This document shows positions 1 through 64,000 of a stretch of 64,000 bases of DNA, in pieces. Where the stretch lies: assembly GCA_038087875.1 (NCBI GenBank), contig CM075991.1, positions 8,620,001 through 8,684,000 on the forward strand. The letters run 5' to 3'. Positions within the stretch are counted from its first letter, which is position 1, and every line of letters starts with the position of its first letter. The position numbers were made by a program, and so were the translations under genes. The stretch is from Malacoraja senta. Taxonomy: Eukaryota. The notes under the pieces are model-generated. The model was given only the letters and a program-made list of their open reading frames with translations. It did no database searches and was not told where the DNA came from.

Positions 1-259
1 AATACATTGTTTTAATCTATTTCATTATTGCGATTATGAAAAGATGAGAATTGATTATTGAATTGATTATGAAGTGATCATGAAGTGATCATTTAGATAC
101 TTTGATGAACACTTTGCCCTTCAAAGTGAGAGATGTCAATAGGTGTCAGAATCATGAATTTCCTCGAGGAAACAAGGAACTACCGCTGGCTTTCAACAGA
201 AGACACGGAGTGCTGGAGTAATTCTACGGGTCAGGCAGCATCTATCGAAAAACGTGGAT

Positions 260-608
260 TAAAAAATATATATATATTTTTATTTTATTAGAAGTAAGTA
301 AAATTGTATACAATCATATTTTCATAATACATTTTATGTACAGCTTCTTATTTTTCTTTTATAATAAAGAAGAAAAAGAAAAAGAAATTAGATAATGAAG
401 TATAGAAAAATGTGAGATATATAGTGTGTGGAAAAGAAAAATAGAAAGTGAAAGAAGAAAGTTAAAGAATAGAAAATAGGAAAAAGAGAATAAAAGAAGA
501 AAAGGGAAGAAAAAGAAAAAAGAAGTAAGGAGATCTTATTTACAATCTTGACCATCCCTCACCCAGTCACGAGTTAGCTTTGCACCATATGATTCCAAAA
601 AGACGAGC
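260..608 (-). mobile_element. L1-like LINE 3' UTR fragment
   Basis: Carries the TTTTATTAGAAG tail motif also seen at the 3' end of the L1 at 49601-50594 and at about 53430; A-rich body; flanked by a ~90-bp direct duplication (170-259 / 609-700). Confidence 0.5.
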
Positions 609-932
609 AAACAAGGAACTGGGGATGCTGGCTTTCGACAGAAGACACGGAGTGCTGGAGTAGCTCAACGGGTCAGGCAGCATCTCTGGAAAACGTGGAT
701 AGGCGAAGTTTCGGGTCGAGTCCCTTCTTCGGACTGGGAAGAGGACTTCTTCAAAGTAGGCATACTTTGAGGAGATTTTGCAGTGGAGCAGACTAGCAGT
801 TCGAAGAAGGGTCCCGACCCGGAACGTCACCTATCCTTTTTTCTCCTGAGATGCTGCCTGACCCGCTGAGATACTCCAGCACTTTGTGTCAATCTCTGGT
901 GTAAACCAGCATCTGCAGTTCTTTGCTTCGAC
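609..932. mobile_element. Penelope terminal-repeat (pLTR) fold-back fragment
   Basis: Minus copy (609-735) and plus copy (about 800-932) of GAAGAAGGGTCCCGACCC..GATGCTGCCTGACCCGCTGAG..CCAGCA, the sequence that ends the Penelope at 45573-46042. Confidence 0.7.
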
Positions 933-948
933 ATCATGCAGGTAACAT

Positions 949-1326
949 CAAAGATAGACCACTCCTTCTAAATGCAATGGGCTGACATGTATTAAGCAAC
1001 GGAGCGGAACGTGGGCCTTTTTTTCATCCATTTCCGTAACCCGAACCGACCCGACCCGCAGTGTGATCAACGTTGCGTGGGGAACAGTTTGTGTTAATAA
1101 ATTAAAATTCTGAAAATGAGGAGAAGATTTTTACAAATAACTTTTATTTTTACGAGGATGTTTCAGTAACCGGCTTCCATCTCCGCACTAGTATTCTATG
1201 GGGATCTTTGGTGCGGAGACGGAAGCCGGTTACGGAAATGGGGCCGAAAATGACCCATGAATCTGCCCATGACCGTACTACGTCTTTTTCGTCGAGTGGT
1301 CTATCTTGCTCGCTATCGGATCTTTG
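949..1326. mobile_element. Non-autonomous DNA transposon (P-like MITE), copy 1
   Basis: Ends CAAAGAT.../...GGATCTTTG; 8-bp TSD GGTAACAT (941-948) / GTTAACAT (1327-1334); left TIR internally deleted; near-identical to 6528-6935 and 36394-36788. Confidence 0.85.
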
Positions 1327-1429
1327 GTTAACATGGTCCTCTGTCTCAAAATGGCCCTGTTTGTAAAAGCCCAATGCTTTAAACTGACCTGTCAAACAGG
1401 CAGATCATCTTGGGCTAAATAACAGATTA

Positions 1430-1625
1430 AAAAGCTCCCTCTGAACGGTCCCTTCAATCATTCCCAAGGCAGGTGTGGTGTCAGTGAGATGCGGAGTAAA
1501 GCTCCCTCTGCACTGTTCCATCACACACTATGAGAGTAAATACAGCACAGGTTAAATACACAGTGAAGCTCTCTCCACACAATCCCACCAAGCACTCCCA
1601 GTGCACTACAGCTCAGGTTATATAC
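1430..1625 (+). repeat. Degenerate ~65-bp tandem repeat, about 3 units
   Basis: AAAGCTCCCTCTG..CATCA..CACTCCCA..TACAGCACAGGTTA recurs near 1430, 1497 and 1564. Confidence 0.55.
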
Positions 1626-1706
1626 ATGTACATTAACTATTATTTCAATTGATAAAATGTAGTGGGAAATGTAGTGGTGAAGAACATGAGACCCCAAGGT
1701 TGGAGG

Positions 1707-2065
1707 TTTAGTTTATTAGTTTAGAGATACAGCGCGGAAAAAGGCTCTTCGGCCCACCGAGTCCACACCGACCAGTGATCCCCACACGTTAACACTATCC
1801 TACACAGACTAGGGACAATTGTACATTTACACCAAGCCAATTAACCTACAAACCTGTACGTCTTTGGAGTGTGGGATGAAACTGGAGCGGTAGAATTGCA
1901 GCCTTGCAGCGCCAGAGGCCCAGGTTCGATCCTGGCTACGGGTGCTGCCTGAATGGAGTTTGCAAGTTCTCCCTGTGACCGCGTGGGTTTCCTTCGGGTG
2001 CTCCGGTTTCCTCCCACACTCCAAAGACGTACAGGTTTTAGGTTAATTAGCTTGGTAAAATTGTA
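1707..2065. mobile_element. HE1-type V-SINE fragments in opposite orientations
   Basis: Minus 3' half with (TTTAG)n tail at 1707-1880; plus tRNA-like head GCGGTAGA..GGTTCGATCC and V-domain CTCCGGTTTCCTCCCACACTCCAAAGAC at 1885-2065. Confidence 0.8.
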
Positions 2066-2069
2066 GGGA

Positions 2070-3271
2070 AGGGTACAAAGAGAATGTAAGGAGTGAAAAG
2101 GACTAGGTCAAAGCAGACGGTGATCAAGGACATGTACAATGGTTCATTAATGGCTATGGAGAAGGTGACAATGAGGCATACAAACTATACAATTAATCAA
2201 GAGGTCAGTGAAACTAATTGGAAAACTAGGGTGGGGGAACTAGAGAGGGGAAAAGCAAGGATTACTTGAAGTTAGAGGTCAATATTCATGCCTGTGTAGG
2301 AAGGAACTACAGATAATGGTTTAAACCGAAGATAGACGCAAACAACTGGAGAGACTCAGCGGGACAGGCAGCATCTCTGGCGAGAAGGACTGGGTGGTAG
2401 CCCAGTGGTATGAATATTGATTTCTCTAGAAACATAGAAACATAGAAACTAGGTGCAGGAGGAGGCCATTCGGCCCTTCGAGCCGGCACTGCCATTCATT
2501 GTGAGCATGGCTGATCGTCCCCTATCAATAACCCGTGCCTGCCTTCTCCCCATATCCCTTGACTCCACTAGCCCCTAGAGCTCTATCTAACTCTCTCTTA
2601 AATCCATCCAGTGACTTGGCCTCCACTGCCCTCTGTGGCAGGGAATTCCATAAATTCACAACTCTCTGGGTGAAAAAGTTTTTTCTCACCTCAGTCTTAA
2701 ATGACCTCCCCTTTAATCTAAGACTGTGGCCCCTGGTTCTGGACTCGCCCAACATTGGGAACATTTTTCCTGCATCTAGCTTGTCCAGTCCTTTTATAAT
2801 TTTATATGTTTCTATAAGATTCCCCCTCATCCTTCTAAACTCCTGTGAATACAAGCCTAGTCTTTTCAATATTTCCTCATATGACAGTCCAGGGATCAAT
2901 CTTGTGAACCTACGCTGCACTGCTTCAATCACAAGGATGTCCTTCCTCAAATCAGGAGACCAATACTGTACACAATACTCCCGATAGTCTTGGCATTCCC
3001 TCTCTCTCTATCTCTCCCCCACCCAAGTCGCACCAGCTTCTCGTTCTCACCCAACAAACAGCTAACAATGGCCTGTTTCCTTTATCATCGTTGCTTTTTT
3101 CCATATTTTTTATTCGTTGTTCTTTATCTCTCAACATCATCATCTATATCTCTTGTTTCCCTTATCCCTAACCCATCTGAAGAAGGGTCTCGACCTGAAC
3201 CGTCACCCATTCCTTCTCTCCGGAGGTGCCACCTGGCCCGCTGAGTTACTCCAGCTTTTTGTGTCTATCTT
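2070..3271. mobile_element. Penelope-like 3' fragments (inverted arms), interrupted by CR1
   Basis: GGTATGAATATTGATTTCTCT (end of the GIY-YIG ORF), pyrimidine-rich UTR and pLTR on + (2400-3271); inverted related UTR on - (2070-2292). Confidence 0.65.
2428..2985 (-). mobile_element. CR1 LINE, 5'-truncated
   Basis: ORF 2525-2950 has CR1 ORF2 C-terminal motifs (VQRRFTRLIPG, TRGHSL, FFTQRVVNLWNSLP); (CTATGTTT)n tail. Confidence 0.92.
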
Positions 3272-4130
3272 CAATTCAATTTATTTGTCTTTTGGACAAA
3301 TTTGTCATTTGGACCCCGTTGAGGTCCAAACGAAATGTTGTTTCTGCAGCCATACATTACAAAACGAAGAAGACCCGAGACACAACACAATTGACACATA
3401 CATCCATCACAACGCTGTGATGGAAGGCAAAAAAAACGTATCTCTCCACTGCACTCCCCCCCCCCGATGTCAGAGTCAAAGTCAAAGCCCACGGCGGGCG
3501 ATGGTGATTATCCCGCGGCCATTAAAGCCACGCCGGGTGATGCAAGGTCGCGCACCGGGTCTTGGTGTTAGAGCCCCGGCGCGCGCCCGCAAAGTTCAGC
3601 GGCCATTCCAAGCCGCGCGGAGGGATAAAGCCCCGCTCCAGGTGCTCTTCAACCCCGCAACTCGGGCGGGAGAAGTCGCCGCTGTGGAAGCCCCGAAAAG
3701 CGGTCTCCCACCAGGGGACCCGCGGGCTTCCAGTGTTGCCGTCCGCCAGACCCGCGGTTGTAGCCTCCGAATCTCCGGCGGTCGGGTCGCAGCAGCGATT
3801 GTCTCCACCACAGCTCCACCCGCTCCGGACTCGGCCAGCCCCGTGACGGTGAGAAGTCCGCAGCTCCACAACTGGAGCCCCAGGTCGTTCCTGCTGGAGG
3901 CCGCTCCACGTTGCCCAGCCCCAACGACAACGGAGACCCGACAAAGAAAAGGTCGGGGTCTCCCGTGCAGGGGAAAGATTTCAAAGTTTCCCCCCCCACC
4001 CCCACCCCCACCCCCCCACACACATACCCCGACAAAAAAAATAATAAAAAACTACATAAAAACGAGACAAAAATAATAAAAAGACAGACGGACTGCAGAG
4101 GCCGCTGAAGACGAAAGTCGCGCCGCCCAC
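3272..4130 (-). mobile_element. Non-coding GC-rich non-autonomous retroelement with Rex-type tail
   Basis: 5' end GCGGCCTCTGCAGTCCGTCTGT shared with 33309-34110; 3' hairpin plus AATGACAAAT..AAATAAATTGAATT tail; CpG-rich core with no RT motifs. Confidence 0.6.
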
Positions 4131-4170
4131 CGATATTCATACTGCTGCAGTGTAAGCTGCCCAAAGCGAA

Positions 4171-4752
4171 ATAGATAGATAGATAGATAGAATCTTTATT
4201 CGCCACACGACCAGGGTTGGTGGTATTTGAGTTCGGTACATGATGGTACACGGCTTTAGTCACATTAACACTAATAACAACACAGATCATAATAATAAAG
4301 TGCATCCATACCACATCACAAATCACAAATCTCACCAACAATACATAGTGCAAAAGAACAGACAAAGACCATAGACAAGTCACTGTATACATCAAAAGAC
4401 CTTAGTATTGTCTGTTATTGGAGGGAATTAAGTGTTCTTATTGCTGAGGGGAAGAAACTGTTTTTAAAACGGGTGGATTTTGTAGCAAGTGACCTAAGGC
4501 GCCTCCCTGAAGGGAGAGACTGGAAAAGGTGGTTTGCTGGATGGGAGGGGTCCGAGATGATCTTTGTTGCCCGTTTTGAGGTACGTTGGAGGTAAATGGA
4601 ATGGATTGAGGGGAGGGGAGAGTTGATGATCCTAGAGGCCATGGAGACAATGCGCTGTATTCTGTGTAGTGAGTGACTGTCAGTGTTTCCGTACCAGACT
4701 GTGATTGAGGAGGTGATGATGCTTTCAATGATGGATTGATAGAAGCGGACCA
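4171..4752 (-). mobile_element. Rex1/Babar LINE 3' fragment inserted in a Penelope fragment
   Basis: FYQSIIES..ITVWYG..DPSHP..LPSGRR..FKNSFFPSAIR; (CTAT)n tail; Penelope sequence GCGAAAT|GAGGTGTTGTTCCTCCAATTTGC resumes on both sides. Confidence 0.85.
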
Positions 4753-5418
4753 GGAGGTGTTGTTCCTCCAATTTGCATGTGGCCTCACTCTGTTAACGGA
4801 GCAGGCCCAGGACAGAAAGGTCAGACGGTGTGGGAATGGGAAGGGGGGAGTTAAAGTGAGTTTGTTGTCCACAACTTTCTGGGCACGCACTTTATGTTCA
4901 AACAGTGGCAATGCTGCTAACATACTTCACTAGTTCCGAAGACCTTTGGGATATCGTGGGGTCGGGAAAGGTACTGTAGAAATGGAGATTGTTCTTTTTT
5001 CCCACACAGTGAGTGAAAGAGAGTTACATAATAAAAATTGATTATTCCTCTAGTAAACTGTACTGGCCAGAGCGAAGTTACATACAAATGATGTGTGTGG
5101 AATCAATTGCAATCACTCACAGCATTAGAAGTGACCATGTGTGACTGATAGGAAAAATGTCCAAATATCTCTATTCTGCTCAGGGATCACGGTGTCACTT
5201 TCAGCAGCCAAAATATTTACACGACACGATGACCTGTTGGGAAGAAAAGATCCTGTCTGATAAAAGGTTTGAGGAAGGGTCTCCACCCGAAACGCCACCC
5301 ATTCCTTCTATCCAGAGATTCTGCCTGTCCCGCTGAGTTACTCCAGCATTTTGGGTCTACCTTCGATTTAAACCAGCACCTGCAGTTCTTTCCTACACAC
5401 ATTGAGAAGGGGTGCAGA

Positions 5419-6197
5419 TGTATTGTATTGTATTGTATTGTATATCTTTATTGTCATTTCCTGAGTATTCGCATACCCAGAGGAAACAAAAAAACGTTCC
5501 TCAACCAGTGTCCATTTCAATGTGCAGTAAAAAATAAATAGAAGTAAAATTACATATATCATGAACAAATGAACACTCTACTCTCTACTAAACATCAACA
5601 GGCGTTCCGATCGGCAGCGGCACGACAGTGGCTCTGCTGCAGTGTGTCCAGGTTGGTGGTTGGTGCACGATACTTTGGCAGGGGGCAAAGTCCGTTTATC
5701 AGTCTTATAACCTGCGGGAAGAAGCTGAGGAGCATCCTGCTGGTTTTGCACCTAATGCTCCGGTACCTCTTCCCAGATGGCAGGATGGAGAATATGTGGT
5801 GCCATGGGTGGTAGGGGTCTTTGATGATGGAGATGGCTCTGCTGATACATCTCTTCCTGTATATGTCCAGCAGGAAAGGGAGTGGAGCACCAATAATCCT
5901 GCTGGCAGTCTTCACAATCCTGTCTAGTTGGTGCCGTTCGTACGCCTTGCAGCTCCCGAACCAGGAAGTGATGCCGTAGGTTAATGTGCTCTCGATTGTC
6001 CCCCTATAAAAAGTTCGTAGGTGTGTAGTGGGGAGACCTGCTTTACATAGTCTTCGGAGAGGGTGTAGTCGCTGCTGGGCTCTCTTGACCAGTGCTGTGG
6101 TGTTGGTCGTGGACGTCAGGTCATCTGACGGGTGGAGTCCTAGGAACTTCACGCTGTTGACCCTTTCCACATCAGCTCCATCGATGTGCAGAGGTGT
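5419..6197 (-). mobile_element. Rex1/Babar LINE 3' fragment
   Basis: ORF 5595-6170 KFLGL..AQQRL..FYRGTIES..DPYHP..LPSGKRYRS; (CAATA)n tail. Confidence 0.88.
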
Positions 6198-6504
6198 ATT
6201 GGTGTATCTAGGTGGTATTGAGGAAAGGTTAGTATTGAGGAGTGGATTTTATGGTGAATGTGATAACTCTCTCAAGGTCAATGTTGGTAAAATGCTATAA
6301 TGTGGATAAGTGTAGAGAGTTTTTTTTCTTTCAATCCCTTACTGAGGTACAGTGTAATTTGCTTTAGTTTACTCAGGCAAAGGAGAAACTGTCTCAGGGA
6401 TATAAATACCCTCTAGTTGGTGTTGAGCTGCCTTCTTGAAACACTGCAGTGTCTGACATGAAAGAGCTCCCATGGTGTTGCTGTGGGAGGTGTTTGGGGG
6501 AGGC

Positions 6505-7265
6505 CTGGATAGAGTGGATGTGGAGAGCAAAGGTCCTATAGCAAGCAAGATAGACCACTCCTTCTAAATGCAATGGGCTGACGTGTAGTACGCAACGGAG
6601 CGGAACGTGGGCCTTTTTTTCATCCATTTCAGCAACCCGACCCGACCCGACCCGACTCGCAGTGTAATCAACGTTGCGGGGGAACAGTTTGTGTTAATAA
6701 ATTGTAATTCTGAAAATGAGGAGAAGATTTTTCCCAAATAACTTTTATTTTTACAAGGATGTTTCCGTAACCAGCTTCCGTCTCCGCACTAGTATCTTTG
6801 CTCCGCTATGGGATCTTTGGTGCGGAGACGGAAGCCAGTTACGGAAATGGGGCCTTAAATTCCCCATGAATCTGCCCATGACCGTACTACGTCTTTTTCG
6901 TCGAGTGGTCTATCTTGCTCGCTATAGGATCTTCGGTGGAGAGGATGTTTCCACTAGTGGGAGAATCTAGGGCCAGAGGTCATAGTCTCAGAATTAAAGG
7001 ACGTTCCTTTAGGAAGGAGAAGAGGAGGAATTTCTTTAGTCAGTGGGTGGTGAATCTGTGGAATTCATTACCACAGATGGCTGTGGAAGCCAAGTCAATG
7101 GATATTTTTATGGCAGGGATAGATAGATTCTTGCTTAGTACGGGTGTCAGGTGTTATGGGGAGAGGGCAGGAGAATGGGGTTAGGGGAGAGAGATAGATC
7201 AGCCATGACTTTATGGCGGAGGAGACCTGATGGGCCAAATGACATAATTCTGCTCTTATTACGTG
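6505..7265 (+). mobile_element. CR1 LINE 3' fragment split by a MITE
   Basis: GGATAGAGTGGATGTGGAGAG|MITE|GATGTTTCCACTAGTGGG; RGHSLRIKG and FFSQWVVNLWNSLP motifs. Confidence 0.85.
6528..6935. mobile_element. Non-autonomous DNA transposon (P-like MITE), copy 2
   Basis: Perfect 8-bp TSD GTGGAGAG (6520-6527 / 6936-6943); ~33-bp TIRs. Confidence 0.9.
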
Positions 7266-7967
7266 AGCTTCAGGCCTTTCAATGAATAACGACGAAAGAA
7301 TCACCATCTGCAGTTGCTTGAGTTTTCATGCTGAAAGAAGGGTGCACATCAAAAAATACTGCCGATACTGCAAATCCAAAAATAAACAGAAAATGCTGGA
7401 AAACAGAACACTAGGGCGGTGCAGCGGTAGAGTTGCTGCCTTACAATGCCTGAGATCCAGGTTCAATCCTGACTACGGGTGCTATCTATACAGAGTTTGT
7501 ATGTTCGATCAAAGATAGTCTGAGGGTCTCAAATGAGGTAGGTAATAGCTCAGGACTGCTCTCTAGTTGTGGTAGGATGGTTCAGTTGCCTGATTACAGC
7601 TGGGAAGAATCTGGAGGTGAGGGTTATGACACTTCTATCCCTCTTGCCTGATGGGAGAGGGGAGAAGAGAGAGTGACCGGGGTGGGACTCGTCCTTGATG
7701 ATGCTGGTAGCCTTTCTGAGGCATCGTGAGGTATAAATTGAGTCAATGGAAGGGAGATTAGTTTGGTCTGGGCTGCGTCCACAATTCTCTGCGATTTCTT
7801 GGATGTTATTGTTCCCGAACCATGCTGTGTTGGAGGGAACAAAAGCTTTTCACTGTACCTCTGTACACGTGACAATAAACCAAGCTAAAATCTCCATCCG
7901 GGCCGGCCACAGTATGCGAGCTTTCCCTTCGTTTCGGGTCGAGAACCTTCTTCAGACTGAGAGTCCG

Positions 7968-8141
7968 TCTAACCGACAAACATGCATGTCTTTGGAGTGT
8001 GGGAGGGAACCCGAGATCCTGGAGAAAACCCACGCAGGTCACGGGGAGAACGTGCGAACTCCGTACAGACAGCACCCGTAGTCAGGGTCGAACCCAGGCC
8101 TCTGGCGCTGTGAGGCAGCAACTCTACCACTGCACCGCCCA
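7968..8141 (-). mobile_element. HE1-type V-SINE, 5' half
   Basis: tRNA-like head and V-domain on the minus strand. Confidence 0.8.
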
Positions 8142-8782
8142 GTTGTGGAGATCTGAAGAAGGGTTTTCGGCCTGAAACGTTGCCTATTTCCTTCGCTCCA
8201 TAGATGCTGCCTCGCCCGCTGAGTTTCTCCAGCATTTTTGTCTACCTGTTGGATTGCTACTTGGATTGCAAGTGGCGTCACTGTATTCTGGTGGTGGAGG
8301 GAATGGACAAATGGTGCAACGGATGGAGTGTCAATTAAGCAGGCACGTTGTCTTGGACAATGTAGAGTCATTCAACAATAGGCAAAAAAAACAATTTGCT
8401 TTTGGAAGCATTTTCATGTTATTCAAAGGCTTATTATAATTTGGTTGTAACACTCTCTCGCCTCATGGCAACAGTCAGCTCCTGGATCAATATTTGATTC
8501 AATAAAACTCCCTCTGAAATGTCACTTCTCATTTTTAAGCCCTCGGCTACAATGATGCAAATTAGCTGACAGAATTTAATAGAACAAAATAAGCTTCGAA
8601 CCGCTTATCAACTGCTTGCAGACTACTATTAAAATAGAATCAAAAGTTAAACAGAGAGAAATGAATCAAGTTGCTTACTGCGTAAAGCATGCACTGTAAT
8701 CGACGGTACACGCCAATGATTAGCCCGAAACAGTGTGAGCTGTAAATGTAAATGGATGGCACAGTGGCGTAGCTGGTACCTA

Positions 8783-9090
8783 GTCCAGTCATGCCCAGTC
8801 CATCACGGGTACTGACCTCCCCACCATCGAAGGGATCTACAGGAGACGCTGCCTCAAAATGGCCGCCAGCATCATCAGAGACCCACACCACACTGGCCAC
8901 GCTCTCATTTCACTCCTGCCATCGGGAAGAAAGTACAGGAGCCTGAAAACTGTAACGTCCAGGTTCAGGAACAGCTTCTTCCCTGCAACCATCAGGCTAT
9001 TAAACACCACAACCTCCAAATAAGCTCTGAACTACATAGACTTGAGGTCATTGGTTTTGTCATTTTGCACTATTATTGTTTGCTTATTTT
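8783..9090 (+). mobile_element. Rex1/Babar LINE 3' fragment
   Basis: Translates DLPTIEGIYRRRCLKMAASIIRDPHH..LLPSGRKYRSLKT..RFRNSFFPATIRLLN. Confidence 0.82.
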
Positions 9091-9091
9091 T

Positions 9092-9093
<2 letters not shown>

Positions 9094-9188
<95 letters not shown>

Positions 9189-9250
9189 GTATATGTCTTT
9201 ATGTATGTATATGTATATACACACACCCACATACATGCACACTCACACAT
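9094..9250. repeat. (GT)n/(AT)n compound microsatellite
   Basis: Directly visible. Confidence 0.95.
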
Positions 9251-9374
9251 ATATTTTGTTTACCTCTGCTATGGGACAACCGTTACCTCTATCTAAAATG
9301 ATGACAGAGTGCTGGAGTAACTCAGCGGGCCAGGCACCATCTCCGGAGGGACCCTTCATCAGACTGAAAAGGTG

Positions 9375-9701
9375 GGAGGAGGGGGTGGTGGGGTGAGGGG
9401 GTGGTGGGGTGAGGGGGAGGAGGGGGTGGGGTGAGGGGGTGGTGGGGTGAGGGGGTGGTGGGGTGAGGGGGTGGTGGGGTGAGGGGGTGGTGGGGTGAGG
9501 GGGTGGTGGGGTGAGGGGGTGGTGGGGTGAGGGGGTGGTGGGGTGAGGGGGTGGTGGGGTGAGGGGGTGGTGGGGTGAGGGGGTGGTGGGGTGAGGGGGT
9601 GTTGGGGTGAGGGGGTGGTGGGGTGAGGGGGTGGTGGGGTGAGGGGGTGGTGGGGTGAGGGGGTGGTGGGGTGAGGGGGTGGTGGGGTGAGGGGGTGGTG
9701 G
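9375..9701 (+). repeat. 16-bp G-rich minisatellite (GAGGGGGTGGTGGGGT)n
   Basis: About 20 near-perfect units; explains the proline-rich minus-strand ORFs. Confidence 0.95.
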
Positions 9702-10305
9702 GAGAAGGTGTGGAGGCAAGAAAAGACCAGGACAAATCAGGGCAAGGAACAGGTCAGAATCAGATTTTATTCGCCAAGTATGTTTTACAACATACAAGTA
9801 ATTCCACTGGCCAGGATGACCTCAGGCTGGGTGGTGCCCTGCCTGGTAGGCCAATTGTTGGCTAGGGAAGGGGTGATTGTCTGAAGAAGGGTCCCGACCC
9901 AAAGCGTCACCCATCATTTTTCTCCAGAGATGCTGCCTGACCTGCTGAGTTACTCCAGCACTTTATAAGTTCATAAGTTCCAGGAGCCGAATAAGGCCAT
10001 TCGGCCCATCAAGTTCATTCATGGCTGATCGATCTTTCCCTCCCAACCCTACTCTCCTGCCTTCTTCCCATAACCCCTGACACCCTTACTAATCAATTTT
10101 GTGTCTGTTTTCAGTATAAACCAGCATCTGCAGTTCTATGTTTCTACTGTTAATTACCATGTTCACCAGTAGCATTGTTTCATTGTCCTGGTGCAAGCTG
10201 CCTAATTGAGATGAAGAAGGGTCTCGACTCGAAACATCACCCATTCCTTCCCCCAGAGATGCTGCCTGCCCCACTGAGTTACTCCAGCATTTTGTGTCAA
10301 TCTAA

Positions 10306-10535
10306 AGGGCCTGTCCCACTTTCACGACCTAATTCACGACCTTTTTTACTCGTGGACATTTTTCATCGTGCTGAAAAAACGCCCCGACCTACCTGATGCC
10401 ACGAGTACCTACGACTAGCATCACGACCGACCTACCTACAACCTCCTACGACCTCCTATGACCTCGTGACGAGTATGAGTCAAGGGCAAACTCGGCAGAG
10501 GTTGTGCATTAGGTCGTGAAAGTGGTCCAGGCCCT
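10306..10535. mobile_element. PIF/Harbinger-type MITE
   Basis: TIR AGGGCCTGTCCCACTT / AAGTGGTCCAGGCCCT; flanks TAA/TTA. Confidence 0.8.
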
Positions 10536-10818
10536 TTAGTTGAGATGATAGACACAAAACCCATTTTTGGCTGCTCAAGGGAGCAAGACGAACAACCCTG
10601 GAGATTAGAAGGTGTGGTTTGTGATTCCCAGCCAGCAGTGAGGCTGTGATTTTGGTTGAAAAGCTGTGCAATTAATCTCAATGTACCTGGGTGCAAAGGG
10701 AAGAAAAATTAGTCTTCCTGACGACCGTCTCGTAAACCCCGTTGAGAAGTTCAAATAGGTTTATGAATGATCATTGAACGGTTCCCACCCTGAAGGGTCT
10801 CGACCCGAAACGTTGCCG

Positions 10819-11158
10819 ACTGGACAAGCTAGATGCAGGAAAAATGTTCCCAATGTGGGGCGAGTCCAGAACCAGGGGGTCACAGTCTTAGAATAAAGGG
10901 GAGGCCATTTAAGACTGAAGTGAGAAAAAACGTTTTCACCCGGAGAGTTGTGAGTTTGTGGAATTCCCTGCCACAGAGGGCAGTGGAGGCCAAATCACTG
11001 GATGGATTTAAGAGAGAGTTAGATAGAGCTCTAGGGGCTAGTGGAATCAAGGGATATGGGGAGAAGGCAGGCACGGGTTATTGATTGGGGACGATCAGCT
11101 ATGATCACAAAGGGCTGAATGGCCTCCTCCTGCACCTATTTTCTATGTTTCTATGTTT
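10819..11158 (+). mobile_element. CR1 LINE 3' fragment inserted in a pLTR
   Basis: HSLRIKGRPFKTEVRKN..LWNSLP; (CTATGTTT)n tail; pLTR sequence continues on both sides. Confidence 0.88.
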
Positions 11159-12496
11159 CCTTCGCTCCATAGATGCTGCCTCACCCGCTGAGTTTCTCCA
11201 GCATTTTTGTCTACCTTCGATGTTCAGATTGCACAGTTTCCAATTCAGCGTTTCCCACTAAACTCCAGCTAAATGCAATAACAATCACAGTTACACTGTC
11301 GTGTCAGTGAGTTGAACATACTGCATTCCGACTTCTCAATTTTTTAACTTCATAATGAAATGATATTGATGCAGTCACAGTTGGTCAGAAACAAACAAGA
11401 CCATTATCAGCATGCCTGGGGCATGTAATCGATCGCGGACGGGTTCATAACTAGAAGAGTAATGGCTCCTTGGTTTTCCAATCACTGCATTGTAACTACA
11501 GTCTGCAGCTAATGAGTAATACTGTCCTACTTATATCTAGAGCTTTTACACTTCAGGGCCCTGGTTGCAAATAACAACTTGCACTCTTCCAGTGGGGAGA
11601 AGGCAGATCAAGAACAACCACAGGAACAAATTAAAGTCGCAAGGAACCGCAGACGCTGGTTTACCAACAAAAAAAAAGGCAAAGTGCTGGAGCAACTCAG
11701 CAGGTCAGACAGCTTCTCTGGAGAACATGGATCGGTGATGTTTCGGGTTGAGACCCTTCTTCAGAATGTTTGCGGTGGGTGGGTGTGGGGGTGGAGTGGG
11801 GGGGGGGGGAAGCTGGAAGAGCGGAGGAGTCTGAAGAAGGGTCTTGACCCGAAACCTTCCTCCAGAGATGCTGCCTGACCGGCTGAGTTACCCCTTCATT
11901 TTGGTGTCTGTCTTAGGGGCAGGACAAAGCTTGTTGATTGATATATTAATATGGGGGGAGGGGGGGGTGATAGGCAGATGGTTGATCAAAGGCCAGAGAT
12001 GAAAAGCCAAAAGGGGTGAGATAAATTTAGAAGAGGTGCAAATGGTGAAGCCAGAGGAAGGAATAGAGGTGGAAAGGGAGAAGATGGAGTAGATTAAAAG
12101 CTAAATTTGCTGTCAATACTCAGCAGGTCAGGCTCCATCTGTGGAAAAAGAAACAGGGTTAATGGCCTTGAACTTGCCAGAAAGACCTGGGAGTTAAAAT
12201 TGGCAAAATGCAGATACAGACACCTGCAGATGCTGGTTTGTACCAAAGATAGACACAAAGTGCTGGAATAACTGAACGGGTCAGGCAGCATCTCCGGAGA
12301 AAAAGGATGGGTGACGTTTCGGGTGGGGACCCTTCTTCAGACCTTGCTTTCAAAGGCTTTCAATGGGGCCATGTCCAACCTCCTCCATAGGAGCTCTGAA
12401 GTCTTCCTACACACTGGCCTCTTGAATTGTCCTTGAGTTTAATTGCTCCGCACTGTTGCCAGGTGTGCTCTCAGCTTACCTGGTGCCTTTACTTTG

Positions 12497-12768
12497 GAGA
12501 TACAGCGCGGAAACAGCCCCTTCAGCTCGCCATGTCCGCACCGACCAGTGATCACCCCATACACCCGCACTATCCTACACACTAGAGACAATTTACAATT
12601 TAACGGAAGCCAATTAGCTTACAAACCTGTACATCTTTTGGAGTGTGGGTGGAAACCGGAGCACCCGGAGAAAACCCACGTGGTCACAGGGAGAATGTAC
12701 AATCTGCTTACACAGCATTGAACCCGGGTCTCTGGCGCTGTAAGGCAGCAACTTTACCGCTGCACAAC
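12497..12768 (-). mobile_element. HE1-type V-SINE
   Basis: Head, V-domain and CR1-type tail on the minus strand. Confidence 0.78.
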
Positions 12769-13018
12769 CTTGTTGCCCCAAAAAGATGCTTATGCCCAAA
12801 GCATTGGAACCTCCTCCCTAAATCCCTTTATTTCTCTCTCCTCTCATTGGATTCCTTTTAAATTTGACAACAAGGCTTTTTGGTAAAGAGCCCCAATATC
12901 TGTTCGATTTCTCCTGTGACGGACCTGAGATGCTTTGGTAAGTTATGGAACTTATAAAACTATAACCCTTCATCACTTATTGCGTTCAATATGAAGCATG
13001 TTTCTCACCCTAATACTT

Positions 13019-13366
13019 TGACTGGATAGAGTGGATGTGGAGAAGACGTTTCCACTAGTGGGGGAGTCCAGGACCAGAGGTCACAGCCTCAGAAATAAAG
13101 GACATTCCTTTCGGAAGGAGATGAGGAAGAATTTCTCCAGTCAGAGAGTGGTGAATTTGTGGAATTCATTGCCACAGAAGGCTGTGGAAGCCGTCAATGG
13201 ATATTTTTAAGGCAGAGATAGATAGATTCTTGATTAGTACGGGTGTCAGGGGTTATGGGGAGAAGGGGGTTAGGAGGGAGAGATAGTTCAGCCATGATTG
13301 AATGGCAGAGCAGACTTGATGGGCCGAATGGCCTACTTCTACTCCTATCACTTATGACCTTATGAA
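13019..13366 (+). mobile_element. CR1 LINE 3' fragment
   Basis: CR1 ORF2 end and UTR with (CTTATGA) tail. Confidence 0.85.
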
Positions 13367-14749
13367 CAGCGCTGCTTTATATAATTGCACATAAAGTACT
13401 GTTTAATAACAACTTTTCAGGGGATCCATTCCACATTCTACCCTTTACCCAAAACTACAATTCCTAGTCCCATCAGAAATCCAGAAATCAAAAGGATACA
13501 TCAGCCACGATTGAATGATGGAGTAGATTGATGGGCCGAATGGCATTGTCCTATCTGGGACATATGACAATAAAACACTTGACTCTTGACTCTTGACCCT
13601 ATCACATATGAACCTATAAACTTACGACTAACTGCTGCTGCTCACGTGAAATATCCCCATATTACGCAACCCGTCCTACCATACTGACGCATACACTCCT
13701 GTATCTGCTACATAATGGCCCACCTCCTCTCACTCTGAATAGGCAATGACAGCATGCCCTAGTTTTCAAGGTGTTACTCGCCTGTATTTATTACAAATGC
13801 GGTAACATTATCAAAGCACTTCATGTAATTTCATGCTTCAAAACCTTTCTAGTGTCACCCACGATCCAAAGCACTGTTAAATGCAGGGTTGCTAAGGAGA
13901 CAAGGAGAAATAGTTTGGAAGCTGGCGCGGAGAACTAATGGTGAAAGTTTTAACCCGTTAACTCCCTTCTTTTACATTCCCCTGTGGGGACCTGGCCTCA
14001 ACTCCTGGAGGCCTCGAGAGAGACTGCAGATCAAGGAGGATCCAGACCTAATAGATTGACTGCCCATTTCAACCCTCCCCTCCCCACCCCCCTAACCCCA
14101 CAGATGCTGCCTGGTCAGTTGAGCAGTTGGGTTCCTCAACCCCTTTTGTTTGTTGCCCAAGATCAATGGCTACCCAGATTCAGAGCTGAGGTAGCCATTG
14201 ATTCATTCTAGTCTGTGTGGTGTGGTCCTCCTTCCTAAGGAAGGACGGTCTTGCCCTAAAGTGGATGAAATACAGGTTGCCGGGATCCGTTCATGGGATA
14301 AGATCAGGTTAGGTAGGAGGGCCTCGATCCGAAACGTCACCTATTCCTTTTCTCCAGAGATGCTGCCTGACCCACCGAGTTACTCTGGCTTTTTGTGTAA
14401 GCCAGCATCTGCTGTTCCTTCCAACACAGGTTAGGCAGGGCAGGCTGACTGTCACTTAAGTTTAGTTTAGTCTAGTTTAGTTTAGTGTACCGAGGTACAG
14501 TGAAAAGCTTTTGTTGCGTGCTCACCAGTCAGCGGAAAGACAATACATGATTGTGATACATGTTAAACATTGTCTCAACTGCCTCCTCCACACACCCACT
14601 AACTACCCTTTGCGTGAAAGAGTTAACCCTTAAAGAAACATTTTGCTCCTTTGCTCAAACATTGGAATTTTCTGATTTTGACTTTTGCATAAAGTATGTA
14701 ATAGGATTTTTAAATAAGCGCCACAAATTTTTATTATTATTATTATTAT

Positions 14750-15065
14750 TAAGTCGTTGAAAACATCAGCGACGCAGTGGTGCTGGTTTCCGACGGACCA
14801 GGTCAGGGGGGGGGGGGGCAGGTTCCCTCCGCCACTGGTACCATGTAATCCCGTGCTACCTGCTCCATTGTCGGATAGTCGGCGACTAAACCGTCTCCCC
14901 CACCTGGTTTTCCAGGTGAGGAGGGGGCTGTGGACCCCGGCAGGACCATAAGCAAGACCTGTCAAAGGGCGGATGAGCTTCTAGCGAGCCAACGGCCATC
15001 CACACTTCAGTAGAAGTTGCGATCACTGTCGTACATGGCATTGTATGGCTACAAAGGTCATGACA
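14750..15065. mobile_element. Unclassified CpG-rich, self-complementary short element (possible LINE 5' UTR derivative)
   Basis: Sharp GC/CpG-rich block in AT-rich flanks with several inverted repeats (CACCTGG-TTTT-CCAGGTG, GCAGGT/ACCTGC, CCGAC/GTCGG). Confidence 0.35.
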
Positions 15066-15567
15066 CATTTTTGCTTCACATCTAAATCTATATTGAGCGG
15101 ATTAATGTGAAGATGGGAAACTATTTAAGCCAGGCTAATAATAATAACAGGCTCAAAAGGACAGGAACTACTCATTAAACTGCATTAGATACCATGGCTT
15201 TAATGTCTGATTGTGAACTTTTACACAAGTCAAAATCCTTCAAATATATCCACTGGAGGAATTACATCTCAATAGCTTTTATATTGGCGAGTTAAGATTT
15301 AGTTTACTGGCCTGCACCAGTATTAATTCCCACACAACAAGCCCGACTGTCAGATCAGGAGGATACAATTGCTCTATAAAGGATTTTATGGTGCAGTCAA
15401 TCAAATAGAAAGCTGTTTTGCACCTTAATAATACAGCTGCAGCAGTTTTCATCACTAGTGCTGGCCTCACTGCTTCACGTATATGTAGATTGCAGAAACT
15501 GTCACCTGAATAATAACGGGCTAGACACAAAAGGCTGGAGTAACTCTTTGTTACTATGAGGTTTGGA

Positions 15568-15870
15568 GGGCAGCCCGGTGGTGCAGTGGTCGAGTTGCTG
15601 CCTTACAGAGACCCGGGTTCAATCCTGACTACGGGTGCTGTCTGTATGGAGTTTGCACGCTCTCCCCGTGACCGCGTGGGTTTTCTCCGAGATCTTCGGT
15701 TTCCTCCCACACTCCAAACACATACAGGTTTGTAGGTGAATTGGCTTGGTACAAGTGTAAAACATTGTCCCTAGTGTGTGTGTGTGTTAATGTGCGGGGA
15801 TGGATGGTCGGTGCGGACTCGGTGGGCCGAAGGGCCTCTTTACGCGCTGTATCTCTAAACTAAACTTAAC
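15568..15870 (+). mobile_element. HE1-type V-SINE, near full length
   Basis: A/B-box-like head, V-domain, tail GGGCCGAAGGGCC..GCTGTATCTC(TAAAC)n. Confidence 0.85.
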
Positions 15871-16292
15871 TCAGCGGGTCGGAGAAAAGGTGGGAGAAAA
15901 AGACAGGGGAATGAAAGATAGAGGAAAATGGAAGGCAGTATGAAGAAGAGAGGAAGGAAGATAGTGCATGGGAGACAACAGAAGGAGTTTGGTAAAGAGA
16001 TAAGAGACACAAAGAGAGTTCCCCATTTTCCTTTTATTCCATCTCTTCTCCAAACCCTGACCACCATCACCTTGCGCCTCTGGTTTCACATTTCACATTT
16101 TCTTCTTCCTTCCTTATCTTGCACCCTGTGTCTCCATTTCACTTCATCTTCTTTACTATTTTCCCCCATTTGCTAATCACTGCTCCTCACCCGTATCCCC
16201 AACCCCAACCCCTCACCTTTCTTTCCGAGCTTTCTTCCTTCCCTCTACTCAGTCTGAAGAAGGATTCCAACACGAAACATCAAGAGGATATC

Positions 16293-16899
16293 AGTATAGG
16301 AGTAAAGAGGTTCTTCTGCAGTTGTATAGGGCTCTGGTGAGTCCACATCTGGAGTATTGTGTGCAATTTTGGTCTCCTAATTTGAGGAAGGACATCCTTG
16401 TGATTGAGGCAGTGCAGCGTAGGTTCACGAGGTTAATTCCCGGGATGGCGGGACTGTCACCTGGGGAAAGAATGAAAAGACTAGGCTTGTATTCACTGGA
16501 GTTTAGAAGGATGAGGGGGGATCTTGTAGAAACATATGAAATTATAAAAGGACTGGACAAGCTAGATGCAGGAAAAATGTTCCCAATGTTGGGCGAGTCC
16601 AGAACCAGGGGCCACAGTCTTAGAATAAAGGGGAGGCCATTTAAGACTGAGGTGAGAAAAAACGTTTTCACCCAGAGAATTGTGAATTTGTGGAATTCCC
16701 TGCCACAGAGGGCAGTGGAGGCCAAATCACTAGATGGATTTAAGAGAGAGTTAGATAGAGCTCTAGGGGCTAGTGGAGTCAAGGGATATGGGGAGAAGGC
16801 AGGCACGGGTTATTGATCGGCCATGATCATTATGAATGGCGGTGCTGGCTCGAAGGGCCGAATGGCCTCCTCCTGCACCTATTTTTTATGTTTCTATGT
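16293..16899 (+). mobile_element. CR1 LINE, 5'-truncated
   Basis: ORF 16322-16816 LVSPHLEYCVQFWSP..LWNSLP; tail. Confidence 0.92.
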
Positions 16900-17059
16900 C
16901 TATCATCTCTCTATTTCCTTCCATAGATGCTGTCTGGTCAGTTGAGATTCTCCAGCACTCTGCTTTCTGCTCAAGATTCCAACGTCGGCAGTCTCTTGTG
17001 AGTCCATGGACAAAATGGACAATGTGTAGAAAGGAACTGCAGATGCTGGTTTACATCCG

Positions 17060-17330
17060 CGTAGGTTTAAGGTGAAGGGGAAAAGATTTACTAGGAATCT
17101 GAGGGGTAACTCTTTCACACAAAGGGTGGTGTGTGTATGGAACGAGCTTGCAGAGGAGGTAGTTGAGGCTGGGACTATCCCAACGTTTAAGAAATGCTTA
17201 GACCGGCACATAGATGGGACCAGTTTGGAGGAATTTGGACCAAACGCGGGCTGGTGGGACTAGTGTAGCTGGGACATGTGGGCAAGTTGGGCCGAAGGGC
17301 CTGCTTCCACACAATCACTCTATGACTCTA
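17060..17330 (+). mobile_element. CR1 (HER1-like) LINE 3' fragment
   Basis: FTQRVVCVWNELAEEVVEA; tail GGGCCGAAGGGCCTG..(CTATGACT)n shared with the SINE tail. Similar copies at about 25290-25447 and 26670-26948. Confidence 0.8.
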
Positions 17331-17600
17331 TAACGTTAGACACAGAATGCTGGAGTGACTCAGCGGGACAGGCAGCAATTCTGGAGAGAAGGAATGGGTG
17401 ATGTTTCGGGTCGAGACCCTTCTTCAGTTACACCAGCGTTTTGTGTCTATCTTCCAAGGTTACGTATTGACCAGGTGAGAAATTAAATGGCCTGTTCGTT
17501 CAATATCCCACCTGAAACAACACTCCCACAGTCCTACACAAGTACTGATGGCCTGAATTCCAAATACTTCCTTTTTCAGTTTGATTCAGAGGCAAGGTTT

Positions 17601-18230
17601 TAGGCTCTGTCTTACGGTGTTGCGGTCATCGGCGGTGAAGCGCGGCTTCGCCTGTAGAGTGGACCGCACGGCAACGGCGAGAGCGCCGAGCCTATGCCAC
17701 GGGAGCGCCGCACGAATGCTGCGCGGGGGGCCGAGTGATTTAAATACGGCTGGTCCCACGTGCTTGCGGTAAGTAAAAAAAAGGTCGGGCCGACTGCGAT
17801 GACGTCGGCACGTGACTCACTAGCGGCGGCTGTGGCGGCGGCCGTCCTGATCGCGGCGCTGTAGCGGTGGCTGTGCCGGCGGCCGTGCCGCACACGTGCC
17901 TCACTGGCGGAGCCTGTGGTGGTGCAAGTTTGACGCACGGCGCTCGAGCCACACTGGCGGCGGCTGTGGCGGCGGCCGTCCTGATCGCGGCGCTGTAGCG
18001 GTGGCTGTGCCAGCGGCCGTGCCGCACACGTGCCTCACTGGCGGAGGCTGTGCGGTAGGAAAATATTTTTGAACAGTGTAGGTTTTATTTTAGCACCGTG
18101 CGGTGTTGGGAGCAACGCCGCACGGCCCCGGAATTGTGCGTTCTCACGAGTGCGCGGTCTATGGCGGCCCAGGAGCGGTAAATTCTTCCCGTTTCGCCGC
18201 CAATGACCGCAGACTCATGAGACAGGCCTT
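17601..18230. mobile_element. CpG-rich MITE, Harbinger-related
   Basis: Imperfect ~38-bp TIRs AGGCTCTGTCTTACGG..GCGGTCATCGGCGG / CCGCCAATGACCGC..GAGACAGGCCT; internal ~90-bp direct duplication (near 17822 and 17957). Confidence 0.7.
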
Positions 18231-18569
18231 TTACTACCTGAGAGAGGATTAGCACCAAAGATCTATGATCTAGGGTTAGCACTGTGGAGAGTTGGGTTCA
18301 GATACACAGAGGAATAGCACGACAAGCATAATGGTAAAAAAAAACATCCGGACAGGTACATGGATAGGTTTAGATGGATGTGGGCTAAACGCAAGCAAGT
18401 GGGATTAGTGTAGATTGGGCTTCCTGGTCGGCGTGGGCAAGTTGTGCTGAAGGGTCTGTTTACCTGCAGTATGACTCTAATACTCTCCCTCTAAGACAAG
18501 TAGGTGGGAAGAGGGCGAGAGAAAAAAAAGTTGCAACAAGGGAGAGAATATGAGAAAGACAGAGAGGGG

Positions 18570-19345
18570 GAGAAAGGAGAGAGGGAGTGAGGAAGAGAGT
18601 GGGGGAGAAAGAGTGAGGGTGAGGGAGAGAGATGGGGAGAGGGGAGAGTGAGGGAGTTAGGGGGAGAGGGAGGGAGGGAGTGAGTTAGTGATGGAGAGGG
18701 AGAGAGGGAGAGGGAGGGAGTGAGGGTGAGGGAAAGAGGGAGAGGGAGGGAGTGAGGGTGAGGGAGAGAGATGGGGAGAGGGGGGGAGTGAGGGAATTAG
18801 GGAGAGAGATGGGGAGAGAGGGGAGAGTGAGGGAGTTAGGGGGAGAGGGAGGGAGGGAGTGAGAGGGAGGGAGTGAGGGTGAGGGAGAGAGATGGGGAGA
18901 GGGGGAGAGTGAGGGAGTTAGGGGGAGAGGGAGGGAGGGAGTGAGAGGGAGTGAGGGAGTGAGTTAGTGATGGAGAGGGAGAGAGGGAGTGGGAGGGAGT
19001 GAGGGTGAGGGAGAGAGGGAGTGAGAGGGAGGGAGTGAGGGTGAGGGAAAGAGATGGGGAGAGGGGGGGAGTGAGGGAGTTAGGGAGAGAGATGGGGAGA
19101 GAGGGGAGAGTGAGGGAGTTAGGGGGAGAGGGAGGGAGGGAGTGAGAGGGAGGGAGTGAGTTAGTGAGGGAGAGGGAGAGAGGGAGAGGGAGGGAGTGAG
19201 GGTGAGGGAGAGAGATGGGGAGAGGGGGAGAGTGAGGGAGTTAGGGGGAGAGGGAGGGAGGGAGTGAGAGGGAGGGAGTGAGTTAGTGAGGGAGAGGGAG
19301 AGAGGGAGAGGGAGGGAGTGAGGGTGAGGGAGAGAGGGAGAGAAA
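18570..19345 (+). repeat. Complex GA-rich minisatellite with GAGTTAGGG motifs
   Basis: Directly visible purine tract built from recurring blocks. Confidence 0.9.
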
Positions 19346-20764
19346 GAGAAGCAGAAAGAGTCTAGGATAGAGATATAAAGTAATGAAGGAAAAGAGAGAG
19401 ATATTCAGGTATAGAGAGGGAGAAGACACAGGGAGACAAATAGAGAGAATGAGACAGATGGAAAGAGAGAAACACACAAACAAGCAACTGAGATGGTCAG
19501 AGAGATAGACGGACTGTGGGATTGCAACCAGCACAGCGGGAAAGTAATTATGCCCCTTTGGTTCCAAAGGCATCAAATAAAACAGTGAAAACAACTGTCA
19601 ATCATAACGAGATGAAGCTGGGTCTCAATTACACAAGAACATTGGGATTATTGAATGCTGTTGGCAAGAGCTCAGGCAATATAGAGAAAAAATGACAACA
19701 AAGGAAGGTTACTTCTGATTTCAGGGGGAAATGAATATTTCAAGTGTCTGTCACTGCCCTTTGTGATATTGGTTTGTGCAGTGTGATTAAACCCAGGCCT
19801 AACTCAGAAATAGACAGAAAATAGTGGGAATATCAGAAATAGACAGAAAATAGTGGGAATATATGGTTGCACAAAGGCTCAGAGGGACAGAGTCCTAGAG
19901 AAGACTTTCACCAACTTTCACAATCATGGGCATTCGTTAATCAAGAATACTGTGGGCAAGGCATTTATTTAGGTCAAAAGGACACAAAGTGCTGGGGTAA
20001 CTCAGCAGACCAGGCAGCATCTCGGGAGAACGTGGATATGCGACGTTTCGGATCAGGAGGCTCAAGAAGGGACTGGACCCCCAAAAATGTCACCTGTCCA
20101 TGTTCTCCCATGTTCTCCAGAGATGCAATCTGACCTGCTGAGTTGCTCTGTGGAGTAGACGAAATGTTTAAGAAAGAACTGCAGATGCTTTTCGGGGATA
20201 GGGCCACGGTACAACCTCGAACAAGGATTGTTCGATGTACACTACAAAGAGGCAGGCATAGCTGGGGCCCATGCGCTTGCCCCATAGCTACGCCTTGGAT
20301 TTGGAGAAAATGGGAAAAGTCAAACGAAAAGTTGTTGAGGAGGGTATCGGTAGACGGAGTTACTCCAGCACTTTGTGTTCTTTTGTGTGTGAACCCGCAT
20401 CTGCAGTTCTTTGTTTCTACATTTATTTAGGACAGATTATCAGTGCGCAAAATAGTAGTTCCAGTTTTCGAGAGAAACTGCGTGGAAGCAGGCCCTTTGG
20501 CCCACTGAGTCCATGCTGACCACCGATCATCCATTCACGCAAGTTCTATGTTATTCCACTTTCTTATCCACTCCCCTTACACATTAGGGGCAGTTTTACA
20601 ATTAACCTACAAGCCCGCGTGTCTTCGGGATGTGGGGGGGGGGGGGGGGGAACCTGGAGCAGCTAAAGAATCCCATGCACCAAAGGCAGATTGTGCAAAC
20701 TCCACACCAACAGTACCCAAGGTCAGCATTCAACCTGGGTATGTGGCGCTGAGAGGCAGCAGCT

Positions 20765-21173
20765 AAGTTTAGTTTAGTTTAGAGATACAGCGCGGAAAAC
20801 AGGCCCTTCGGCCCACCGAGTCCGCACCGACCAGCGATCCCCGCACACTAACACATGTGGTGCAGACGGTAAAGCAGCTACTTTACAGCGAATGCAGCGC
20901 CAGAGACCCAGGTTCGATCCCGACTACGGGTGTTGTCTGTACGGAGTTTGCGCATTCTCCCCGTGACCTGCGCGGGTTTTCTCCGCGATCTTTGGTTTCC
21001 TCCAACACTCCAAAGACGTACAGGTTTGCAGGTTAATTGGCTTTGGTATAAGTGCAAAATCTCCCTAGTGTGTGTCGGATAATGCTAGTGTCCGGGTATC
21101 GCTGGTGGGTGCGGACTCGGTGGGCTGAAGGGCCTGTTTCCATGCTGTATCTCTAAACTCTCTCTAAACTAAA
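20765..21173. mobile_element. HE1-type SINE with an inverted tail fragment
   Basis: Minus tail 20765-20855 followed by a plus SINE carrying the GCGAATGCAGC head variant also seen near 31369. Confidence 0.8.
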
Positions 21174-21407
21174 CATTTTCCAGATGGATGCAAAACACAG
21201 AATGCCTCAAATTAATTCAAAGTAATGTTTGAAGTGTGGCTGAAGGAATATGTGACCTACTTTATTTTTCTAGTTGGAATGCTCAGTGACTGCCAACTTG
21301 ATATTTACCACTTGCACCATCTCCCAAAGTGAATTTTCAATCCCTCTCATCTTCCCCACCTATACAGAATGAAGAGAGAATTAAATGGGATTGATGTAAG
21401 TTGATGA

Positions 21408-21965
21408 TTTAGTTTAGTTTAGAGATACAGCATGGAATCGGGCCCTTCGGCCCATCCAGTCCCACGTTGACCATCGATCACCCATTCACACTAGTTTTAT
21501 ATTGTCCCACTTTCTTGTCCACTGCCTACACACCAGGGGAAATTTACAGAGAACCTACAAAGCCGCACATCGTTGGGAAGTGGGAGGAAACCGGAGCATC
21601 GGAAGGAAACCCACGCGGTCACAGGGAGAATGTGCAAACTCCACACAGACAGACAGCACCCAAGGTCAGTCTCTGGTCAGTGCAGACTTAATGGAGCAGC
21701 GGTAGAGTTGCTGCCTAACAGAGCCAGAGACACGGGTTCGATCCTGACTACAGGTGCTGTCTGTGCAGAGTTTGTACGTTCTGCGTGTGCTTTCTCCGTG
21801 TGCTCTGGTATCCTCCCACACTTCAAAGACGAACAGGTTTGCAGGCTAATTGGCTTGGTAAAATTGTAAAAATGTTCCTAGTGTGTAGAGAGTGCTGGTG
21901 TATGAGGTAACCGCTGGTCAGCGCAGACTCAGTGGGCCGAAGGGCCTGTTTCCACGCTGTCTGAC
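21408..21965. mobile_element. Two HE1-type SINEs in divergent orientation
   Basis: Minus copy 21408-21670; plus copy 21690-21965. Confidence 0.75.
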
Positions 21966-22759
21966 TCTATGAGGGGCATTGACTTACACTAACTTTGCTT
22001 AAAACTGAAAGGAAGCAAGACCCTATCTAGTTACAGTATACTCATGAATTCATTGACAGTAGGCTCAAAGTACACCTCTGGGTTTGTGAATTCATAGCAG
22101 GTGTCTCTCTGTCAGCCTTGCCAGCAGCCACTGGGATAAAGTGATCGAATTGCATCTCGGAAAATCTCTCGACAAGTTAATAAATAGCTTGCAGACCAGA
22201 AGCAGGAGTTAAAACCCAGACTGTGCCAATAACTGTAATAGATAACAGTGACTTTCTCTTCCCCAGACTTATCAAAAGTCAGATAAAAGCAGAAAGATCT
22301 TATTTCCTTTTCAGGAGCCTTACCGACCCTTCTCAAACATGTCCTCGGTTCCCTTTTACACGACAGATAAATTGCTGTGCTAAGAAAAGTAATTGTTTCA
22401 ATTGTGCTTTCACTTTGATGAGTCGGTAGATCTCTGTCAATAAGGCCCTAACTTTATATTCCATTTATAAAGATTTATGAGGAAGAATTATCAATATATG
22501 AAAGAGGTAGTGGATGGCTGGGCAAAGGTCCAAGAAAGCACTTTGGAGCCCAGGACAACTATAAAACCTGACTTCTGATCACAGAGGTTCTGACTCAGTG
22601 GAAGTTGGAAACATTAATTGCCTTTAGGTCCCCTCATTGACATGGAGGTTGTGAAATGATGAGGTCAACGAGTAGCTGCTGTCCCCGATTATTTATTGGG
22701 TGCCATGGTCTTGTGTCTACCTGTATCTGAGGGCGTGGAACACTTCGACCACTGTCGGA

Positions 22760-23108
22760 GCCTGGATGTGGAGAGGATGTTTCCACGAGTGGGTGAGTCT
22801 AGGACCAGAGGCCACAGCCTCGGAATAAACGGACGTACTTGTAGAAAGGAGATGAGAAGGAATTTCTTTAGTCAGAGGGTGGTGAATCTGTGGAATTTAT
22901 TGCCACAGGCGGCTGTGGAGGCCGTCAATAGATATTTTTAAGTCAGAGATAGGTTAGTTCTAGATTAGTATGGGTGTCAAGGGTTAGTTGGGAGAAGGCA
23001 GGAGATTGGGGTTAGGAGGTAGAGATAGATCAGTCATGATTGAAAGGCAGAAAACACTTGATGGGCCGAATGGCCTACTTCTGCTCCTATCACTTATGAC
23101 CTTATGAT
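22760..23108 (+). mobile_element. CR1 LINE 3' fragment
   Basis: MFPRVGESRTRGHSL..FFSQRVVNLWNLLP; tail. Confidence 0.85.
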
Positions 23109-23189
23109 CAGCGCTGCTTTATATAATTACACATCAAGTAATGTTTAGTAAAAACTTTTTATGTCAATGGATATTTTTAAAGCAGAGAT

Positions 23190-23382
23190 CGGGTGAGGCA
23201 GCATCTATGGAGCGAAGGAAATAGGCAACGTTTCGGGTCGAAACCCTTCTTCAGACTGAGAAAGGTTTCGACCCGAAACGTTGCCTATTTCCTTCGCTCC
23301 ATAGATGCTGCCTCACCCGCTGAGTTTCTCCAGCATTTTTGTCTCCCTTCGATTTTCCAGCATCTGCAGTTCCTTCTTAAGC
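23190..23382. mobile_element. Fold-back pLTR unit with hammerhead core
   Basis: Inverted arms around 23255; intact minus-strand core at 23227-23254. Confidence 0.75.
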
Positions 23383-23603
23383 ATTGACCGAGTCTTGATT
23401 AGTACGGGTGTCAGGGGTTATGGGGAGAAGGCAGGAAATGGGGTTGAGAGGGAGAGATAGCCTTCTTCCCATAACCGTTGACACCCTTACTCATCAATCT
23501 CCGCCTTAAAAACATCCCTTTAACCTGTTAATCTCTGCTTGGAAAATAATGAATTCCACAGATTCACCACCCTCTGGTGATATACCTCACGCTGCCATCA
23601 CCA

Positions 23604-24249
23604 TAGATACATAGATACATAGAAAATAGGTGCAGGAGTAGGCCATTCGGCCCTTCGAGCCTGCACCGCCATTCAATATGATCATGGTTGATCATCCAAC
23701 TCAGTATCCCGTACCTGCCTTCTCTCCATACACCCTGATCCCTTTAGCCATAAGGGCCACATCTAACTCCCTCTTAAATATAGCCAATGAACTGGCCTCA
23801 ACTACCCTCTGTGGCAGAGAGTTCCAGAGATTCACCACTCTCTGTGTGAAAAAGTTTTTCCTCATCTCGGTCTTAAAGGATTTCCCCCTTATCCTTAAGC
23901 TGTGACCCCTTGTCCTGGACTTCCCCAACATCGGGAACAATCTTCCTGCATCTAGCCTGTCCAACCCCATAAGAATTTTGTACGTTTCTATAAAATCCCC
24001 TCTCAATCTTCTATATTCTAGCGAGTATAAGCCAAGTCTATCCAGTCTTTCTTCATATGAAAGTCCTGACATCCCAGGAATCAGTCTGGTGAACCTTCTC
24101 TGCACTCCCTCTATGGTAATAATGTCCTTCCTCAGATTAGGAGACCAAAACTGTACGCAATACTCCAGGTGTGGTCTCACCAAGACCCTGTACAACTGCA
24201 GTAGAACCTCCCTGCTCCTATACTCAAATCCTTTTGCTATGAAAGCTAT
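23604..24249 (-). mobile_element. CR1 LINE, 5'-truncated
   Basis: AFIAKGFEYRSREVLLQLYRVLVRPHLEYCVQFWSP..; tail. Confidence 0.92.
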
Positions 24250-24737
24250 GACTGTACTTCCAACAGAATTGGCTGCAAAGGATGTCCGAAAGTAGTAGCG
24301 GGGTGCTATTAATGCCGCGGTGAGAATCGGTGTCGTTATTTTCCAGTGACTGCCGCTGATGTTTGCAGACACCACACCGTGGCACACACTGCGCCGCGTG
24401 CAAATGCAACGCTCCCCTGCTCCACATAAATGTGCTCACAGCACACAATGTCACACAGCAAAGTTAAATTAATTCAGTGCATGGAACAAAATGTTCTGTC
24501 ATTCTTACATAATCAATAGTGGGAAATAAAAAAAACAGGGAGAAAACAAACAACAAACATGCAGTGCAGGTCTGTAACAAGTTGGTGACATTCTGTAAAA
24601 AAGCACAGTGGTTATTTAATATAAGGATGAGTACTTGTATTGTTTATGCCACCCTGTGTCAGCTCATTAAAACTTCGAAAGGAATTCTTTCATTACTTTA
24701 CAGGAACTCAGCATTGTCCAGTAGGAATTTAAATGTT

Positions 24738-25050
24738 TGTTTAGTTTAGAGATACAGCACGGAAACAGGCCCTTCGGCCCACTGTCCGCACCGACCAACG
24801 ATCCCCGCACACTAACACTATCCTACACAGACCAGGGATGACTTACATTTATACCAAAGCCAATTAACCTACAAACCTGTACGTCTTTGGAGTGGGGGAG
24901 GAAACCGAAGATCTCGGAGAAACCCACGCAGGTCACGGGGAGAACGTACAAACTCCGTACAGACAGCACCCATAGTCAGAATCGAAGCAAGGTCTATGGC
25001 GCTCAAAGCACTATGAGGCTGCAACTCTACCGCTGTGGCATCGTGCCGCC
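24738..25050 (-). mobile_element. HE1-type V-SINE, full length
   Basis: Head GGGCGGCACG.., V-domain and tail. Confidence 0.85.
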
Positions 25051-25904
25051 CTTTAATCTCAAACTCTCGGACAAAACTTGTGGATCTCAGTCTGAAGAAG
25101 GGTCTCGTCTCGAAACGTCACCTATTCCTTTACTCCAGAGAGGCTGCCTGACCCGCTGAGTTACCCCAACATTTTGTGTCTATCTTTGGTGGATGTATCA
25201 ATCTCGCCTTTTGCCTTGTGTGGCATCTGTCTCGGACCTTCACGGTTGTGGGATGCGATTGACACATGCCTCCAAGCAAGACTAACACAATGTTTAAGAA
25301 ACAGTTAGACAGGTACATGGATAGGACAGGTTTAGAGGGATATGGGCCAAGCGCAGGCAGGTGGGACTAGTGTAGATGGGACATGTTGGCCGGTGTGGGC
25401 AAGTTGGGCCAGAGGGCCTGTTGCTCTATGACTCTGAGACTCTATGACTGCCTTGATGTGTCGTGCTCCTATTTGACATGGTGTGATGGGAGCTTTAAGT
25501 CCTTTCCCTGGGATTGCAGTACAGGTCCACCACCGATTTTCCAGCAACTGATGGTCCGGAGCCTCCTATAATCCGGACAAGATTACGAGAGCATTGCATG
25601 TGGCGCATGCTCTGCAGGACATGTGCCTCCATCATGAAAAAGTCAGTTGTTTACTTCTTTGAGTGATTCAGAGTGGAAACAGGCCCTTCGGCCCAACTGG
25701 CCCACACCGACCAACACGTCCCATCTATACTAGTCCTAGTCCCATCTGCCAACGTTTGGCCTATATCCCTCCAAATCTGTCCTATTCATGTACCTGTTTA
25801 AACATTTCCTAAATGTTGCGAAAGTATTTCTTAAATGTTGCGGTAGTAATGTACATTTAAAAAAAAATTCTGTATTTAAGTTTCTAGCAGACCATGATGC
25901 CTAA

Positions 25905-26286
25905 AGGGCCCGTCCCACTTTCCCGAGTTATTCACGAATTCTCCCGAGTTTTTCACGAATTCTCCCGAGTTTTCAAACTCGCAGAAGGTTCGTAACGAAT
26001 CCGTAGGAGGCCGTAGGAGGCCGTGGATATATCGTAGCGGCTCGTTATGCCAGCCGTAGGTACTCGTGGCTATTTTTTTACTCGTGGACATTTTTCATCC
26101 GGCTGGAAAAAACGTCCCGGCTTACCTGATGCCCCGAGTACCTACGGCTGACATAACGAGCCGCTACGATATATCTACCGACTCCTACGGACTTGTTACG
26201 AACATTCTGCGAGTTTCAAAACACGGGAGAATTCGTGAATAACTCAGGAGGATTCGTGAATAACTCGGGAAAGTGGGACAGGCCCT
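25905..26286. mobile_element. PIF/Harbinger-type MITE
   Basis: TIR AGGGCCCGTCCCACTTTCCCGAGTTATTCACGAAT / ATTCGTGAATAACTCGGGAAAGTGGGACAGGCCCT. Confidence 0.82.
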
Positions 26287-28556
26287 GTAGATACATGGGA
26301 AGGGTATAATTAGGGGTCGGAGTGGGGGAGAGGGAGTGAGTGAAGGAGAGAGGGGGAGAGGGTGGGAGGAGGGAGAGAGGGGGAGAGAGGAAGAGAGGGA
26401 GAGAGGGAGGGAGAGAGGGAGGAAGAGGTGACAAAAAAGTGGAGAAATAAAAGAGGAAGAGAAAACCAAAGAGGTAAAAAGGGAAATATGGAGAGATTTA
26501 TGAAGGGAATTACGGAATTTAGGACCCAGGCATCTGAAGAACTCTCTACGCGTAGTTTAGTGATTAAATCAGGGTTGTGTAAGAATTTTAGGATTATAGC
26601 AGTCATGGGAACACTTGAGATGATAACAAATGGATCCAAAGAAGGATTCAAAGAGAACGTTGAGAAAGACATAGGTTTAAGGTGAGGGAGGAAAGATTTA
26701 ATAACTCAAGGAGTAACCTCTTCACACAAAGAGTGGTGGGTGTATGGAAAGAGCTGCCAGAGGAGGTCGTTGAGGCAGATACGATTGCAACATTTAAGAA
26801 ACATTTCGACAGGTTTGTGGATAGGACAGGTTTAGAGGGATATGGGCGAAGCACGGACAGGTGGGACTAGTGTAGATGGGACATGTTGGTCGGTGTGGCA
26901 AGTTAGGCCATAGGGCCTACTTCCACGCTGTATGACCCTATGTCTCTATCATCCTTGCCAAAGTCTTTAGTTTGAACAAGTGATTAGATTGAGTTTAATT
27001 TATTGTCACGTGTACCGAGGTTGAGTGAAAAGCTTTTGTTGTGTGCTAACCAGTCAGCGGAAAGAGCATACACGATGACAAACAATTATAAACAATATAG
27101 GGTGGTGAGTATCGATCTCTGGAGACTTGAGGCAGCAAATACATTGGAAATAACAAAGCTGTTATAGGCTGTACTCTGGAGTACAGGCATCCTGTACATG
27201 TAAAGCATTTTAGTGGAATGACTACATTGAGGATAATGGTGGAAGCAACAAACACACAGAAAATTGAAAAGTGCAAAAACAAGCATTTCCAGGAAAATAA
27301 AGGTTCCTATTAAGACCACATGATTCGGGTGCCACTGGGAAATCAGGAACCGCGGTTGAATTCTTGATGGGAATCAATTTGTAAACCTCAATCTGAGGAT
27401 GTCCCACTGCGCTGTACGGCTGATGAGGTCATTTTATAGCAGGTACTTGTGGTCTTTTGGAGTCCGTGGCAGGCAATTAGTACGCAGCAGGATCCCACAA
27501 ACCCCATAAGTGTGAGGGCAGCAATGTGGTGCAGCGGTAGAGTTGCTGCCTTACAGCGTTCGATCCTGTCCACTGTGCCTTCTGTTGTTTAGAAGGCACA
27601 AAATTGTTGGTCCCAATCCCTTCAAGGCAAGGCAGATACTGGTTTACAAAAGAGGACACAAAGTGTTGGAGTAACTCAGTAGGTCAGACTAAAGATCGTC
27701 TTACCGCTGAAGATAGGCAGAAAATGCTGGAGTAACTCAGTGGGTTAGGGAGCATCTCTGGAGAAAAATAAATAGGTCAACACAAAATGCCGGAGTAACT
27801 CAACGGGACAGGCAGCATCTCTGGAGAGAAATAATGGGTGATGTTTCGGGTCGAGACCCTTCTTCAGCCCGAAACGTCACCCATTCCTTCTCTCCAGAGA
27901 CGCCGCCTGTCCCGCTGAGTTACTCCAGCATTTTGTGTCTACCTTCGATTTAACCCAGCATCTGCAGTTCTTTCCTACACAGCTATTCTTCTAATGTTAT
28001 GTTCTTACATGTTGGGGATACAAATGGAGGCTGCAAAAGTAACACGAAAAGGAATAGGGTGACGTTTCCGGTCGAGACCCTTCTTCAGACTGAGCTGAGT
28101 TATTCCAGCACTTAGTACCCATCCTCCATGAACATTTGTTGATACAATGCCAGTGTTGTGAATGGATTACTGGTTGTGAGTAATTAACATGGCTTTACTG
28201 CCAATTAGGAGAGGTTCAATTAAAGTGAGATCTTTACAAGTCATTGTTATAACAATATTTACAGATTACCCCAACGCTAATTGTGTGTCAGGAGTTGTGA
28301 AGCCTCGCGTCTGAAAGGCTGTCCATATCCTTTCCATTTCGGAAGGAATTAGTGTCAATGAAACCCAACCAAAGGAAAAAAAACAACTCAAGTATTGTCA
28401 TCAGTTGGCTCATTCAATCAAGCCTAGTTTATCCAGTCTAGACATCGATTAACGTCTTCTGCACAAACCTTTAAACAGATGTGTTTATATTATATAATTG
28501 TTAGTCATCTTCAACTGGTACTTGGAAGGGGACAAATATGTTTATAAGTCCATAGA

Positions 28557-28825
28557 TTTAGTTTGGTTTAGAGATACAGCACAGAAACAGGCCCTTCGGC
28601 CCATCGAGTCCAGCGATCCCCACACATTAACACCATCCTACACACACTAGAGACAATTTACATTTTTACCAAGCCAATTAACCTACCAACCTGGTCGTCT
28701 TTGGAGTGTGGGAGAGAAGCCACAAAGGTCACGGGGTGTACGTACAGACTCCATGCAGACAGCACCCATAGTTAGGATCGAATCAGGGACTCTGGCGCTG
28801 TAAGGCAGTAGTTCTACTGCTGCTC
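28557..28825 (-). mobile_element. HE1-type V-SINE
   Basis: Same consensus on the minus strand. Confidence 0.78.
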
Positions 28826-29321
28826 CAACGTGCTGCTCTAGTCCACGTGATAAGAACAGAAATAGGCCATTCGACACATCAAGTCCACTCAGCCATTCAA
28901 ACATGTTTTCAAAACTAATGTTTTCAATGCTTCCAAATCTGATTTTGTATGAGATTTTTTCTTTCATTTTCCAATGAAAATATTGGTACGGTCCTCTCAG
29001 CAGCTGTTTTTTTTATCATCTATATCAACTTAAAAATGCTATTAATCTGAGCTTTTCACTTTAACGAGGGGCGGGAGCTTGGAAATATTCACTGCTTATT
29101 TCAGAAAAGCAAGTGCCAGATGCTCAAAGTGTCTGCTAAGAGAACGGATTTAGAGACTTTTGGAAATGGAGCACTAATGCCAGTTAATGAAGCAGGTACT
29201 TGAGTTGAGAGTCCTCGTTTCTCCTTATACTAGGTTCAGGCACAGTGAGACTTTTCCTACATAAACCCAACCCTTTTCAAGAGACCAATTCCAGAACTAC
29301 CCTTCAACACGGGTTAATCAG

Positions 29322-29850
29322 TTAATCTGAGGAAGGATGTGCTGGCTCTGGAGAAGGGCCACAGGAGGTTTCCAAGCATGATCCCAGGAATGAGTGGGTT
29401 AACATATGATGAGCCTTTAATGGCACTGGGCCTGCACTCACTCGAGTTTAGAAGGATGAGAGGGGACCTCATTACAATTTACAGAAATAGTGAAAGGCTT
29501 GGATAGAGTGAATGTGGAGATGATGTTTCCACTAGTGGGAGAGTCACAGTCTAGGACCAGAGGCTATAGCCTCGGAATAAAAGGACGTACTTTTAGAAAG
29601 GAGATAAGGAGGAATTTCTTAAGTCAGACGGTGGTGAATCGGTGGAATTCTTTGCCACTGAAGGCTGTGGAGGCCGTCAATTGATATTTTAAAACCTGAA
29701 ATATTTAGGTTTGAGATTAGTACGGGTGTCAAGGGTTAGTGGGGAGAAGACAGGAGAATGGGGTTAGGAGGTAGAGATAGATCAACCATGATTGAATGGT
29801 GGAGTAGACTTGATGGGCCGAATGGCCTACTTCTGCTCATATCACCTATG
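29322..29850 (+). mobile_element. CR1 LINE 3' fragment, decayed
   Basis: KGLDRV..MFPLVGES..WNSLP. Confidence 0.85.
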
Positions 29851-30997
29851 AGCATATGGTTAGCACTGCTTTATATAATTGCACATCAAGTACCCTTTAA
29901 TAAAAACTTTTCAGGGGATCCATTCCACATTCTACCCTTTCCCCCAAAAGTACAATTCCTATTCACATCAGAAATCCAGAAATCAAAAGGATACATCAGC
30001 CATGATTGAATGATGGAGTAGACTTGATGGGCTTTTACAGATCAGAGTCAGCCTATTTCTCAGTGTCATATATAGAAGATAGTCACAAAATGCTGGAGTA
30101 ACTCAGCAGGTCAGGCAGCACCTCTGGACAAAAGGTGATGTTTTGGGTCCAGACCCTCTGTGACCCATTTGGCCCACTCTATCTTTGCTGGAACAACTAA
30201 TCTCAATCGCCTGACTCTTTCCAATCAGCCTTACCTCTCCTCATTTTTGAAGTTGGTTTCAAAGCGTCAAAGAGTGTAACTTACAACTGCGAAGCAGTTC
30301 CTCTTTGAGAGTAAATCAGTCACGTTAAGTAGGCTTTAATACCATCCTGAGGAAATGGTTTATACCGAAGATAGACACTAAATGCTGGAGTAACTCAACG
30401 GGTCAGGCTGCATCTCTAGAGAAGAGGAATAGGTGACATTTCGGATCGGAACCCTTCTAAACCGTAAAACACTTATCTGTAAAAAGCAGTTGGAATTTAG
30501 AATCATCGTCCTAAAAGTAGGATTTAAGACTTTTTCTGACGTGAATAGGAATTGTAGTTTTGGGGAAAGGGTAGAATCTGGAATGGACCCCCTGAGTTAC
30601 TCCAGCATTTTGTGTCTGTCTTTGGAATGTTTCAGGATGGTGGAAAGGGAATTGGCAAACATGAAGCTACAGTTGTGCTGCTCCAGTGGGTGCGGCTGGT
30701 GTTGGAGCCAGGCCGCGCCCAGGGCAATGATAACTTGTAATAAAGGAGACCTGGCAATAAATAACGGCCATGCTGTGTAAAGTCCTGTCCTCCCTGTGCT
30801 GCCGACAATGCCACTGGTAATTATTCCACTGAGAGCGCCCAAACTGAGCTGACAAAGCCGTTTGGCATCCACCCCACTGCAGTTCCTGTCTGTGAAGATT
30901 GGAGTCTGCATCAAACAGATGAAGGGAACCAGACACTTCAGCTTGCACAATCATAAGAATCATTTATATAATACAAGACATTTCTTTCACAATCTCC

Positions 30998-31043
<46 letters not shown>

Positions 31044-31347
31044 ATACATATGCATATATATATTATAGTAAGAAAGAACTTCTTCTTCCTCATGTCCGGC
31101 CATCTTCCATATCACGTCTTTCCGGTCGGTCAGTGACGGTCGGTGGCTGCAGAATTGGCTACTTCAGTCAGTCACTGTGGTTCAGTTTCTGTCGTCAGCA
31201 TTGCCCGGGATGCGCCACGTGGAGGCTTCTGCTTGCATCCCAAGAAAGAACTGCAGATGCTGGTATAAATCGAAGATAGACGCAAAATGCTGGAGTAACT
31301 CAGCGGGACAGGCAGCATCTCTGGAGAGAAGGAATGGGTGACGTTTC

Positions 31348-31786
31348 GGGTAGAGTTGCTGCCTTACAGCGAATGCAGCGCCAGAGACCCGGGTTCCATC
31401 CTGACTACGGGTGCCGTCCGTACGGAGTTTGTACGTTCTCCCCGTGACCTGCGTGGGTTTTCTCCGAGATCTTCGGTTTCCTCCCGCACTCCAAAAACGT
31501 ACAGGTTTGTAGGTCCACAAAAGTGCTGGAGAAACTCAGCGGGTGCAGCAGCATCTATGGAGCAAAGGAAATAGGCAACGTTTCGGGCCGAAACCCTTCT
31601 TCACACATTTTCCAGCATCTGCAGTTCCTTCTTTAACAGGTTTGTAGGTCAATTGGTTTGGTAAAAATGTAAAAGTTGTCCCGAGTGGATGTGGGATAGT
31701 GTTGGTGTGCGGGGATCGCTGGTCGACGCGGACCCGGTGGGACGAAGGGCCTGTTTCCGCGCTGCATCTCTAAACTAAACTAAACT
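31348..31786 (+). mobile_element. HE1-type V-SINE with a nested pLTR insertion (31516-31635)
   Basis: SINE split by the 15-bp TSD ACAGGTTTGTAGGTC (31501-31515 / 31636-31650). Confidence 0.85.
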
Positions 31787-32283
31787 TCAGGTTGTGAATC
31801 CACGCTGAAAACCAATCCCTACAACATTCCAGAACAAGTACAGGGTGCTACGAGAGCTGAAGAACACGGGCATGCTTACTTTGACATCTGATGGGGGTTT
31901 TTTTCTGAAGGAGTGTCGTCAGGCACTTTTGCTATTAATCAGAATTCTCAATCAGCATAATGAGCAGAAGACACAATGTCACTTTTACAAATTTCCTTGC
32001 GCTCAATCACTGTCGCAGTGGATGAATGTCTTCCTGTATGATTTTAATACAGAACAGGGTTGTCATCGACAATAACAAGCAATGATAGGTCCAGCTGTTC
32101 CTTCAATCAGCTGGCTAAAGTTGCATTGTGTTGCCATTATGCTGAGGGAGTATGAGGATCTTAGTCCCAAATAAACGCGTTGGCCTGGCTACATATTCTC
32201 CCCGAAGATAGACACAAAAAGCTGGAGTAACTCAGCGGGGTAGGCAGCATCTCTCGAGAGAAGGAATGGGTGCCGTTTCGGGT

Positions 32284-32917
32284 CAAGTCAAGTCAAGTCA
32301 AGTGAGTTTATTGTCATGTGTCCCTGGTAGGACAATGAAATTCTTGCTTTGCTTGAGCACAACAGAACATAGTAGGCATTTACTACAAGGCATTCTATAA
32401 ATATATACACAATGGTCAATATACTGATAAAGTGCAAATAACAGTATTGGCTAGTAAAGTTCAGTGTTATGTCCGAGCCAGGTTTAATAGCCTGATGGCT
32501 GTGGGGAAGTAGCTGTTCCTGAACCTGGTCGTTGCAGTCTTCAGGCTCCTGTACCTTCTACCTGAAGGTAGTAGGGAGATGAGTGTGTGGCCAGGATGGT
32601 GTGGGTCCTTGATGATGCTGCCAGCCTTTTTGAGGCAGCGACTGTGGTAGATCCCCTCGATGGAAGGGAGGTCAGAGCCGATGATGGACTGGGCAGTGTT
32701 TACTACTTTTTGTAGTCTTTTCCTCTCCAGGGCACTCAAGTTGCCGAACCAAGCCACGATGCAACCGGTCAGCATGCTCTCTACTGTGCACCTGTAGAAG
32801 TTAGAGAGAGTCCTCCTTGACAAACCGACTCTCCGTAATCTTCTCAGGAAGTAGAGGCGCTGATGTGCTTTCTTAATAATGGCATCATTGTTCTCGGACC
32901 AGGAAAGATCTTCAGAG
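32284..32917 (-). mobile_element. Rex1/Babar LINE 3' fragment inserted in a pLTR
   Basis: ORF 32467-32823 FYRCTVES..DPHHPGH..LPSGRRYRS; (CTTGA)n tail; pLTR TTTCGGGTC|GAGGCCCTTCTTCAG resumes. Related tails at 38655-38951, 42215-42570, 44580-44893, 45407-46070 and 51030-51345. Confidence 0.87.
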
Positions 32918-33308
32918 GTCGAGGCCCTTCTTCAGTTCTGTAGTTCTGGTGTGAATTTACCATGTCCAGAGGAGCCCAACCGAGAGAAGAGGAGATATTT
33001 TCAACAGAAGCAAATGTGTTGCAGGTGCATTTTCAGATGCACACTGGCACTGGTGCTAAACAGTGATAGTTGAACTTTTCATTGCATCTTTACGAAGGAT
33101 TTGACCGCACACATCCGATAAATCCACCAGGATTTACACTTCTTTATCTCCTCGTAAGTGTCAGGAACAACACCACTGGGTGAGTGATTATTTTTCGGAT
33201 AGGTATTAAAGGTATACACACACCCACATACACCCACACATGTACACACACATACATACATACATACGTACACACACACACACACACACATATGTATACA
33301 CACACACA

Positions 33309-34110
33309 CTTAGACTTAGACTTAGATTCCTTTATTGTCATTCAGACCTTTTGGTCTGAACGAAATTCCGTTGCCTGCAGTCATACATATAATAAATAAC
33401 AAAACACACAATAAACACAAATTAACATCCACCACAGTGAGTACACAGTGAGTTCACCAGTCTCTGTCTCTTCCCTCTTTGTTCTCCCTCAGCGCTGAGG
33501 CGATCCAGGCTTCTGACGTTGTGACCCCGCCGAGTGATGGTAAGTCAGTCCCGCGGCTGAATCCGAGCTCCGTCCGCGACGGGCCGGTTCAAACTCCGCG
33601 GCCCGGGGTGGCCGAAGCTGCCGAAGCTGCCGCCCTCTAGTCCAGCGGACGCAGCTGGAGTTGCGGGAGCCCCAGAAAAACAGGTCACCCACCTGTGACC
33701 TGCGAGCTCCCGACGATGTCGTCCACCGGGCCCGCGGCCGAGCCTCCGGATTCAGGTCGCCACCAGCGTCCTCGGTCGCCACCGCCGGAACGCCACCGCA
33801 GCCCCGAAGTTGGCCAGCCTCGCGCTGGTAAGTCCTGGCTCTGCCTCCGGAGCCTCGAGGTCGGTCGGTCGCAGTTGGAGTTGGAGGCCGGCAGCTCCGC
33901 CATTTTGGCCTCAGCGCAGACGGAGGCAGAGAAGGGGGATACGACAAGAAAAAGTCGCATTCCCCCCGAAGGAAGAGACAAAAATCATGTTTCACCCACC
34001 CCCACCCCACCCCACACTTACACAACCCAATAAACTAAAATTTAACTATACAGGACAAAAGAAAACAAAAAAAAAGTAAAAACAGACGGACTGCAGGCGA
34101 GCCGCCACTT
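33309..34110 (-). mobile_element. Non-coding GC-rich non-autonomous retroelement with Rex-type tail
   Basis: 5' GGCGGCTCGCCTGCAGTCCGTCTGT; 3' hairpin CAGACC-AAAA-GGTCTG, AATGACAATAAA and (TCTAAG)n; inserted in a (CA)n tract. Confidence 0.62.
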
Positions 34111-35002
34111 CCGGATTGTCACACACATATATATATACACACACACTCGCACACTCACACACAGTCGCACACACACTCGCACGCACACACTATCACACAC
34201 TCTTGCACACTCATGCACACACTTGCACACGCACACACTCACATACACTCGCACACACATAATTTCGTCAACACTGTTTCACCATGTCTCTCCCTGAATT
34301 TCCGTTAACCTTTACGCGAGTCAGATTTTACATAAGTCAGAATCACCTAATGCCAACTCTTTTTGCCCATCTACAATAGTCCCATTGGTTTGCCTGAAGG
34401 CGGAATGTGGCTTGCCTATTTAAGTGTCTGTCTAAATGCCTCTTAAAAGTAGCAAACGTATCTGATTTCACCACCACTTCTGGCCGTGTGTTCTGGATAC
34501 CAATAACAATTCTAGATCCAAAATAAATAATTCAATTTTTAGAAGCTTTCAACTTGCAGGGATTGTAGATACTGTTGATCTCATATGAATCCACAGTCGA
34601 GCACTGTATTTTTTTCCTCCCAAGCACAACACAATTGTTGACGTTCTACCCATCCAAGCAGAAATGGATTCAGATGTCGGTAGTCAGTGTACAATTTTCT
34701 ACCTTACAACTGATGAATGATGACTTTTCATTCACGGCTGAAGAAACAGGTGAGGCAAGCAGCAAGATGATCTCTGGACAGAGTCCACTGTGCAGCTCAC
34801 GGAGGCTAGTCCAATCCAAATAAATGTTTGCGTGAGGATAAACCACCTCTACAACAATATGCAGTATTTGTCGACTGATCAAGGATGTCTACAGAGGGGG
34901 CTAAAGTCATCCCCAATATCCTTAGGGGTCATGAAGAAGGGCCCTGACCCAAAACATCACCTATTCCTTTTCTCCAGAGATGTTGCCCGACCCGCTGAGT
35001 TA

Positions 35003-35471
35003 AGGACCTGTCCCACGTTCACCACCTAATTCACGACCTCTGCTGAGTTTGCCCTTGACTCATACTCGCAGCATGGTCGTCACGAGGTCGTAGGAGGACG
35101 TGACGACACAGAGAGTGGTGAATCTGTGGAATTCTCTGCCACAGAAGGTAGTTGAGGCCAGTTTATTGGCTATATTTAAGAGGGAGTTAGATGTGGCCCT
35201 TGTGGCTAAAGGGATCAGGGGGTATGGAGAGAAGGCAGGTACAGGATTCTGAGTCGGATGATCAGCCATGATCATATTGAATGGCGGTGCAGGCTCGAAG
35301 GGCCGAATGGCCTACTCCTGCACCTATTTTAGATGTTTCTATGTAGGTAGGTCGTAGCATAGTCGTAGGTACTCGTGGCATCAAGTAGGTCGGGGCGTTT
35401 TTCTAGCATGATGAAAAATGTCCATGAGTAAAAAAGGTCGTGAATTAGGTGATGAAAGTGGGACAGGCCCT
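35003..35471. mobile_element. PIF/Harbinger-type MITE with a nested CR1 tail (about 35107-35343)
   Basis: TTA TSD (35000-35002 / 35472-35474) within the pLTR sequence GCTGAGTTACTC. Confidence 0.85.
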
Positions 35472-36393
35472 TTACTCAGCTTTATGTGTCCACCCTGAGG
35501 AGGAGATGGATCAAACATATCGGCAATCTATATATGGAAATAAATGGTTAGTTTAGAGTTACCGCGTGCACACGTTCCCTTTGGTCCCCCGAGTCCGCGC
35601 CGACCTGTGATCCCTGTACACTGTCACTACCCTACTAGCTAGGGATAATTTCCAATTTTACCAAGGCCAAATAACCCACAAATCTGTATGTCTTTGGAGT
35701 GTGGGAGGAAACCTGGTGCACCCGGAGAAAACCCACTGGGTCCGGGGAGAACATACAAACTCCGTACAGGATTGAACCCGGGTCTCTGGCGCTGTCTGGC
35801 AGCAACTCTACTGCTGTTCCATCGTGCCATCGCCCAATGATAGATTTTGACAATCTTGATCATCTCAACATCTGCAATCCGTCAACACTGTCAAACAAGA
35901 CCACCAAAAAGATAGCTTCACAAAACAAGGAGGCGGCTGATCTGATCAGAGAGTTTGTGCTGATCTTCGTCAAAGGGTCAATGACCTTCTTCTGGTCCTT
36001 ATTGATACACATTGTAAATGGATTGAAGTTCGACAGGAAGGATCATGCAATTCAACTGAATGCACAATTGAGGGGCCACAAACAATCTTCCCATCTCTTG
36101 TTCTACCTTAACAATTGACGTCAGATAATGAACCACAATTGAATCCATTCATTTAAATGCTTGATCAGAAGGAATGTAATTAAACATACATAAACTCCCC
36201 AACATTATTTACTTCTAACGATGTAGCAGAAAGGTCTTAGGTATACAAAAATGCTGGAGAAACTCAGCGGGTGCAGCAGCATCTATGGAGCGAAGGAAAT
36301 AGGCAACGTTTCGGGCCAAAACCCTTCTTCAGACCTATTTCCTTCGCTCCATAGATGCTGCCACACCCGCTGAGTTTCTCCAGCACTTTTGTC

Positions 36394-36788
36394 CAAAGAT
36401 CCTATAGCGGAGCAAGATAGACCACTCCTGCTAAATGCAATGGGCTGACGTGTAGTACGCAACGGAGCGGAACATGGGCCTTTTTTTCATCCATTTCCGT
36501 AACCCGAACCGACCCGACTCACAGTGTAATCAACGTTGCGGGGGAACAGTTTGTGTTAATAAATTTAGATTCTGAAAATGAGGAGAAGATTTTGACCAAA
36601 TAACTTTTATTTTTACGAGGATGTTTCCGTAACCGGCTTCCGTCTCCGCACTAGTATCCTATGGGATCTTTGGTGCGGAGACGGAAGCCGGTTACGGAAA
36701 TGGGGCCTTAAATTACCCGTGAATCTGCCCATGACCGTACTACGTCTTTTTCGTCGAGTGGACTATCTTGCTCGCTATAGGATCTTTG
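36394..36788. mobile_element. Non-autonomous DNA transposon (P-like MITE), copy 3
   Basis: TIR CAAAGATCCTATAGCGGAGCAAGATAGACCACTC / GAGTGGACTATCTTGCTCGCTATAGGATCTTTG; TSD CTTTTGTC / CTTTTGTT. Confidence 0.9.
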
Positions 36789-37350
36789 CTTTTGTTGACC
36801 TTCGATTTTCCAGCATCTGCAGTTCCTTCTTAAACTCTTTAGCAGAAAGGTCTTTATGAATTCTCAAGAAAGCTTTGAAAAGGCAGTTCCAAGGTTGTTT
36901 GAATCTAAACTATGAATCATTTCAGATAACTTTCCAATCAATACCACGTCCCATCATAGTATTCACTCCAGAGGAACTATTGACCCATCACAGTGTGACT
37001 GTGCTTGAGTTTATTAAAGGCCAACTTGGTAAAGGAAATGGAGAGAAAGCAGCCGCAGAAATAATGATCACGATTCATACGTTAAGGAGAAGCAAAGGGA
37101 AGCAGATTAAGCAAGATGAGAAAGTGAGAATATGAGGGCAGCCCTAGAAACAGACACTTTGGACCATTTCATCCATGCTAAGTAACTAAGATATCTATCT
37201 GAGCTAGTCCCATCTGCCTGCATTTTGCCTGTATCCCTATGAAACTTTGCATGTACAGGTATCTGTTTAATGTCTTTAAACATTGTAATTGTACCCATCT
37301 CCACTGCTTCCTCTGCAGCGTGTTCCATGTATGCACCACCCGCTGTGTAA

Positions 37351-37931
37351 AGGGCCTGTCCCACTTGGACGACCTAATCCACGAGTCTAGAAGACCCTAG
37401 ATGAGTTGAAAAAAATGTCACGGTCGTGTTGACTCGCCGAAGTAAAAGACCTCCTAGGACCTGCTATGACTATGTCTACGACCTCCCACGACTATGTCTA
37501 GGACCTCCTACGACTATGTCTACGACCTCCTACGACCCCCGTCGATCTCAGTCTTCCACACCTAAGACCGACTACGACTAGAATGGAAAATGATCAGATG
37601 ATAAACTTATGTCATTTTTGCATTTTTATACTCGGGCCAGTTACCGACCTACGACTACCCACGACCTACTCCGACCTACCTACGACTTACCTACGAGTAA
37701 AAAGTATCAATTTTTTCCATGCCAAGCTTTTCTTTACTCGTGGACATTATTTTTCAGGCTGGAAAAAACGCCGCGACCTACCTGAGGCCACGAGTACGCG
37801 GAGACCACTCACGAGCACGAGGAAGAGTTACGAAGACCTCCTACGACCTCGTGGCGACCATGCTGCGAGTACGAGTCAAGGGCAAACTCAGCAGAGGTCG
37901 CCAATTAGGTCATGAAAGTGGGACAGGGGCT
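37351..37931. mobile_element. PIF/Harbinger-type MITE
   Basis: Same TIR; subterminal ACGACCT/ACGACTA repeats; flanks TAA/TTA. Confidence 0.82.
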
Positions 37932-38076
37932 TTAGTCATTCAGCAATGAAACAAGACCTTCGGCCCGACTGACCCATGTCAACCAAAATGCTTCATCCGC
38001 TTTAGCGTTTGGCCCATATCCCTCTAAATCTTTCCAATCTGTGAACCTGTCCAAATGTCTTTTAAATATTGTTATG

Positions 38077-38495
38077 TGACGTTTCAGGTCAAGACCCTTC
38101 TTCAGACTTCAGACCCTTCTTCAGACTTCAGACCCTTCTTCAGACTGGTTATGGATGAGGGAAATCAGAGATATAGACAATGATGTAGAGAGATAAAGAA
38201 CAATGAATGAAAGATATGCAAAAAAGTAACGATGTTAAACGGGGCCATTGTTAGCTGTTTGTTGGGTGAAAACGAGCAGCTAGTGCAAGTTGGGTGGGGG
38301 AGGGATAGAGTAGAGGGAATGCCGGGGCCACCTGAAGTTAGCGAAATCAATTTTCATACCACTGGGCTGTAAGCTGCCCAAGCGAAATATGAGATGCTGT
38401 TCCTCCAATTTGCGTTTAGCCACAACGGAGGAGACCTGGGACAGAAAGGTCTGTGTGGGAATGGGAAGGAGAATTAAAGTGTTTGGCAACCAGGG
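38077..38495 (-). mobile_element. Penelope-like element 3' fragment
   Basis: VAKHFNSPSHSHTDLSV / KRKLEEQHLIFRLGSLQPSGMKIDF (GIY-YIG C-terminus), UTR and pLTR with a 19-bp stutter at 38090-38146. Confidence 0.82.
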
Positions 38496-39063
38496 AGATC
38501 ACTCCCAACATACTTGTGGTATAATTTTGTGGAAATATATAAACAAATAATGAATGGAATATAATGATGTAATTGGATGTGTGACTCCAGCATGTGTTAG
38601 TTGTCTCCAACAGTGGAATTAACACATTAGCTGAAGTCGTGCAAGAAGAGGATTTAGTCACGTGTACCGAGGTACAGTGAAAAGCTTTTGTTGTGTGCTA
38701 ACCAGTCAGCAGAAAGACAATACATGATTACAATCGATCCATTTGCCGTATATAGTTACATGATAAGGCAATAACGTTTAGTGCAAGGTAAAGCCAGTAA
38801 AGTCCGATCAAGGGTAGTCCGAGGGTCACCAAAGAGGTAGATACTAGTTCAGCACTGCTCTCTGGTTGTGGTAGGATGATTCAGTTGCCTGAAAACAGCT
38901 GGGAAGAAACTGTCTCTAAATCTGGTTGTGTGCGTTTTCAAACCTCTACACCAAATAGTGAATGGAATATAATAATGTCATTGCATGTGTGATTCCAACA
39001 GTGGATTTAACACATTAGCTGACGTCATGCAAGAAAAGGATTGCATGTTTAATTCTGCAGCAG

Positions 39064-39290
39064 TGTTTAAGAAGGGACTGCAGATGCTGGAAAATCGAAG
39101 GTAGACAAAACTGCTGCAGAAACTCAACGGGTGCAGCAGCATCTATGGAGCAAAGGAAATAGGCAACGTTTCGGGCCGAAACCTTTTTTCAGACTGAAGA
39201 AGGGTTTCGGTCTGAAGAAGGGTTTCGGCCCGAAACGTTGCCTATTTCCTTCGCTCCATAGATGCTGCTGCACCCGCTGAGTTTCTCCAG
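39064..39290. mobile_element. Fold-back pLTR unit with hammerhead cores on both strands
   Basis: 14-bp TSD TAATTCTGCAGCAG (39050-39063 / 39291-39304); inverted arms. Confidence 0.82.
39212..39239 (+). ncRNA. Minimal hammerhead ribozyme motif (representative copy)
   Basis: CTGAAGA-A-GGGTT-TC-GGCCC-GAAA-CG-TT: CUGANGA and GAAA core boxes, stem II and palindromic stem III; stem I is weak. Confidence 0.6.
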
Positions 39291-39849
39291 TAATTCTGCA
39301 GCAGAATTGGAGAGACATTTTACAGGTGTGCACATGGTGAAATTATACATATGTGTAGGAAGGAACTGCAGATGTTGGTTTAAACCGAAGATAGACACAA
39401 AATACTGGAGCAACTCAGCGGGACAGGCAGCATCTCTGGAGAGAAGGAATGGGTGACGTTTCAGGTCGAAACGCCACCCATTCCTTCTCTCCAGAGATGC
39501 TGCCTGTCCCGCTGAGTTACTCCAGCTTTTTGTTGCAATTATAAACATACTCCTTTGAAACATGGGATCAAAGTAGAAAGGGAGAAAAACTCTCCACGAT
39601 ACATCATTGGCATAATACTTTCACAAGTCAATTGCCTTTGTGCTTAGTGCTAGCTTTGATGTTCGCTCATAATGCATTTCTTCCAACATTATTATTTCTT
39701 GCTTGTGTTTACGGGTTTATACAGCTCTGTGCAACATCACTGTTTGTGGCTGGCTGTTGTGTTGTGTTGACTTTCAAAGAGCCCCTTCTTTCGAAGCACC
39801 ATGCATCCCCATTCTCCAGCGCCGAAGTGTTTATTGATTAAAAGAAAAT

Positions 39850-40660
39850 TCGGAGCTCAAAATTAACGAACAAATTTACCACTTGCAACATTGGCATGCG
39901 TGGAATCACGCGGCTCTCCGCACTGTTCTCACTCCCTGTCTTCCAGCGAGCAGCCGTAGTCAGCATCGAAGCCGCGTCTCTGGCGCTATAAGCAAGAGCG
40001 GAACTCGCTATCGAAAGATGGAGGGGATGGGGGACACAAATTTTTGGTGTCCGCGCGCGCACGCGCACACTCACACACACGCACGAGGCTTCAGAGGCTC
40101 AATCCAGCGCTAAATGCAGCTCAACTCTGCCTGTATCACCGGGTTAACTACAGCCCTGGCTGGACTGACGGGATACCAGCGCTGCTTCTCCGCGCTGGCC
40201 ATATTTCCCGCAAGTCCAGCAAGGGCTGTAGGCTCACCTGGCGGGACAGGCAGAGTTGACCTGGTTTAGCGCTGCTTCTCTGCGCTGGCTGTGGGCCTGG
40301 GGGGCACCTCGCCGGTCTGATTCCCCACCAAAGATCCTATAGCGGAGGATCTTTGCTGCCGACCTCTCTGGCCACCCGTGGGGGGGGGGCCACTCAGGTG
40401 GGGACGGGACAGCTCCGGAGACCCGGCCGGGATCGATCCTGCCTGCGGATGAGGCGCAGGTCTGTGCCACGTCTCCCTCCTCCAATCGCCGCGCTCTATC
40501 CTCAGGCCCACCCCCCCACTCCTCCCTCCTCCAATCATCGCGTTGAATTATCATGTCCCGCCCCCATTGCCTGCTGACCGACGTCTCTCTCGTCCAATCG
40601 GCGCCCTCGATCTTCAGTCCCACCTCCACTGTCTCGCGGAAAGCGGAGATTTCATCGGGT
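39850..40660 (-). promoter_or_regulatory. CpG-island promoter with putative non-coding first exon
   Basis: Non-repeat CpG-dense block; CCAATC at 40482, 40531 and 40594; GC box CCCGCCCC at 40557; E2F site TTTCCCGC at 40204-40211; minus-strand donor CAG|GTGAGC at 40238/40237. Confidence 0.6.
40329..40355. mobile_element. 27-bp remnant (fused ends) of the P-like MITE
   Basis: CAAAGATCCTATAGCGG + AGGATCTTTG are the exact left and right termini of 36394-36788. Confidence 0.8.
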
Positions 40661-40824
40661 TTTAAAATCCGGATCACAAAAACTTGGGGGGGATGTCCCC
40701 CACCTCTCAAAACATGGGGGGGGGGACTTGTCCACTCTGGCCCCCCCGGGTTTTCCGCTCCTGGCTAAGACAGCAACTCTACCACTGCGCCACCCGAAAC
40801 TGAGCTTACTTCGAATCAGTAGTA

Positions 40825-41465
40825 AGGAAGGCAAATTCAATGCTAGCATTTATATCAAGAGGACTGGAATACAAAAACAGAGATGGAACACTGAGGCTCT
40901 ATCGGGCGCTGGTCGGGCCGTATTTGGAGTACTGAGAGCATATTTGGGCCCCATATCTGAGGAAGGATGTGCTGGCTCTGGAGATGGTCCAGAGAAAGTT
41001 TACAAGAAAGATTCCAGGGATGAGTGGGTTCGCATATGATGAGCGTTTGACAGCACTGGGCCTCTACCCGCTGGTGTTTAGAAGGTTGAGGGGGGACCTT
41101 ATTGAAACTTACAGAATAATGAAAGGCATAGATAGAGTGGATGTGAAAAGGATGTTTCCACTGGTGGGAGAGTCTAGGACCAGAGGCCATCGCCTCAGAA
41201 TTAAAGGGCTCTCTTTTTGAAAGGAGGTGAGGAGGAACTTCTTTAGTCAGAGGGTAGATAATCTGTGGAACTCATTGCCACAGAGGGCTGGGGAGGCCAA
41301 GTCAGTGGATATTTTTAAGGCAGGGATAAACAAATTCTTGATTAGAACGGGTGTCCAGGGTTATGGGGAGAAGGCAGGAAAATGGGATTAGGAGGCAGAG
41401 ATGGTGGAGTAGACTTGATGGGCCGAATGGCCTAATTCCACTCCTATACCTTGTGAACATGTGAG
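40825..41465 (+). mobile_element. CR1 LINE, 5'-truncated
   Basis: VQRKFTRKIPGM..RLRGDLIETY..TRGHRL; tail. Confidence 0.88.
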
Positions 41466-42094
41466 CTGGTCCCATTTGCCTGCATTTGGCCCTTATCCTT
41501 CTGGGCCTTTTCTATCCATGTATTGTTCTAAATGTCTTTTAAACATTATAATAATACCATCCCCACGGCTTCCACTGCCGTTCGTTCTATATGCGTATCG
41601 CCCTTTGTGGTAAAAAGTTGCCCGCTCATGACCCTTTCAAATCTTTTGAACCCCGCAAGCACTTGCTCGGAGTAAGTTTCTTTTCCTCCATTATACACCC
41701 TAATCCTACAATTACCTTAGATTCAAGCTTGTTAATTACTACCCATTAAGTTATCAGATTCTTTCTGTTCAACTGATCCAGAAGTTTCACGATTCCACAT
41801 ACATTCAACATCCTGACAATCTTCCAAAGAAATGCATCCCAACACAGAAAACGTTTTCACTAAAATATTAAAATCTTTTATATTAGAACTAGCTCACGGG
41901 GAAATCGTTATATCAACGATTATAAAATAGTATCAGTATTTCCAGTTCAGTAAGTTTCTCATAAGCCACCTTCAAATGAGCAGAAAGCAGACATGAAACA
42001 AGGGCAGAGAATGCTTGGCTTTGAAATTTGTGCACATTCTCTTTCCACTGGGGATATTGTGTTTTGGAAGCACAATGATTTTCTAAGTCAGGCT

Positions 42095-42185
42095 GACATA
42101 AATGCTGGAGAAACTCAGCGGGTGAGGCAGCATCTATGGAGCGAAGGAAATAGGCGACGTTTCGGGTCGGGACCTTTCTTCAGAC
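42095..42185 (-). mobile_element. Solo 91-bp pLTR/hammerhead unit
   Basis: 15-bp TSD TTTCTAAGTCAGGCT (42080-42094 / 42186-42200). Confidence 0.75.
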
Positions 42186-42745
42186 TTTCTAAGTCAGGCT
42201 TGTCAGTCTGAAGAATCAATTCAATTCAATTCAATTCAATTCAACTTTAATGTCATTGCACAAATACTGAGTATGGGTACAACGAAATGCAATTTTGCGT
42301 CAGTCCGTAGTAGTAGTGCAATATAGAAATTTAAAAAAAAATTAAAAAATTAAAATAAATTAAAAAAAAGAGGATACAGAATAATCAAAAATACAGAATA
42401 ATTAACAATGGGGACGGAGGGACCGGAGGAATCTATCGGCGGGACTCCGAGTTCAGCAATGCGACGGTATAATTGTGGAAGCTGTTCCTCATCCTACTGG
42501 TACGAGACCTGAGGCTCCTGTACCGCCTCCCTGATGGGAGGAGGGCAAACAGTCCATAGTTGGGGTGGGGAGGCTGCCTGACCCATTGAGTTACTCTAGC
42601 ACTTTGTGCCTTCGCTAGTAAATCATCATCTGCAGTTCCATATTTCTACTTTCTATGATCCTCTGCATTTATCGGATATTCTTGCCTCCATTGGAGCATG
42701 TTGGCCAAGGACTAAGAACACCTTTTGGCCAGGGTAATTCCACTT

Positions 42746-43257
42746 ACTCCCCCGTTGGATTGCAACCTTGTCGTGGTCGGGGAGCGTGTGTGTCTCAGTG
42801 ACCCCTAGAGCTATGCCAGCGGGAGATTCGTCTCCTATTAGGGTCTCCCATGCTGGACAGGTCGAAGGGTAGAGGCGAGACGAAGAGCGATCCACTGGTC
42901 CTCCAGGTTGGAGGTTGAGTACGGGGCTAACAACCCTGTCTCGTAGAACAAATATGTTACGGAAACAGCAACTGAAGGAATCAACACTACTGGCCGTGAT
43001 GGACTTCCAGGGCTATCGACAGATGCTGGGATGAATACAGCATCCCAAGAATAGCCCTGCACTGGACACCGGAAGGGAAAATGAAAAGAGGGAGAACCAA
43101 AACCACCTGGCGTCGAACTGTAGAGGAGGAAATGAAAACAATGGACCTGACCTGGGGTAGTGTCCAGAAGCTAGCCCAGAACAGACAGGAGTGGAGGACC
43201 TTCATTGCTGCCCTACATGCCAGGAGGCTGAATAGGAAATAAGTAAGTAAGTAAGTC
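42746..43257 (+). mobile_element. Bipartite non-autonomous RTE element
   Basis: RTE-type 5' UTR (CAACCTTGTCGTGG..GGGCTAACAACCC) fused to the ORF end SIPRIALHWTPEGKMKRGRTKTTWRRTV..AQNRQEWRTFIAAL and a (TAAG)n tail; TSD ATTCCACTT / ATTTCACTT. Confidence 0.82.
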
Positions 43258-43455
43258 ATTTCACTTGCCGAAGAGGGTCAGAATTGGCTGAAATTCCTTT
43301 GAAGACTACCTACGGCATAGGCTCCCATTATTAGTTATCTAAAGACACAAAAAGCTGCAGTATACCCCTCCATTGAACTTTGTCTGAAGAAGGGATCCGA
43401 TCCGAAACGTCACCTATTCCTTTTCTCCACAGATGCTGTCTGACCCGCTGAATTA

Positions 43456-43640
43456 TGGGCCTGTCCCACTTAGGCAATTTTTTTAGGCGACTGCCGGCGA
43501 ATACGACAATGGAATTCACCGAAGTCAGCATCGGCGACAACCTATGTCACCTGGCAACCACCTACAAATCCTGGCGACAATCTACGACTGCACCTACGTC
43601 TGTAGTCGCCTAAAAAATAGGCCTAAGTGGGACAGGCCCT
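43456..43640. mobile_element. PIF/Harbinger-type MITE (185 bp)
   Basis: TTA TSD (43453-43455 / 43641-43643) within a pLTR. Confidence 0.85.
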
Positions 43641-43676
43641 TTACTCCAGCTTTTTGTGTCTGAAGATAAGGTAACA

Positions 43677-44015
43677 TGTTCCCGATGTTGGGGGAGTCCC
43701 AGAACCAGGGGCCACAGTTTAAGAATAAGGAGTAAGCCATTTAGAACGGAGTCGAGGAAACACTTTTTCTCACAGAGAGTGGTGAGTCTGTGGAATTCTC
43801 TGCCTCAGAGGGCGGTGGAGGCAGGTTCTCTGGAGGCTTTCAAGAGAGAGCTAGATAGGGCTCTTAAAAATAGCGGAGTCAGGGGATATGGGGAGAAGGC
43901 AGGAACGGGGTACTGATTGGGGATGATCAGCCATGATCACATTGAATGGCGGTGCTGGCTCGAAGGGCCAAATGGCCTACTCCTGCACCTATTGTCTATT
44001 GTCTATTGTCTATTG
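43677..44015 (+). mobile_element. CR1 LINE 3' fragment
   Basis: TRGHSLRIR..FFSQRVVSLWNSLP; (CTATTGT)n tail. Confidence 0.88.
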
Positions 44016-45572
44016 TTAATTCAGCCCGGACTCATGTAGGCTTGAAAGGCTTCTTTGATTCTCTGCTTCCTTGAACCTTCTGTGACAAGGTTGTCCAGGC
44101 CAAGCTGTCCATGTGGCACAAACATGCACCATAGGGTTAACACAGCCAAGGCAGGCTCCTTCTGACACAAAGGACCCATTTCAATTTTCACCGTCAATAG
44201 CCATTTCGTAGCGAAAAAGCCGCACATCGTGAATAAAGCCTACAGGCCTCTGAATAAAAATCACTCTGACCTAAACTTCACGTCTATTAATTTCAGCAGC
44301 AATAAGCTTCAGATGAATGCAGGTGTCCATTTGAGCAGCAAGTTTCATGCTGCTTCCCCGAGCAGTGAACAATGACCTGTCCACATATATTTTAGTGCCT
44401 TAGAGCAGGGAAACAGGCCCTTTAGTCCCATCTTGTCTCTGCCAAGCAAGTTGGCACACCGGGCTAGTTCCATTTACCTGCATTTGGCCCATAACCTTGC
44501 CAAACCTTCAGAACGGGTGTCTGGAGATACCACACCAGCCCAGGTGACTATGTGCCTGCCCGCCACTGAAGCAGATCTAAGATTCAAGATTCAAGAGAGT
44601 TTATTGTCATGTGTCCCTGATAGGACAATGAAATTCTTGCTTTGCTTCAGCACAACAGAACATAGTAGGCATTGACTACAAAACAAAATATGTGTCCATA
44701 TACCATTATATAAATATATACACACATCAATAAATAAACTGATAAAGTGCAAATAACAGATAATGGGCTATTAATGTTCAGAGTTTTGTCCGAGCCAAGT
44801 TTAATAGCCTGATGGCTGTGGGGAAGTAGCTATTCCTGAACCTGGTCGTTGCAGTCTTCAGGCTCCTGAACCTTCTACCAGAAGGTAGCAGGGTAATACA
44901 AGCACATATTACAATCACTCCACACTCTTAAATCTCTACTCCTACAGCAACATTTCCTACTACACTGTAAATGGCTTGAGTGTAATCAAGTGGACACAGA
45001 AAGCTGGAGTAACTCAGCGGGACAGGCAGCATCTCTGGAGAGAAGGAATGGGTGACGTTTCGGGCCGAGACCCTTCTTCAGACCGATTGTGATCATGCAT
45101 TGTCTTCAATGCCGACTGGATAGCACGCAACAAAAGTTTTTCACTGTACCTCGGTAATAAACTAAACTGGAATTGAAGCTGAGAGAGTCAGGCTGGAGAT
45201 CCAGTGTGGTCTGTGTGGAGTTTGCATGTTCTTCGTTTCCCCGGGTGCTCAAGTTTCCTCCACTTCCCAAAATCGAGCTGGTTGGTCAGTTAGACGGGCG
45301 GCTGTAAATCGTTCTTAGTGTCAAGGTGCATGGTGAGAATCTGAGGGAAATTGATGGGAATGCTGGGAGAAAGGGTCAAGGGGGAACTAACGGAAGAATA
45401 GGATTGAAGATTCAAGATTCAAGAGAGTTTATTGTCATGTGTCCCAGACAGGACAATGAAATTCTTGCTTTGCTTCAGCACAACAGAATATAGTAGACAT
45501 TGACTACAAAACAGATCAGTGTGTCCATATACCATTATATAATGTACATTATATACAGTGTGTCCATATACC

Positions 45573-46042
45573 GATCTACATCGGTGAGACCAAGCGGAGG
45601 CTTGGCGATCGTTTCGCCGAACACCTCCGGTCGGTCCGCAATAACCAACCTGACCTCCCGGTGGCTCAGCACTTCAACTCCCCCTCCCATTCCGTATCTG
45701 ACCTCTCTGTCCTGGGTCTCCTCCATGGCCACAGCGAGCAACACCGTAAATTGGAGGAAATGCACCTCATATTCCGCTTGGGCAGTCTACATCCTGGGGG
45801 CTTGAACATTGAATTCTCCCAATTCTGCTAGCCCTTGCTGTCCCCTCCCCTTCATCAGCCCTCTGGTTGTCTCCTCCCCTCCCCCAGCCCTCGGGCTCCT
45901 CCTCCACCTTTTTTCCTTTTTTCCTTTCTTCTCCCCACCCCCTATCAGTCTGAAGAAGGGTTTCGGCCCAAAACGTTACCTATTTCCTTCGCTCCATAGA
46001 TGCTGCTGCACCCGCTGAGTTTCTCCAGCATTTTTGTGTACC
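45573..46042 (+). mobile_element. Penelope-like element, 5'-truncated: GIY-YIG endonuclease end, UTR and pLTR
   Basis: Open frame 45577-45831 YIGETKRRLGDRFAEHLRSV..PVAQHFNSPSH..RKLEEMHLIFRLGSLHPGGLNIEF; hammerhead-type core at 45950-45977 with GAAA mutated to AAAA. Confidence 0.9.
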
Positions 46043-46292
46043 TACCATTATATAAATATATACACACATGGATAAAGTTCTGAGTGTTTTCCAATCAGAA
46101 GCCTTGGATGAACTTTGAGATCCGCACTCTTCTGAAGACCAGACACCGGGCATTCATGTCTGATGCTACAGTGGTCTACAAGAAGTCCAGATACGAACCT
46201 TGGTAAGGCCACCATAAAGAATGTTCCGATGGCTAGCATAGACCCAATGGATCGAACGGCCTTCTTCTGTGCGATAAGGAAATATGAAATCG

Positions 46293-46586
46293 AGGCGGCA
46301 CAGTGGCGCAGTGGTAGAGTTGCTGCCGTACAGCGCCAGAGACCCGGGTTCGACCCCGATTATGGATGCTGCCTGTGTGGAGTTTGGATGTTCCTTCCGT
46401 GGGTTTTCTCCAGGTGCTCCGGTTTCCTCCCACACCCAAAGACGTACAGGTTTGTTGGCTACTTGGCTTGGCTAAAATTGTAAATTGTCCATAGTGTGTG
46501 TAGGATGGTGCTAGTGTGTGGGGATCGCTGGTCGGCGCGCTGATGGGCCGAAGGGCCTGTTTCCGTGCTGTATCTCCAACTAAACT
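46293..46586 (+). mobile_element. HE1-type V-SINE, full length
   Basis: Head GGCGGCACAGTGGCGCAGTGG..GGTTCGACCC, V-domain and tail. Confidence 0.85.
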
Positions 46587-47284
46587 GAAGGTGTTTGGGA
46601 TAACGCTGGCACGTTAAGCTGCCGCTGCTCTCTCTGAATAATGTGTTGTTGATGGCCCTACTTTTTTTTTGTTTTATTCTGCTTATATGTTTTGTAATCT
46701 GCTTATTAAATTTTGTAAGGCGTCCTTGAGAGTCTTTGACAGGCGCCCACAAGTATAATGTTAATAATAAATAATAATAATAATAATATATCCAAGGTAT
46801 ACTTGTGGCTTCATGTACAGAGAAGGTTTCTTCCTGTTCCAGTCCACTGGTGTTAATCCTTTCCTTAATGAGCTCCCCACAATAACCTGGGTATTCTGCA
46901 GCAGCCCAGAGAGACAGACACAACGCCTGCCCACACACTACACTCCATGGCTCAGGTGATCGGGGGGAAGGCAAACATCACCTCCACCCCATTGATTCCA
47001 GCCGACAGGGCAGCGGGAAGGGAAGGTCATAGCTAGTAACCTGGAGCACTGGAGAACTGAGAAATGAACAATGTCACAGAGTCTTACAACACGATCTGGA
47101 AACTAACTCTAAACTCTGAACTCTCAGCACCGCCTCCCCACAGCGGCACATTCGCCCAGCCACGGCTTCACAACTCATGGTTTGTTACAGGTGGAAGCAG
47201 CAGGTCTTTTCCTTCCCCACCCCCTCTATAACTCTCTCTCTCCTCTCCTCTATCATTCTCTCACTCTCCCCCATAACACACACA

Positions 47285-47287
<3 letters not shown>

Positions 47288-47329
<42 letters not shown>

Positions 47330-47655
47330 CCTCTCCCTCTCCCTCTCCCTCTCCCTCTCCCTCTCCCTCTCCCTCTCCTCTCTCTCTCCCTCTCCCTCTC
47401 CCTCTCCCTCTCTCCCCCTCTCCCCCTCTCCCCCTCTCTCCTCTCTCCCTCTCCCTCTCTCCCTCTCTCCCTCTCTCCCTCTCCCTCTCCCTCTCCCTCT
47501 TCCCCTCTCCCTCTCCCTCCCTCTCTCCCCCCCTCTCTCTCTCTCCCCCTCTCCCTCTCCCTCCCTCTCTCTCTCTCCCCTCTCTCTCTCTCTGTTCCTG
47601 TCTCTCTCTCTCCACCTCTCTCTCTCTGTCCCTGTCTCCCACTCCCTCTCTCTCG
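47288..47655 (+). repeat. (CT)n/(CTCTCC)n pyrimidine tract
   Basis: Directly visible. Confidence 0.95.
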
Positions 47656-47689
47656 CTCACACCCCCCCTCACAGTGGATAGATACTCTC

Positions 47690-48077
47690 AGTAGTTGGCC
47701 CCCCTATCGGTCATGACTGACCATGGGTGATGCATCCTGGTCAGATGCAAGCCTGGGCGATGTCATATGGAGGACAGGCTGTTGCCCCATGCTGCACGTC
47801 CCCCCCTCTCCATGTCGCTGATCGATCCAAAGGAACAGCAGGGCCGTTACGGTTTGGCACCAGCGCCGTCGCAGGAGCTGCCAGAGCGAGGTTGTAGACA
47901 ACGACGAACTGCCTTAGGGGCTCCGACTCCGGATTTTCTTGAGGTTTACTCCTGGAGCCTTTTCCATGACTGGATATGGCCACAAGGCAGCGGATGTTTT
48001 AATCAGAGTTTTCCCCTTCCCAGGCTGACGAGCCCCATCCGCCCGAGACTCGTGGGGGCGGGAGCGTCTACCTTCCC
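47690..48077 (-). mobile_element. Short non-coding RTE-like derivative
   Basis: 5' part GGGGCTCGTCAGCCTGGG..GGAAAACTCTGA resembles RTE 5' UTRs; ends ..GATAGGGGGGCCAACTACT like an RTE tail. Confidence 0.45.
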
Positions 48078-48749
48078 ATGCAGGTCTACAGCACCTGCCC
48101 ACTGCCCAACACACCAACACACACAAACAGCAACAAAGGGACTATTTGGCCAGGTACACCCCCCACTCCCCCACCCACCTTCACACGCCGGGACTTGCGC
48201 CCTGTCTGTGTCTGTGACTGTGAGCTTCACACCTGCAGTGACATTGACAAATGTCAGATGGACCCGCGCCTGCCAGCATGGCTGAGAGAGTCTGTGACGG
48301 ACATCGCTTGGTGCTGACAGACTGGTAGTGTGTGACGAGTGGTTTGTGGAGGCTGCGTTCGAGTGAGGTCTGGGCTCTGGCCGCCTGGTGTTGATGTGTA
48401 ACCTGCCCATTCTCGGCACGGTGCGGACCAGAGCCAGCCCGGCTCACACAAAAGCCTTTACTTCAGACAGGGTTCAATCGCACTGTCCCAATGCCACAGC
48501 AGCACCTCCCCACAAGGTAAAAATGACGGCATCACAAACAAAGCAGGAACGAGGTCCTTGTGACGAGCTGACATATCCATCATTCAGACAAGGCTGGAAG
48601 GCCTTCATCAGTGTGTATTGCGAGCGCTCACACGGGCATGATCAGAATTCAAACAGCTTCAGCAGGCTTAGCTTGTAACGCACGTCTCTGGTGGGAAGCT
48701 GCACTCACTCATATCTCCCCTGCCCCTTCCTCCATCTTCTATTCTCCTA

Positions 48750-49012
48750 TTTTAGTTTAGTTTAGAGATACAGCGCGGAAACAGGCCCTTCGGCCCACCG
48801 GGTCCGCGCCGACCAAGCGATCCCCGCACCCTAACGCTATCCTACACACGCTACGGACAATCTACACTTACGTCAAGCCAATTAGCCTACACACCTGTAC
48901 GTCTTTGGAGTGTGGGAGAAACATGCGGTCACTGGGGGGAACGTACAAACTCCGTAGTCGGGATCGAACCCGGCTCTCCGGTGCTCCATGCAACTCTACC
49001 GCTGTGCCACCC
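48750..49012 (-). mobile_element. HE1-type V-SINE
   Basis: Consensus match with (TTTAG)n tail. Confidence 0.78.
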
Positions 49013-49600
49013 ATAATCTTAAAGCACTGACTCCAACGTTAGCAGCCTCTCTGCCTCATATCATAAAGAAGCTCGAAGGGCCGAATGGCCTACTCCTGCA
49101 CCTATTGTCTATTGTCTATTGTCTATAAGCTGCATTCATATATCAGACAACTGCACCATCCTACCACAACCAGAGAGCGGTCCTGAACTACTATCTATGT
49201 CATTGGTGACCTTCGGACTATCCTTGATCAGACCCTGCACTCAATGTTATTCCCTTATCATGTATCCGTACACTGTAAATGGCTCAATTGTAATCACGTA
49301 TTGTCTTTCTGCTGACTGGATAGTACATGTTGCAACACAAGCTTTTCACTGCACCTCGGTACGCATGACATAGACACATAGAAACATAGAAAATAGGTGC
49401 AGGAGTAGTCCATTCGGCTCTTCAAACCAGCACCGCCATTCAATATGATCATGGCTGATCATCCAGAATCAGTACCCCGTTCCTGCTTTCTCCCCATATC
49501 CCTTGATTCCATTAACCCTAAGAACTCTCTCTTGAATACATCCAGCGAATTGGCCTCCACTGCCTTCTGTGGCAGAGAATTCCACAGATTCAGCAACTCT

Positions 49601-50594
49601 TTTAAAAATATATATTTTTATTAGAAGCATGTATACAAATAATAGTAAGCGACAATTTAATTACAGATTTCTTACATAGCTTCAGTTAAAAAAAAATTGT
49701 TTTTAAAGAATAAAGATAAAGAGAGAAAAAGACGAGAGAAACTAATAGAGAGAAAACGGAGACACAAAAGGAAACTACAAATAACGAGATTGTGGAGATA
49801 GATCCAGGAACTGTTGAGTATCAGAATCAAATACACAGGACAAGATGTTAAGGTCCCTTGTGCCAATAGGTGGGGAGCATTTCACGACATTCGTTGATTG
49901 TTGAGAGTGGTGGACGCTCAACATCGGGGGGGGGGGTAACCTTCAGGACAGTTGGGCACAGGACACATCATCAGTAGTGTACCCTTGCATCACTGGGTGT
50001 TTCGGCCTTTTAACACTATACACCCTCCACAAGGGCGGCCCGCTGCAGGATGATCAACCCTCAGCGCATGTCCCGTGTCAAACCGTCCCGAAGATTCACC
50101 CCGACATACTCGGGGCCCAGCATGGGTCTTTCCGCTTGAGCCAAATCCACCGGCTGCTTCTTTCAGCCGCCTCTGAGAGTGATCTTATGGTCTTCCGCAG
50201 AGCCTGACCGTGGATTCCAAGCTCCTTCAGCAGTCTGATGGTAGATGACGCAACAAATCCTCTGCATCCCACTTCAACTGGATAGACTTTGGTGTTCATC
50301 CAATCCCAAACTCAGGTTTCAACCCTGATTTTGTGTTAAAACAATTCAACTTTTCAAATATTCAATAAATGGAGAGCATATTCCAACAAATAATTCTGGT
50401 TTGTCAATTAAGACAAATCTTATTTTTTCCAAATGCAAGGTCTCAGTCATTTCCGTAATCCACATCGCGGGGGCTGCTGTTTTTTCCCAAAATTTTAGTA
50501 TTAATTCTTTCGCAGTTATTAGACTGTAATCAAGAAATTGTCACTAACTTATCGTAAAGTTTGTGCTATGTTCTGATAATCCTAATATTATTCA
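49601..50594 (-). mobile_element. L1 LINE 3' fragment inserted in CR1 (49370-50760)
   Basis: LILKFWEK..MWITEMTETLHLEKIRF..PFIEYLKS* (L1 ORF2 end; stop at 50346-50348); TSD about ATTCA(G)CAACTCT. Confidence 0.75.
49807..50299 (-). mobile_element. Hero/R2-superfamily non-LTR retrotransposon 3' fragment nested in the L1
   Basis: ORF 50096-50299 PVEVGCRGF..LGI.G..AAERSSRWIWLKR matches the end of a restriction-like endonuclease domain. Confidence 0.8.
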
Positions 50595-53500
50595 TATTCA
50601 CAACTCTATGGCTGAAAAAGTTTCCCTCATCTCAGTCCTAAATGGCCTACCCCTTATTCTTAAACTGTGACCCCTGGTTCTGCACGATGTTTTTCCAACA
50701 TGGGGAACATTTTTCCTGCATCTAGCCTGTCCAATCCCTTAAGAATTTCATATGTTTCTCGTATAAACCAAACTGAACTGAACCCGTTAAGGTCAAGCGG
50801 AGTTAGCTGTCGTGGACACAAGTACGGCGGGGGTGCAAGATGAGGGTGAAAATCCTGGCTTGAGGCAGCACCGCAGGCAGGTGGATTTAGACACAAGAAT
50901 CGCACACAAGAAATAAAACAAACTAGACGTAGAATTGACCAAAAGAAAGACCACGCAATAAAAAAAGCAAGACATTCGAGCAGGAAAGTACGGGCTGAGT
51001 TTGGAGTCTGCGGCTGGCGAGCTGGGCCTACGATACGATAAGATAATGATAAGATAGAACGTTATTTATCCCAGGAGTGGAATTGATCTGCCAGCAATCA
51101 TAAAAACACAAAATACATGAAATTAAAGTGGAAAGGATTGGGGATGTGCAAAGATTTGGGGGAGGGTGGGGGGGAGAGTGGGTGGGGGGGGGGAGTCAGT
51201 CTATCCCACGACAGAAGGGGGAGGAGTTGTACAGTTTGATAGCCACAGGGAAGAAGGATCTCCTGTGGCGTTCTGTGCTGCATCTTGGTGGAACCAGTCT
51301 GTTGCTGAAGGTGCTCCTCAGGTTGACCAGTGTGTCATGGTGGAGGACATGGCGCAAGGAGCATAGCCTGCATGGCAGGTCCAGGCCAGCTAGAGGGGCT
51401 AGGCCCCTCTCGCTGAGATACTCCCGACCCCAGGCTCACCGGGATACTAATTAGAAAAATACAACAAGTCCATGGTAGAGCAAGAGGTGCAAGCGACTAG
51501 TGTAGCTGGGACATGTGGGCTGGTGTGGGCAAGTTGGGCCGAAGGGCCTGTTTCCACAATATATCACTCCACGACTATGACTCTAAGAGGTGACCGAGGT
51601 AGGACAACAATGTCACACCTCACAGATGTGGTTATTAAGTGCTGAGCCACATAAAGATGTCAGATTGATGTAACGCTTGGAACAGATGTAATATGGGTCC
51701 CCAGATAATAATTGCTCCTTAATGGATCATTTTGCTGAACACTTGCGCTCAGTCCGCCAAGGCCTGCTGGATCTCTCGGTTACTAAATATTTTAGTTATC
51801 CCCGTACTGACCTTTCTGACCTGGCCTCCTCCATCTGCCAGAGGGAGGCCACATGCAAACTGGAGGAACAGCTCCTCATATTAGGGGCGGCACAGTAATG
51901 CAGCGGTATAGTTGCTGCCTTACAGCGCCGGAGACCCAGGTTTGCTCCTGACTACGGGAGCTGTCTGTGTGGAGTTTGTTTGTTCTCCCCGTGACCGTGT
52001 GGGTTTTCTCTGGCTTGCTGCGGTTTCCTCCCACAGGCGTACAGGTTTGTAGGTTAATTGGCTTTGGTGAAACTGTGCATTGTCCCTCATGTGCAGGATA
52101 GTGTTAGTGTTGGTGGATCACTGGTCTGCACTGCCTCGGTGGGCCATATAACAATATAACCAAATAACAATTACAGCATGGAAACAGCCATCTCGGCCCT
52201 TCTAGTCCGTGCCGATCACTTACTCTCACCTAGTCCAATCTACCTGCACTCAGACCATAACCCTCCATTCCTTTCCCGTCCATATACCTATCCAATTTAT
52301 TTTAAATGATAAATGGAGAACCTGCCTCCACCACTTCCACTGGAAGCTCATTCCACACAGCTACCACTCTCTGAGTAAAGAAGTTCCCCCTCATGTTACC
52401 CCTAAACTTCTGTCCCATGTTTTTCTAAAGCACTGTATCTCTAAAGTCTAAAATTTAATTTCATCTGCCTGCACATGATCCATATCCCTGTGTTCTTTGT
52501 GTTCACAATGGGGGGGGTGCACAGGAGCCAATCGTAGGTTTAATTTAGTTTAGTGCAGAAACAGGCCCTTCGGCCCTCCGATCCCCGCACATTAACACTA
52601 TCCTACACATAGCAGGGACAATGTTTACATTTGTACCAAGCCAATTAACCTACACACCTGTACGTCTTTGGTGTGTGGGAAGGAAACTGAAGATCGCGGA
52701 GAAAAACCCACGCAGGTCACGGGGAGAGCGTGCAAACTGCGTACAGACAGCACGTGCAGTCGGGACTCTACCGCTGCGCCACAATGCTGCCCTGGGTGTA
52801 CGCTCCAGCCCAACCCTGCCGGTCGCTTCTACAGAAAACACTACCAAGGCTGCGCACGGGAGCAGAGAGGGAGAGTGGGGAAGAAAAAGATGGGGCGGTG
52901 GGGGAGAAAGGAATTTTTTTTTTTTGTAGGAAGTTAAATAGAAGATGACCTACAATTATAAAATCCATTGAGGCCAAGTCAATGGATATTATTAAGGCCG
53001 AGATTGACAGATTCTTGATTAGTATGTCCATGTCAGGGGTTATGGGGAGAAGGCAGGTGAATGGAGTTGGGAGGGAGAGATAGATCAGCCATGATTGAAT
53101 GGTGGAGTGGAATCGATGGACCGAATGGTCTAATTCTGCTCTTATCCCTTATGAACTTATGAACTACAACGTCATGCAACCCATGACACTGGCTGGACAT
53201 TTTTTTTTCTTCACATTTTAGTGTTTTTCAGTAAATCATCTGCAACGCACAACTAATATTGGCGTCAGGGAAATAGTGATAAAATTCCTCATGCCATCTG
53301 TAGTTGTAGGCCTGCCAGTTATTTATAACCCCTGCTGTCTGGCCAAGCACATTTGTTGTCATGGTCCTTAAAGGGACTCTACTCCTCTTTCACTTGTAGT
53401 GAGCTGTGCTTAAGATTTTGTGATATAAATTTTTATTAGAAGCAAACATATTACAATGTAGAGTAACATATTATAATAGAAGAAAAAACTTTTCATATAC

Positions 53501-53694
53501 ATCAATCACTCATAGATTATTAAATTTGTCAATTGTCAGTCAATTCTGCTTCTAGTGTTTTTTTTTAATATAGATAGAAAAAGAAAAATAGAGAGAAAGA
53601 AGAAAGAAGAGAGAGAAAGAAGAATTACAATATCAAAAAAGAAAAAGAGGTGGAATGAATAACTTATAATACGTCATAGGAGCTTAAGATTTTA

Positions 53695-54062
53695 AGGGCC
53701 CTGTCCCACTTACGCGACCTTTACAGGCGACTGCCGGCTCCCGTCAAAAGTTTCAGCAAGTTGAAAATTCAGCGGCGAGCAGAAAGACGCCAGGACTCTT
53801 TGGAGACCTCTCACGACCACAGGAGACCTCTCACGACCATACAGGCGACTCCTGGTGACATGTTGCGGGAGACCTCTCACGACCACAGGAGACCTCTCAC
53901 GACCACAGGAGACCTCTCACGACCATACAGCCTGTGGTGGTGAGAGGTCTCCAAAGAGTCGTAGCGTCTTTCTGGTGGCTGCTGAATTTTCAACATGTTG
54001 AACATATTGTGCGACCTATGACGGCAGTCGCCTGTAAAGGTCGCGTAAGTGGGACAGGCCCT
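53695..54062. mobile_element. PIF/Harbinger-type MITE
   Basis: TTA TSD; long TIRs; internal GGAGACCTCTCACGACCACA repeats. Confidence 0.85.
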
Positions 54063-54176
54063 TTAGCAAAGAGGGTTTCACTCCAGAGGCCGCGTGTTTT
54101 GGGAGAAATTCTGATACGTTATGCTTTCTCCTATTTTCTTATGAATAATGGGACGTAATTCTGAGGCTTTAGAAGG

Positions 54177-54702
54177 CACATAGAAACATAGAAACATAGA
54201 AATTAGGTGCAGGAGTAGGCCATTCGGCCCTTCGAGCCTGCACCGCCATTCAATATGATCATGGCTGATCATCCAACTCAGTATCCTGTACCTGCCTTCT
54301 CTCCATACCCCCTGATCCCTTTAGCCACAAGGGCCACATCTAGCTCCCTCTTAAATATAGCCAATGAACTGGCCTCGACTACCCTCTGTGGCAGAGAGTT
54401 CCAGAGATTCACCACTCTCTGTGTGAAAAAAGTTCTTCTCATCTCGGTTTTAAAGGATTTCCCCTTATCCTTAAGCTGTGACCCCTTGTCCTGGACTTCC
54501 CCAACATCGGGAGCAATCTTCCTGCATCTAGCCTGTCCAACCCCTTAAGAATTTTGTAAGTTTCTATAAGATCCCCTCTCAATCTCCTAAATTCTAGAGA
54601 GTATAAACCAAGTCTATCCAGTCTTTCTTCATAAGACAGTCCTGACATCCCAGGAATCAGTCTGGTGAACCTTCTCTGCACTCCCTCTATGGCTATAATG
54701 TC
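54177..54702 (-). mobile_element. CR1 LINE, 5'-truncated
   Basis: IEGVQRRFTRLIPGM..; (CTATGTTT)n tail. Confidence 0.9.
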
Positions 54703-55652
54703 AGACCACATCAGTTTAGTTTATTGTCACGTGTACTGGGGTACAGTGAAAAGCTTTTGTTGCGTGCTAACCAGCCAGCAGAAAGACAATACATGATTAC
54801 AATCGAGCCATTAAACTTAAAGATAGCGGAGTCAGGGGATATGGGGAGAAGGCAGGAACGGGGTACTGATTGGGGATGATCAGCCATGATCACATTGAAT
54901 GGCGGTGCTGGCTCGAAGGGCAGAAATGGCCTACTCCTGCACCTATTGTCTATTGTCTATTGCAGTGTATAGATGCATGATAAGGGAATGTGTGTGAAGG
55001 AACTGCAGATGCTGGTTAAAACCGAAGAGTGGGAAAAGAAACTGCAGTAACTCAGCGGGTCAGACAGCATCTCTGGAGAAAAGGGATAGGTGACGTTTCG
55101 GCGGGGGGGGGGGGGGGGTTCCCCGCAAAAATAGGTGGGAATCTAGGTGGGGCACAAGAGAGGAGAGGAGGGGAGAAGAAAAAGAGGGGGTGTGTGTGGG
55201 AGAAATAAAAAGGGGGTTGTGTGAGGGGGTTTAGTGGGAGGTTACCGACTGACTATCTATTTACAGAAGGAAAAAGAAATTGGCTCAGGTCAATTACAGA
55301 GGGTGTGTGTGGTGATGGGTGGGGGAGGACACATTTGGTATGAATGTGTACTCTATACAGAGGTCCATGTTAACAAGAATGGAATTTTCCTGCCAAGTGC
55401 AGATTACCGCAAGATACGCTATTAATTTCAATTGCACTATAGAATATTGGCAAAATCTCCAACCATATCATGAAAATATAACAAGTAACAGAATTACTCA
55501 CCATGTTAAAGCAACATTGATCACAATCTCTGGGCGTTCAGGTCCAACTGTAAATGTTGAAATGAAGCACACTGCGGTTTAAATATGCAACTCTGTCCCG
55601 TCAAACCCTCCAAGGTTAGCCAGAGGCTGTAAATATCCATCAACACTGCCAT

Positions 55653-56415
55653 TATTATCTAAATGGTGGCCGATTAGGAAAAGGGGAGATGCAGCGAGAC
55701 CTGGGTGTCATGGTACACCAGTCATTGAAAGTAGGCATGCAGGTGCAGCAGGCAGTGAAGAAAAGCGAATGGTATGTTAGCTTTCATAGCAAAAGGATTT
55801 GAGTATAGGAGCAGGGAGGTTCTACTGCAGTTGTACAGGGTCTTGGTGAGTCCACACCTGGAGTATTGCGTACAGTTTTGGTCTCCAAATCTGAGGAAGG
55901 ACATTATAGCCATAGAGGGAGTGCAGAGAAGGTTCACCAGACTGATTCCTGGGATGTCAGGTCTTTCATATGAAGAAAGACTGGATAGACTTGGCTTATA
56001 CTCGCTAGAATTTAGGAGATTGAGAGGGGATCTTATAGAAACGTACAAAATTCTTATGGGGTTGGACAGGCTAGATGCAGGAAGATTATTCCCGATGTTG
56101 GGGACGTCCAGGACAAGGGGTCACAGCTTAAGGATATGGGGGAAATCCTTTAAGACCGAGATGAGAAAAAACTTTTTCACACAGAGAGTGGTGAATCTCT
56201 GGAACTCTCTGCCACAGAAGGTAGTTGAGGCCAGTTCATTGGCTATATTTAAGGAGGGAGTTAGATGTGGCCCTTGTGGCTAAAGGGATCAGGGGGTATG
56301 GAGAGAAGGCAGGTACGGGATACTGAGTTGGATGATCAGCCATGATCATATTGAATGGCGGTGCAGGCTCGAAGGGCCGAATGGCCTACTCCCTGCACCT
56401 ATTTTCTATGTATCT
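55653..56415 (+). mobile_element. CR1 LINE, 5'-truncated
   Basis: RDLGV motif and ORF 55774-56283; near-identical to 23604-24249. Confidence 0.92.
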
Positions 56416-56461
56416 AACACGGTCTCGTTGACTGTAGGGCTCCCTGGGTTACAAAGACGTC

Positions 56462-56740
56462 CACGGTGGCGCAGCGGTAGAGTTGCTGCCTCACAGTGCC
56501 GGAGACCCGGGTTCGATCCTGACTACGGGTGCTGTCTGTACGGAGTTTGTACATTCTCCCCTGACCTGCGTGGGCTTTCTTCGAGATCTTCGGTTTCCTC
56601 CCACATTTCAAAGACGTACAGGCTTGGTATAAATGTAATACAATTGTCCCTAGTGTGTGTAGGATAGTGTCAATGTGCGTAGATCGCTGCCTACTCGGTG
56701 GGCCAAAGGGCCTGTTTCCACGCTGTATCTCTAAACTAAC
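56462..56740 (+). mobile_element. HE1-type V-SINE
   Basis: Consensus match. Confidence 0.85.
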
Positions 56741-57042
56741 ATCAGAGGGTCAGGGAGCATCTCTGCAGAAAAGGAATAGGTGACTTTTCCGGGTCGAGAC
56801 CCTTCATCAGACATGTCTTGGATCTAGGTCAGGAAGAATTAGACCAGGGGGGATAGGATGGATGAAGGCAATCTGAAGAAAGGACTCTGCCTGAAACGTC
56901 AACCTAATCCTTTTCTTCTAAGAATAAGGAGTAAGCCATTTAGGACTGAGATTTTCAACCCAGAGAGTTGTGAATCTGTGGAATTCTCTGGCACAGAAGG
57001 CAGTGGAGGCCAATTCACTGGATGTATTCAAGAAGAGAGTTA

Positions 57043-57856
57043 AGGGGCCGTCCCACGTAGGCGGTTTTTCTGAGGACCGCCGGCGAGTGTCAAGTTCGCG
57101 GCACTCGCCTGAAAAAACGGGAACTGGAACGCGACTGTCAGAGTGGAGCACACACACACAAACACATGGCAAAGGCGGGGGCCAGGGAAAGCGGGGGGGG
57201 GGGGGGGGCGCTGTCTGAAATTCACACGGTGCAAAGCCAAGGTGATACACACACACACCGCGATGAACAGGAAGGTTCAGAGGGCAAGCACAGTGTACGG
57301 GAAGTTGTTTAAAAGGGGGGAGAAGGGGGGAGAGGGGGGAGAAGGGGGGAGAAGGAGTGGAGACACTTTTATGAAGCCAGACAACTTTAATCCAGAGATA
57401 CACAGCTGTGAAGTTCGGCGGGCATTTAACATTACCGGTCGGTTCTCCTTGGTTCTGAAAACCTCGTGCTTATGTTTTTTTCCCCCCCAATGAGCCAATG
57501 AGAGGCCCGGGTCAGCAAAGGCAATTAATTAAAACTGCCTACGACTAGCTCGACTAGCTATAACTACATGGCGACCCCACTACAACCTGCACCCATGACT
57601 ACAAAAGTATCGATTTTCTCCATGGCGGCCATGTTGAAAAATTGGTGCCGATTTTCTCCATGGCGGCCATGTTGAAAAATTTGTGGTGACCATACTGAGG
57701 CCTTGACTAGTTCCCAGAATGCTGGGAACTCCTCGCGACCATGAAGGAGACTAACCAGAGACCACCAGCGAACATGAGGCGACCATGTGGTGACCGTGTG
57801 GCGAGTGCAGAGTCTCCTGCACTCGCCGAAAAAGTCACCTAAGTGGGACAGGCCCT
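57043..57856. mobile_element. PIF/Harbinger-type non-autonomous element (814 bp) in CR1
   Basis: TTA TSD splits the CR1 sequence GAGAGTTAGATATAGC; same TIR family. Confidence 0.85.
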
Positions 57857-58285
57857 TTAGATATAGCTCTTTGGGCTAACGGAATCAAGGGATATGGGGA
57901 GAAAGCAGGAACGGGGTACTGATTCTGGATGATCAGCCATGATCATATTGAATGGTGGTGTTGGCTCAAAGGGCCGAATGGTCTGCTCCTGCACCTATTT
58001 CTAATTTTCTCTGGTTCTTCAGAGATGCTGCCTGACCTGCTGAGTTGCTTCCAGCATTTGTGTCTATCTTCGGTGTAAACCAGCATCTGCAGTTCCCTCT
58101 TACTCCTTTAGGCACTGCACAGGCTAGGTGCAGAGAGTAAATACATCTGACTAATAATGACCCACATCATGTACAGTACTATCAAACAGCATCAATAGCA
58201 ATGGAAGTCAACCCAAATAGACCTGCCTCAGGTCTATATAATTAAAATGAATGCCTGCTTTTGGAGCGGAATCTCATCTGCTCAG

Positions 58286-58485
58286 NNNNNNNNNNNNNNN
58301 NNNNNNNNNNNNNNNNNNNNNNNNNNNNNNNNNNNNNNNNNNNNNNNNNNNNNNNNNNNNNNNNNNNNNNNNNNNNNNNNNNNNNNNNNNNNNNNNNNNN
58401 NNNNNNNNNNNNNNNNNNNNNNNNNNNNNNNNNNNNNNNNNNNNNNNNNNNNNNNNNNNNNNNNNNNNNNNNNNNNNNNNNNNNN
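58286..58485. other. Assembly gap (200 N)
   Basis: Run of exactly 200 N, probably a placeholder for a gap of unknown size. Confidence 0.99.
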
Positions 58486-59261
58486 TGCCCCCAAACCTTC
58501 ACCAGGCAGCAGGAGGGGGACCTTGAGGAATGGTTCCAGCAGAATGCCATCCTGTACGAAAAAGGAAAATGATGGATACAGGGACAGGGACAAGAATGGC
58601 ATGCTTGCCATCCACTGCCCCACATGTGTGCTTAAAGTTCCATCTTTGTCAAAGCCCAGCGCCACTCTCTTCCAGTCATCTGGTGTACTGGGGACAGTCC
58701 ATCACATCATCTCCATTCACCCATTGTGACCTCTTCTTGTGCTTCCTCTTCACCCTTGCTCTTCCCCATCTGCCTTTCTTAAAATGCTGCTGAAGCAAAA
58801 GGGCTGCTGCAAACAGCAGTAGTTGTAATTTTACTAACATCCTCCAAACTAGTTGCCTTCCTTGCTTGCATGGTTCAGAATGATTTTTTTTAAAACCTGG
58901 GAGGCATTTTTTAGTGAGAAAAAAAATGCAGACATGACATCATTTAATCAGGTGACCATTTGAGCTGTAGACACTCGTCACTGGTCGATGTTGGTTTTCG
59001 GTTTGGTCCTCTGAGGTGGAAGGGGGTCGTGCCCATTCACGGATCAATTTGCCAGAGACCATCCTCGAGTAAAACGTACATGGTGGAAGCCAGTCTTTAA
59101 CATAGTCAGAGGAGGTCGAAGGAGGTCTTCTTCATAGTCGAGGGAGGTCGTACGCATAGTCGAGGAAGGTCGTAGGAGGTCGTAGGTCACCGCGACCTTG
59201 ATTTTTTTTTTTTTTAGTCGCCAGATGTTGCGGTGGAGGTCGCCCAAGTGGGACAGGCCCT
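58486..59261 (+). mobile_element. Right part of a larger Harbinger element with a MADF-like remnant
   Basis: Single TIR AAGTGGGACAGGCCCT at 59246-59261 abutting a split SINE; FTRQQEGDLEEWFQQNAILYEK (frameshift) DGYRDRDKN at 58486-58610. Confidence 0.45.
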
Positions 59262-59492
59262 AAACACTATTCTACACACACTAGGGCCAATTTACATTGA
59301 TACCAAGGCAATTAACCAACAAACCTGCACGTCTTTGGGAGTGTGGGAGGAAACCGAAAATCTCGGAGAAAACCCACGCGGTCATTGGGAGAACGTACAA
59401 ACTCCCTACAGACAAGCACCCGTAGTCAGGATCGAACCCGGGTCTCTGGCACTGTAAGGCAGTACTTCTACCGCTATTCCACCGTACCGCCC
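59262..59492 (-). mobile_element. HE1-type V-SINE lacking its tail
   Basis: Head and V-domain present; cut at the Harbinger TIR. Confidence 0.8.
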
Positions 59493-59947
59493 AAATTAGA
59501 ATAATATTCTGTTGATTAGTGGACATTTCAGTTCATGAAACAAAGTCAAACTCATTATTGGCTCATTGTTAAAAAGATGTGATGAAAAGTTATGACCCAA
59601 TAGGTTTTGTGCATCTGTACTGTTTGCAAGAGGTTTATTGTTAAAATATTGTGATTAAACACAAGATTTAAAACTGCAATCCGGGAAGCAACATGAACAG
59701 CAAGATTTAAGAATGTACAGATCGAATAATTGAATGCATCAAATGTAAGTACAATTTATATTGAATATATGACGTGGATACATTTAGTACTAACTATGGC
59801 TCTCAAAAGTGTACTGTATTCCTTTCACCGTCATTAACCATCGTCAATTTAAAGATTCCTCCCAAAAAACAAAAATGATTTTCAACCATATCACAAATGA
59901 ATCAAGTGAACTTTCTTTGAAATGGAAAGATAGAAATTGAGCTGCAT

Positions 59948-61420
59948 AAGATTCTACATACCAAGATTCTACATACCAAGATTCTACATACCAAGATTCT
60001 ACATACCAAGATTCTACATACCAAGATTCTACATACCAAGATTCTACATACCAAGATTCTACATACCATCTACATACCAAGATTCTACATACCAAGATTC
60101 TACATACCAAGATTTTACATACCAAGATTCTACATACCAAGATTCTACATACCATCTACATACCAAGATTCTACATACCAAGATTCTACATACCAAGATT
60201 CTACATACCAAGATTTTACATACCATCTACATACCAAGATTCTACATACCATCTACATACCAAGATTCTACATACCAAGATTCTACATACCAAATTTTAC
60301 ATACCATCTACATACCAAGATTCTACATACCATCTACATACCAAGATTCTACATACCAAGATTCTACATACCAAGATTCTACATACCAAGATTTTACATA
60401 CCATCTACATACCAAGATTCTACATACCATCTACATACCAAGATTCTACATACCAAGATTCTACATACCAAGATTCTACATACCAAGATTTTACATACCA
60501 AGATTCTACATACCAAGATTCTACATACCATCTACATACCAAGATTCTACATACCAAGATTCTACATACCAAGATTCTACATACCAAGATTTTACATACC
60601 AAGATTCTACATACCAAGATTCTACATACCATCTACATACCAAGATTCTACATACCAAGATTCTACATACCAAGATTCTACATACCAAGATTCTACATAC
60701 CAAGAATTCTACATACCAAGATTTTACATACCAAGATTCTACATACCAAGATTCTACATACCAGATTCTACATACCATCTACATACCAAGATTCTACATA
60801 CCAAGATTCTACATACCAAGATTCTACATACCAAGATTCTACATACCAAGATTCTACATACCATCTACATACCAAGATTCTACATACCAAGATTCTACAT
60901 ACCAAGATTCTACATACCAAGATTCTACATACCAAGATTCTACATACCAAGATTCTACATACCAAGATTTTACATACCAAGATTCTACATACCAAGATTC
61001 TACATACCAAGATTCTACATACCATCTACATACCAAGATTCTACATACCAAGATTCTACATACCAAGATTCTACATACCAAGATTCTACATACAAAGATT
61101 CTACATACCAAGATTTTACAATACCAAGATTCTACATACCAAGATTCTACATACCAAGATTCTACATACCATCTACATACCAAGATTCTACATACCAAGA
61201 TTCTACATACCAAGATTCCACATACCAAGATTCTACATACCAAGATTCTACATACCATCTACATACCAAGATTCTACATACCAAGATTCTACATACCATC
61301 TACATACCAAGATTCTACATACCAAGATTCTACATACCAAGATTCTACATACCAAGATTCTACATACCAAGATTCTACATACCAAGATTCTACATACCAA
61401 GATTCTACATACCAAGATTC
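59948..61420 (+). repeat. 15-bp tandem repeat (AAGATTCTACATACC)n with 11-bp variants
   Basis: About 100 near-perfect units; explains the 534-aa ORF. Confidence 0.97.
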
Positions 61421-61614
61421 GGAGATCATAGTTGCTCCACAGTGGACAATATTCCAAGCTCATTGGCTTTACAAGAAGGTCAGAATCAAGATGGTCTGGC
61501 CACCAGTGTTTGCTCAAATATCACAGGAGCTTGCTGGCTGAAAAGGAAAAGGGAGAAATTTCATGAGGTCATAAGTGATGAGTAGAATTAGGCCATTCGG
61601 CCATCGCCCACTTG

Positions 61615-62656
<1,042 letters not shown>

Positions 62657-63006
62657 GAAATGGAGGTGGTGAGAGATAGTGAGGATGAAGGAATGCAGAG
62701 TGGTGGATGAGGGGGCGAGGAGTGGGGAGGGAAAGTGGGGAGAGGAAGGGAAGGAGTGGAGAGAGGAGGGAGGGAGGGAGTGGGAGAGAGTGGATGGAGA
62801 GAATGGGTAGGGAGGGTGTGAAAGGGAGTGCCGATGAGTGACCAAATTCAGGCAGATGCACATACACATGAAGGGGAAGGAGAGGCAGAGGCAGGTTGGT
62901 AGTGATGGAGAATATATAGTTCAGTCTTTTGGTCGAAAGGAGGTTTCAGGGCAATAACCATTAAATGAGCAGAAGCAACAATAGGGGGAAGACAAATCCC
63001 CTGGCT

Positions 63007-63281
63007 CACGGGTGGGGACCTATTCATGTTGGAATGCCGCATTAAGTTAGCTGTAATATAATAAGGCCGCATCCAAGAAACTAATTAAATATAGGATTAT
63101 TTTGTTGAATCTTCTTTTACTCTTTAGTATTTTAAATAGGTTCATTTTAAGATTAAAATAAAAATAAATAAAAGACGAACAAAAACATATTAATAAAAAT
63201 AAAGGATTTGTTCTACAAAATTTGGATTCATTCAAAAGGCCGCATGTAATGGCCTAGAAGGCCGCAGGTTCCCCACCCCTG
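63007..63281. mobile_element. hAT-type MITE
   Basis: Ends CACGGGTGGGGACCT / AGGTTCCCCACCCCTG (CAGGGGTGGGGAACCT type); GGCCGCA subterminal repeats; decayed 8-bp flanks (5/8 match). Confidence 0.6.
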
Positions 63282-63809
63282 TACTGCCTCAATACGACGT
63301 AAGCAATCAACACAACCTCTGCATCAACAAGAGTAGAAACATCCCTCGTCCTCCACGGAGTATTCAGAAGAGAACCGTTTACTGCTCCCACGAGAGAACG
63401 ACAGTCACGTTGTTACCAAACAACAAACCTGTAAGTGACATTTTTTTATTTTATTTTGCCAAGTGCAGATGCTCCAAGGTGTACAGGAAAGAAGCCGAAC
63501 CGATTTTCAATCAGGGCACGATTCCACACAATTACTTCGAGGGGGTAATTAGATAAAAATGTTAATTGTGTTAATTGAGACAACTCGCGTGCTTGAAGGT
63601 AGACAAATGCAAACTGGATGTGACTATGAATATGGAAACAGGTTTTATTGATGAGCAGAGAAGCCAGCATTGGCCTACAGAGAGAGAACATGGGATTTGG
63701 TAAATCCCCGAGCCTGAGATGAGGCCCGTAATCCATGGCTATGAAAAGATTATCGATCTGCTTAGAAACTGTGAATTACTAAATCGTAATTTACTCTCAC
63801 CCTGCGACA

Positions 63810-64000
63810 GGGCAGCAGAGCATTGCAGCAGTATTGATGCTGCATTACAGTGCTGCAGACCCGGGGTCGACCTTGACTACAAATGCTGCCTGTGCGGAGT
63901 TTGCACGTTCTCGCCGTGACCACGTGGGTTTTCTCCGAGTGCTCTGGTTTCCTGGCACATTCCAGAGGTGTGCAGGTTTGTAGGTTAATTGGTTGAGTGA
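63810..64000 (+). mobile_element. Older HE1-type V-SINE, cut by the window end
   Basis: Decayed head and V-domain. Confidence 0.7.

Follow-up and report, generated by a model that had tools for sequence, protein, structure and literature searches.

The window, by which we mean the whole 64,000-nucleotide stretch of Malacoraja senta DNA analysed here, contains three copies of a short repeat with inverted ends and, in an unrelated element, a 27-bp piece composed of both ends of the repeat (Table 1). BLAST searches with copy 3 as the query recover copies 1 and 2 with E-values of about 1e-163 and 1e-168, and the copies differ pairwise by 5.1–6.1%, gaps excluded, in agreement with the first-pass annotation, in which the three segments were described as very similar. 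The repeats of 378–408 bp are short, bounded by terminal inverted repeats (TIRs), flanked by target site duplications (TSDs), present in several copies and non-coding, and they are non-autonomous MITEs. No Pfam match was obtained for reading frames that overlap the copies. Three copies in 64 kb correspond to a density of 10–137 per Mb (95% interval). The possibility that the MITE is a known RNA family was dismissed, since the window is without an Rfam match.

Table 1. Positions of the MITE copies, their parts, and the 27-bp remnant with its host element
Feature	Position	Strand	Description
MITE copy 1	949-1326	+	378 bp; 8-bp TSD 941-948 / 1327-1334, 7/8; left TIR with 17-bp deletion
MITE copy 2	6528-6935	+	408 bp; inside dispersed repeat; perfect 8-bp TSD 6520-6527 / 6936-6943; TIR 30/33
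Two tandem 19-nt TIR-start copies in copy 2	6782-6819	-	18/19 and 16/19 to TIR start
MITE copy 3	36394-36788	+	395 bp; inside short interspersed repeat; 8-bp TSD 36386-36393 / 36789-36796, 7/8
Left TIR of copy 3	36394-36427	+	34 bp, one base longer than right TIR
Right TIR of copy 3	36756-36788	-	33 bp
Perfect 28-bp inverted repeat in copy 3	36624-36651 / 36673-36700	.	Encloses minus-strand TIR-end piece
Unrelated element hosting 27-bp remnant	39993-40763	.	About 770 bp; 11-bp terminal inverted repeats; inserted in SINE
27-bp remnant, candidate excision footprint	40329-40355	+	First 19 nt of left TIR and last 10 nt of right TIR

A scan of TSD lengths from 4 to 11 bp identifies 8 bp as the best length for all three copies, with the other lengths far behind, and the earlier description of one perfect duplication and two with a single mismatch is reproduced. 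The same scan, with its peak at 8, ruled out a duplication of 7 bp for the window copies. For an empty-site comparison, each element was removed together with one copy of its 8-bp TSD, and paralogues spanning the emptied junction were sought within the window. Three such paralogues were found for copy 2, fourteen for copy 3, and none for copy 1. The best empty-site matches are free of gaps, as judged by coordinates, over 103 nt at 88% and 97 nt at 96%. Because paralogues span their emptied junctions, copies 2 and 3 are located inside other repeats, as had been proposed, and their 8-bp TSDs are confirmed. The dispersed repeat that hosts copy 2 is presumably LINE-like.

The length of about 33 bp given previously for the TIRs applies to copy 2, in which 30 of 33 positions match, and to copy 3, in which the two TIRs differ by one indel and one substitution. 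It does not apply to copy 1, in which the deletion, located between two AAGAT words, has reduced the left TIR to 16 nt. Similarly, the CAAAG terminus attributed to the family is present at five of the six ends, the exception being the right end of copy 2, with CGAAG. Matches to the 18-nt end motif with at most three mismatches occur seven times in the window, compared to 0.06 expected. The CpG richness noted in the first-pass annotation is evident from observed/expected ratios of 1.12–1.24 in the copies versus 0.53 in the window, of which only 3 of 155 bins of 400 bp reach at least 1.1. The MITE copies rank within the top 10 of 143 window repeat pairs (at least 200 nt long, median similarity 76%), which is consistent with the "relatively recent" origin claimed for them; however, each copy has private changes (12, 10 and 7 over 376 columns) and the TIRs are damaged, so present activity of the family is unsupported.

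The surrounding SINE and LINE repeats appear similar to those of skates and rays. The youngest repeat family of the window, with 95–97% identity, is present at 23602-24248, 35106-35345, 54179-54702 and 55778-56416, and we take it to be LINE 3'-end-like. The ALKBH8_N domain (PF09004) scores above the cut-off at 5595-6248 and 32467-32931 on the minus strand; in fish genomes, this domain is often a sign of 3' fragments of LINEs. Long tandem arrays at 59948-61420 and about 61500-62950 are open in several frames; the Pfam matches LD_SV2 and DUF7510 over the first of these arrays are probably compositional. There is an assembly gap of 200 N at 58286-58485.

Internal structure of the MITE and the 27-bp remnant

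Each MITE copy contains a 28-bp inverted repeat around TIR-start units (1161-1238, 6762-6847 and 36624-36700 in copies 1, 2 and 3), and the tandem TIR-start segment of copy 2 exceeds that of copies 1 and 3 by 9 bp. The internal inverted repeat could perhaps be an old break-and-repair scar that was fixed in the founder. Subterminal words, for example CCATTTCC..., are common to both ends of the MITE in inverted orientation and would fit putative transposase-binding sites. The MITE strand folds strongly (z -11.7). The inverted copy within the internal hairpin starts exactly at the boundary between TIR and flank, as it would after fold-back repair in the founder.

The 27-bp remnant is the only one in the window. 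Its two arms overlap by 2 nt of microhomology and match the corresponding ends of copy 3 at every position, and its junction lies well within the 33-bp TIR. The 8-mers that flank the remnant agree at only five of eight positions, although the arms are unmutated. On its left side, the remnant is bordered by sequence that resembles the sequence next to the inner TIR piece of the MITE copies. The element that hosts the remnant is GC-rich, non-coding and present in a single copy in the window, with an imperfect TSD, an internal hairpin of about 170 bp (40105-40274) and three direct repeats of about 54 bp. Based on its end motif, we take the host element to be hAT-like.

The same end sequence in metagenome contigs

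Strict patterns of 22–25 letters derived from the MITE ends have no match in viral, metagenome and genome contigs. A 17-letter pattern taken from the start of the TIR matches at least 118 metagenome loci, of which 80 were taken with their flanks. Among the matches listed, 33 loci from four assemblies, as distinguished by contig prefix (25, 6, 1 and 1 loci), constitute a sister set; they were chosen after the sequences were seen, one of them (L086) is doubtful, and one arm of each was selected as exact. A second inverted end is located within 100 nt at 22 of the 33 sister loci versus 6 of 158 other loci among the matches listed. None of the 12 viral and 73 prokaryote-genome loci identified with a relaxed pattern contains a convincing element in which two ends and a TSD are present, and these loci were attributed to chance.

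The sister loci are rich in repeats and poor in coding sequence; their one clear Pfam match is to DUF4517 (E 6.5e-17), presumably a eukaryotic family. A comparison of the window with 73 kb of sister loci resulted in neither blastn nor tblastx matches, despite the 43% share of the window that is self-repeated, indicating that the sister loci belong to another lineage. Their origin from the same organism as the window was rejected on the same grounds.

A 296-bp element at L033:1162-1457 has the same end and a TSD that agrees at 6/7, and L093:1-317 is related to it internally; together they represent, in an unrelated eukaryote, a MITE family of about 300 bp with the same 16–17-nt end and a 7-bp TSD. 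Beyond nucleotide 17, no significant similarity connects the window and sister families (best p = 0.017 of 18 tests), and common ancestry of their interiors was rejected.

Short remnants were reduced from 23 rows to 14 independent cases by removing two loci (L018 and L033) that a loose-pattern call had assigned as short remnants but that are long elements, and by collapsing eight one-site loci. These 14 remnants, among the matches listed, are 30–48 bp long and have 14 different junctions. Their arms reach about 21–24 nt with one mismatch allowed, and the junctions are either direct or contain filler of up to 14 nt, often copied from the TIR. The end that is shared within the sister family is itself only about 19–21 nt long, and therefore the limit of the arms may reflect the length of the TIR and not the position of a cut.

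Target sites in the sister family are duplicated over 7 bp, with agreement at 6/7 or better in 5 of 16 rows, compared to 0.4% of mismatched pairs; none of the 16 has an 8-bp duplication. The TSD of remnant L073 is clean (7/7). In 8 of the 14 independent remnants, the flanks agree at no more than 4/7, and such poor flanks exceed the expectation from 10–20% ageing (P from 5e-10 to 3e-4). Flank deletions account for some of the poor TSDs (L026, L100), and in remnants with unmatched flanks the ends of two different insertions might have been joined. Loci L017, L036, L047, L079, L099, L102, L107 and L111 have unmatched flanks, yet mostly keep the target-site pattern. A single remnant was amplified inside a host repeat (L019, L026, L032, L075, L076, L078, L100, L115 and L129) and eroded by successive deletions to forms of 51, 45 and 37 bp and a one-ended form, with the TSD sometimes lost.

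The 27–51-bp pieces keep both termini, their TSD is sometimes clean, and one 37-bp form is common to several loci. These properties could also belong to mobile micro-elements, in which case the pieces would be uninformative on cleavage and the superfamily would be open. However, the shared forms are positioned at one site in the host repeat and were copied along with it, and no two of the 14 independent sites have the same interior, so no remnant form has spread as a family. The micro-element explanation is therefore very improbable.

To check its proposal of a P-like family, the first-pass annotation had recommended a domain search for THAP and P-transposase, together with a search for long elements with the same ends. 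The Pfam scans of 393 window frames of at least 62 aa (other than short frames over the run of N) and of 75 sister-locus frames of at least 85 aa contain no transposase or THAP match. Neither is there a long element with both ends in any of 203 loci among the matches listed. A search for the P-transposase domain was negative in both of two large viral records but gave no signal in any control either, and is therefore uninformative.

Superfamily assignment and proposed mechanism

The window MITE probably owes its mobility to a P-superfamily (THAP9-like) transposase acting in trans, with a probability of roughly 0.75. The assignment is based on the anatomy of the putative excision scars, the TSD length of 7 bp in the sister family, and the length of the TIR; the P-like character proposed in the first-pass annotation is thus retained as probable, whereas the reason given for it, the CAAAG ends, is weak. 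The end motif of P elements is CANRG and that of hAT elements YARNG; CAAAG fits both and so cannot tell them apart. A full-text literature search for CANRG returned only unrelated papers among the matches listed, and neither motif is stated in the available portions of the P- and hAT-family literature. Merlin elements end in GG, and ends of this type are absent from the window MITE on sight.

A stagger of 17 nt distinguishes the cut made by the Drosophila P transposase from those of other characterised cut-and-paste enzymes (PMC7776569, excerpt). According to the accessible text of PMC2895639, the cut donor retains 17-nt TIR tails that are then processed by end joining, and each end contributes at most 17 nt to the excision junctions of P{wa}, which also show short microhomology or a templated insert (Tables 1–3 therein). 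The remnants described here, one from the window and 14 independent ones from the sister family, have the shape of the P{wa} junctions, but they bear only indirectly on a long staggered cut, their TSDs are often poor and their limit is 19–21 nt rather than 17.

In excerpts from the literature, TSDs of the P group are 8 bp (P) or 7 bp (1360, Galileo) (PMC3698922, PMC3276498), and P TIRs are 31 bp in Drosophila and 27–31 bp in Anopheles (PMC1562414). The duplications of 8 bp in the window and 7 bp in the sister family are both of P type, and the window MITE has CA...TG ends with a TIR (33 bp) of the expected length of about 27–33 bp. Two families with one end sequence and TSDs of 7 and 8 bp thus exhibit the same pairing as the P group.

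It is unlikely, though conceivable, that the MITE is instead of the hAT superfamily (Ac, Tip or Tag1 type) and that its remnants are ordinary internal deletions between the TIR arms. The passages available on hAT elements give a TSD of 8 bp and TIRs of 5–27 or 10–25 bp (PMC2874221, PMC3942097); the TSDs of the window copies agree with this, whereas the 7-bp TSDs of the family with the same end and the 33-bp TIR do not. The target pattern nT....An is common to P (GTCCGGAC) and hobo (GTNCGNAC) in the excerpted sources (PMC3698922, PMC3276498), so that the 8-bp duplications of the window also fit hobo, and hAT elements occur in all vertebrate lineages (PMC4350176, excerpt). The CAAAG ends fit the hAT motif as well. 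Deletion between short repeats is documented by the left TIR of copy 1 and by the one-site remnant shortened from 51 to 37 bp, and the strong folding of the MITE strand could favour loop deletion. In contrast, 14 different junctions, many with templated filler, suit end joining better than slippage. Furthermore, hAT, Transib and Mutator elements form a hairpin on the flank (PMC5499845, excerpt), and excision of this kind is expected to leave no TIR at the donor; provided that the TIR-retaining remnants are products of excision, they speak against hAT.

Only slightly less doubtful is the assignment to another superfamily with uncharacterised cleavage, such as Zisupton, Novosib or an unnamed group, whose transposase would likewise make a long staggered cut. 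Insertions of Zisupton and Novosib are flanked by 8-bp TSDs. The uniqueness of the long P stagger applies to characterised enzymes only (PMC7776569, excerpt), the apparent tail of 19–21 nt differs from 17 nt, and the MITE ends are unlike the 13-bp TIR of zebrafish Pdre2. However, no positive feature favours Zisupton or Novosib; among vertebrates, Zisupton is known from teleosts only, as far as the excerpt of PMC4350176 states, and it is for the P group that the pair of 7- and 8-bp TSDs is documented (PMC3698922, PMC3276498, excerpts).

Under the preferred P-superfamily assignment, a transposase encoded elsewhere in the genome would mobilise the MITE in trans. The enzyme may bind the subterminal motifs, cut one strand at the very end of the element and the other deep within the TIR, and insert the MITE with an 8-bp stagger. 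After excision, the donor chromosome would carry long single-stranded tails of TIR sequence, and end joining of the tails would generate short head-to-head TIR remnants, either through microhomology, as at 40329-40355, or with templated filler. The junction at nucleotide 19 in the window and the arms of about 20–21 nt in the sister family suggest that the tails might be longer than the 17 nt of Drosophila, with about 19 nt for the window family and about 20–21 nt for the sister family; the MITE family possibly has a longer stagger of 19–21 nt. Some of the remnants may have originated by deletion, because sequence between short repeats is clearly lost secondarily at times, as in the conversion of the 51-bp to the 37-bp form. 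Scars with unmatched flanks may be deletions that resulted from the pairing of ends of two different copies.

A broader reading can be put forward only tentatively. One P-superfamily lineage with a conserved 16–17-nt end might span a vertebrate and an unrelated animal, with abundant MITEs, a stagger of 19–21 nt, a TSD of 8 or 7 bp depending on the host, and numerous natural excision scars that would reveal the geometry of cleavage without biochemistry. The end shared across the two hosts would then reflect either horizontal transfer or deep conservation.

Comparison with known elements and significance

The comparisons below draw on partial texts of the cited sources. The window MITE resembles the P element of Drosophila melanogaster in the CA...TG ends, a TIR of about 31–33 bp, an 8-bp TSD and the nT....An target pattern (PMC7776569, PMC2895639), and in short TIR remnants joined head to head, through microhomology or with templated filler (PMC2895639). 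It differs in its end sequence, which is unlike that of P beyond CA, and in being non-coding; the remnants keep up to 19 nt in the window family and about 21 nt in the sister family, compared to 17 nt in Drosophila P. P-MITEs of Anopheles gambiae are likewise non-autonomous, a few hundred bp long, with TIRs of about 30 bp and 8-bp TSDs, and in need of P masters (PMC1562414). Such masters are known in Anopheles, whereas none was found here, and the window MITE has an internal hairpin with TIR-end pieces.

Among vertebrates, zebrafish has the P-like elements Pdre and Pdre2, which are flanked by 8-bp TSDs and also occur as internally deleted copies (bioRxiv 10.1101/2024.03.22.586318). The TIRs of Pdre2 measure 13 bp and differ in sequence from those described here, and there are about 50 homologous sequences in its genome (bioRxiv 10.1101/2024.03.22.586318), while the window family has 33-bp TIRs and is represented by three copies and one scar in 64 kb. 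The 1360/ProtoP and Galileo elements share a 7-bp TSD with a GT...AC-type pattern with the sister family (PMC3698922, PMC3276498); the window family differs from them in its 8-bp TSDs and in the absence of TIRs of Foldback length. MITEs of the hAT superfamily are similar in the 8-bp TSD, the CA start and short subterminal repeats (PMC2874221, PMC3942097, PMC5499845), but differ from the families described here in that the window TIR exceeds 27 bp, the sister TSD is 7 bp, and remnants that retain the TIR are unexpected from a flank hairpin.

Neither the MITE family nor natural P footprints in vertebrates are described in the literature searched, which does not include Repbase Reports, Dfam and most subscription papers. 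A 14-nt string from the MITE end occurs solely in a paper that is unrelated by its title. The available text of a skate and shark genome paper (PMC12361510) discusses TcMar but not P elements, and its supplements contain one unrelated THAP match; a survey of THAP9 (PMC10824691) does not mention cartilaginous fish. The window MITE is probably a new P-superfamily MITE family, for which an uncurated Dfam or Repbase entry may well exist.

P-type elements are seldom seen moving in vertebrates. Mobile ones have been described from zebrafish, with about 50 Pdre sequences (bioRxiv 10.1101/2024.03.22.586318, excerpt). A single MITE family without its transposase is of moderate interest. If the P-type origin of its scars is true, the MITE would identify a further vertebrate lineage in which P elements moved, and the family would point to a transposase with which it could be tested whether the length of the stagger is fixed. 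Scars that retain the TIR could provide a cheap means of sorting orphan MITEs with 7- or 8-bp TSDs as P rather than hAT.

What the first reader, a model, noticed from the sequence alone, without database searches (positions are those of the whole stretch)
39050..39304. Tiny hammerhead-bearing units insert on their own, often as fold-backs, with 14-15 bp TSDs
Seen: four clean insertions consisting only of pLTR sequence: 31516-31635 (15-bp TSD), 36239-36839 (15-bp TSD TAGCAGAAAGGTCTT, later hit by the MITE), 39064-39290 (14-bp TSD) and 42095-42185 (15-bp TSD). Three have inverted arms, usually switching strand close to the hammerhead core. Further fold-backs occur at 609-932, 23190-23382, 27780-27980 and 39351-39533. 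Inference: either a SINE-like or retrozyme-like minimal RNA mobilised by Penelope RT, or stereotyped abortive Penelope integration with an inverted 5' end. Either way the locus is dense in dsRNA hairpins with ribozyme cores on both strands.
Basis: partly seen in the sequence, partly recalled or inferred. Interest (0 to 1): 0.72.

Follow-up and report, generated by a model that had tools for sequence, protein, structure and literature searches.

The report
Penelope leader stubs, twin-primed, fixed stop
These 90-230 bp hammerhead-bearing inserts are end pieces of a Penelope-like retrotransposon in a skate-like genome, a known kind of debris, but their 5' ends pile up at one spot, which likely marks the start of the element's RNA and suggests both cut DNA ends were used as primers.

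Summary
All four insertions have exact 15/15/14/15-bp TSDs (0 of 642 control pairings score as high), and the other fold-backs exist. The unit is the terminal repeat (pLTR) of a Neptune/Nematis-type Penelope-like element (PLE). A longer copy (45573-46036) joins a GIY-YIG C-terminus to the same unit, and five of six arms from the four insertions share a clade with it, so there is no sign of a separate SINE or retrozyme lineage. Head-to-head arms, a one-sided 30-40 bp tail and solo pLTRs are published PLE traits. What is not random: 24 of 31 arms that reach the 5' edge of the hammerhead core stop within 7 nt of it (3% expected). A public run's contigs show their main long heterogeneous 5' junction at the same base. 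That base is 30 nt upstream of the predicted ribozyme cut; the cut itself is only a minor stop (4 of 42). Most likely both 3' overhangs prime inside the RNA leader, run off at the RNA's 5' end and are joined. Ordinary class, useful mechanistic footprint. RNA start, cleavage and transcription were not shown.

The parts
39050..39063 (.). Left TSD (14 bp) of the focal insertion
   Evidence: exact repeat of 39291-39304
39064..39194 (-). Long arm: pLTR unit +1..+133 including the 30-40 bp tail; hammerhead core with G8 changed to A
39189..39197 (.). Odd palindrome at the unit's 5' edge (TCAG-N-CTGA), centre of the inversion
   Evidence: sequence; same centre in 23190-23382
39194..39209 (+). Partial extra copy (+3..+18) before a restart at +1
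   Evidence: sequence
39210..39290 (+). Short arm +1..+81; intact minimal hammerhead core (CUGANGA 39212-39218, GAAA 39232-39235, predicted cut after 39239)
39291..39304 (.). Right TSD (14 bp)
31516..31635 (.). Inverted insertion of two non-overlapping pieces: minus arm +1..+90, plus arm about +101..+133 (tail); 15-bp TSD
36239..36839 (.). Fold-back: minus arm +1..+97, plus arm starting at the predicted ribozyme cut (+31..+34, with microhomology) and ending at the tail; 15-bp TSD; MITE at 36394-36788
42095..42185 (-). Single arm, 5' end at 0/+1 abutting the 15-bp TSD; a second pLTR start lies at about 42203-42215 on +
45573..46036 (+). Longer 5'-truncated copy of the same young subfamily: GIY-YIG C-terminus (45565-45828), pyrimidine-rich 3' UTR, unit from 45948; about 13-bp TSD and 30 bp of target-derived filler
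23190..23382 (.). Symmetric fold-back centred on the 5' palindrome; arms 98% alike; no TSD found
27623..27980 (.). Composite: tandem minus arms (one restarting at +31, the predicted cut, with microhomology) plus an inverted long arm from +20
39351..39533 (.). Fold-back of an older subfamily centred in stem II (+13..+22); 13-bp TSD with 2 mismatches
609..932 (.). Head-to-head pair, arms 83% alike; spacer 737-799 (-) carries the sequence downstream of the tail with a likely ORF start (MPTLKK)
38074..38500 (-). Longer copy of an older subfamily: GIY-YIG C-terminus, UTR, and two reiterated restarts at +1 (38125, 38106)
14315..14426 (+). Single long arm from about +7..+10 with a 13-bp TSD (1 mismatch)

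Best explanation
The inserts are pieces of a Penelope-like element's terminal repeat, likely made when the element's enzyme uses both ends of its staggered DNA cut as primers inside the RNA leader, and the short copies likely run off at the RNA's 5' end and are then joined head to head. SHOWN here: the unit is the 3' end of a GIY-YIG PLE; TSDs are 13-15 bp; both arms point their 3' ends at the TSDs; 3' ends fall in two groups (about +85..+104 and +125..+133); 5' ends pile up at -2..+4. SHOWN elsewhere (PMC11167929, in vitro, anole PLE): the protein cuts and extends both strands and starts reverse transcription at two internal sites whose spacing is the tail. INFERRED: a 13-15 nt staggered cut with 3' overhangs; one overhang primes at the long site and one at the short site; the copy primed is the leader copy of the pLTR (likely ATG about +168); the stop at +1 is the transcript's start, at an initiator-like TCAGT; the two cDNA ends anneal through the 5' palindrome or short microhomologies. 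If one primer fails, a single arm results; jumps from the 5' end give the small tandem restarts. The ribozyme is predicted to be mostly a passenger, with cleaved RNA an occasional template.
For: ORF-bearing copy of the same subfamily: 86% to a Leucoraja protein and 49% to a full-length RT+GIY-YIG protein. It sits on a zero-length branch among five of the six arms of the four insertions (94/88), and each older group also holds a UTR-bearing copy. 3' ends: 22 of 54 arms at +85..+104, 17 at +125..+133. By eye, 8 of 12 head-to-head pairs have one long and one short arm, as described for PLEs (PMC8557442, passages). 5' ends: 24 of 31 stop in 7 nt against 3.3% expected, binomial p about 7e-30. In run X1 (85,282 contigs laid) the only long, heterogeneous 5'-side loose end among the six rows shown is at 45948 = +1 (121 contigs, median 242 nt, agreement 0.35, A-rich rather than pyrimidine-rich); 5 of 9 listed joints with from>to land at 45944-45947. 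Restarts at +1 in the window: 38106, 38125, 39210, 43658. Asymmetric junctions (+1/+101, +1/+31, +3/+20, +3/+70, -2/+67) cannot come from one snap-back hairpin. In 6 of 9 pairs at least one arm is closer to another copy than to its partner and neither arm is closest to its partner, or nearly so. Downstream of the tail the window encodes MPTLKK; homologous full-length ORFs start MPTLRT or contain MPTLKS near the N-terminus. TSD-bounded single arms ending at or near +1: 42095, 10212 (by eye) and marginally 44987.
Against: No RNA 5' end was observed: all runs were contigs, and the two RNA-like runs gave either nothing (X22) or loose ends split between 45944 and 45949 (X15). An initiator start would be the A at position 0, whereas the X1 peak is at +1; the X1 junction consensus also shows no extra G. 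The same site reads equally well as a 3' splice site (pyrimidine tract + CAG in the long copies), and D. virilis Penelope has an intron ending at helix I (PMC4209133). 18 of 26 insertions had no detectable TSD, so some single arms may be fold-backs that lost an arm. Symmetric fold-backs (23190, arms 98% alike) fit snap-back as well. The arm-versus-neighbour comparison is biased by taking the best of many. The read laying tables are truncated (597 loose-end rows not shown), and conserved units from other subfamilies inflate depth and end counts there. Arm classes were partly assigned by eye. The ORF-start link rests on five residues and a 12-nt overlap.
Confidence: 0.6

Rival explanations
1. 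Same PLE origin, but the stop at +1 is not an RNA 5' end: reverse transcriptase stalls or snaps back at the TCAG-N-CTGA palindrome or at the splice-acceptor / pyrimidine-tract border on a full-length RNA, and single arms are hairpins that later lost an arm.
For: Palindrome is the centre of 23190-23382 and 39064-39290; 39351-39533 is centred on another small palindrome; palindromic inverted junctions and self-priming were proposed in PMC3846280 (Discussion read); pyrimidine tract + CAG precede the unit in the long copies; 18 of 26 insertions lack a TSD.
Against: The palindrome gives only a 3-4 bp stem. Non-overlapping arms (31516) and asymmetric junctions need two priming events. TSD-bounded single arms exist (42095, 14312, 10212). 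Restarts at +1 occur without inversion. No shared upstream exon is seen (agreement 0.35).
Confidence: 0.22
2. Solo units are a self-renewing non-autonomous family: each carries an internal promoter at its 5' edge and the internal priming sites at its 3' edge, so its read-through transcript is recopied as the same 90-133 nt unit by PLE protein in trans.
For: Fixed 5' and 3' ends; short arms outnumber UTR-bearing ones 24 to 7; unit depth is 4-10 times UTR depth in X1; D. virilis Penelope has an internal TATA-less promoter (PMC2377424, passages); pLTRs sufficed for trans-mobilisation in A. vaga (PMC3846280, passages).
Against: No separate clade or diagnostic mutation: the tiny arms group with the ORF-bearing copy (90 nt gives little power). 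Each insertion has its own architecture, whereas a SINE copies one master. No promoter activity was tested.
Confidence: 0.12
3. The units are non-LTR retrozymes: hammerhead-cut monomer or circular RNAs reverse-transcribed and inserted.
For: A minimal hammerhead core is present (11 intact copies); 4 of 42 arms start at +30..+32 (p 0.001, or 0.01 without one weak hit); X1 has a joint 46038 to 45979 with one G between, a restart at the cut; animal retrozymes derive from pLTRs (bioRxiv 10.64898/2026.07.22.740005).
Against: No head-to-tail arrays of whole units. The main 5' end is 30 nt upstream of the cut. No circular permutation at the cut. The core is the minimal, dimer-dependent type with a 2-bp helix I, not the canonical type I of retrozymes (PMC7229834, passages). 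The cut-site window was chosen after seeing the data, and two of the cases have microhomology.
Confidence: 0.04
4. Plain short tail of random 5' truncation; the pile-up is an end-of-homology artefact because the upstream UTR diverges between subfamilies.
For: PLE copies are typically 5'-truncated (PMC8557442, PMC8969392, passages); UTRs do differ between subfamilies; my model ends at -2, so 7 arms are censored there.
Against: The native upstream sequence is 72-95% pyrimidine in the long copies and below 70% in all 24 stopped arms. TSDs, inverted partner arms or restarts abut +1 directly in many cases. X1 loose ends at +1 are A-rich and heterogeneous.
Confidence: 0.02

Closest known systems
Canonical EN+ Penelope-like element insertions, Neptune/Nematis type (Craig et al. 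2021 PMC8557442; Arkhipova et al. 2013 PMC3846280)
   Same: C-terminal GIY-YIG, CX2-5CxxC linker in close homologues, pLTR with hammerhead, inverted 5'-truncated copy head to head, 30-40 bp tail on one end, palindrome at the inverted junction, solo pLTRs, TSDs.
   Different: Here the whole insertion is often only the two pLTR arms; TSDs are 13-15 bp against 8-10 bp in A. vaga; a single-base-scale 5' stop at the hammerhead's 5' edge was not found described in my searches; the unit appears to lie wholly upstream of the ATG.
Anolis Poseidon PLE in vitro (Frangieh et al. 2024 PMC11167929)
   Same: Both strands cut and extended; two internal RT start sites bounding the tail; hammerhead cleavage not needed for insertion; AT-rich cut sites.
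   Different: Different clade; there the ORF starts in stem II and priming is within the ORF; no reads began or ended at the ribozyme cut there, while a few junctions here do.
[quoted passage not shown]
   Same: Core with extra base before stem II, palindromic helix-III remnant, mostly single dispersed motifs, some pairs on opposite strands 100-700 bp apart, read as truncated PLEs.
   Different: Stem II is 4 bp and helix I only 2 bp in genomic context; activity untested here.
L1 twin priming
   Same: Second nick primes on RNA and gives an inverted piece; non-overlapping arms as in 31516-31635.
   Different: Priming sites are two fixed internal sites rather than poly(A) plus a random site, and arms usually overlap, giving hairpins.
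Metazoan non-LTR retrozymes (PMC7229834; bioRxiv 10.64898/2026.07.22.740005)
   Same: Short, non-coding, hammerhead-bearing, pLTR-related.
   Different: Those are head-to-tail tandem repeats, in the well-studied cases with canonical type I hammerheads and circular RNAs; these are single or head-to-head and start upstream of the cut.

Membership tests
EN+ Penelope-like element (Neptune/Nematis type) | Unit is the terminal repeat of an element with a C-terminal GIY-YIG endonuclease | tested here: met
   45565-45828 and 38331-38490 match RT+GIY-YIG proteins and run through a UTR into the unit
EN+ Penelope-like element (Neptune/Nematis type) | CX2-5CxxC linker between RT and EN | tested here: inconclusive
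   Present in the close homologues (P0003, P0022-P0061), but that part is not in the window; no RT tree was built, so Neptune versus Nematis is not resolved
EN+ Penelope-like element (Neptune/Nematis type) | Inverted 5'-truncated copy and optional 30-40 bp tail on one end | tested here: met
   Two 3'-end groups about 35 nt apart; 8 of 12 head-to-head pairs long+short by eye
EN+ Penelope-like element (Neptune/Nematis type) | pLTR repeated at both ends of a full-length ORF | tested here: inconclusive
   No full-length copy in the window and no genome held; indirect link from tail to MPTLKK
EN+ Penelope-like element (Neptune/Nematis type) | Variable-length TSD | tested here: met
   13-15 bp in 7 of 26 insertions
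Minimal type I hammerhead (min-HHR) | CUGANGA / GAAA / UH core, extra base before stem II, G-C opening pair, palindromic helix-III remnant | tested here: met
   11 copies match the strict pattern; alignment
Minimal type I hammerhead (min-HHR) | Covariation in stems I and II | tested here: inconclusive
   85% of cells paired, only one-sided U-A/U-G changes, not above shuffles; no Rfam hammerhead hit
Minimal type I hammerhead (min-HHR) | Self-cleavage as a dimer | not testable with these tools
   needs an in vitro assay
Non-LTR retrozyme | Head-to-tail tandem units, each with a hammerhead | tested here: not met
   No array of whole units among 63 arms; only partial restarts
Non-LTR retrozyme | Unit boundaries set by ribozyme cleavage | tested here: not met
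   24 arms stop at -2..+4, 4 at +30..+32
Non-LTR retrozyme | Expressed as circular RNA | not testable with these tools
   only contigs were available
SINE-like non-autonomous family | Own lineage or master copy distinct from the autonomous partner | tested here: not met
   Tiny arms group with the ORF-bearing copy; low power at 90 nt
SINE-like non-autonomous family | Own internal promoter | not testable with these tools
   initiator-like TCAGT only (consensus recalled); needs a reporter or CAGE

The most novel reading that the evidence does not exclude
The solo pLTR is a closed, self-renewing 90-133 nt retroelement. An internal Pol II start defines its 5' end and PLE internal priming defines its 3' end, so it needs no terminator, poly(A) or ribozyme cut. 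Twin priming by a PLE dimer turns it into thousands of hairpin insertions across cartilaginous-fish genomes, and a minority of junctions record hammerhead cleavage in vivo.
Probability: 0.15. Interest if true: 0.68.

Novelty: new member of a known kind. Interest (0 to 1): 0.38.

Why it matters
How PLEs make their inverted, tailed insertions is still open: self-priming on an antisense template was proposed in 2013, and two internal start sites were shown in vitro in 2024. These very short, young, TSD-bounded copies are a clean read-out of both ends of the reaction. They favour two primers on sense RNA and point to a fixed 5' stop, which makes the model testable with one genome scan and one 5'-end sequencing run. 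Practically, repeat annotators should treat these hairpins as PLE debris, not as MITEs, miRNA precursors (they draw sub-threshold miRNA hits) or retrozymes.

Tried and rejected
No whole genome was held, so no genome-wide histogram could be made. Pattern scans of viral, metagenome and prokaryote collections found no copies. Rfam gave no hammerhead at gathering or at E<=10 in 39000-39600 (only generic hairpin hits below threshold). Single arms fold no better than shuffles (z -0.25 to 0.45). Stem covariation was not above shuffles. Run X22 laid nothing, which is no evidence. Four X1 'skip' joints landing at 45944-45947 were discounted as probably divergent UTRs. A cap-derived extra G was considered: by eye 8 of 12 non-A bases at position 0 are G in the window, but the X1 junction consensus does not show it, so it is not used. 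Host-exon capture at the CAG acceptor was considered and not favoured: TSDs abut the unit directly in 42095 and there is no A bias at the second-last upstream base. Pfam found no convincing host exon in 77 non-repeat ORFs (one sub-threshold hit), so whether the locus is intronic is unknown. Lunse et al. 2016 was not held.

Full report
Observation. In an anchored search of 26 insertions these four scored 14-15, while none of 642 mismatched flank pairs reached 9. Three more insertions had 13-16 bp repeats with one or two mismatches (14312, 39352, 45573), one was marginal (44987, score reached by 3% of controls), and 18 had none. A further 13-bp TSD with one mismatch is visible by eye at 10202 once a nested MITE is set aside. 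The extra fold-backs are real. 31516-31635 is inverted but not a hairpin, and 42095-42185 has a second pLTR start 17 bp away, so it may be less clean than stated.

What the unit is. A profile built from 16 window copies finds 63 arms, 32 on + and 31 on -, covering 5,038 bp (7.9%). I number the unit from the G of GTCTGA as +1. At 45573-46036 the same unit ends a longer insert: 88 codons of a GIY-YIG C-terminus, a stop, about 120 nt of pyrimidine-rich UTR, then the unit. That peptide is 86% identical to a Leucoraja erinacea protein and 49% to a 904-aa RT+GIY-YIG protein. Homologues carry the CX2-5CxxC linker that marks Neptune and Nematis PLEs (PMC8557442, passages). A second GIY-YIG end runs into an older unit at 38074-38500, and RT and EN scraps lie at 20195-20360 and 51719-51895. 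In a tree of 26 arms (of 63; chosen for length and to span subfamilies), five of the six arms from the four insertions form a group with the ORF-bearing copy (94/88), the sixth is in the same starred subfamily, and both older groups include UTR-bearing copies. The sequence that follows the tail at 20148-20162 overlaps the spacer of 609-932, which encodes MPTLKK; two full-length homologues begin MPTLRT and one has MPTLKS near its start. This puts the likely ATG near +168, so the unit would also be the 5' leader of the mRNA. That link is inferred from five residues and a short overlap.

The hammerhead. The core CUGANGA, an extra A, a 4-bp stem II, GAAA and the palindromic ACGU remnant match the minimal hammerhead described for PLE pLTRs (PMC4209133, parts 1-2 of 4 read). 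Eleven copies keep the strict pattern. The predicted cut is after +30. Rfam finds nothing, pairing is 85% but not above shuffles, and helix I is only 2 bp. The identification therefore rests on motif and position; activity is untested.

Breakpoints. Of 63 arms, 9 scoring under 20 bits were dropped, leaving 54. 3' ends: 22 at +85..+104 and 17 at +125..+133. The gap is the 30-40 bp tail of PLEs, which in the anole element lies between two internal RT start sites (PMC11167929, parts 1-2 of 4 read). For 5' ends I set aside 8 arms cut by younger repeats and 2 duplicate fold-back centres, and added 2 long copies that were not separate rows. Then 24 stop at -2..+4, 15 stop inside the unit and 7 run on into the UTR. 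Of 31 arms reaching +4, 24 stop within 7 nt, against 3.3% expected from the stop rate inside the unit (p about 7e-30). Classes were partly set by eye and -2 is the model's edge. Four of 42 arms start at +30..+32 (p 0.001; 0.01 without one weak hit); this window was chosen after seeing the data. Independent of the window's own copies, though possibly from the same sample, run X1 laid 85,282 contigs on 45540-46070. Among its six loose-end rows shown, the only long heterogeneous 5'-side row is at 45948 = +1 (121 contigs, median 242 nt, agreement 0.35, A-rich). Five of nine listed joints with from>to land at 45944-45947, and one restarts at the predicted cut. The tables are truncated (597 loose-end rows hidden), so this is not a full histogram.

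Mechanism. In every head-to-head insert both arms point their 3' ends at the TSDs. That is the geometry expected if a staggered cut leaves 13-15 nt 3' overhangs and each primes cDNA on sense RNA (inference). The anole protein does cut and extend both strands and is predicted to be a dimer (PMC11167929). Eight of 12 evaluable pairs have one long and one short arm. Asymmetric junctions (+1/+101, +1/+31, +3/+20, +3/+70, -2/+67) need two priming events; the symmetric ones fit two cDNAs annealing through the 5' palindrome, and fit snap-back equally. Short-site junctions often share a few bases with the target end, which could explain their spread (by eye). [quoted passage not shown] Against this, the X1 peak is one base off the expected A, no RNA end was seen, and the site also looks like a splice acceptor, with a precedent in D. 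virilis. I put 0.85 on abortive PLE integration in general and 0.6 on the full twin-priming plus run-off model.

Comparison with what is known. Inverted 5'-truncated copies and one-sided tails (PMC8557442, PMC8969392; passages), palindromic inverted junctions, solo pLTRs and 8-10 bp TSDs (PMC3846280; passages and Discussion), and single or opposite-strand minimal hammerheads from truncated PLEs (PMC4209133) are all in print. Non-LTR retrozymes are pLTR-derived but tandem (bioRxiv 10.64898/2026.07.22.740005, parts 1-3 of 5; PMC7229834 and PMC6765202, passages); that definition is not met. I found no description of a base-scale 5' stop at the hammerhead edge or of twin priming for PLEs in eight searches. 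The library lacks most subscription papers, including Arkhipova 2006 and Lunse 2016, and I read no supplements; any of these could describe it. Two unchecked earlier notes from other genomes reached the same 'ordinary PLE' reading; they are not independent evidence.

Verdict. Real feature, new member of a known kind. The SINE or retrozyme reading is not supported and the random-truncation null is rejected. Interest 0.38, for the testable footprint of the integration mechanism.

Noticed in passing
window 38074-38144 (-): 19-bp period reiteration with two restarts exactly at +1 before the copy continues into the UTR; looks like repeated realignment at a template end.
   Followed up: partly
window 20163-20422: Head-to-head insert in which a 24-nt tail is fused directly to an internal RT-coding fragment, with an arm from another subfamily on the other side; suggests template jumping within the PLE RNA.
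   Followed up: partly
window 45530-45573: About 30 bp of target-derived filler (a local duplication) at the 5' junction of the long copy, which sits in the tail region of another repeat; an uninterrupted homologue is at 44579-44750.
   Followed up: partly
window 36394-36788: MITE with terminal inverted repeats, an 8-bp TSD with one mismatch (hAT-like, recalled) and an internal 28-bp perfect hairpin; a fragment of the same family is at about 950-990.
   Followed up: no
window 10305-10536, 35003 onward, 43456-43640: A second MITE family with TA target duplication has hit pLTR arms three times, twice at the same TTA near +75.
   Followed up: no
window 42203-42643: pLTR start at -2 cut by a (CAATT)n-tailed repeat, with a possible remainder at 42570-42643; relation to the 42095 arm unresolved.
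   Followed up: partly
window 59921-62945: Long tandem and low-complexity arrays that give spurious ORFs of 300-550 aa; an N gap lies near 58285-58490.
   Followed up: no
TSD edges of six insertions: Bases just 3' of the inferred nicks are mostly A/T-rich with an early AT dinucleotide, loosely like the ATT preference of the anole PLE; boundaries are uncertain by microhomology and no test was run.
   Followed up: no
P0004 C-terminus: A Stegostoma gene model reads through the PLE UTR into a translated hammerhead region, hinting that the UTR-core junction is conserved in sharks.
   Followed up: no

What the first reader, a model, noticed from the sequence alone, without database searches (positions are those of the whole stretch)
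40329..40355. Probable P-element-type excision footprint inside the CpG-island promoter/first exon
Seen: the 27 bp are the first 17 nt of the MITE left end (CAAAGATCCTATAGCGG) joined to the last 10 nt of its right end (AGGATCTTTG), with an AG microhomology at the join. The 8-bp flanks TTCCCCAC / CTGCCGAC match at only 5 of 8. Established: Drosophila P transposase cuts with a 17-nt stagger, so end-joining leaves up to about 17 nt of each TIR, and P elements favour promoter regions; hAT excision does not normally leave TIR sequence. Inference: a P-type (THAP9-related) transposase excised this element in this germline and left a scar in a likely 5' UTR.
Basis: partly seen in the sequence, partly recalled or inferred. 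Interest (0 to 1): 0.8.

Follow-up and report, generated by a model that had tools for sequence, protein, structure and literature searches.

The report
Transposon scar riding inside another transposon
These 27 bases are the two ends of a small jumping element joined between a duplicated 8-base target, but they sit inside another high-copy repeat rather than in any promoter shown here, were likely copied around the genome with that repeat, and likely come from a P-element-type cut, though no transposase was found to prove it.

Summary
The 27-mer is real: the fused left and right ends of a 380-410-bp MITE with three full copies in the window. Reads from other copies show the empty site with one CTCCCGAC, so the '5 of 8' flanks are a decayed true 8-bp duplication. 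The setting is misread. The 'CpG island' is a 771-bp high-copy TIR element nested in a SINE tail, and no host gene was found. Dozens of contigs in three organisms carry this insertion junction, and one spans the remnant without gaps in a second organism, so the scar is likely old and was multiplied as a passenger, not cut at this locus. P-type cleavage is the leading mechanism but unproven. The left arm matches 19 nt, not 17, so the AG microhomology and a strict 17-nt ceiling cannot both hold. Two remnants with the same end in invertebrate-like DNA (33 and 44 bp, one with a 7-bp duplication and an insert repeating its own tail) look like P repair junctions. No transposase was found; hAT-type gap repair stays open.

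The parts
40329..40355 (+). Fused-end remnant of the CAAAG MITE: 17-19 nt of left end plus 8-10 nt of right end, AG shared
   Evidence: spanned without gaps by a 182-nt contig of run X2, organism B (table 8 record 10)
40321..40328 (+). Left copy of the 8-bp target duplication (TTCCCCAC; family state CTCCCGAC)
   Evidence: table 3: 40326 C>G in 66, 32 and 28 contigs of X1, X2, X4; 40321 T>C in 54, 18 and 15
40356..40363 (+). Right copy of the target duplication (CTGCCGAC)
   Evidence: empty-site joints and loose ends at 40303 show the 8-mer once (tables 5, 5c, 7)
39993..40763 (.).
   Evidence: high depth in X1, X2, X4. 'hAT-like' is a recalled resemblance of its TIR to Tol1/Tip100, not tested
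39949..39992 (+). SINE tail, left half; ends in GCTATAAG, the left copy of the host element's 8-bp TSD
   Evidence: loose ends at 39992 continue as SINE in X1, X2, X4, X22
40764..40795 (+). SINE tail, right half; begins with the right TSD copy lacking 2 nt (GCTAAG)
36394..36788 (+). Full 395-bp MITE, 34-bp TIRs, TSD CTTTTGTC/CTTTTGTT, inserted in another repeat
   Evidence: 16 of 50 window hits span its rejoined flanks; folds at z -11.7
6528..6935 (+). Full 408-bp MITE, perfect TSD GTGGAGAG, inserted in a LINE-like tail
   Evidence: 3 of 6 window hits span its rejoined flanks
949..1326 (+). 378-bp MITE, TSD GGTAACAT/GTTAACAT, left TIR shortened by a deletion between AAGAT repeats
6784..6819 (-). 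Internal reversed copy of the MITE's own end in the loop of a long hairpin (9 nt shorter in the other two copies)

Best explanation
The 27 bases are the fused ends of a CAAAG-family MITE between a duplicated 8-base target inside a high-copy host element, likely left by end-joining after a P-type staggered excision and then likely multiplied as a passenger of that host. Steps. (1) Shown: the MITE family makes 8-bp TSDs, and one inserted at CTCCCGAC inside a copy of the 771-bp host element. (2) Inferred: its transposase cut out the element leaving single-stranded tails of about 17-20 nt of each TIR on the donor; end-joining kept one tail nearly whole, trimmed the other to 10 nt and probably annealed at AG. 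(3) Inferred from read data: this happened once, in a founder copy, before organisms A, B and D split; the host's own transposition then spread remnant plus TSD to many loci. (4) Shown: one such host copy sits in a SINE tail here. No function is implied.
For: Both TSD copies are kept around TIR-only sequence, which is the P donor-site product: 17-nt 3' tails between the 8-bp duplication, joined at 1-3-nt microhomologies or with templated inserts (PMC2895639, passages of Tables 1-3). hAT excision puts hairpins on the flank and leaves a random footprint (PMC3878927, passages). Of 8 metagenome hits to the 18-19-nt end, 2 come from one assembly, lie in animal-like DNA, and are both short remnants. 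L011 is 33 bp and reads as 17+16 or 18-20|13-15. L014 is 44 bp, reads as 17+10+17 with the insert repeating the tail's TAGCGA, and has a 7-bp direct repeat, a TSD size known in the P superfamily (PMC3698922, passages). Controls: 0 of the other 53 collection loci has a second end of 10 nt or more, and 3 of 53 have a bare CTTTG. Passenger spread: C>G at 40326 in 66, 32 and 28 contigs, carried by over 97% of summed depth in each of X1, X2 and X4, with depth rising toward the remnant; a gap-free 182-nt contig across it in X2.
Against: No transposase tied to these TIRs was found. CA..TG ends and 8-bp TSDs with T at position 2 (4 of 4 sites) and A at position 7 (3 of 4) also fit the hAT target NTNNNNAN. 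The left arm runs to 19 nt and L011's to 20 nt, over the Drosophila 17; a 17|10 reading is a blunt join, which was 1 of 68 and 2 of 25 junctions in two fly mutant sets. L011 and L014 were found by a pattern that demanded 18-19 nt, so their arm lengths are biased; L011 has no clean TSD; L014's other end matches the MITE left end at only 10 of 19 and its family consensus is unknown. The MITE is deletion-prone without excision (949 left end; 9-nt internal loss). RNA reads of organism B show 0 depth over 40316-40347 and 4 empty-site reads, so remnant-bearing copies are a minority there or are not transcribed. Summed contig depth is no copy number, and only 15 of 219 joints and 24 of 1582 loose ends were shown, so host copies with a full MITE at this site are not excluded.
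Confidence: 0.5

Rival explanations
1. Same history as a passenger, but the remnant is an internal deletion of the MITE: abortive gap repair after excision by any transposase (hAT included), or slippage across the stem-loop, joined at the 2-nt AG microhomology. Arm lengths would then say nothing about cleavage geometry.
For: The AG overlap is explained without coincidence (19|8), and L011 has a 2-nt overlap as well. The MITE folds into a very stable stem (z -11.7) and shows deletions in its TIR and hairpin. Abortive gap repair with microhomology is described for Ac, P, Tc1 and Mutator (PMC3814204, passages). Ends and TSD fit hAT.
Against: All three remnants are 27-44 bp with arms ending at 17-20 nt although the TIR is 34 bp. 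The best microhomology available, the 6-nt CTATAG, was not used, though this does not separate the two models sharply. L014's 7-bp repeat and tail-repeating insert fit P-type end-joining better.
Confidence: 0.35
2. CTCCCGAC in the host element is an insertion hot spot, and many copies were hit and emptied independently, each giving a similar remnant.
For: X2 shows variant junctions: a tandem return from 40355 to 40322 and a rearranged join 40289 to 40343. The site fits the family's T2/A7 preference.
Against: The X2 contig across the site has no gap, so its remnant has the same length as the window's; independent repairs vary widely in length.
Confidence: 0.1
3. One reading: a THAP9-related transposase excised the element at this locus, in this lineage's germline, leaving a scar in a gene's promoter or 5' UTR.
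For: The stretch meets numeric CpG-island values and holds three CCAAT-bearing repeats.
Against: It is a repeat nested in a SINE; other repeats in the window have higher CpG o/e (MITE 1.23); no gene was detected; the junction recurs in many contigs and organisms. RNA reads cover the host on both strands and not the unique left flank, but organism B's DNA does not cover that flank either, so the RNA test is inconclusive for this locus.
Confidence: 0.04

Closest known systems
Drosophila P element donor-site repair junctions (17-nt 3' tails; PMC2895639, PMC7776569)
   Same: TIR-only remnant between both copies of an 8-bp TSD; one arm near full tail length; 2-nt microhomology; in L014 an insert repeating the tail
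   Different: Arms match 19-20 nt, not 17 at most; transposase unknown; a fossil found inside another element rather than a fresh excision
P-MITEs and vertebrate P-like non-autonomous elements (Anopheles P-MITEs PMC1562414; medaka Izanagi PMC2820524; zebrafish Pdre PMC10983969)
   Same: Non-coding, CA..TG ends, 27-34-bp TIR as in Anopheles P and Izanagi, 8-bp TSD
   Different: No THAP or transposase remnant in this MITE; TIR sequence unlike the two printed (Izanagi, Pdre2); carries an internal copy of its own end in a hairpin
hAT MITEs (Ac, hobo, Tol2 type; PMC3878927)
   Same: 8-bp TSD with the NTNNNNAN pattern; CA..TG ends
   Different: hAT excision by itself leaves no TIR bases; a 7-bp repeat flanks the related remnant L014
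MITE miniaturisation by abortive gap repair and microhomology (Ozma-derived Gnome, Elf, Goblin; PMC3814204)
   Same: Both ends kept, interior lost, short homology at the join
   Different: Those joins use 6-8 nt and give mobile MITEs; here 2 nt and 27 bp in all, spread only as a passenger

Membership tests
P superfamily (P, 1360, Galileo, THAP9-type) | THAP-domain DDE transposase encoded between the TIRs of an autonomous partner | not testable with these tools
   No whole genome held; collection scans gave no long element; none among 232 window ORFs
P superfamily (P, 1360, Galileo, THAP9-type) | 7-8-bp TSD | tested here: met
   8 bp at 4 of 4 window sites (8/8, 7/8, 7/8, and the remnant via its empty site); 7 bp at L014; none clean at L011
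P superfamily (P, 1360, Galileo, THAP9-type) | CA..TG termini with TIR of about 27-31 bp | tested here: met
   CAAAG..CTTTG, 34-bp TIR; not specific, hAT ends fit too
P superfamily (P, 1360, Galileo, THAP9-type) | Donor-site remnants capped at 17 nt per end | tested here: inconclusive
   n = 3; arms 17-19|8-10, 17-20|13-16 and about 17-18|17-19; two were ascertained on 18-19 nt; all readable under 17 only with coincidences
P superfamily (P, 1360, Galileo, THAP9-type) | Insertion preference for promoters | tested here: not met
   3 of 4 window insertions lie inside other repeats; a small sample, and a tendency rather than a strict criterion
hAT superfamily | 8-bp TSD, NTNNNNAN target | tested here: met
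   T2 at 4 of 4 and A7 at 3 of 4 window sites; the Drosophila P target core has the same T2/A7 pattern (recalled)
hAT superfamily | hAT transposase in the autonomous partner | not testable with these tools
   as above
hAT superfamily | Excision footprint without TIR bases (hairpins on the flank) | tested here: not met
   27 TIR bases are kept; this excludes simple hAT end-joining, not gap repair after hAT excision
CpG-island promoter / first exon | Single-copy, CpG-rich sequence at a transcript start | tested here: not met
   High-copy TIR element in a SINE; transcript start at this locus not testable with run X22

The most novel reading that the evidence does not exclude
An undescribed P-superfamily family with a conserved 19-20-nt end was active both in cartilaginous-fish-like genomes and in an invertebrate, cuts with a stagger of 17-20 nt (possibly longer than the Drosophila 17), and has left countable footprints, one of them amplified inside another MITE. 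Natural footprints would then give a read-out of P-type cleavage geometry outside Drosophila.
Probability: 0.35. Interest if true: 0.55.

Novelty: new member of a known kind. Interest (0 to 1): 0.3.

Why it matters
As a locus it matters little: a dead scar in nested repeats with no shown gene. As a family marker it is useful. The papers read give the 17-nt stagger for the Drosophila enzyme only; the zebrafish THAP9 section read reports excision but no cut positions. If the family is P-type, counting arm lengths of its remnants in one assembly would test whether the long stagger holds across the superfamily and whether its length varies. The shared end in an invertebrate-like sequence raises horizontal transfer. 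It also shows that GC-rich MITEs in this kind of genome mimic CpG-island promoters.

Tried and rejected
Whole-genome count of remnants: no genome held; the records of L011 and L014 are not searchable. Other remnants in the window: a lenient search gave 9 places, of which only 40329 is a MITE remnant; most of the rest belong to an unrelated palindromic repeat. Viral contigs: 6 hits to the 16-mer, all without a second end; 0 hits to a fused-end pattern. Prokaryote genomes: 0 hits to the 18-19-mer and 41 to the 16-mer, none with a second end of 10 nt or more; these served as chance controls. Six of the 8 metagenome hits (L007-L010, L012, L013) were set aside as chance because they have no second end. 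Pfam on 232 ORFs: no transposase; three sub-threshold hits (DUF6583, TORC_M, Promethin) were disregarded. Literature: the TIR string search gave 1 paper, on gut microbiota, seen only in the listing and not opened; searches listed no paper on P elements in cartilaginous fish; one search gave 0 papers. Subscription papers, Repbase/Dfam and supplements were not seen, so the family may already be catalogued. Earlier-findings look-ups gave nothing on this genome or sequence and only unrelated genomes by words. Rejected: that the 5-of-8 flanks argue against a TSD; that the 27-mer is chance (expected about 7e-6 for the 17-mer alone).

Full report
Observation. Its first 17 nt occur exactly at one other place, 36394, the left end of a 395-bp element with 34-bp TIRs; with up to 3 mismatches there are 8 matches against 0.17 expected. 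Three full copies of that MITE lie at 949-1326, 6528-6935 and 36394-36788, 91% alike by column, each with an 8-bp TSD at 7/8, 8/8 and 7/8. The remnant matches the left end for 19 nt and the right end for 10 nt, overlapping by AG. So 17|10 is one of three readings, and the AG can only have served as microhomology if at least 19 nt of the left end were present. Under a strict 17-nt tail it is a coincidence given by 1 of 14 possible right-arm lengths.

Setting. The GC-rich stretch is not shown to be a promoter. It is bounded by 11-bp inverted repeats at 39993-40003 and 40753-40763. It splits a SINE tail that is continuous in other window copies: 15 of 19 hits to the rejoined flanks cross the junction, and the split site is duplicated (GCTATAAG left, the same lacking 2 nt right). 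Laying three contig sets and one RNA run on 39900-40830 gave 14,397, 11,287 and 10,697 contigs and 313 reads. Summed depth over the element is 1e4 to 9e5, against 25, 0 and 19 on the unique left flank. The element is thus a high-copy repeat in organisms A, B and D. Its CpG o/e of 0.73 is lower than that of the MITE (1.23) or of three other GC-rich stretches of the window (0.95-1.2). Pfam on 232 ORFs of 48 aa or more, nearly all from sequence not repeated within the window, gave one match above cut-off, in a LINE-like ORF; short exons could be missed. That the genome is skate- or ray-like is recalled from its repeats and was not tested. That the host is hAT-like is a recalled TIR resemblance.

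Empty site. Other host copies lack the remnant. The joint 40303 to 40359 appears in 7, 9 and 8 contigs of X1, X2 and X4 and in 4 RNA reads, with 19 letters in place of 55 (a net 36: 27 + 8 + 1 in a G run). Loose ends at 40303 in 50 and 53 contigs and 12 reads carry CTCCCGAC once. The flanks are therefore a true 8-bp duplication that has since taken three changes.

Age and spread. At 40326 the family letter G appears in 66, 32 and 28 contigs, with 58,886 of 59,153, 8,909 of 9,158 and 3,452 of 3,481 summed depth. In X1 depth rises from 14,572 at 40309 to 59,153 at 40326, toward the remnant, so these contigs are probably anchored on it. One 182-nt contig of organism B spans 40206-40387 with 13 differences and no gap. 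I infer a single old event in a founder host copy followed by passenger amplification. Limits: summed depth is not copy number; only 40 of 229 difference rows, 15 of 219 joints, 24 of 1,582 loose ends and 24 of 36,852 pieces were shown; copies with a full MITE at this site are not excluded. Against abundance: RNA reads of organism B (about 6% of the run) have zero depth on 40316-40347 and about 19 just left of it.

The same end elsewhere. A metagenome scan for the 18-19-nt end gave 8 loci. Six have no second end. L011 and L014 share an assembly prefix and lie in animal-like DNA (an ORF that looks like an Ig-domain exon and a split ORF that looks like a Harbinger transposase, both by eye), and both are short remnants. 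L011 is 33 bp: 18-20 nt of left end plus 13-15 of right end, or 17+16 if two substitutions are allowed; it has no clean TSD. L014 is 44 bp with a 7-bp direct repeat: one MITE end of 17-18 nt, about 10 nt that repeat the tail's TAGCGA, and a diverged CAAAGA end. Among the other 53 collection loci, none has a second end of 10 nt or more and 3 have a bare CTTTG. The pattern demanded 18-19 nt, so these arm lengths are biased upward and shorter footprints were invisible.

Mechanism. P transposase cuts with a 17-nt stagger and makes 8-bp TSDs (PMC7776569, passages). Its repaired donor sites keep both TSD copies and parts of the two tails, joined mostly at microhomologies or with templated inserts; blunt joins were 1 of 68 and 2 of 25 in Rad51-mutant sets (PMC2895639, passages including parts of Tables 1-3). 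hAT excision hairpins the flank and leaves no such TIR bases (PMC3878927, passages). Three remnants of 27-44 bp with arms ending near 17-20 nt, a 7-bp TSD (known for 1360 and Galileo; PMC3698922, passages) and a tail-repeating insert make P-type cutting my leading reading, about 0.55-0.6 for the mechanism and 0.5 with the passenger history. If microhomology was used, the tail was 19-20 nt rather than 17. The main rival, abortive gap repair or stem-loop deletion in any superfamily (PMC3814204, passages), explains AG directly and fits a family that folds strongly and shows other deletions. Ends and TSD do not decide: T2 at 4 of 4 and A7 at 3 of 4 sites fit the hAT rule and, from recall, the P target core too. 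No transposase was found by any route.

Comparison and novelty. It works like a P donor-site scar; membership of the P superfamily is untested on its defining feature. P-like non-autonomous elements are known in mosquito, medaka and zebrafish (PMC1562414 and PMC2820524, passages; PMC10983969, passages and section 6). My searches listed no description of this TIR or of P elements in cartilaginous fish, but they cover open-access text only, not Repbase, Dfam or supplements. Verdict: a real feature, a new member of a known kind, in an ordinary setting; interest 0.3, rising to about 0.55 if a genome-wide count shows a sharp arm-length ceiling and a P-type partner.

Noticed in passing
window 6784-6819 and 36624-36700: The MITE carries a reversed copy of about 28 nt of its own end in the loop of a long internal hairpin whose arms would meet as a perfect palindrome without it; two of three copies have lost 9 nt of it. 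It may record an old self-insertion or fold-back.
   Followed up: partly
L011 2962-2994; L014 4937-4980: The same 18-20-nt end occurs in invertebrate-like DNA from one metagenome assembly, both times as a short fused remnant; possible horizontal transfer or a conserved end.
   Followed up: partly
L014 4937-4957 versus window 6777-6800: L014's second end resembles the MITE's internal end-like motif more than its true left end, hinting at a second end type in the family.
   Followed up: partly
window 40322-40355 and 40289-40343 (run X2): Variant junctions in organism B: a tandem return from the remnant's end to the left TSD (depth 144) and a rearranged join with a second GATCTTTG (depth 372, one contig).
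   Followed up: no
window 949-955: The left TIR of one MITE copy lost 18 nt between two AAGAT repeats yet keeps its terminus and TSD.
   Followed up: partly
window 3520-4098, 33500-34096, 17600-18050: Other CpG-rich stretches (o/e 0.95-1.2); the first two share a tail of about 100 bp, so they are probably repeats too and not promoters.
   Followed up: no
window 58286-58485: A 200-N assembly gap; the ORF beside it (58489-58701, minus) looked transposase-like by eye but had no Pfam match.
   Followed up: partly
window 59948-61420 and 61575-62900: A 15-bp-unit tandem array followed by a long GA microsatellite.
   Followed up: no
L014 1491-4291: A split Harbinger-like transposase with a second ORF on the opposite strand, unrelated to the remnant; named by eye, not scanned.
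   Followed up: no

What the first reader, a model, noticed from the sequence alone, without database searches (positions are those of the whole stretch)
45950..46042. The most abundant short repeat is a Penelope terminal repeat carrying a minimal hammerhead ribozyme
Seen: the repeat directly follows a GIY-YIG ORF and UTR here and at 38077-38495. It begins CTGAAGA-A-stemII-GAAA-CG-T(C/T). Intact cores include 39212 (+), 12313-12340 (-), 23227-23254 (-), 36306-36333 (-) and 45054-45081 (-). Stem II pairing is kept across variants (GGGTC-TC-GACCC, GGGTT-TC-GGCCC, GGGT-CCCC-ACCC). Established: Penelope-like elements carry minimal type I hammerheads with palindromic stem III that are thought to cleave as dimers. 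Caveats: an extra A precedes stem II and stem I is only 2-3 bp.
Basis: partly seen in the sequence, partly recalled or inferred. Interest (0 to 1): 0.7.

Follow-up and report, generated by a model that had tools for sequence, protein, structure and literature searches.

The report
Skate-type Penelope repeat with hammerhead motif
The commonest short repeat in this stretch of skate- or ray-like DNA is the end of a known kind of jumping gene and carries that gene's usual small self-cutting RNA motif, but the copy that was flagged has a mutation that should disable it.

Summary
The ~100/135-nt repeat (62 profile hits in 44 clusters, the deepest repeat in the window) is the 3' end of the pseudo-LTR of a Neptune-type Penelope-like retroelement. 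It carries the minimal type I hammerhead motif of Cervera & de la Pena 2014. At 45950 it follows a GIY-YIG fragment and a 118-nt UTR, inside a 13-bp target duplication. Relatives carry the motif at the same place (58 of 68 loci), with compensatory stem changes.

Corrections: (1) The flagged copy is broken: G12 is A, where 76-94% of contig depth in four public runs reads G. (2) The extra A is a published hallmark, not a caveat. (3) Stem II is 4 bp plus a tetraloop and shows no covariation among window copies. (4) Native stem I is only 2 bp, below the published 3-bp descriptor but with precedent. Cleavage is untested.

Unexplained: most copies that span the motif start a few bases before it, not at the cut site, so uncleaved RNA was copied.

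In passing: an intact-looking HDV-like ribozyme motif at 31149-31241 (-).

The parts
45530..45542 (+). Left target-site duplication (13 bp, AT-rich) of the focal insertion
   Evidence: The same 13-mer stands at 45530 and 46043, and once at 44701 in an uninterrupted sibling of the host repeat
45543..45573 (+). 5' junction filler, including a second copy of target sequence (45556-45572 repeats 45517-45533)
   Evidence: Read from the sequence
45574..45831 (+). 5'-truncated GIY-YIG endonuclease end of the PLE ORF, with stop codon at 45829-45831
   Evidence: Translation; best homologues from skate, ray and sharks at 86-62% identity; homologues carry RVT_1 plus GIY-YIG; the fragment alone has no Pfam hit
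45832..45947 (+). Pyrimidine-rich 3' UTR / pseudo-LTR body
   Evidence: 118 nt from stop to C3; a contig of run X21 bridges 45700-45994
45948..45979 (+). Minimal type I hammerhead motif: 2-bp stem I (45948-49 with 45978-79), CUGAAGA 45950-56, extra A 45957, stem II 45958-69, second box 45970-73 (G12 mutated to A here), CG 45974-75, U16.1 45976, H17 45977; predicted cut between 45977 and 45978
   Evidence: family base at 45970 is G in 76-94% of depth in 4 of 4 runs
45980..46042 (+). pLTR 3' segment, ending at the shorter of two family end points (no tail)
46043..46055 (+). Right target-site duplication
38075..38490 (-). Second EN-linked copy: frameshifted GIY-YIG end (38490-38331), ~180-nt UTR of another type, two partial core duplicates, core 38105-38078, cut off 3 nt after the site
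39064..39290 (.). Head-to-head pair; tail on the minus arm only; 14-bp duplication at 39050 and 39291; intact core at 39212 (+)
36239..36839 (.). Head-to-head pair with a nested unrelated insertion (about 36394-36792); 15-bp duplication at 36224 and 36840; intact core 36332-36305 (-), whose stem I is lengthened by the inverted arm
42095..42185 (-). Solo copy bounded by a 15-bp duplication (42080, 42186), starting 2-3 nt before the core
23189..23382 (.). Head-to-head pair; intact core 23254-23227 (-); tail on the plus arm only
44986..45086 (-). Solo copy, subfamily B, intact core 45081-45054
12213..12344 (-). Solo copy with tail, subfamily C, intact core 12340-12313
20195..20418 (.). Decayed RT fragment of the same kind of element (20360-20195, -) with an inverted pLTR tail (20357-20418, +) at its 5' break
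   Evidence: tblastn with shark homologues; sequence
3060..3280 (+). Copy preceded by the same UTR type as the 38075-38490 copy; second box broken

Best explanation
The repeat is the 3' end of the pseudo-LTR of a Neptune-type Penelope-like retroelement (PLE) of a batoid-like cartilaginous fish. It spread by target-primed reverse transcription as short, 5'-truncated, often head-to-head copies. SHOWN: EN-UTR-motif order, 13-15-bp target duplications, two 3' end points about 35 nt apart, inverted pairs, four age-graded subfamilies, and the same motif at the same place in distant relatives with compensatory stems. FROM LITERATURE: PLE RT starts inside the RNA at two sites that define the optional tail; minimal hammerheads lack a closed stem III and cleave weakly, as dimers or with the element's protein. 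INFERRED: in tandem transcripts of active source elements, two motifs pair through the palindromic ACGU and cut after GUC/GUU at low efficiency, probably only with protein help, given a 2-bp stem I. The genomic copies came from uncleaved RNA and decay as dead DNA. The flagged copy (G12A) should not cleave. Confidence is about 0.95 for the identity and about 0.55 that the intact family motif cleaves measurably; the figure given is for the identity with the transposition route.
For: EN fragment matches RT+GIY-YIG proteins of skates and sharks. Loose contig ends at 45575 continue into the CxxC of the EN in two runs. A read-through protein model from a shark (P0005) ends in SLMKGLRPKR, against GLKKGLGPKR and SLKKGFGPKR for window cores read in frame. 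In loci found by the EN alone: the strict published descriptor hits downstream in 23 of 68, against 0 on the reverse strand, 0 of 64 upstream and 0 of 52 further downstream; a covariance model hits within 350 nt in 58 of 68, and 52 of 62 without training loci. L013 is a whole element: 357-nt direct repeats, each with the motif, around a 936-codon RT+GIY-YIG frame. Covariation in relatives: 95% of cells paired, 58 two-sided changes, 0 of 500 shuffles as high (alignment fitted to the structure, sequences related). Only the motif, not the flank, is shared with those loci (7 hits, model positions 5-49). Core columns differing between subfamily consensuses: 0 of 11 against 22 of 72 in the flank, p = 0.026. 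3' ends: 24 of 62 at model positions 88-112, 22 at 130 or more (the model ends at 140), 4 between. 9 of 44 clusters are head-to-head.
Against: No cleavage data. Native stem I is 2 bp: the third pair is unpaired in 21 of 34 window matches, against 62 of 70 paired in relatives. The four window copies with 3 bp or more have a G at -3 that the UTR-linked copies lack; two get it from local duplications. Stem II forms with probability 0-0.22 in 9 of 9 window copies folded as monomers, against 0.57 or more in 7 of 9 relatives. The active dimer fold lies 17-34 kcal/mol above the minimum for the five 2-bp copies tested, two of which also have a broken stem II, against 7-18 in nine relatives. The subfamily test is not significant without the five-copy subfamily D (0 of 11 vs 12 of 75, p = 0.17). 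Per-copy decay of core against flank is 4.8% vs 7.4% outside CpG, p = 0.11. An automatic scan found flanking repeats of 9 nt or more in only 2 of 44 clusters (random background 5.8%); three of the four long duplications came from hand-chosen boundaries. No full-length element of this family was obtained (no genome held).
Confidence: 0.9

Rival explanations
1. Same origin, but the motif no longer cleaves in this lineage. It is a vestigial hammerhead kept as part of the pLTR, or for protein binding, promoter or folding roles.
For: 2-bp stem I with one G-C pair. Stem II is outcompeted by pairing with the strand after the cut site. Copies derive from uncleaved RNA: 2 of 62 hits start at the cut site, no excess (p = 0.35; 0.13 if a third, ambiguous one is counted). 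In an anole PLE, hammerhead mutants did not affect insertion in vitro and no RNA-seq ends were found at the site (PMC11167929).
Against: The core is unchanged across four subfamilies and shared with distant relatives while the flanks diverge. The U-A to U-G changes in stems I and II of subfamily A keep pairing. 2-bp stem I has precedent in D. virilis, where an extended version cleaved in vitro (PMC4209133). The anole motif cleaved only with protein, so poor predicted folding is expected.
Confidence: 0.35
2. The short copies are not just truncated ends. They form a non-autonomous, SINE-like unit: an RNA that starts at an initiator-like TCAGT at the motif's 5' edge and is copied whole, from the internal RT start sites, by PLE proteins.
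For: 32 of 62 hits reach the motif's 5' edge; 23 of these 32 have no pyrimidine-rich UTR before it (14 or fewer pyrimidines of 24). In three public runs, many loose ends lie at 45947-45948 with unrelated A-rich sequence before them (agreement 0.32-0.35). The solo copy at 42095-42185 is bounded by a 15-bp duplication. Tandem joints (46043 back to 45948) occur in two runs. An initiator-like TCACT is described in a rotifer pLTR (PMC3846280).
Against: An RT stall or fold-back at the pyrimidine tract gives the same pattern. The boundary is ragged (0-6 nt of upstream match). In D. virilis the start site lies 46 nt before a 75-nt intron whose end meets stem I, so well upstream of the motif. The initiator consensus is recalled, short and of low complexity. 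No RNA-end data were available.
Confidence: 0.2
3. The repeat is an unrelated SINE or MITE, and the hammerhead match or the link to the EN is chance.
For: Rfam reports no hammerhead family anywhere in the window at E up to 10. Most copies have no PLE coding sequence beside them. Inverted pairs look MITE-like.
Against: Two independent EN-UTR-motif units in the window and a bridging contig; the motif at the same place in 58 of 68 related loci; a whole element with the motif in both repeats; descriptor background 0.17 per window against 15.
Confidence: 0.02

Closest known systems
Minimal type I hammerheads (min-HHR) in the pLTRs of metazoan Penelope-like elements (Cervera & de la Pena 2014, PMC4209133; main text parts 1-2 of 4 and the whole supplementary PDF text read)
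   Same: Consensus NNN-CUGANGAH-G..C-GAAAN-NUH-NNN, extra base between 9 and 10.1, G10.1-C11.1, palindromic 15.2-16.2, U-rich 5' flank, mostly single motifs from truncated elements, pairs on opposite strands.
   Different: Native stem I is 2 bp (descriptor minimum 3). No cartilaginous fish is in that paper's alignment (Fig. S3) or Table S1.
Neptune clade PLEs; the Acropora digitifera Neptune hammerhead of Fig. S3 / Table S1 in PMC4209133
   Same: Relatives found by the window's EN (e.g. L047, L015) carry a motif that reads as the listed A. digitifera one from stem I to stem I. [quoted passage not shown]
   Different: No tree with labelled references was built. The linker is shared with Nematis. 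The window's own fragments are truncated before the linker.
Poseidon PAc of Anolis carolinensis (Frangieh et al. 2024, PMC11167929; parts 1-2 of 4 read)
   Same: Two internal RT start sites that define a 30-40-nt optional tail, AT-rich targets, uncleaved RNA as template.
   Different: Another clade (no linker finger). In PAc the ORF starts at stem II; the ORF start of this family is unknown.
Non-LTR retrozymes of animals (Li, Clavereau & Pollet 2026, 10.64898/2026.07.22.740005; parts 1-2 of 5 and passages read)
   Same: Non-coding, hammerhead-bearing derivatives of pLTRs; reported in one chondrichthyan (mean unit 363 bp).
   Different: Defined as tandem arrays with a whole motif in each unit. 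The window has solo and head-to-head copies of about 100-135 nt, and no head-to-tail pair of whole motifs. The preprint's supplements were not open to me and may list this family.

Membership tests
EN+ Penelope-like element | Single ORF with RT and C-terminal GIY-YIG endonuclease | tested here: met
   EN end at 45574-45831 and RT fragment at 20360-20195 match RT+GIY-YIG proteins. A whole ORF was seen only in relative L013.
EN+ Penelope-like element | Pseudo-LTR flanking the ORF on both sides | tested here: inconclusive
   3' position shown twice in the window. The 5' copy was shown only in L013; no full-length element of this family was held.
EN+ Penelope-like element | Inverted 5'-truncated copies, optional 30-40-nt tail, variable target duplication | tested here: met
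   9 of 44 clusters head-to-head; two 3' end classes; four duplications of 13-15 bp
Neptune clade | CX2-5CxxC linker before the GIY-YIG and CCHH motif in it | tested here: met
   In closest homologues P0002-P0005. The window fragment keeps the histidines; contig ends supply the CxxC. Shared with Nematis.
Neptune clade | RT phylogeny with labelled Neptune references | not tested
   No labelled reference sequences were at hand
Minimal type I hammerhead (min-HHR) | Boxes CUGANGA and GAAA..UH | tested here: met
   Family: 17 of 26 full-span copies intact. Not met in the focal copy (G12A).
Minimal type I hammerhead (min-HHR) | Extra base between 9 and 10.1; stem II of 3-7 bp opened by G10.1-C11.1 | tested here: met
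   (G-C in 27 and G-U in 4 of 36)
Minimal type I hammerhead (min-HHR) | Palindromic 15.2-16.2 without loop III | tested here: met
   CG in all four subfamily consensuses; CA/TG variants fit CpG decay
Minimal type I hammerhead (min-HHR) | Stem I of 3 bp or more (published search descriptor) | tested here: not met
   2 bp in the UTR-linked context. The same paper counts 2-bp cases (D. virilis, Culex) as variants of the family, so this is a search threshold, not a boundary of the family.
Minimal type I hammerhead (min-HHR) | Self-cleavage as dimer or with protein | not testable with these tools
   Only folding energies; contigs cannot show RNA ends
Non-LTR retrozyme | Tandem array with a whole hammerhead in at least two consecutive units | tested here: not met
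   None in the window. Tandem joints in public contigs hint at such arrays elsewhere.

The most novel reading that the evidence does not exclude
In batoids, the PLE hammerhead has been weakened to a 2-bp stem I, and an initiator at its 5' edge makes a ~100-135-nt RNA. The element's internally initiating RT copies this RNA whole and uncleaved, making a ribozyme-headed mini-retroposon the commonest short repeat here. Weak stem I would then be what lets the motif be copied intact. Head-to-head copies would arise when the cDNA end folds back on the motif's own short stems: at 36332 the junction uses exactly the stem I register.
Probability: 0.15. Interest if true: 0.6.

Novelty: new member of a known kind. 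Interest (0 to 1): 0.27.

Why it matters
As a class this has been known since 2014. The new part is the host group: I found no description for skates, rays or sharks in five literature searches. Repbase and Dfam could not be searched and probably hold the family, and a 2026 preprint reports related repeats in one chondrichthyan. The family is a useful test bed for an open question: whether PLE hammerheads cleave in vivo and matter for transposition. It offers four dated subfamilies, a naturally weak stem I, natural core mutants, and insertions whose ends record which RNA was copied. A 2-bp stem I also means that descriptor-based counts miss most copies (4 of 15 core-positive window sites pass the 3-bp rule).

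Tried and rejected
Whole genome: none held, so all copy statistics rest on one window. Rfam: no hammerhead family matched; the miRNA hits are the inverted pairs. Pfam on the EN fragment alone: no hit. Viral contigs (protein and DNA pattern) and prokaryote genomes (DNA pattern): nothing. Sequencing runs: no RNA holder listed; 4 of the 24 listed runs were laid, all as contigs, so ends, strand and level could not be read. A selected 'off' fold between the core and the strand after the cut site: not supported; z from -2.4 to +1.4, 1 of 18 below p = 0.05. Copies made from cleaved RNA: no excess of starts at the cut site; the starts at 27777 and 36333 fit microhomology. Selection on individual copies: not shown. 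Monomer folding is no more stable than shuffles in 6 of 6 copies. A 3' splice site at CAG/T before the motif was considered; no shared upstream exon appears among the loose ends shown (24 shown, 1343 hidden). Lunse et al. 2017 is not held; I know it only as cited in PMC6765202 (passages). For subfamily statistics, 7 hits with fused or deleted 5' parts were trimmed and one dropped, and 35 of 62 hits were used. In one search the strand field was mis-parsed; minus-strand hits were taken and none lies within 350 nt downstream. No host exon was found in 20 long frames, apart from one ALKBH8_N hit. Earlier findings of the scan: none bore on this.

Full report
Setting. No genome is held for this window. 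The GIY-YIG fragment beside the finding has its best matches in Leucoraja (86%, 75%), Rhinoraja (74%) and sharks (62-67%). The host is therefore most likely a skate or ray (inference).

The observation. The repeat is the deepest in the window (self-BLAST depth up to 47, at most 19 for other families). Profile searches give 58 and 62 hits (five shuffles gave one hit in all), in 44 clusters. The published min-HHR descriptor, read from the supplement of PMC4209133, passes 15 window sites when stem I is left free, against 0.17 per control window. The copy at 45950 is not: G12 is A. Laid contigs of four public runs read G at that place in 76-94% of depth, so this is a private change, at a CpG. Of 26 copies that span the core, 17 keep both boxes.

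Anatomy of the focal insertion. It runs from 45543 to 46042 between 13-bp duplications at 45530 and 46043. It sits inside another repeat whose uninterrupted sibling has the 13-mer once, at 44701. It holds 30 nt of junction filler, the last 85 codons of a GIY-YIG domain, a stop, a 118-nt pyrimidine-rich UTR, the motif and 63 nt more. A second EN-UTR-motif unit lies at 38490-38075 (-), with another UTR that recurs at 3060-3175. A decayed RT piece at 20360-20195 has an inverted pLTR tail at its 5' break. Copies end in two classes about 35 nt apart: 24 of 62 at model positions 88-112 and 22 at 130 or more, near the model's end at 140. Nine of 44 clusters are head-to-head, several with the tail on one arm only. 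Three more duplications of 14-15 bp bound young copies. An automatic scan found only 2 of 44 clusters with 9 nt or more, near background; three of the four long ones needed hand-set boundaries. These traits are those described for PLEs (PMC8557442 and PMC3846280, passages; PMC11167929). Four subfamilies diverge from their consensus by 3.8, 6.8, 9.5 and 12.3%.

Relatives. A search by the EN alone gave 80 metagenome loci (the best 80 of 544). The strict descriptor hit within 500 nt downstream in 23 of 68, against 0 on the other strand, 0 of 64 upstream and 0 of 52 further away. A covariance model built from 11 window copies and 7 loci hit within 350 nt in 58 of 68, and in 52 of 62 without its training loci. 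Thirteen loci also have an inverted motif upstream of the EN. L013 is a whole element, with the motif in both 357-nt direct repeats around a 936-codon RT+GIY-YIG frame. Several loci carry a motif that reads as the Acropora digitifera Neptune hammerhead of Fig. S3. Shark homologues have the CX4CxxC linker of Neptune/Nematis. A read-through shark protein model ends in a peptide that fits the motif read in frame. Among relatives both stems covary: 58 two-sided changes, 0 of 500 shuffles as high. That alignment was fitted to the structure and the sequences are related. Nothing but the motif is shared between these loci and the window repeat.

The extra A is one of four traits that PMC4209133 lists as conserved. 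Stem II is 4 bp plus a tetraloop. Within the window it shows no covariation beyond shuffles; its variants are U-A to U-G changes and decay. Native stem I is 2 bp: UTR-linked copies have A at -3 facing C. The four copies with 3 bp or more have a G there, in two cases from local duplications. In relatives the third pair holds in 62 of 70 cells. Individual copies show no significant protection of the core (p = 0.11).

How it most likely works. Active source elements in tandem are transcribed through the pLTR. The protein nicks AT-rich DNA and starts reverse transcription inside the RNA at one of two sites, giving the two 3' ends (shown for the anole element; inferred here). Most events stop early and leave only the pLTR end, often with an inverted second arm. 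The motif has no closed stem III, so it could cut only when two motifs pair through ACGU, or with protein help. Here the predicted folds are poorer than in most relatives: stem II probability 0-0.22 in 9 of 9 window copies, and active-dimer gaps of 17-34 kcal/mol for 2-bp copies against 7-18. Copies include the whole motif and show no excess of starts at the cut site, so the template was uncleaved RNA, as in the anole study. I put cleavage by the intact family motif at about 0.55, and by the flagged copy near zero (G12 as general base is recalled knowledge).

Unexplained. 32 of 62 hits reach the motif's 5' edge, and 23 of these 32 have no pyrimidine-rich UTR before it. Three public runs show many loose ends at 45947-45948 with unrelated flanks. 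One such solo copy is bounded by a 15-bp duplication. The cause is either an RT stall at the pyrimidine tract or a short RNA starting at the initiator-like TCAGT (consensus recalled). These data cannot tell the two apart.

Comparison and verdict. It works like, and is best filed as, a min-HHR in the pLTR of a Neptune-type PLE. It fails only the 3-bp stem I search threshold, for which 2-bp precedents exist. It is not a retrozyme by the tandem definition. I found no description for cartilaginous fishes in searches. Repeat databases, Lunse et al. 2017 (not held) and the supplements of the 2026 preprint were out of reach and may hold it. New member of a known kind; interest 0.27.

Noticed in passing
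window 31241-31149 (-): A complete-looking HDV/CPEB3-like double-pseudoknot ribozyme motif: P1 7 bp, P2 6 bp, P3 3 bp, GG after P1 and a C-N-A-A strand before P2. Rfam scores are below the gathering cut-offs (24-28 bits). A descriptor written after seeing it found it once in the window and never in 10 shuffles. It is single-copy here, and its first G directly abuts the truncated tail of a pLTR copy (31356-31239). It may be the 5' end of another retroelement.
   Followed up: partly
window 36236-36400: The inverted arm gives the 36332 (-) motif a perfect stem I of 12 bp or more; the junction falls on the natural 2-bp stem I register.
   Followed up: partly
window 39189-39235 (+) and 38148-38078 (-): Partial tandem duplicates of the motif's first 18-22 nt precede the full core; they fit slippage between GGGTCT/CGGTCT and AGTCT.
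   Followed up: no
window 45944-46043, joints in runs X19 and X24: Contigs show head-to-tail joints (45977 back to 45946; 46043 back to 45948), so short tandem motif units exist in other copies and would be natural dimer substrates.
   Followed up: no
window 4745-4873 (-), 51719-51895 (+), about 2397-2430 (+): Further decayed GIY-YIG pieces of the same kind of element, without their own downstream motif.
   Followed up: partly
P0003, P0017, P0002: Database protein models of rays and sharks named receptor-transporting protein 3-like or uncharacterized end in this PLE linker and GIY-YIG; either annotation fusions or real exonisation.
   Followed up: no
window 42186-42225: A 13-nt inverted start of the motif lies just outside the right target duplication of the 42095-42185 copy.
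   Followed up: no
window 5598-6248 (-): ALKBH8_N Pfam hit (E 8e-13) in an open frame, probably part of another repeat.
   Followed up: no
window 59948-61420 and 61514-62945: Long tandem arrays that give spurious long open frames.
   Followed up: no
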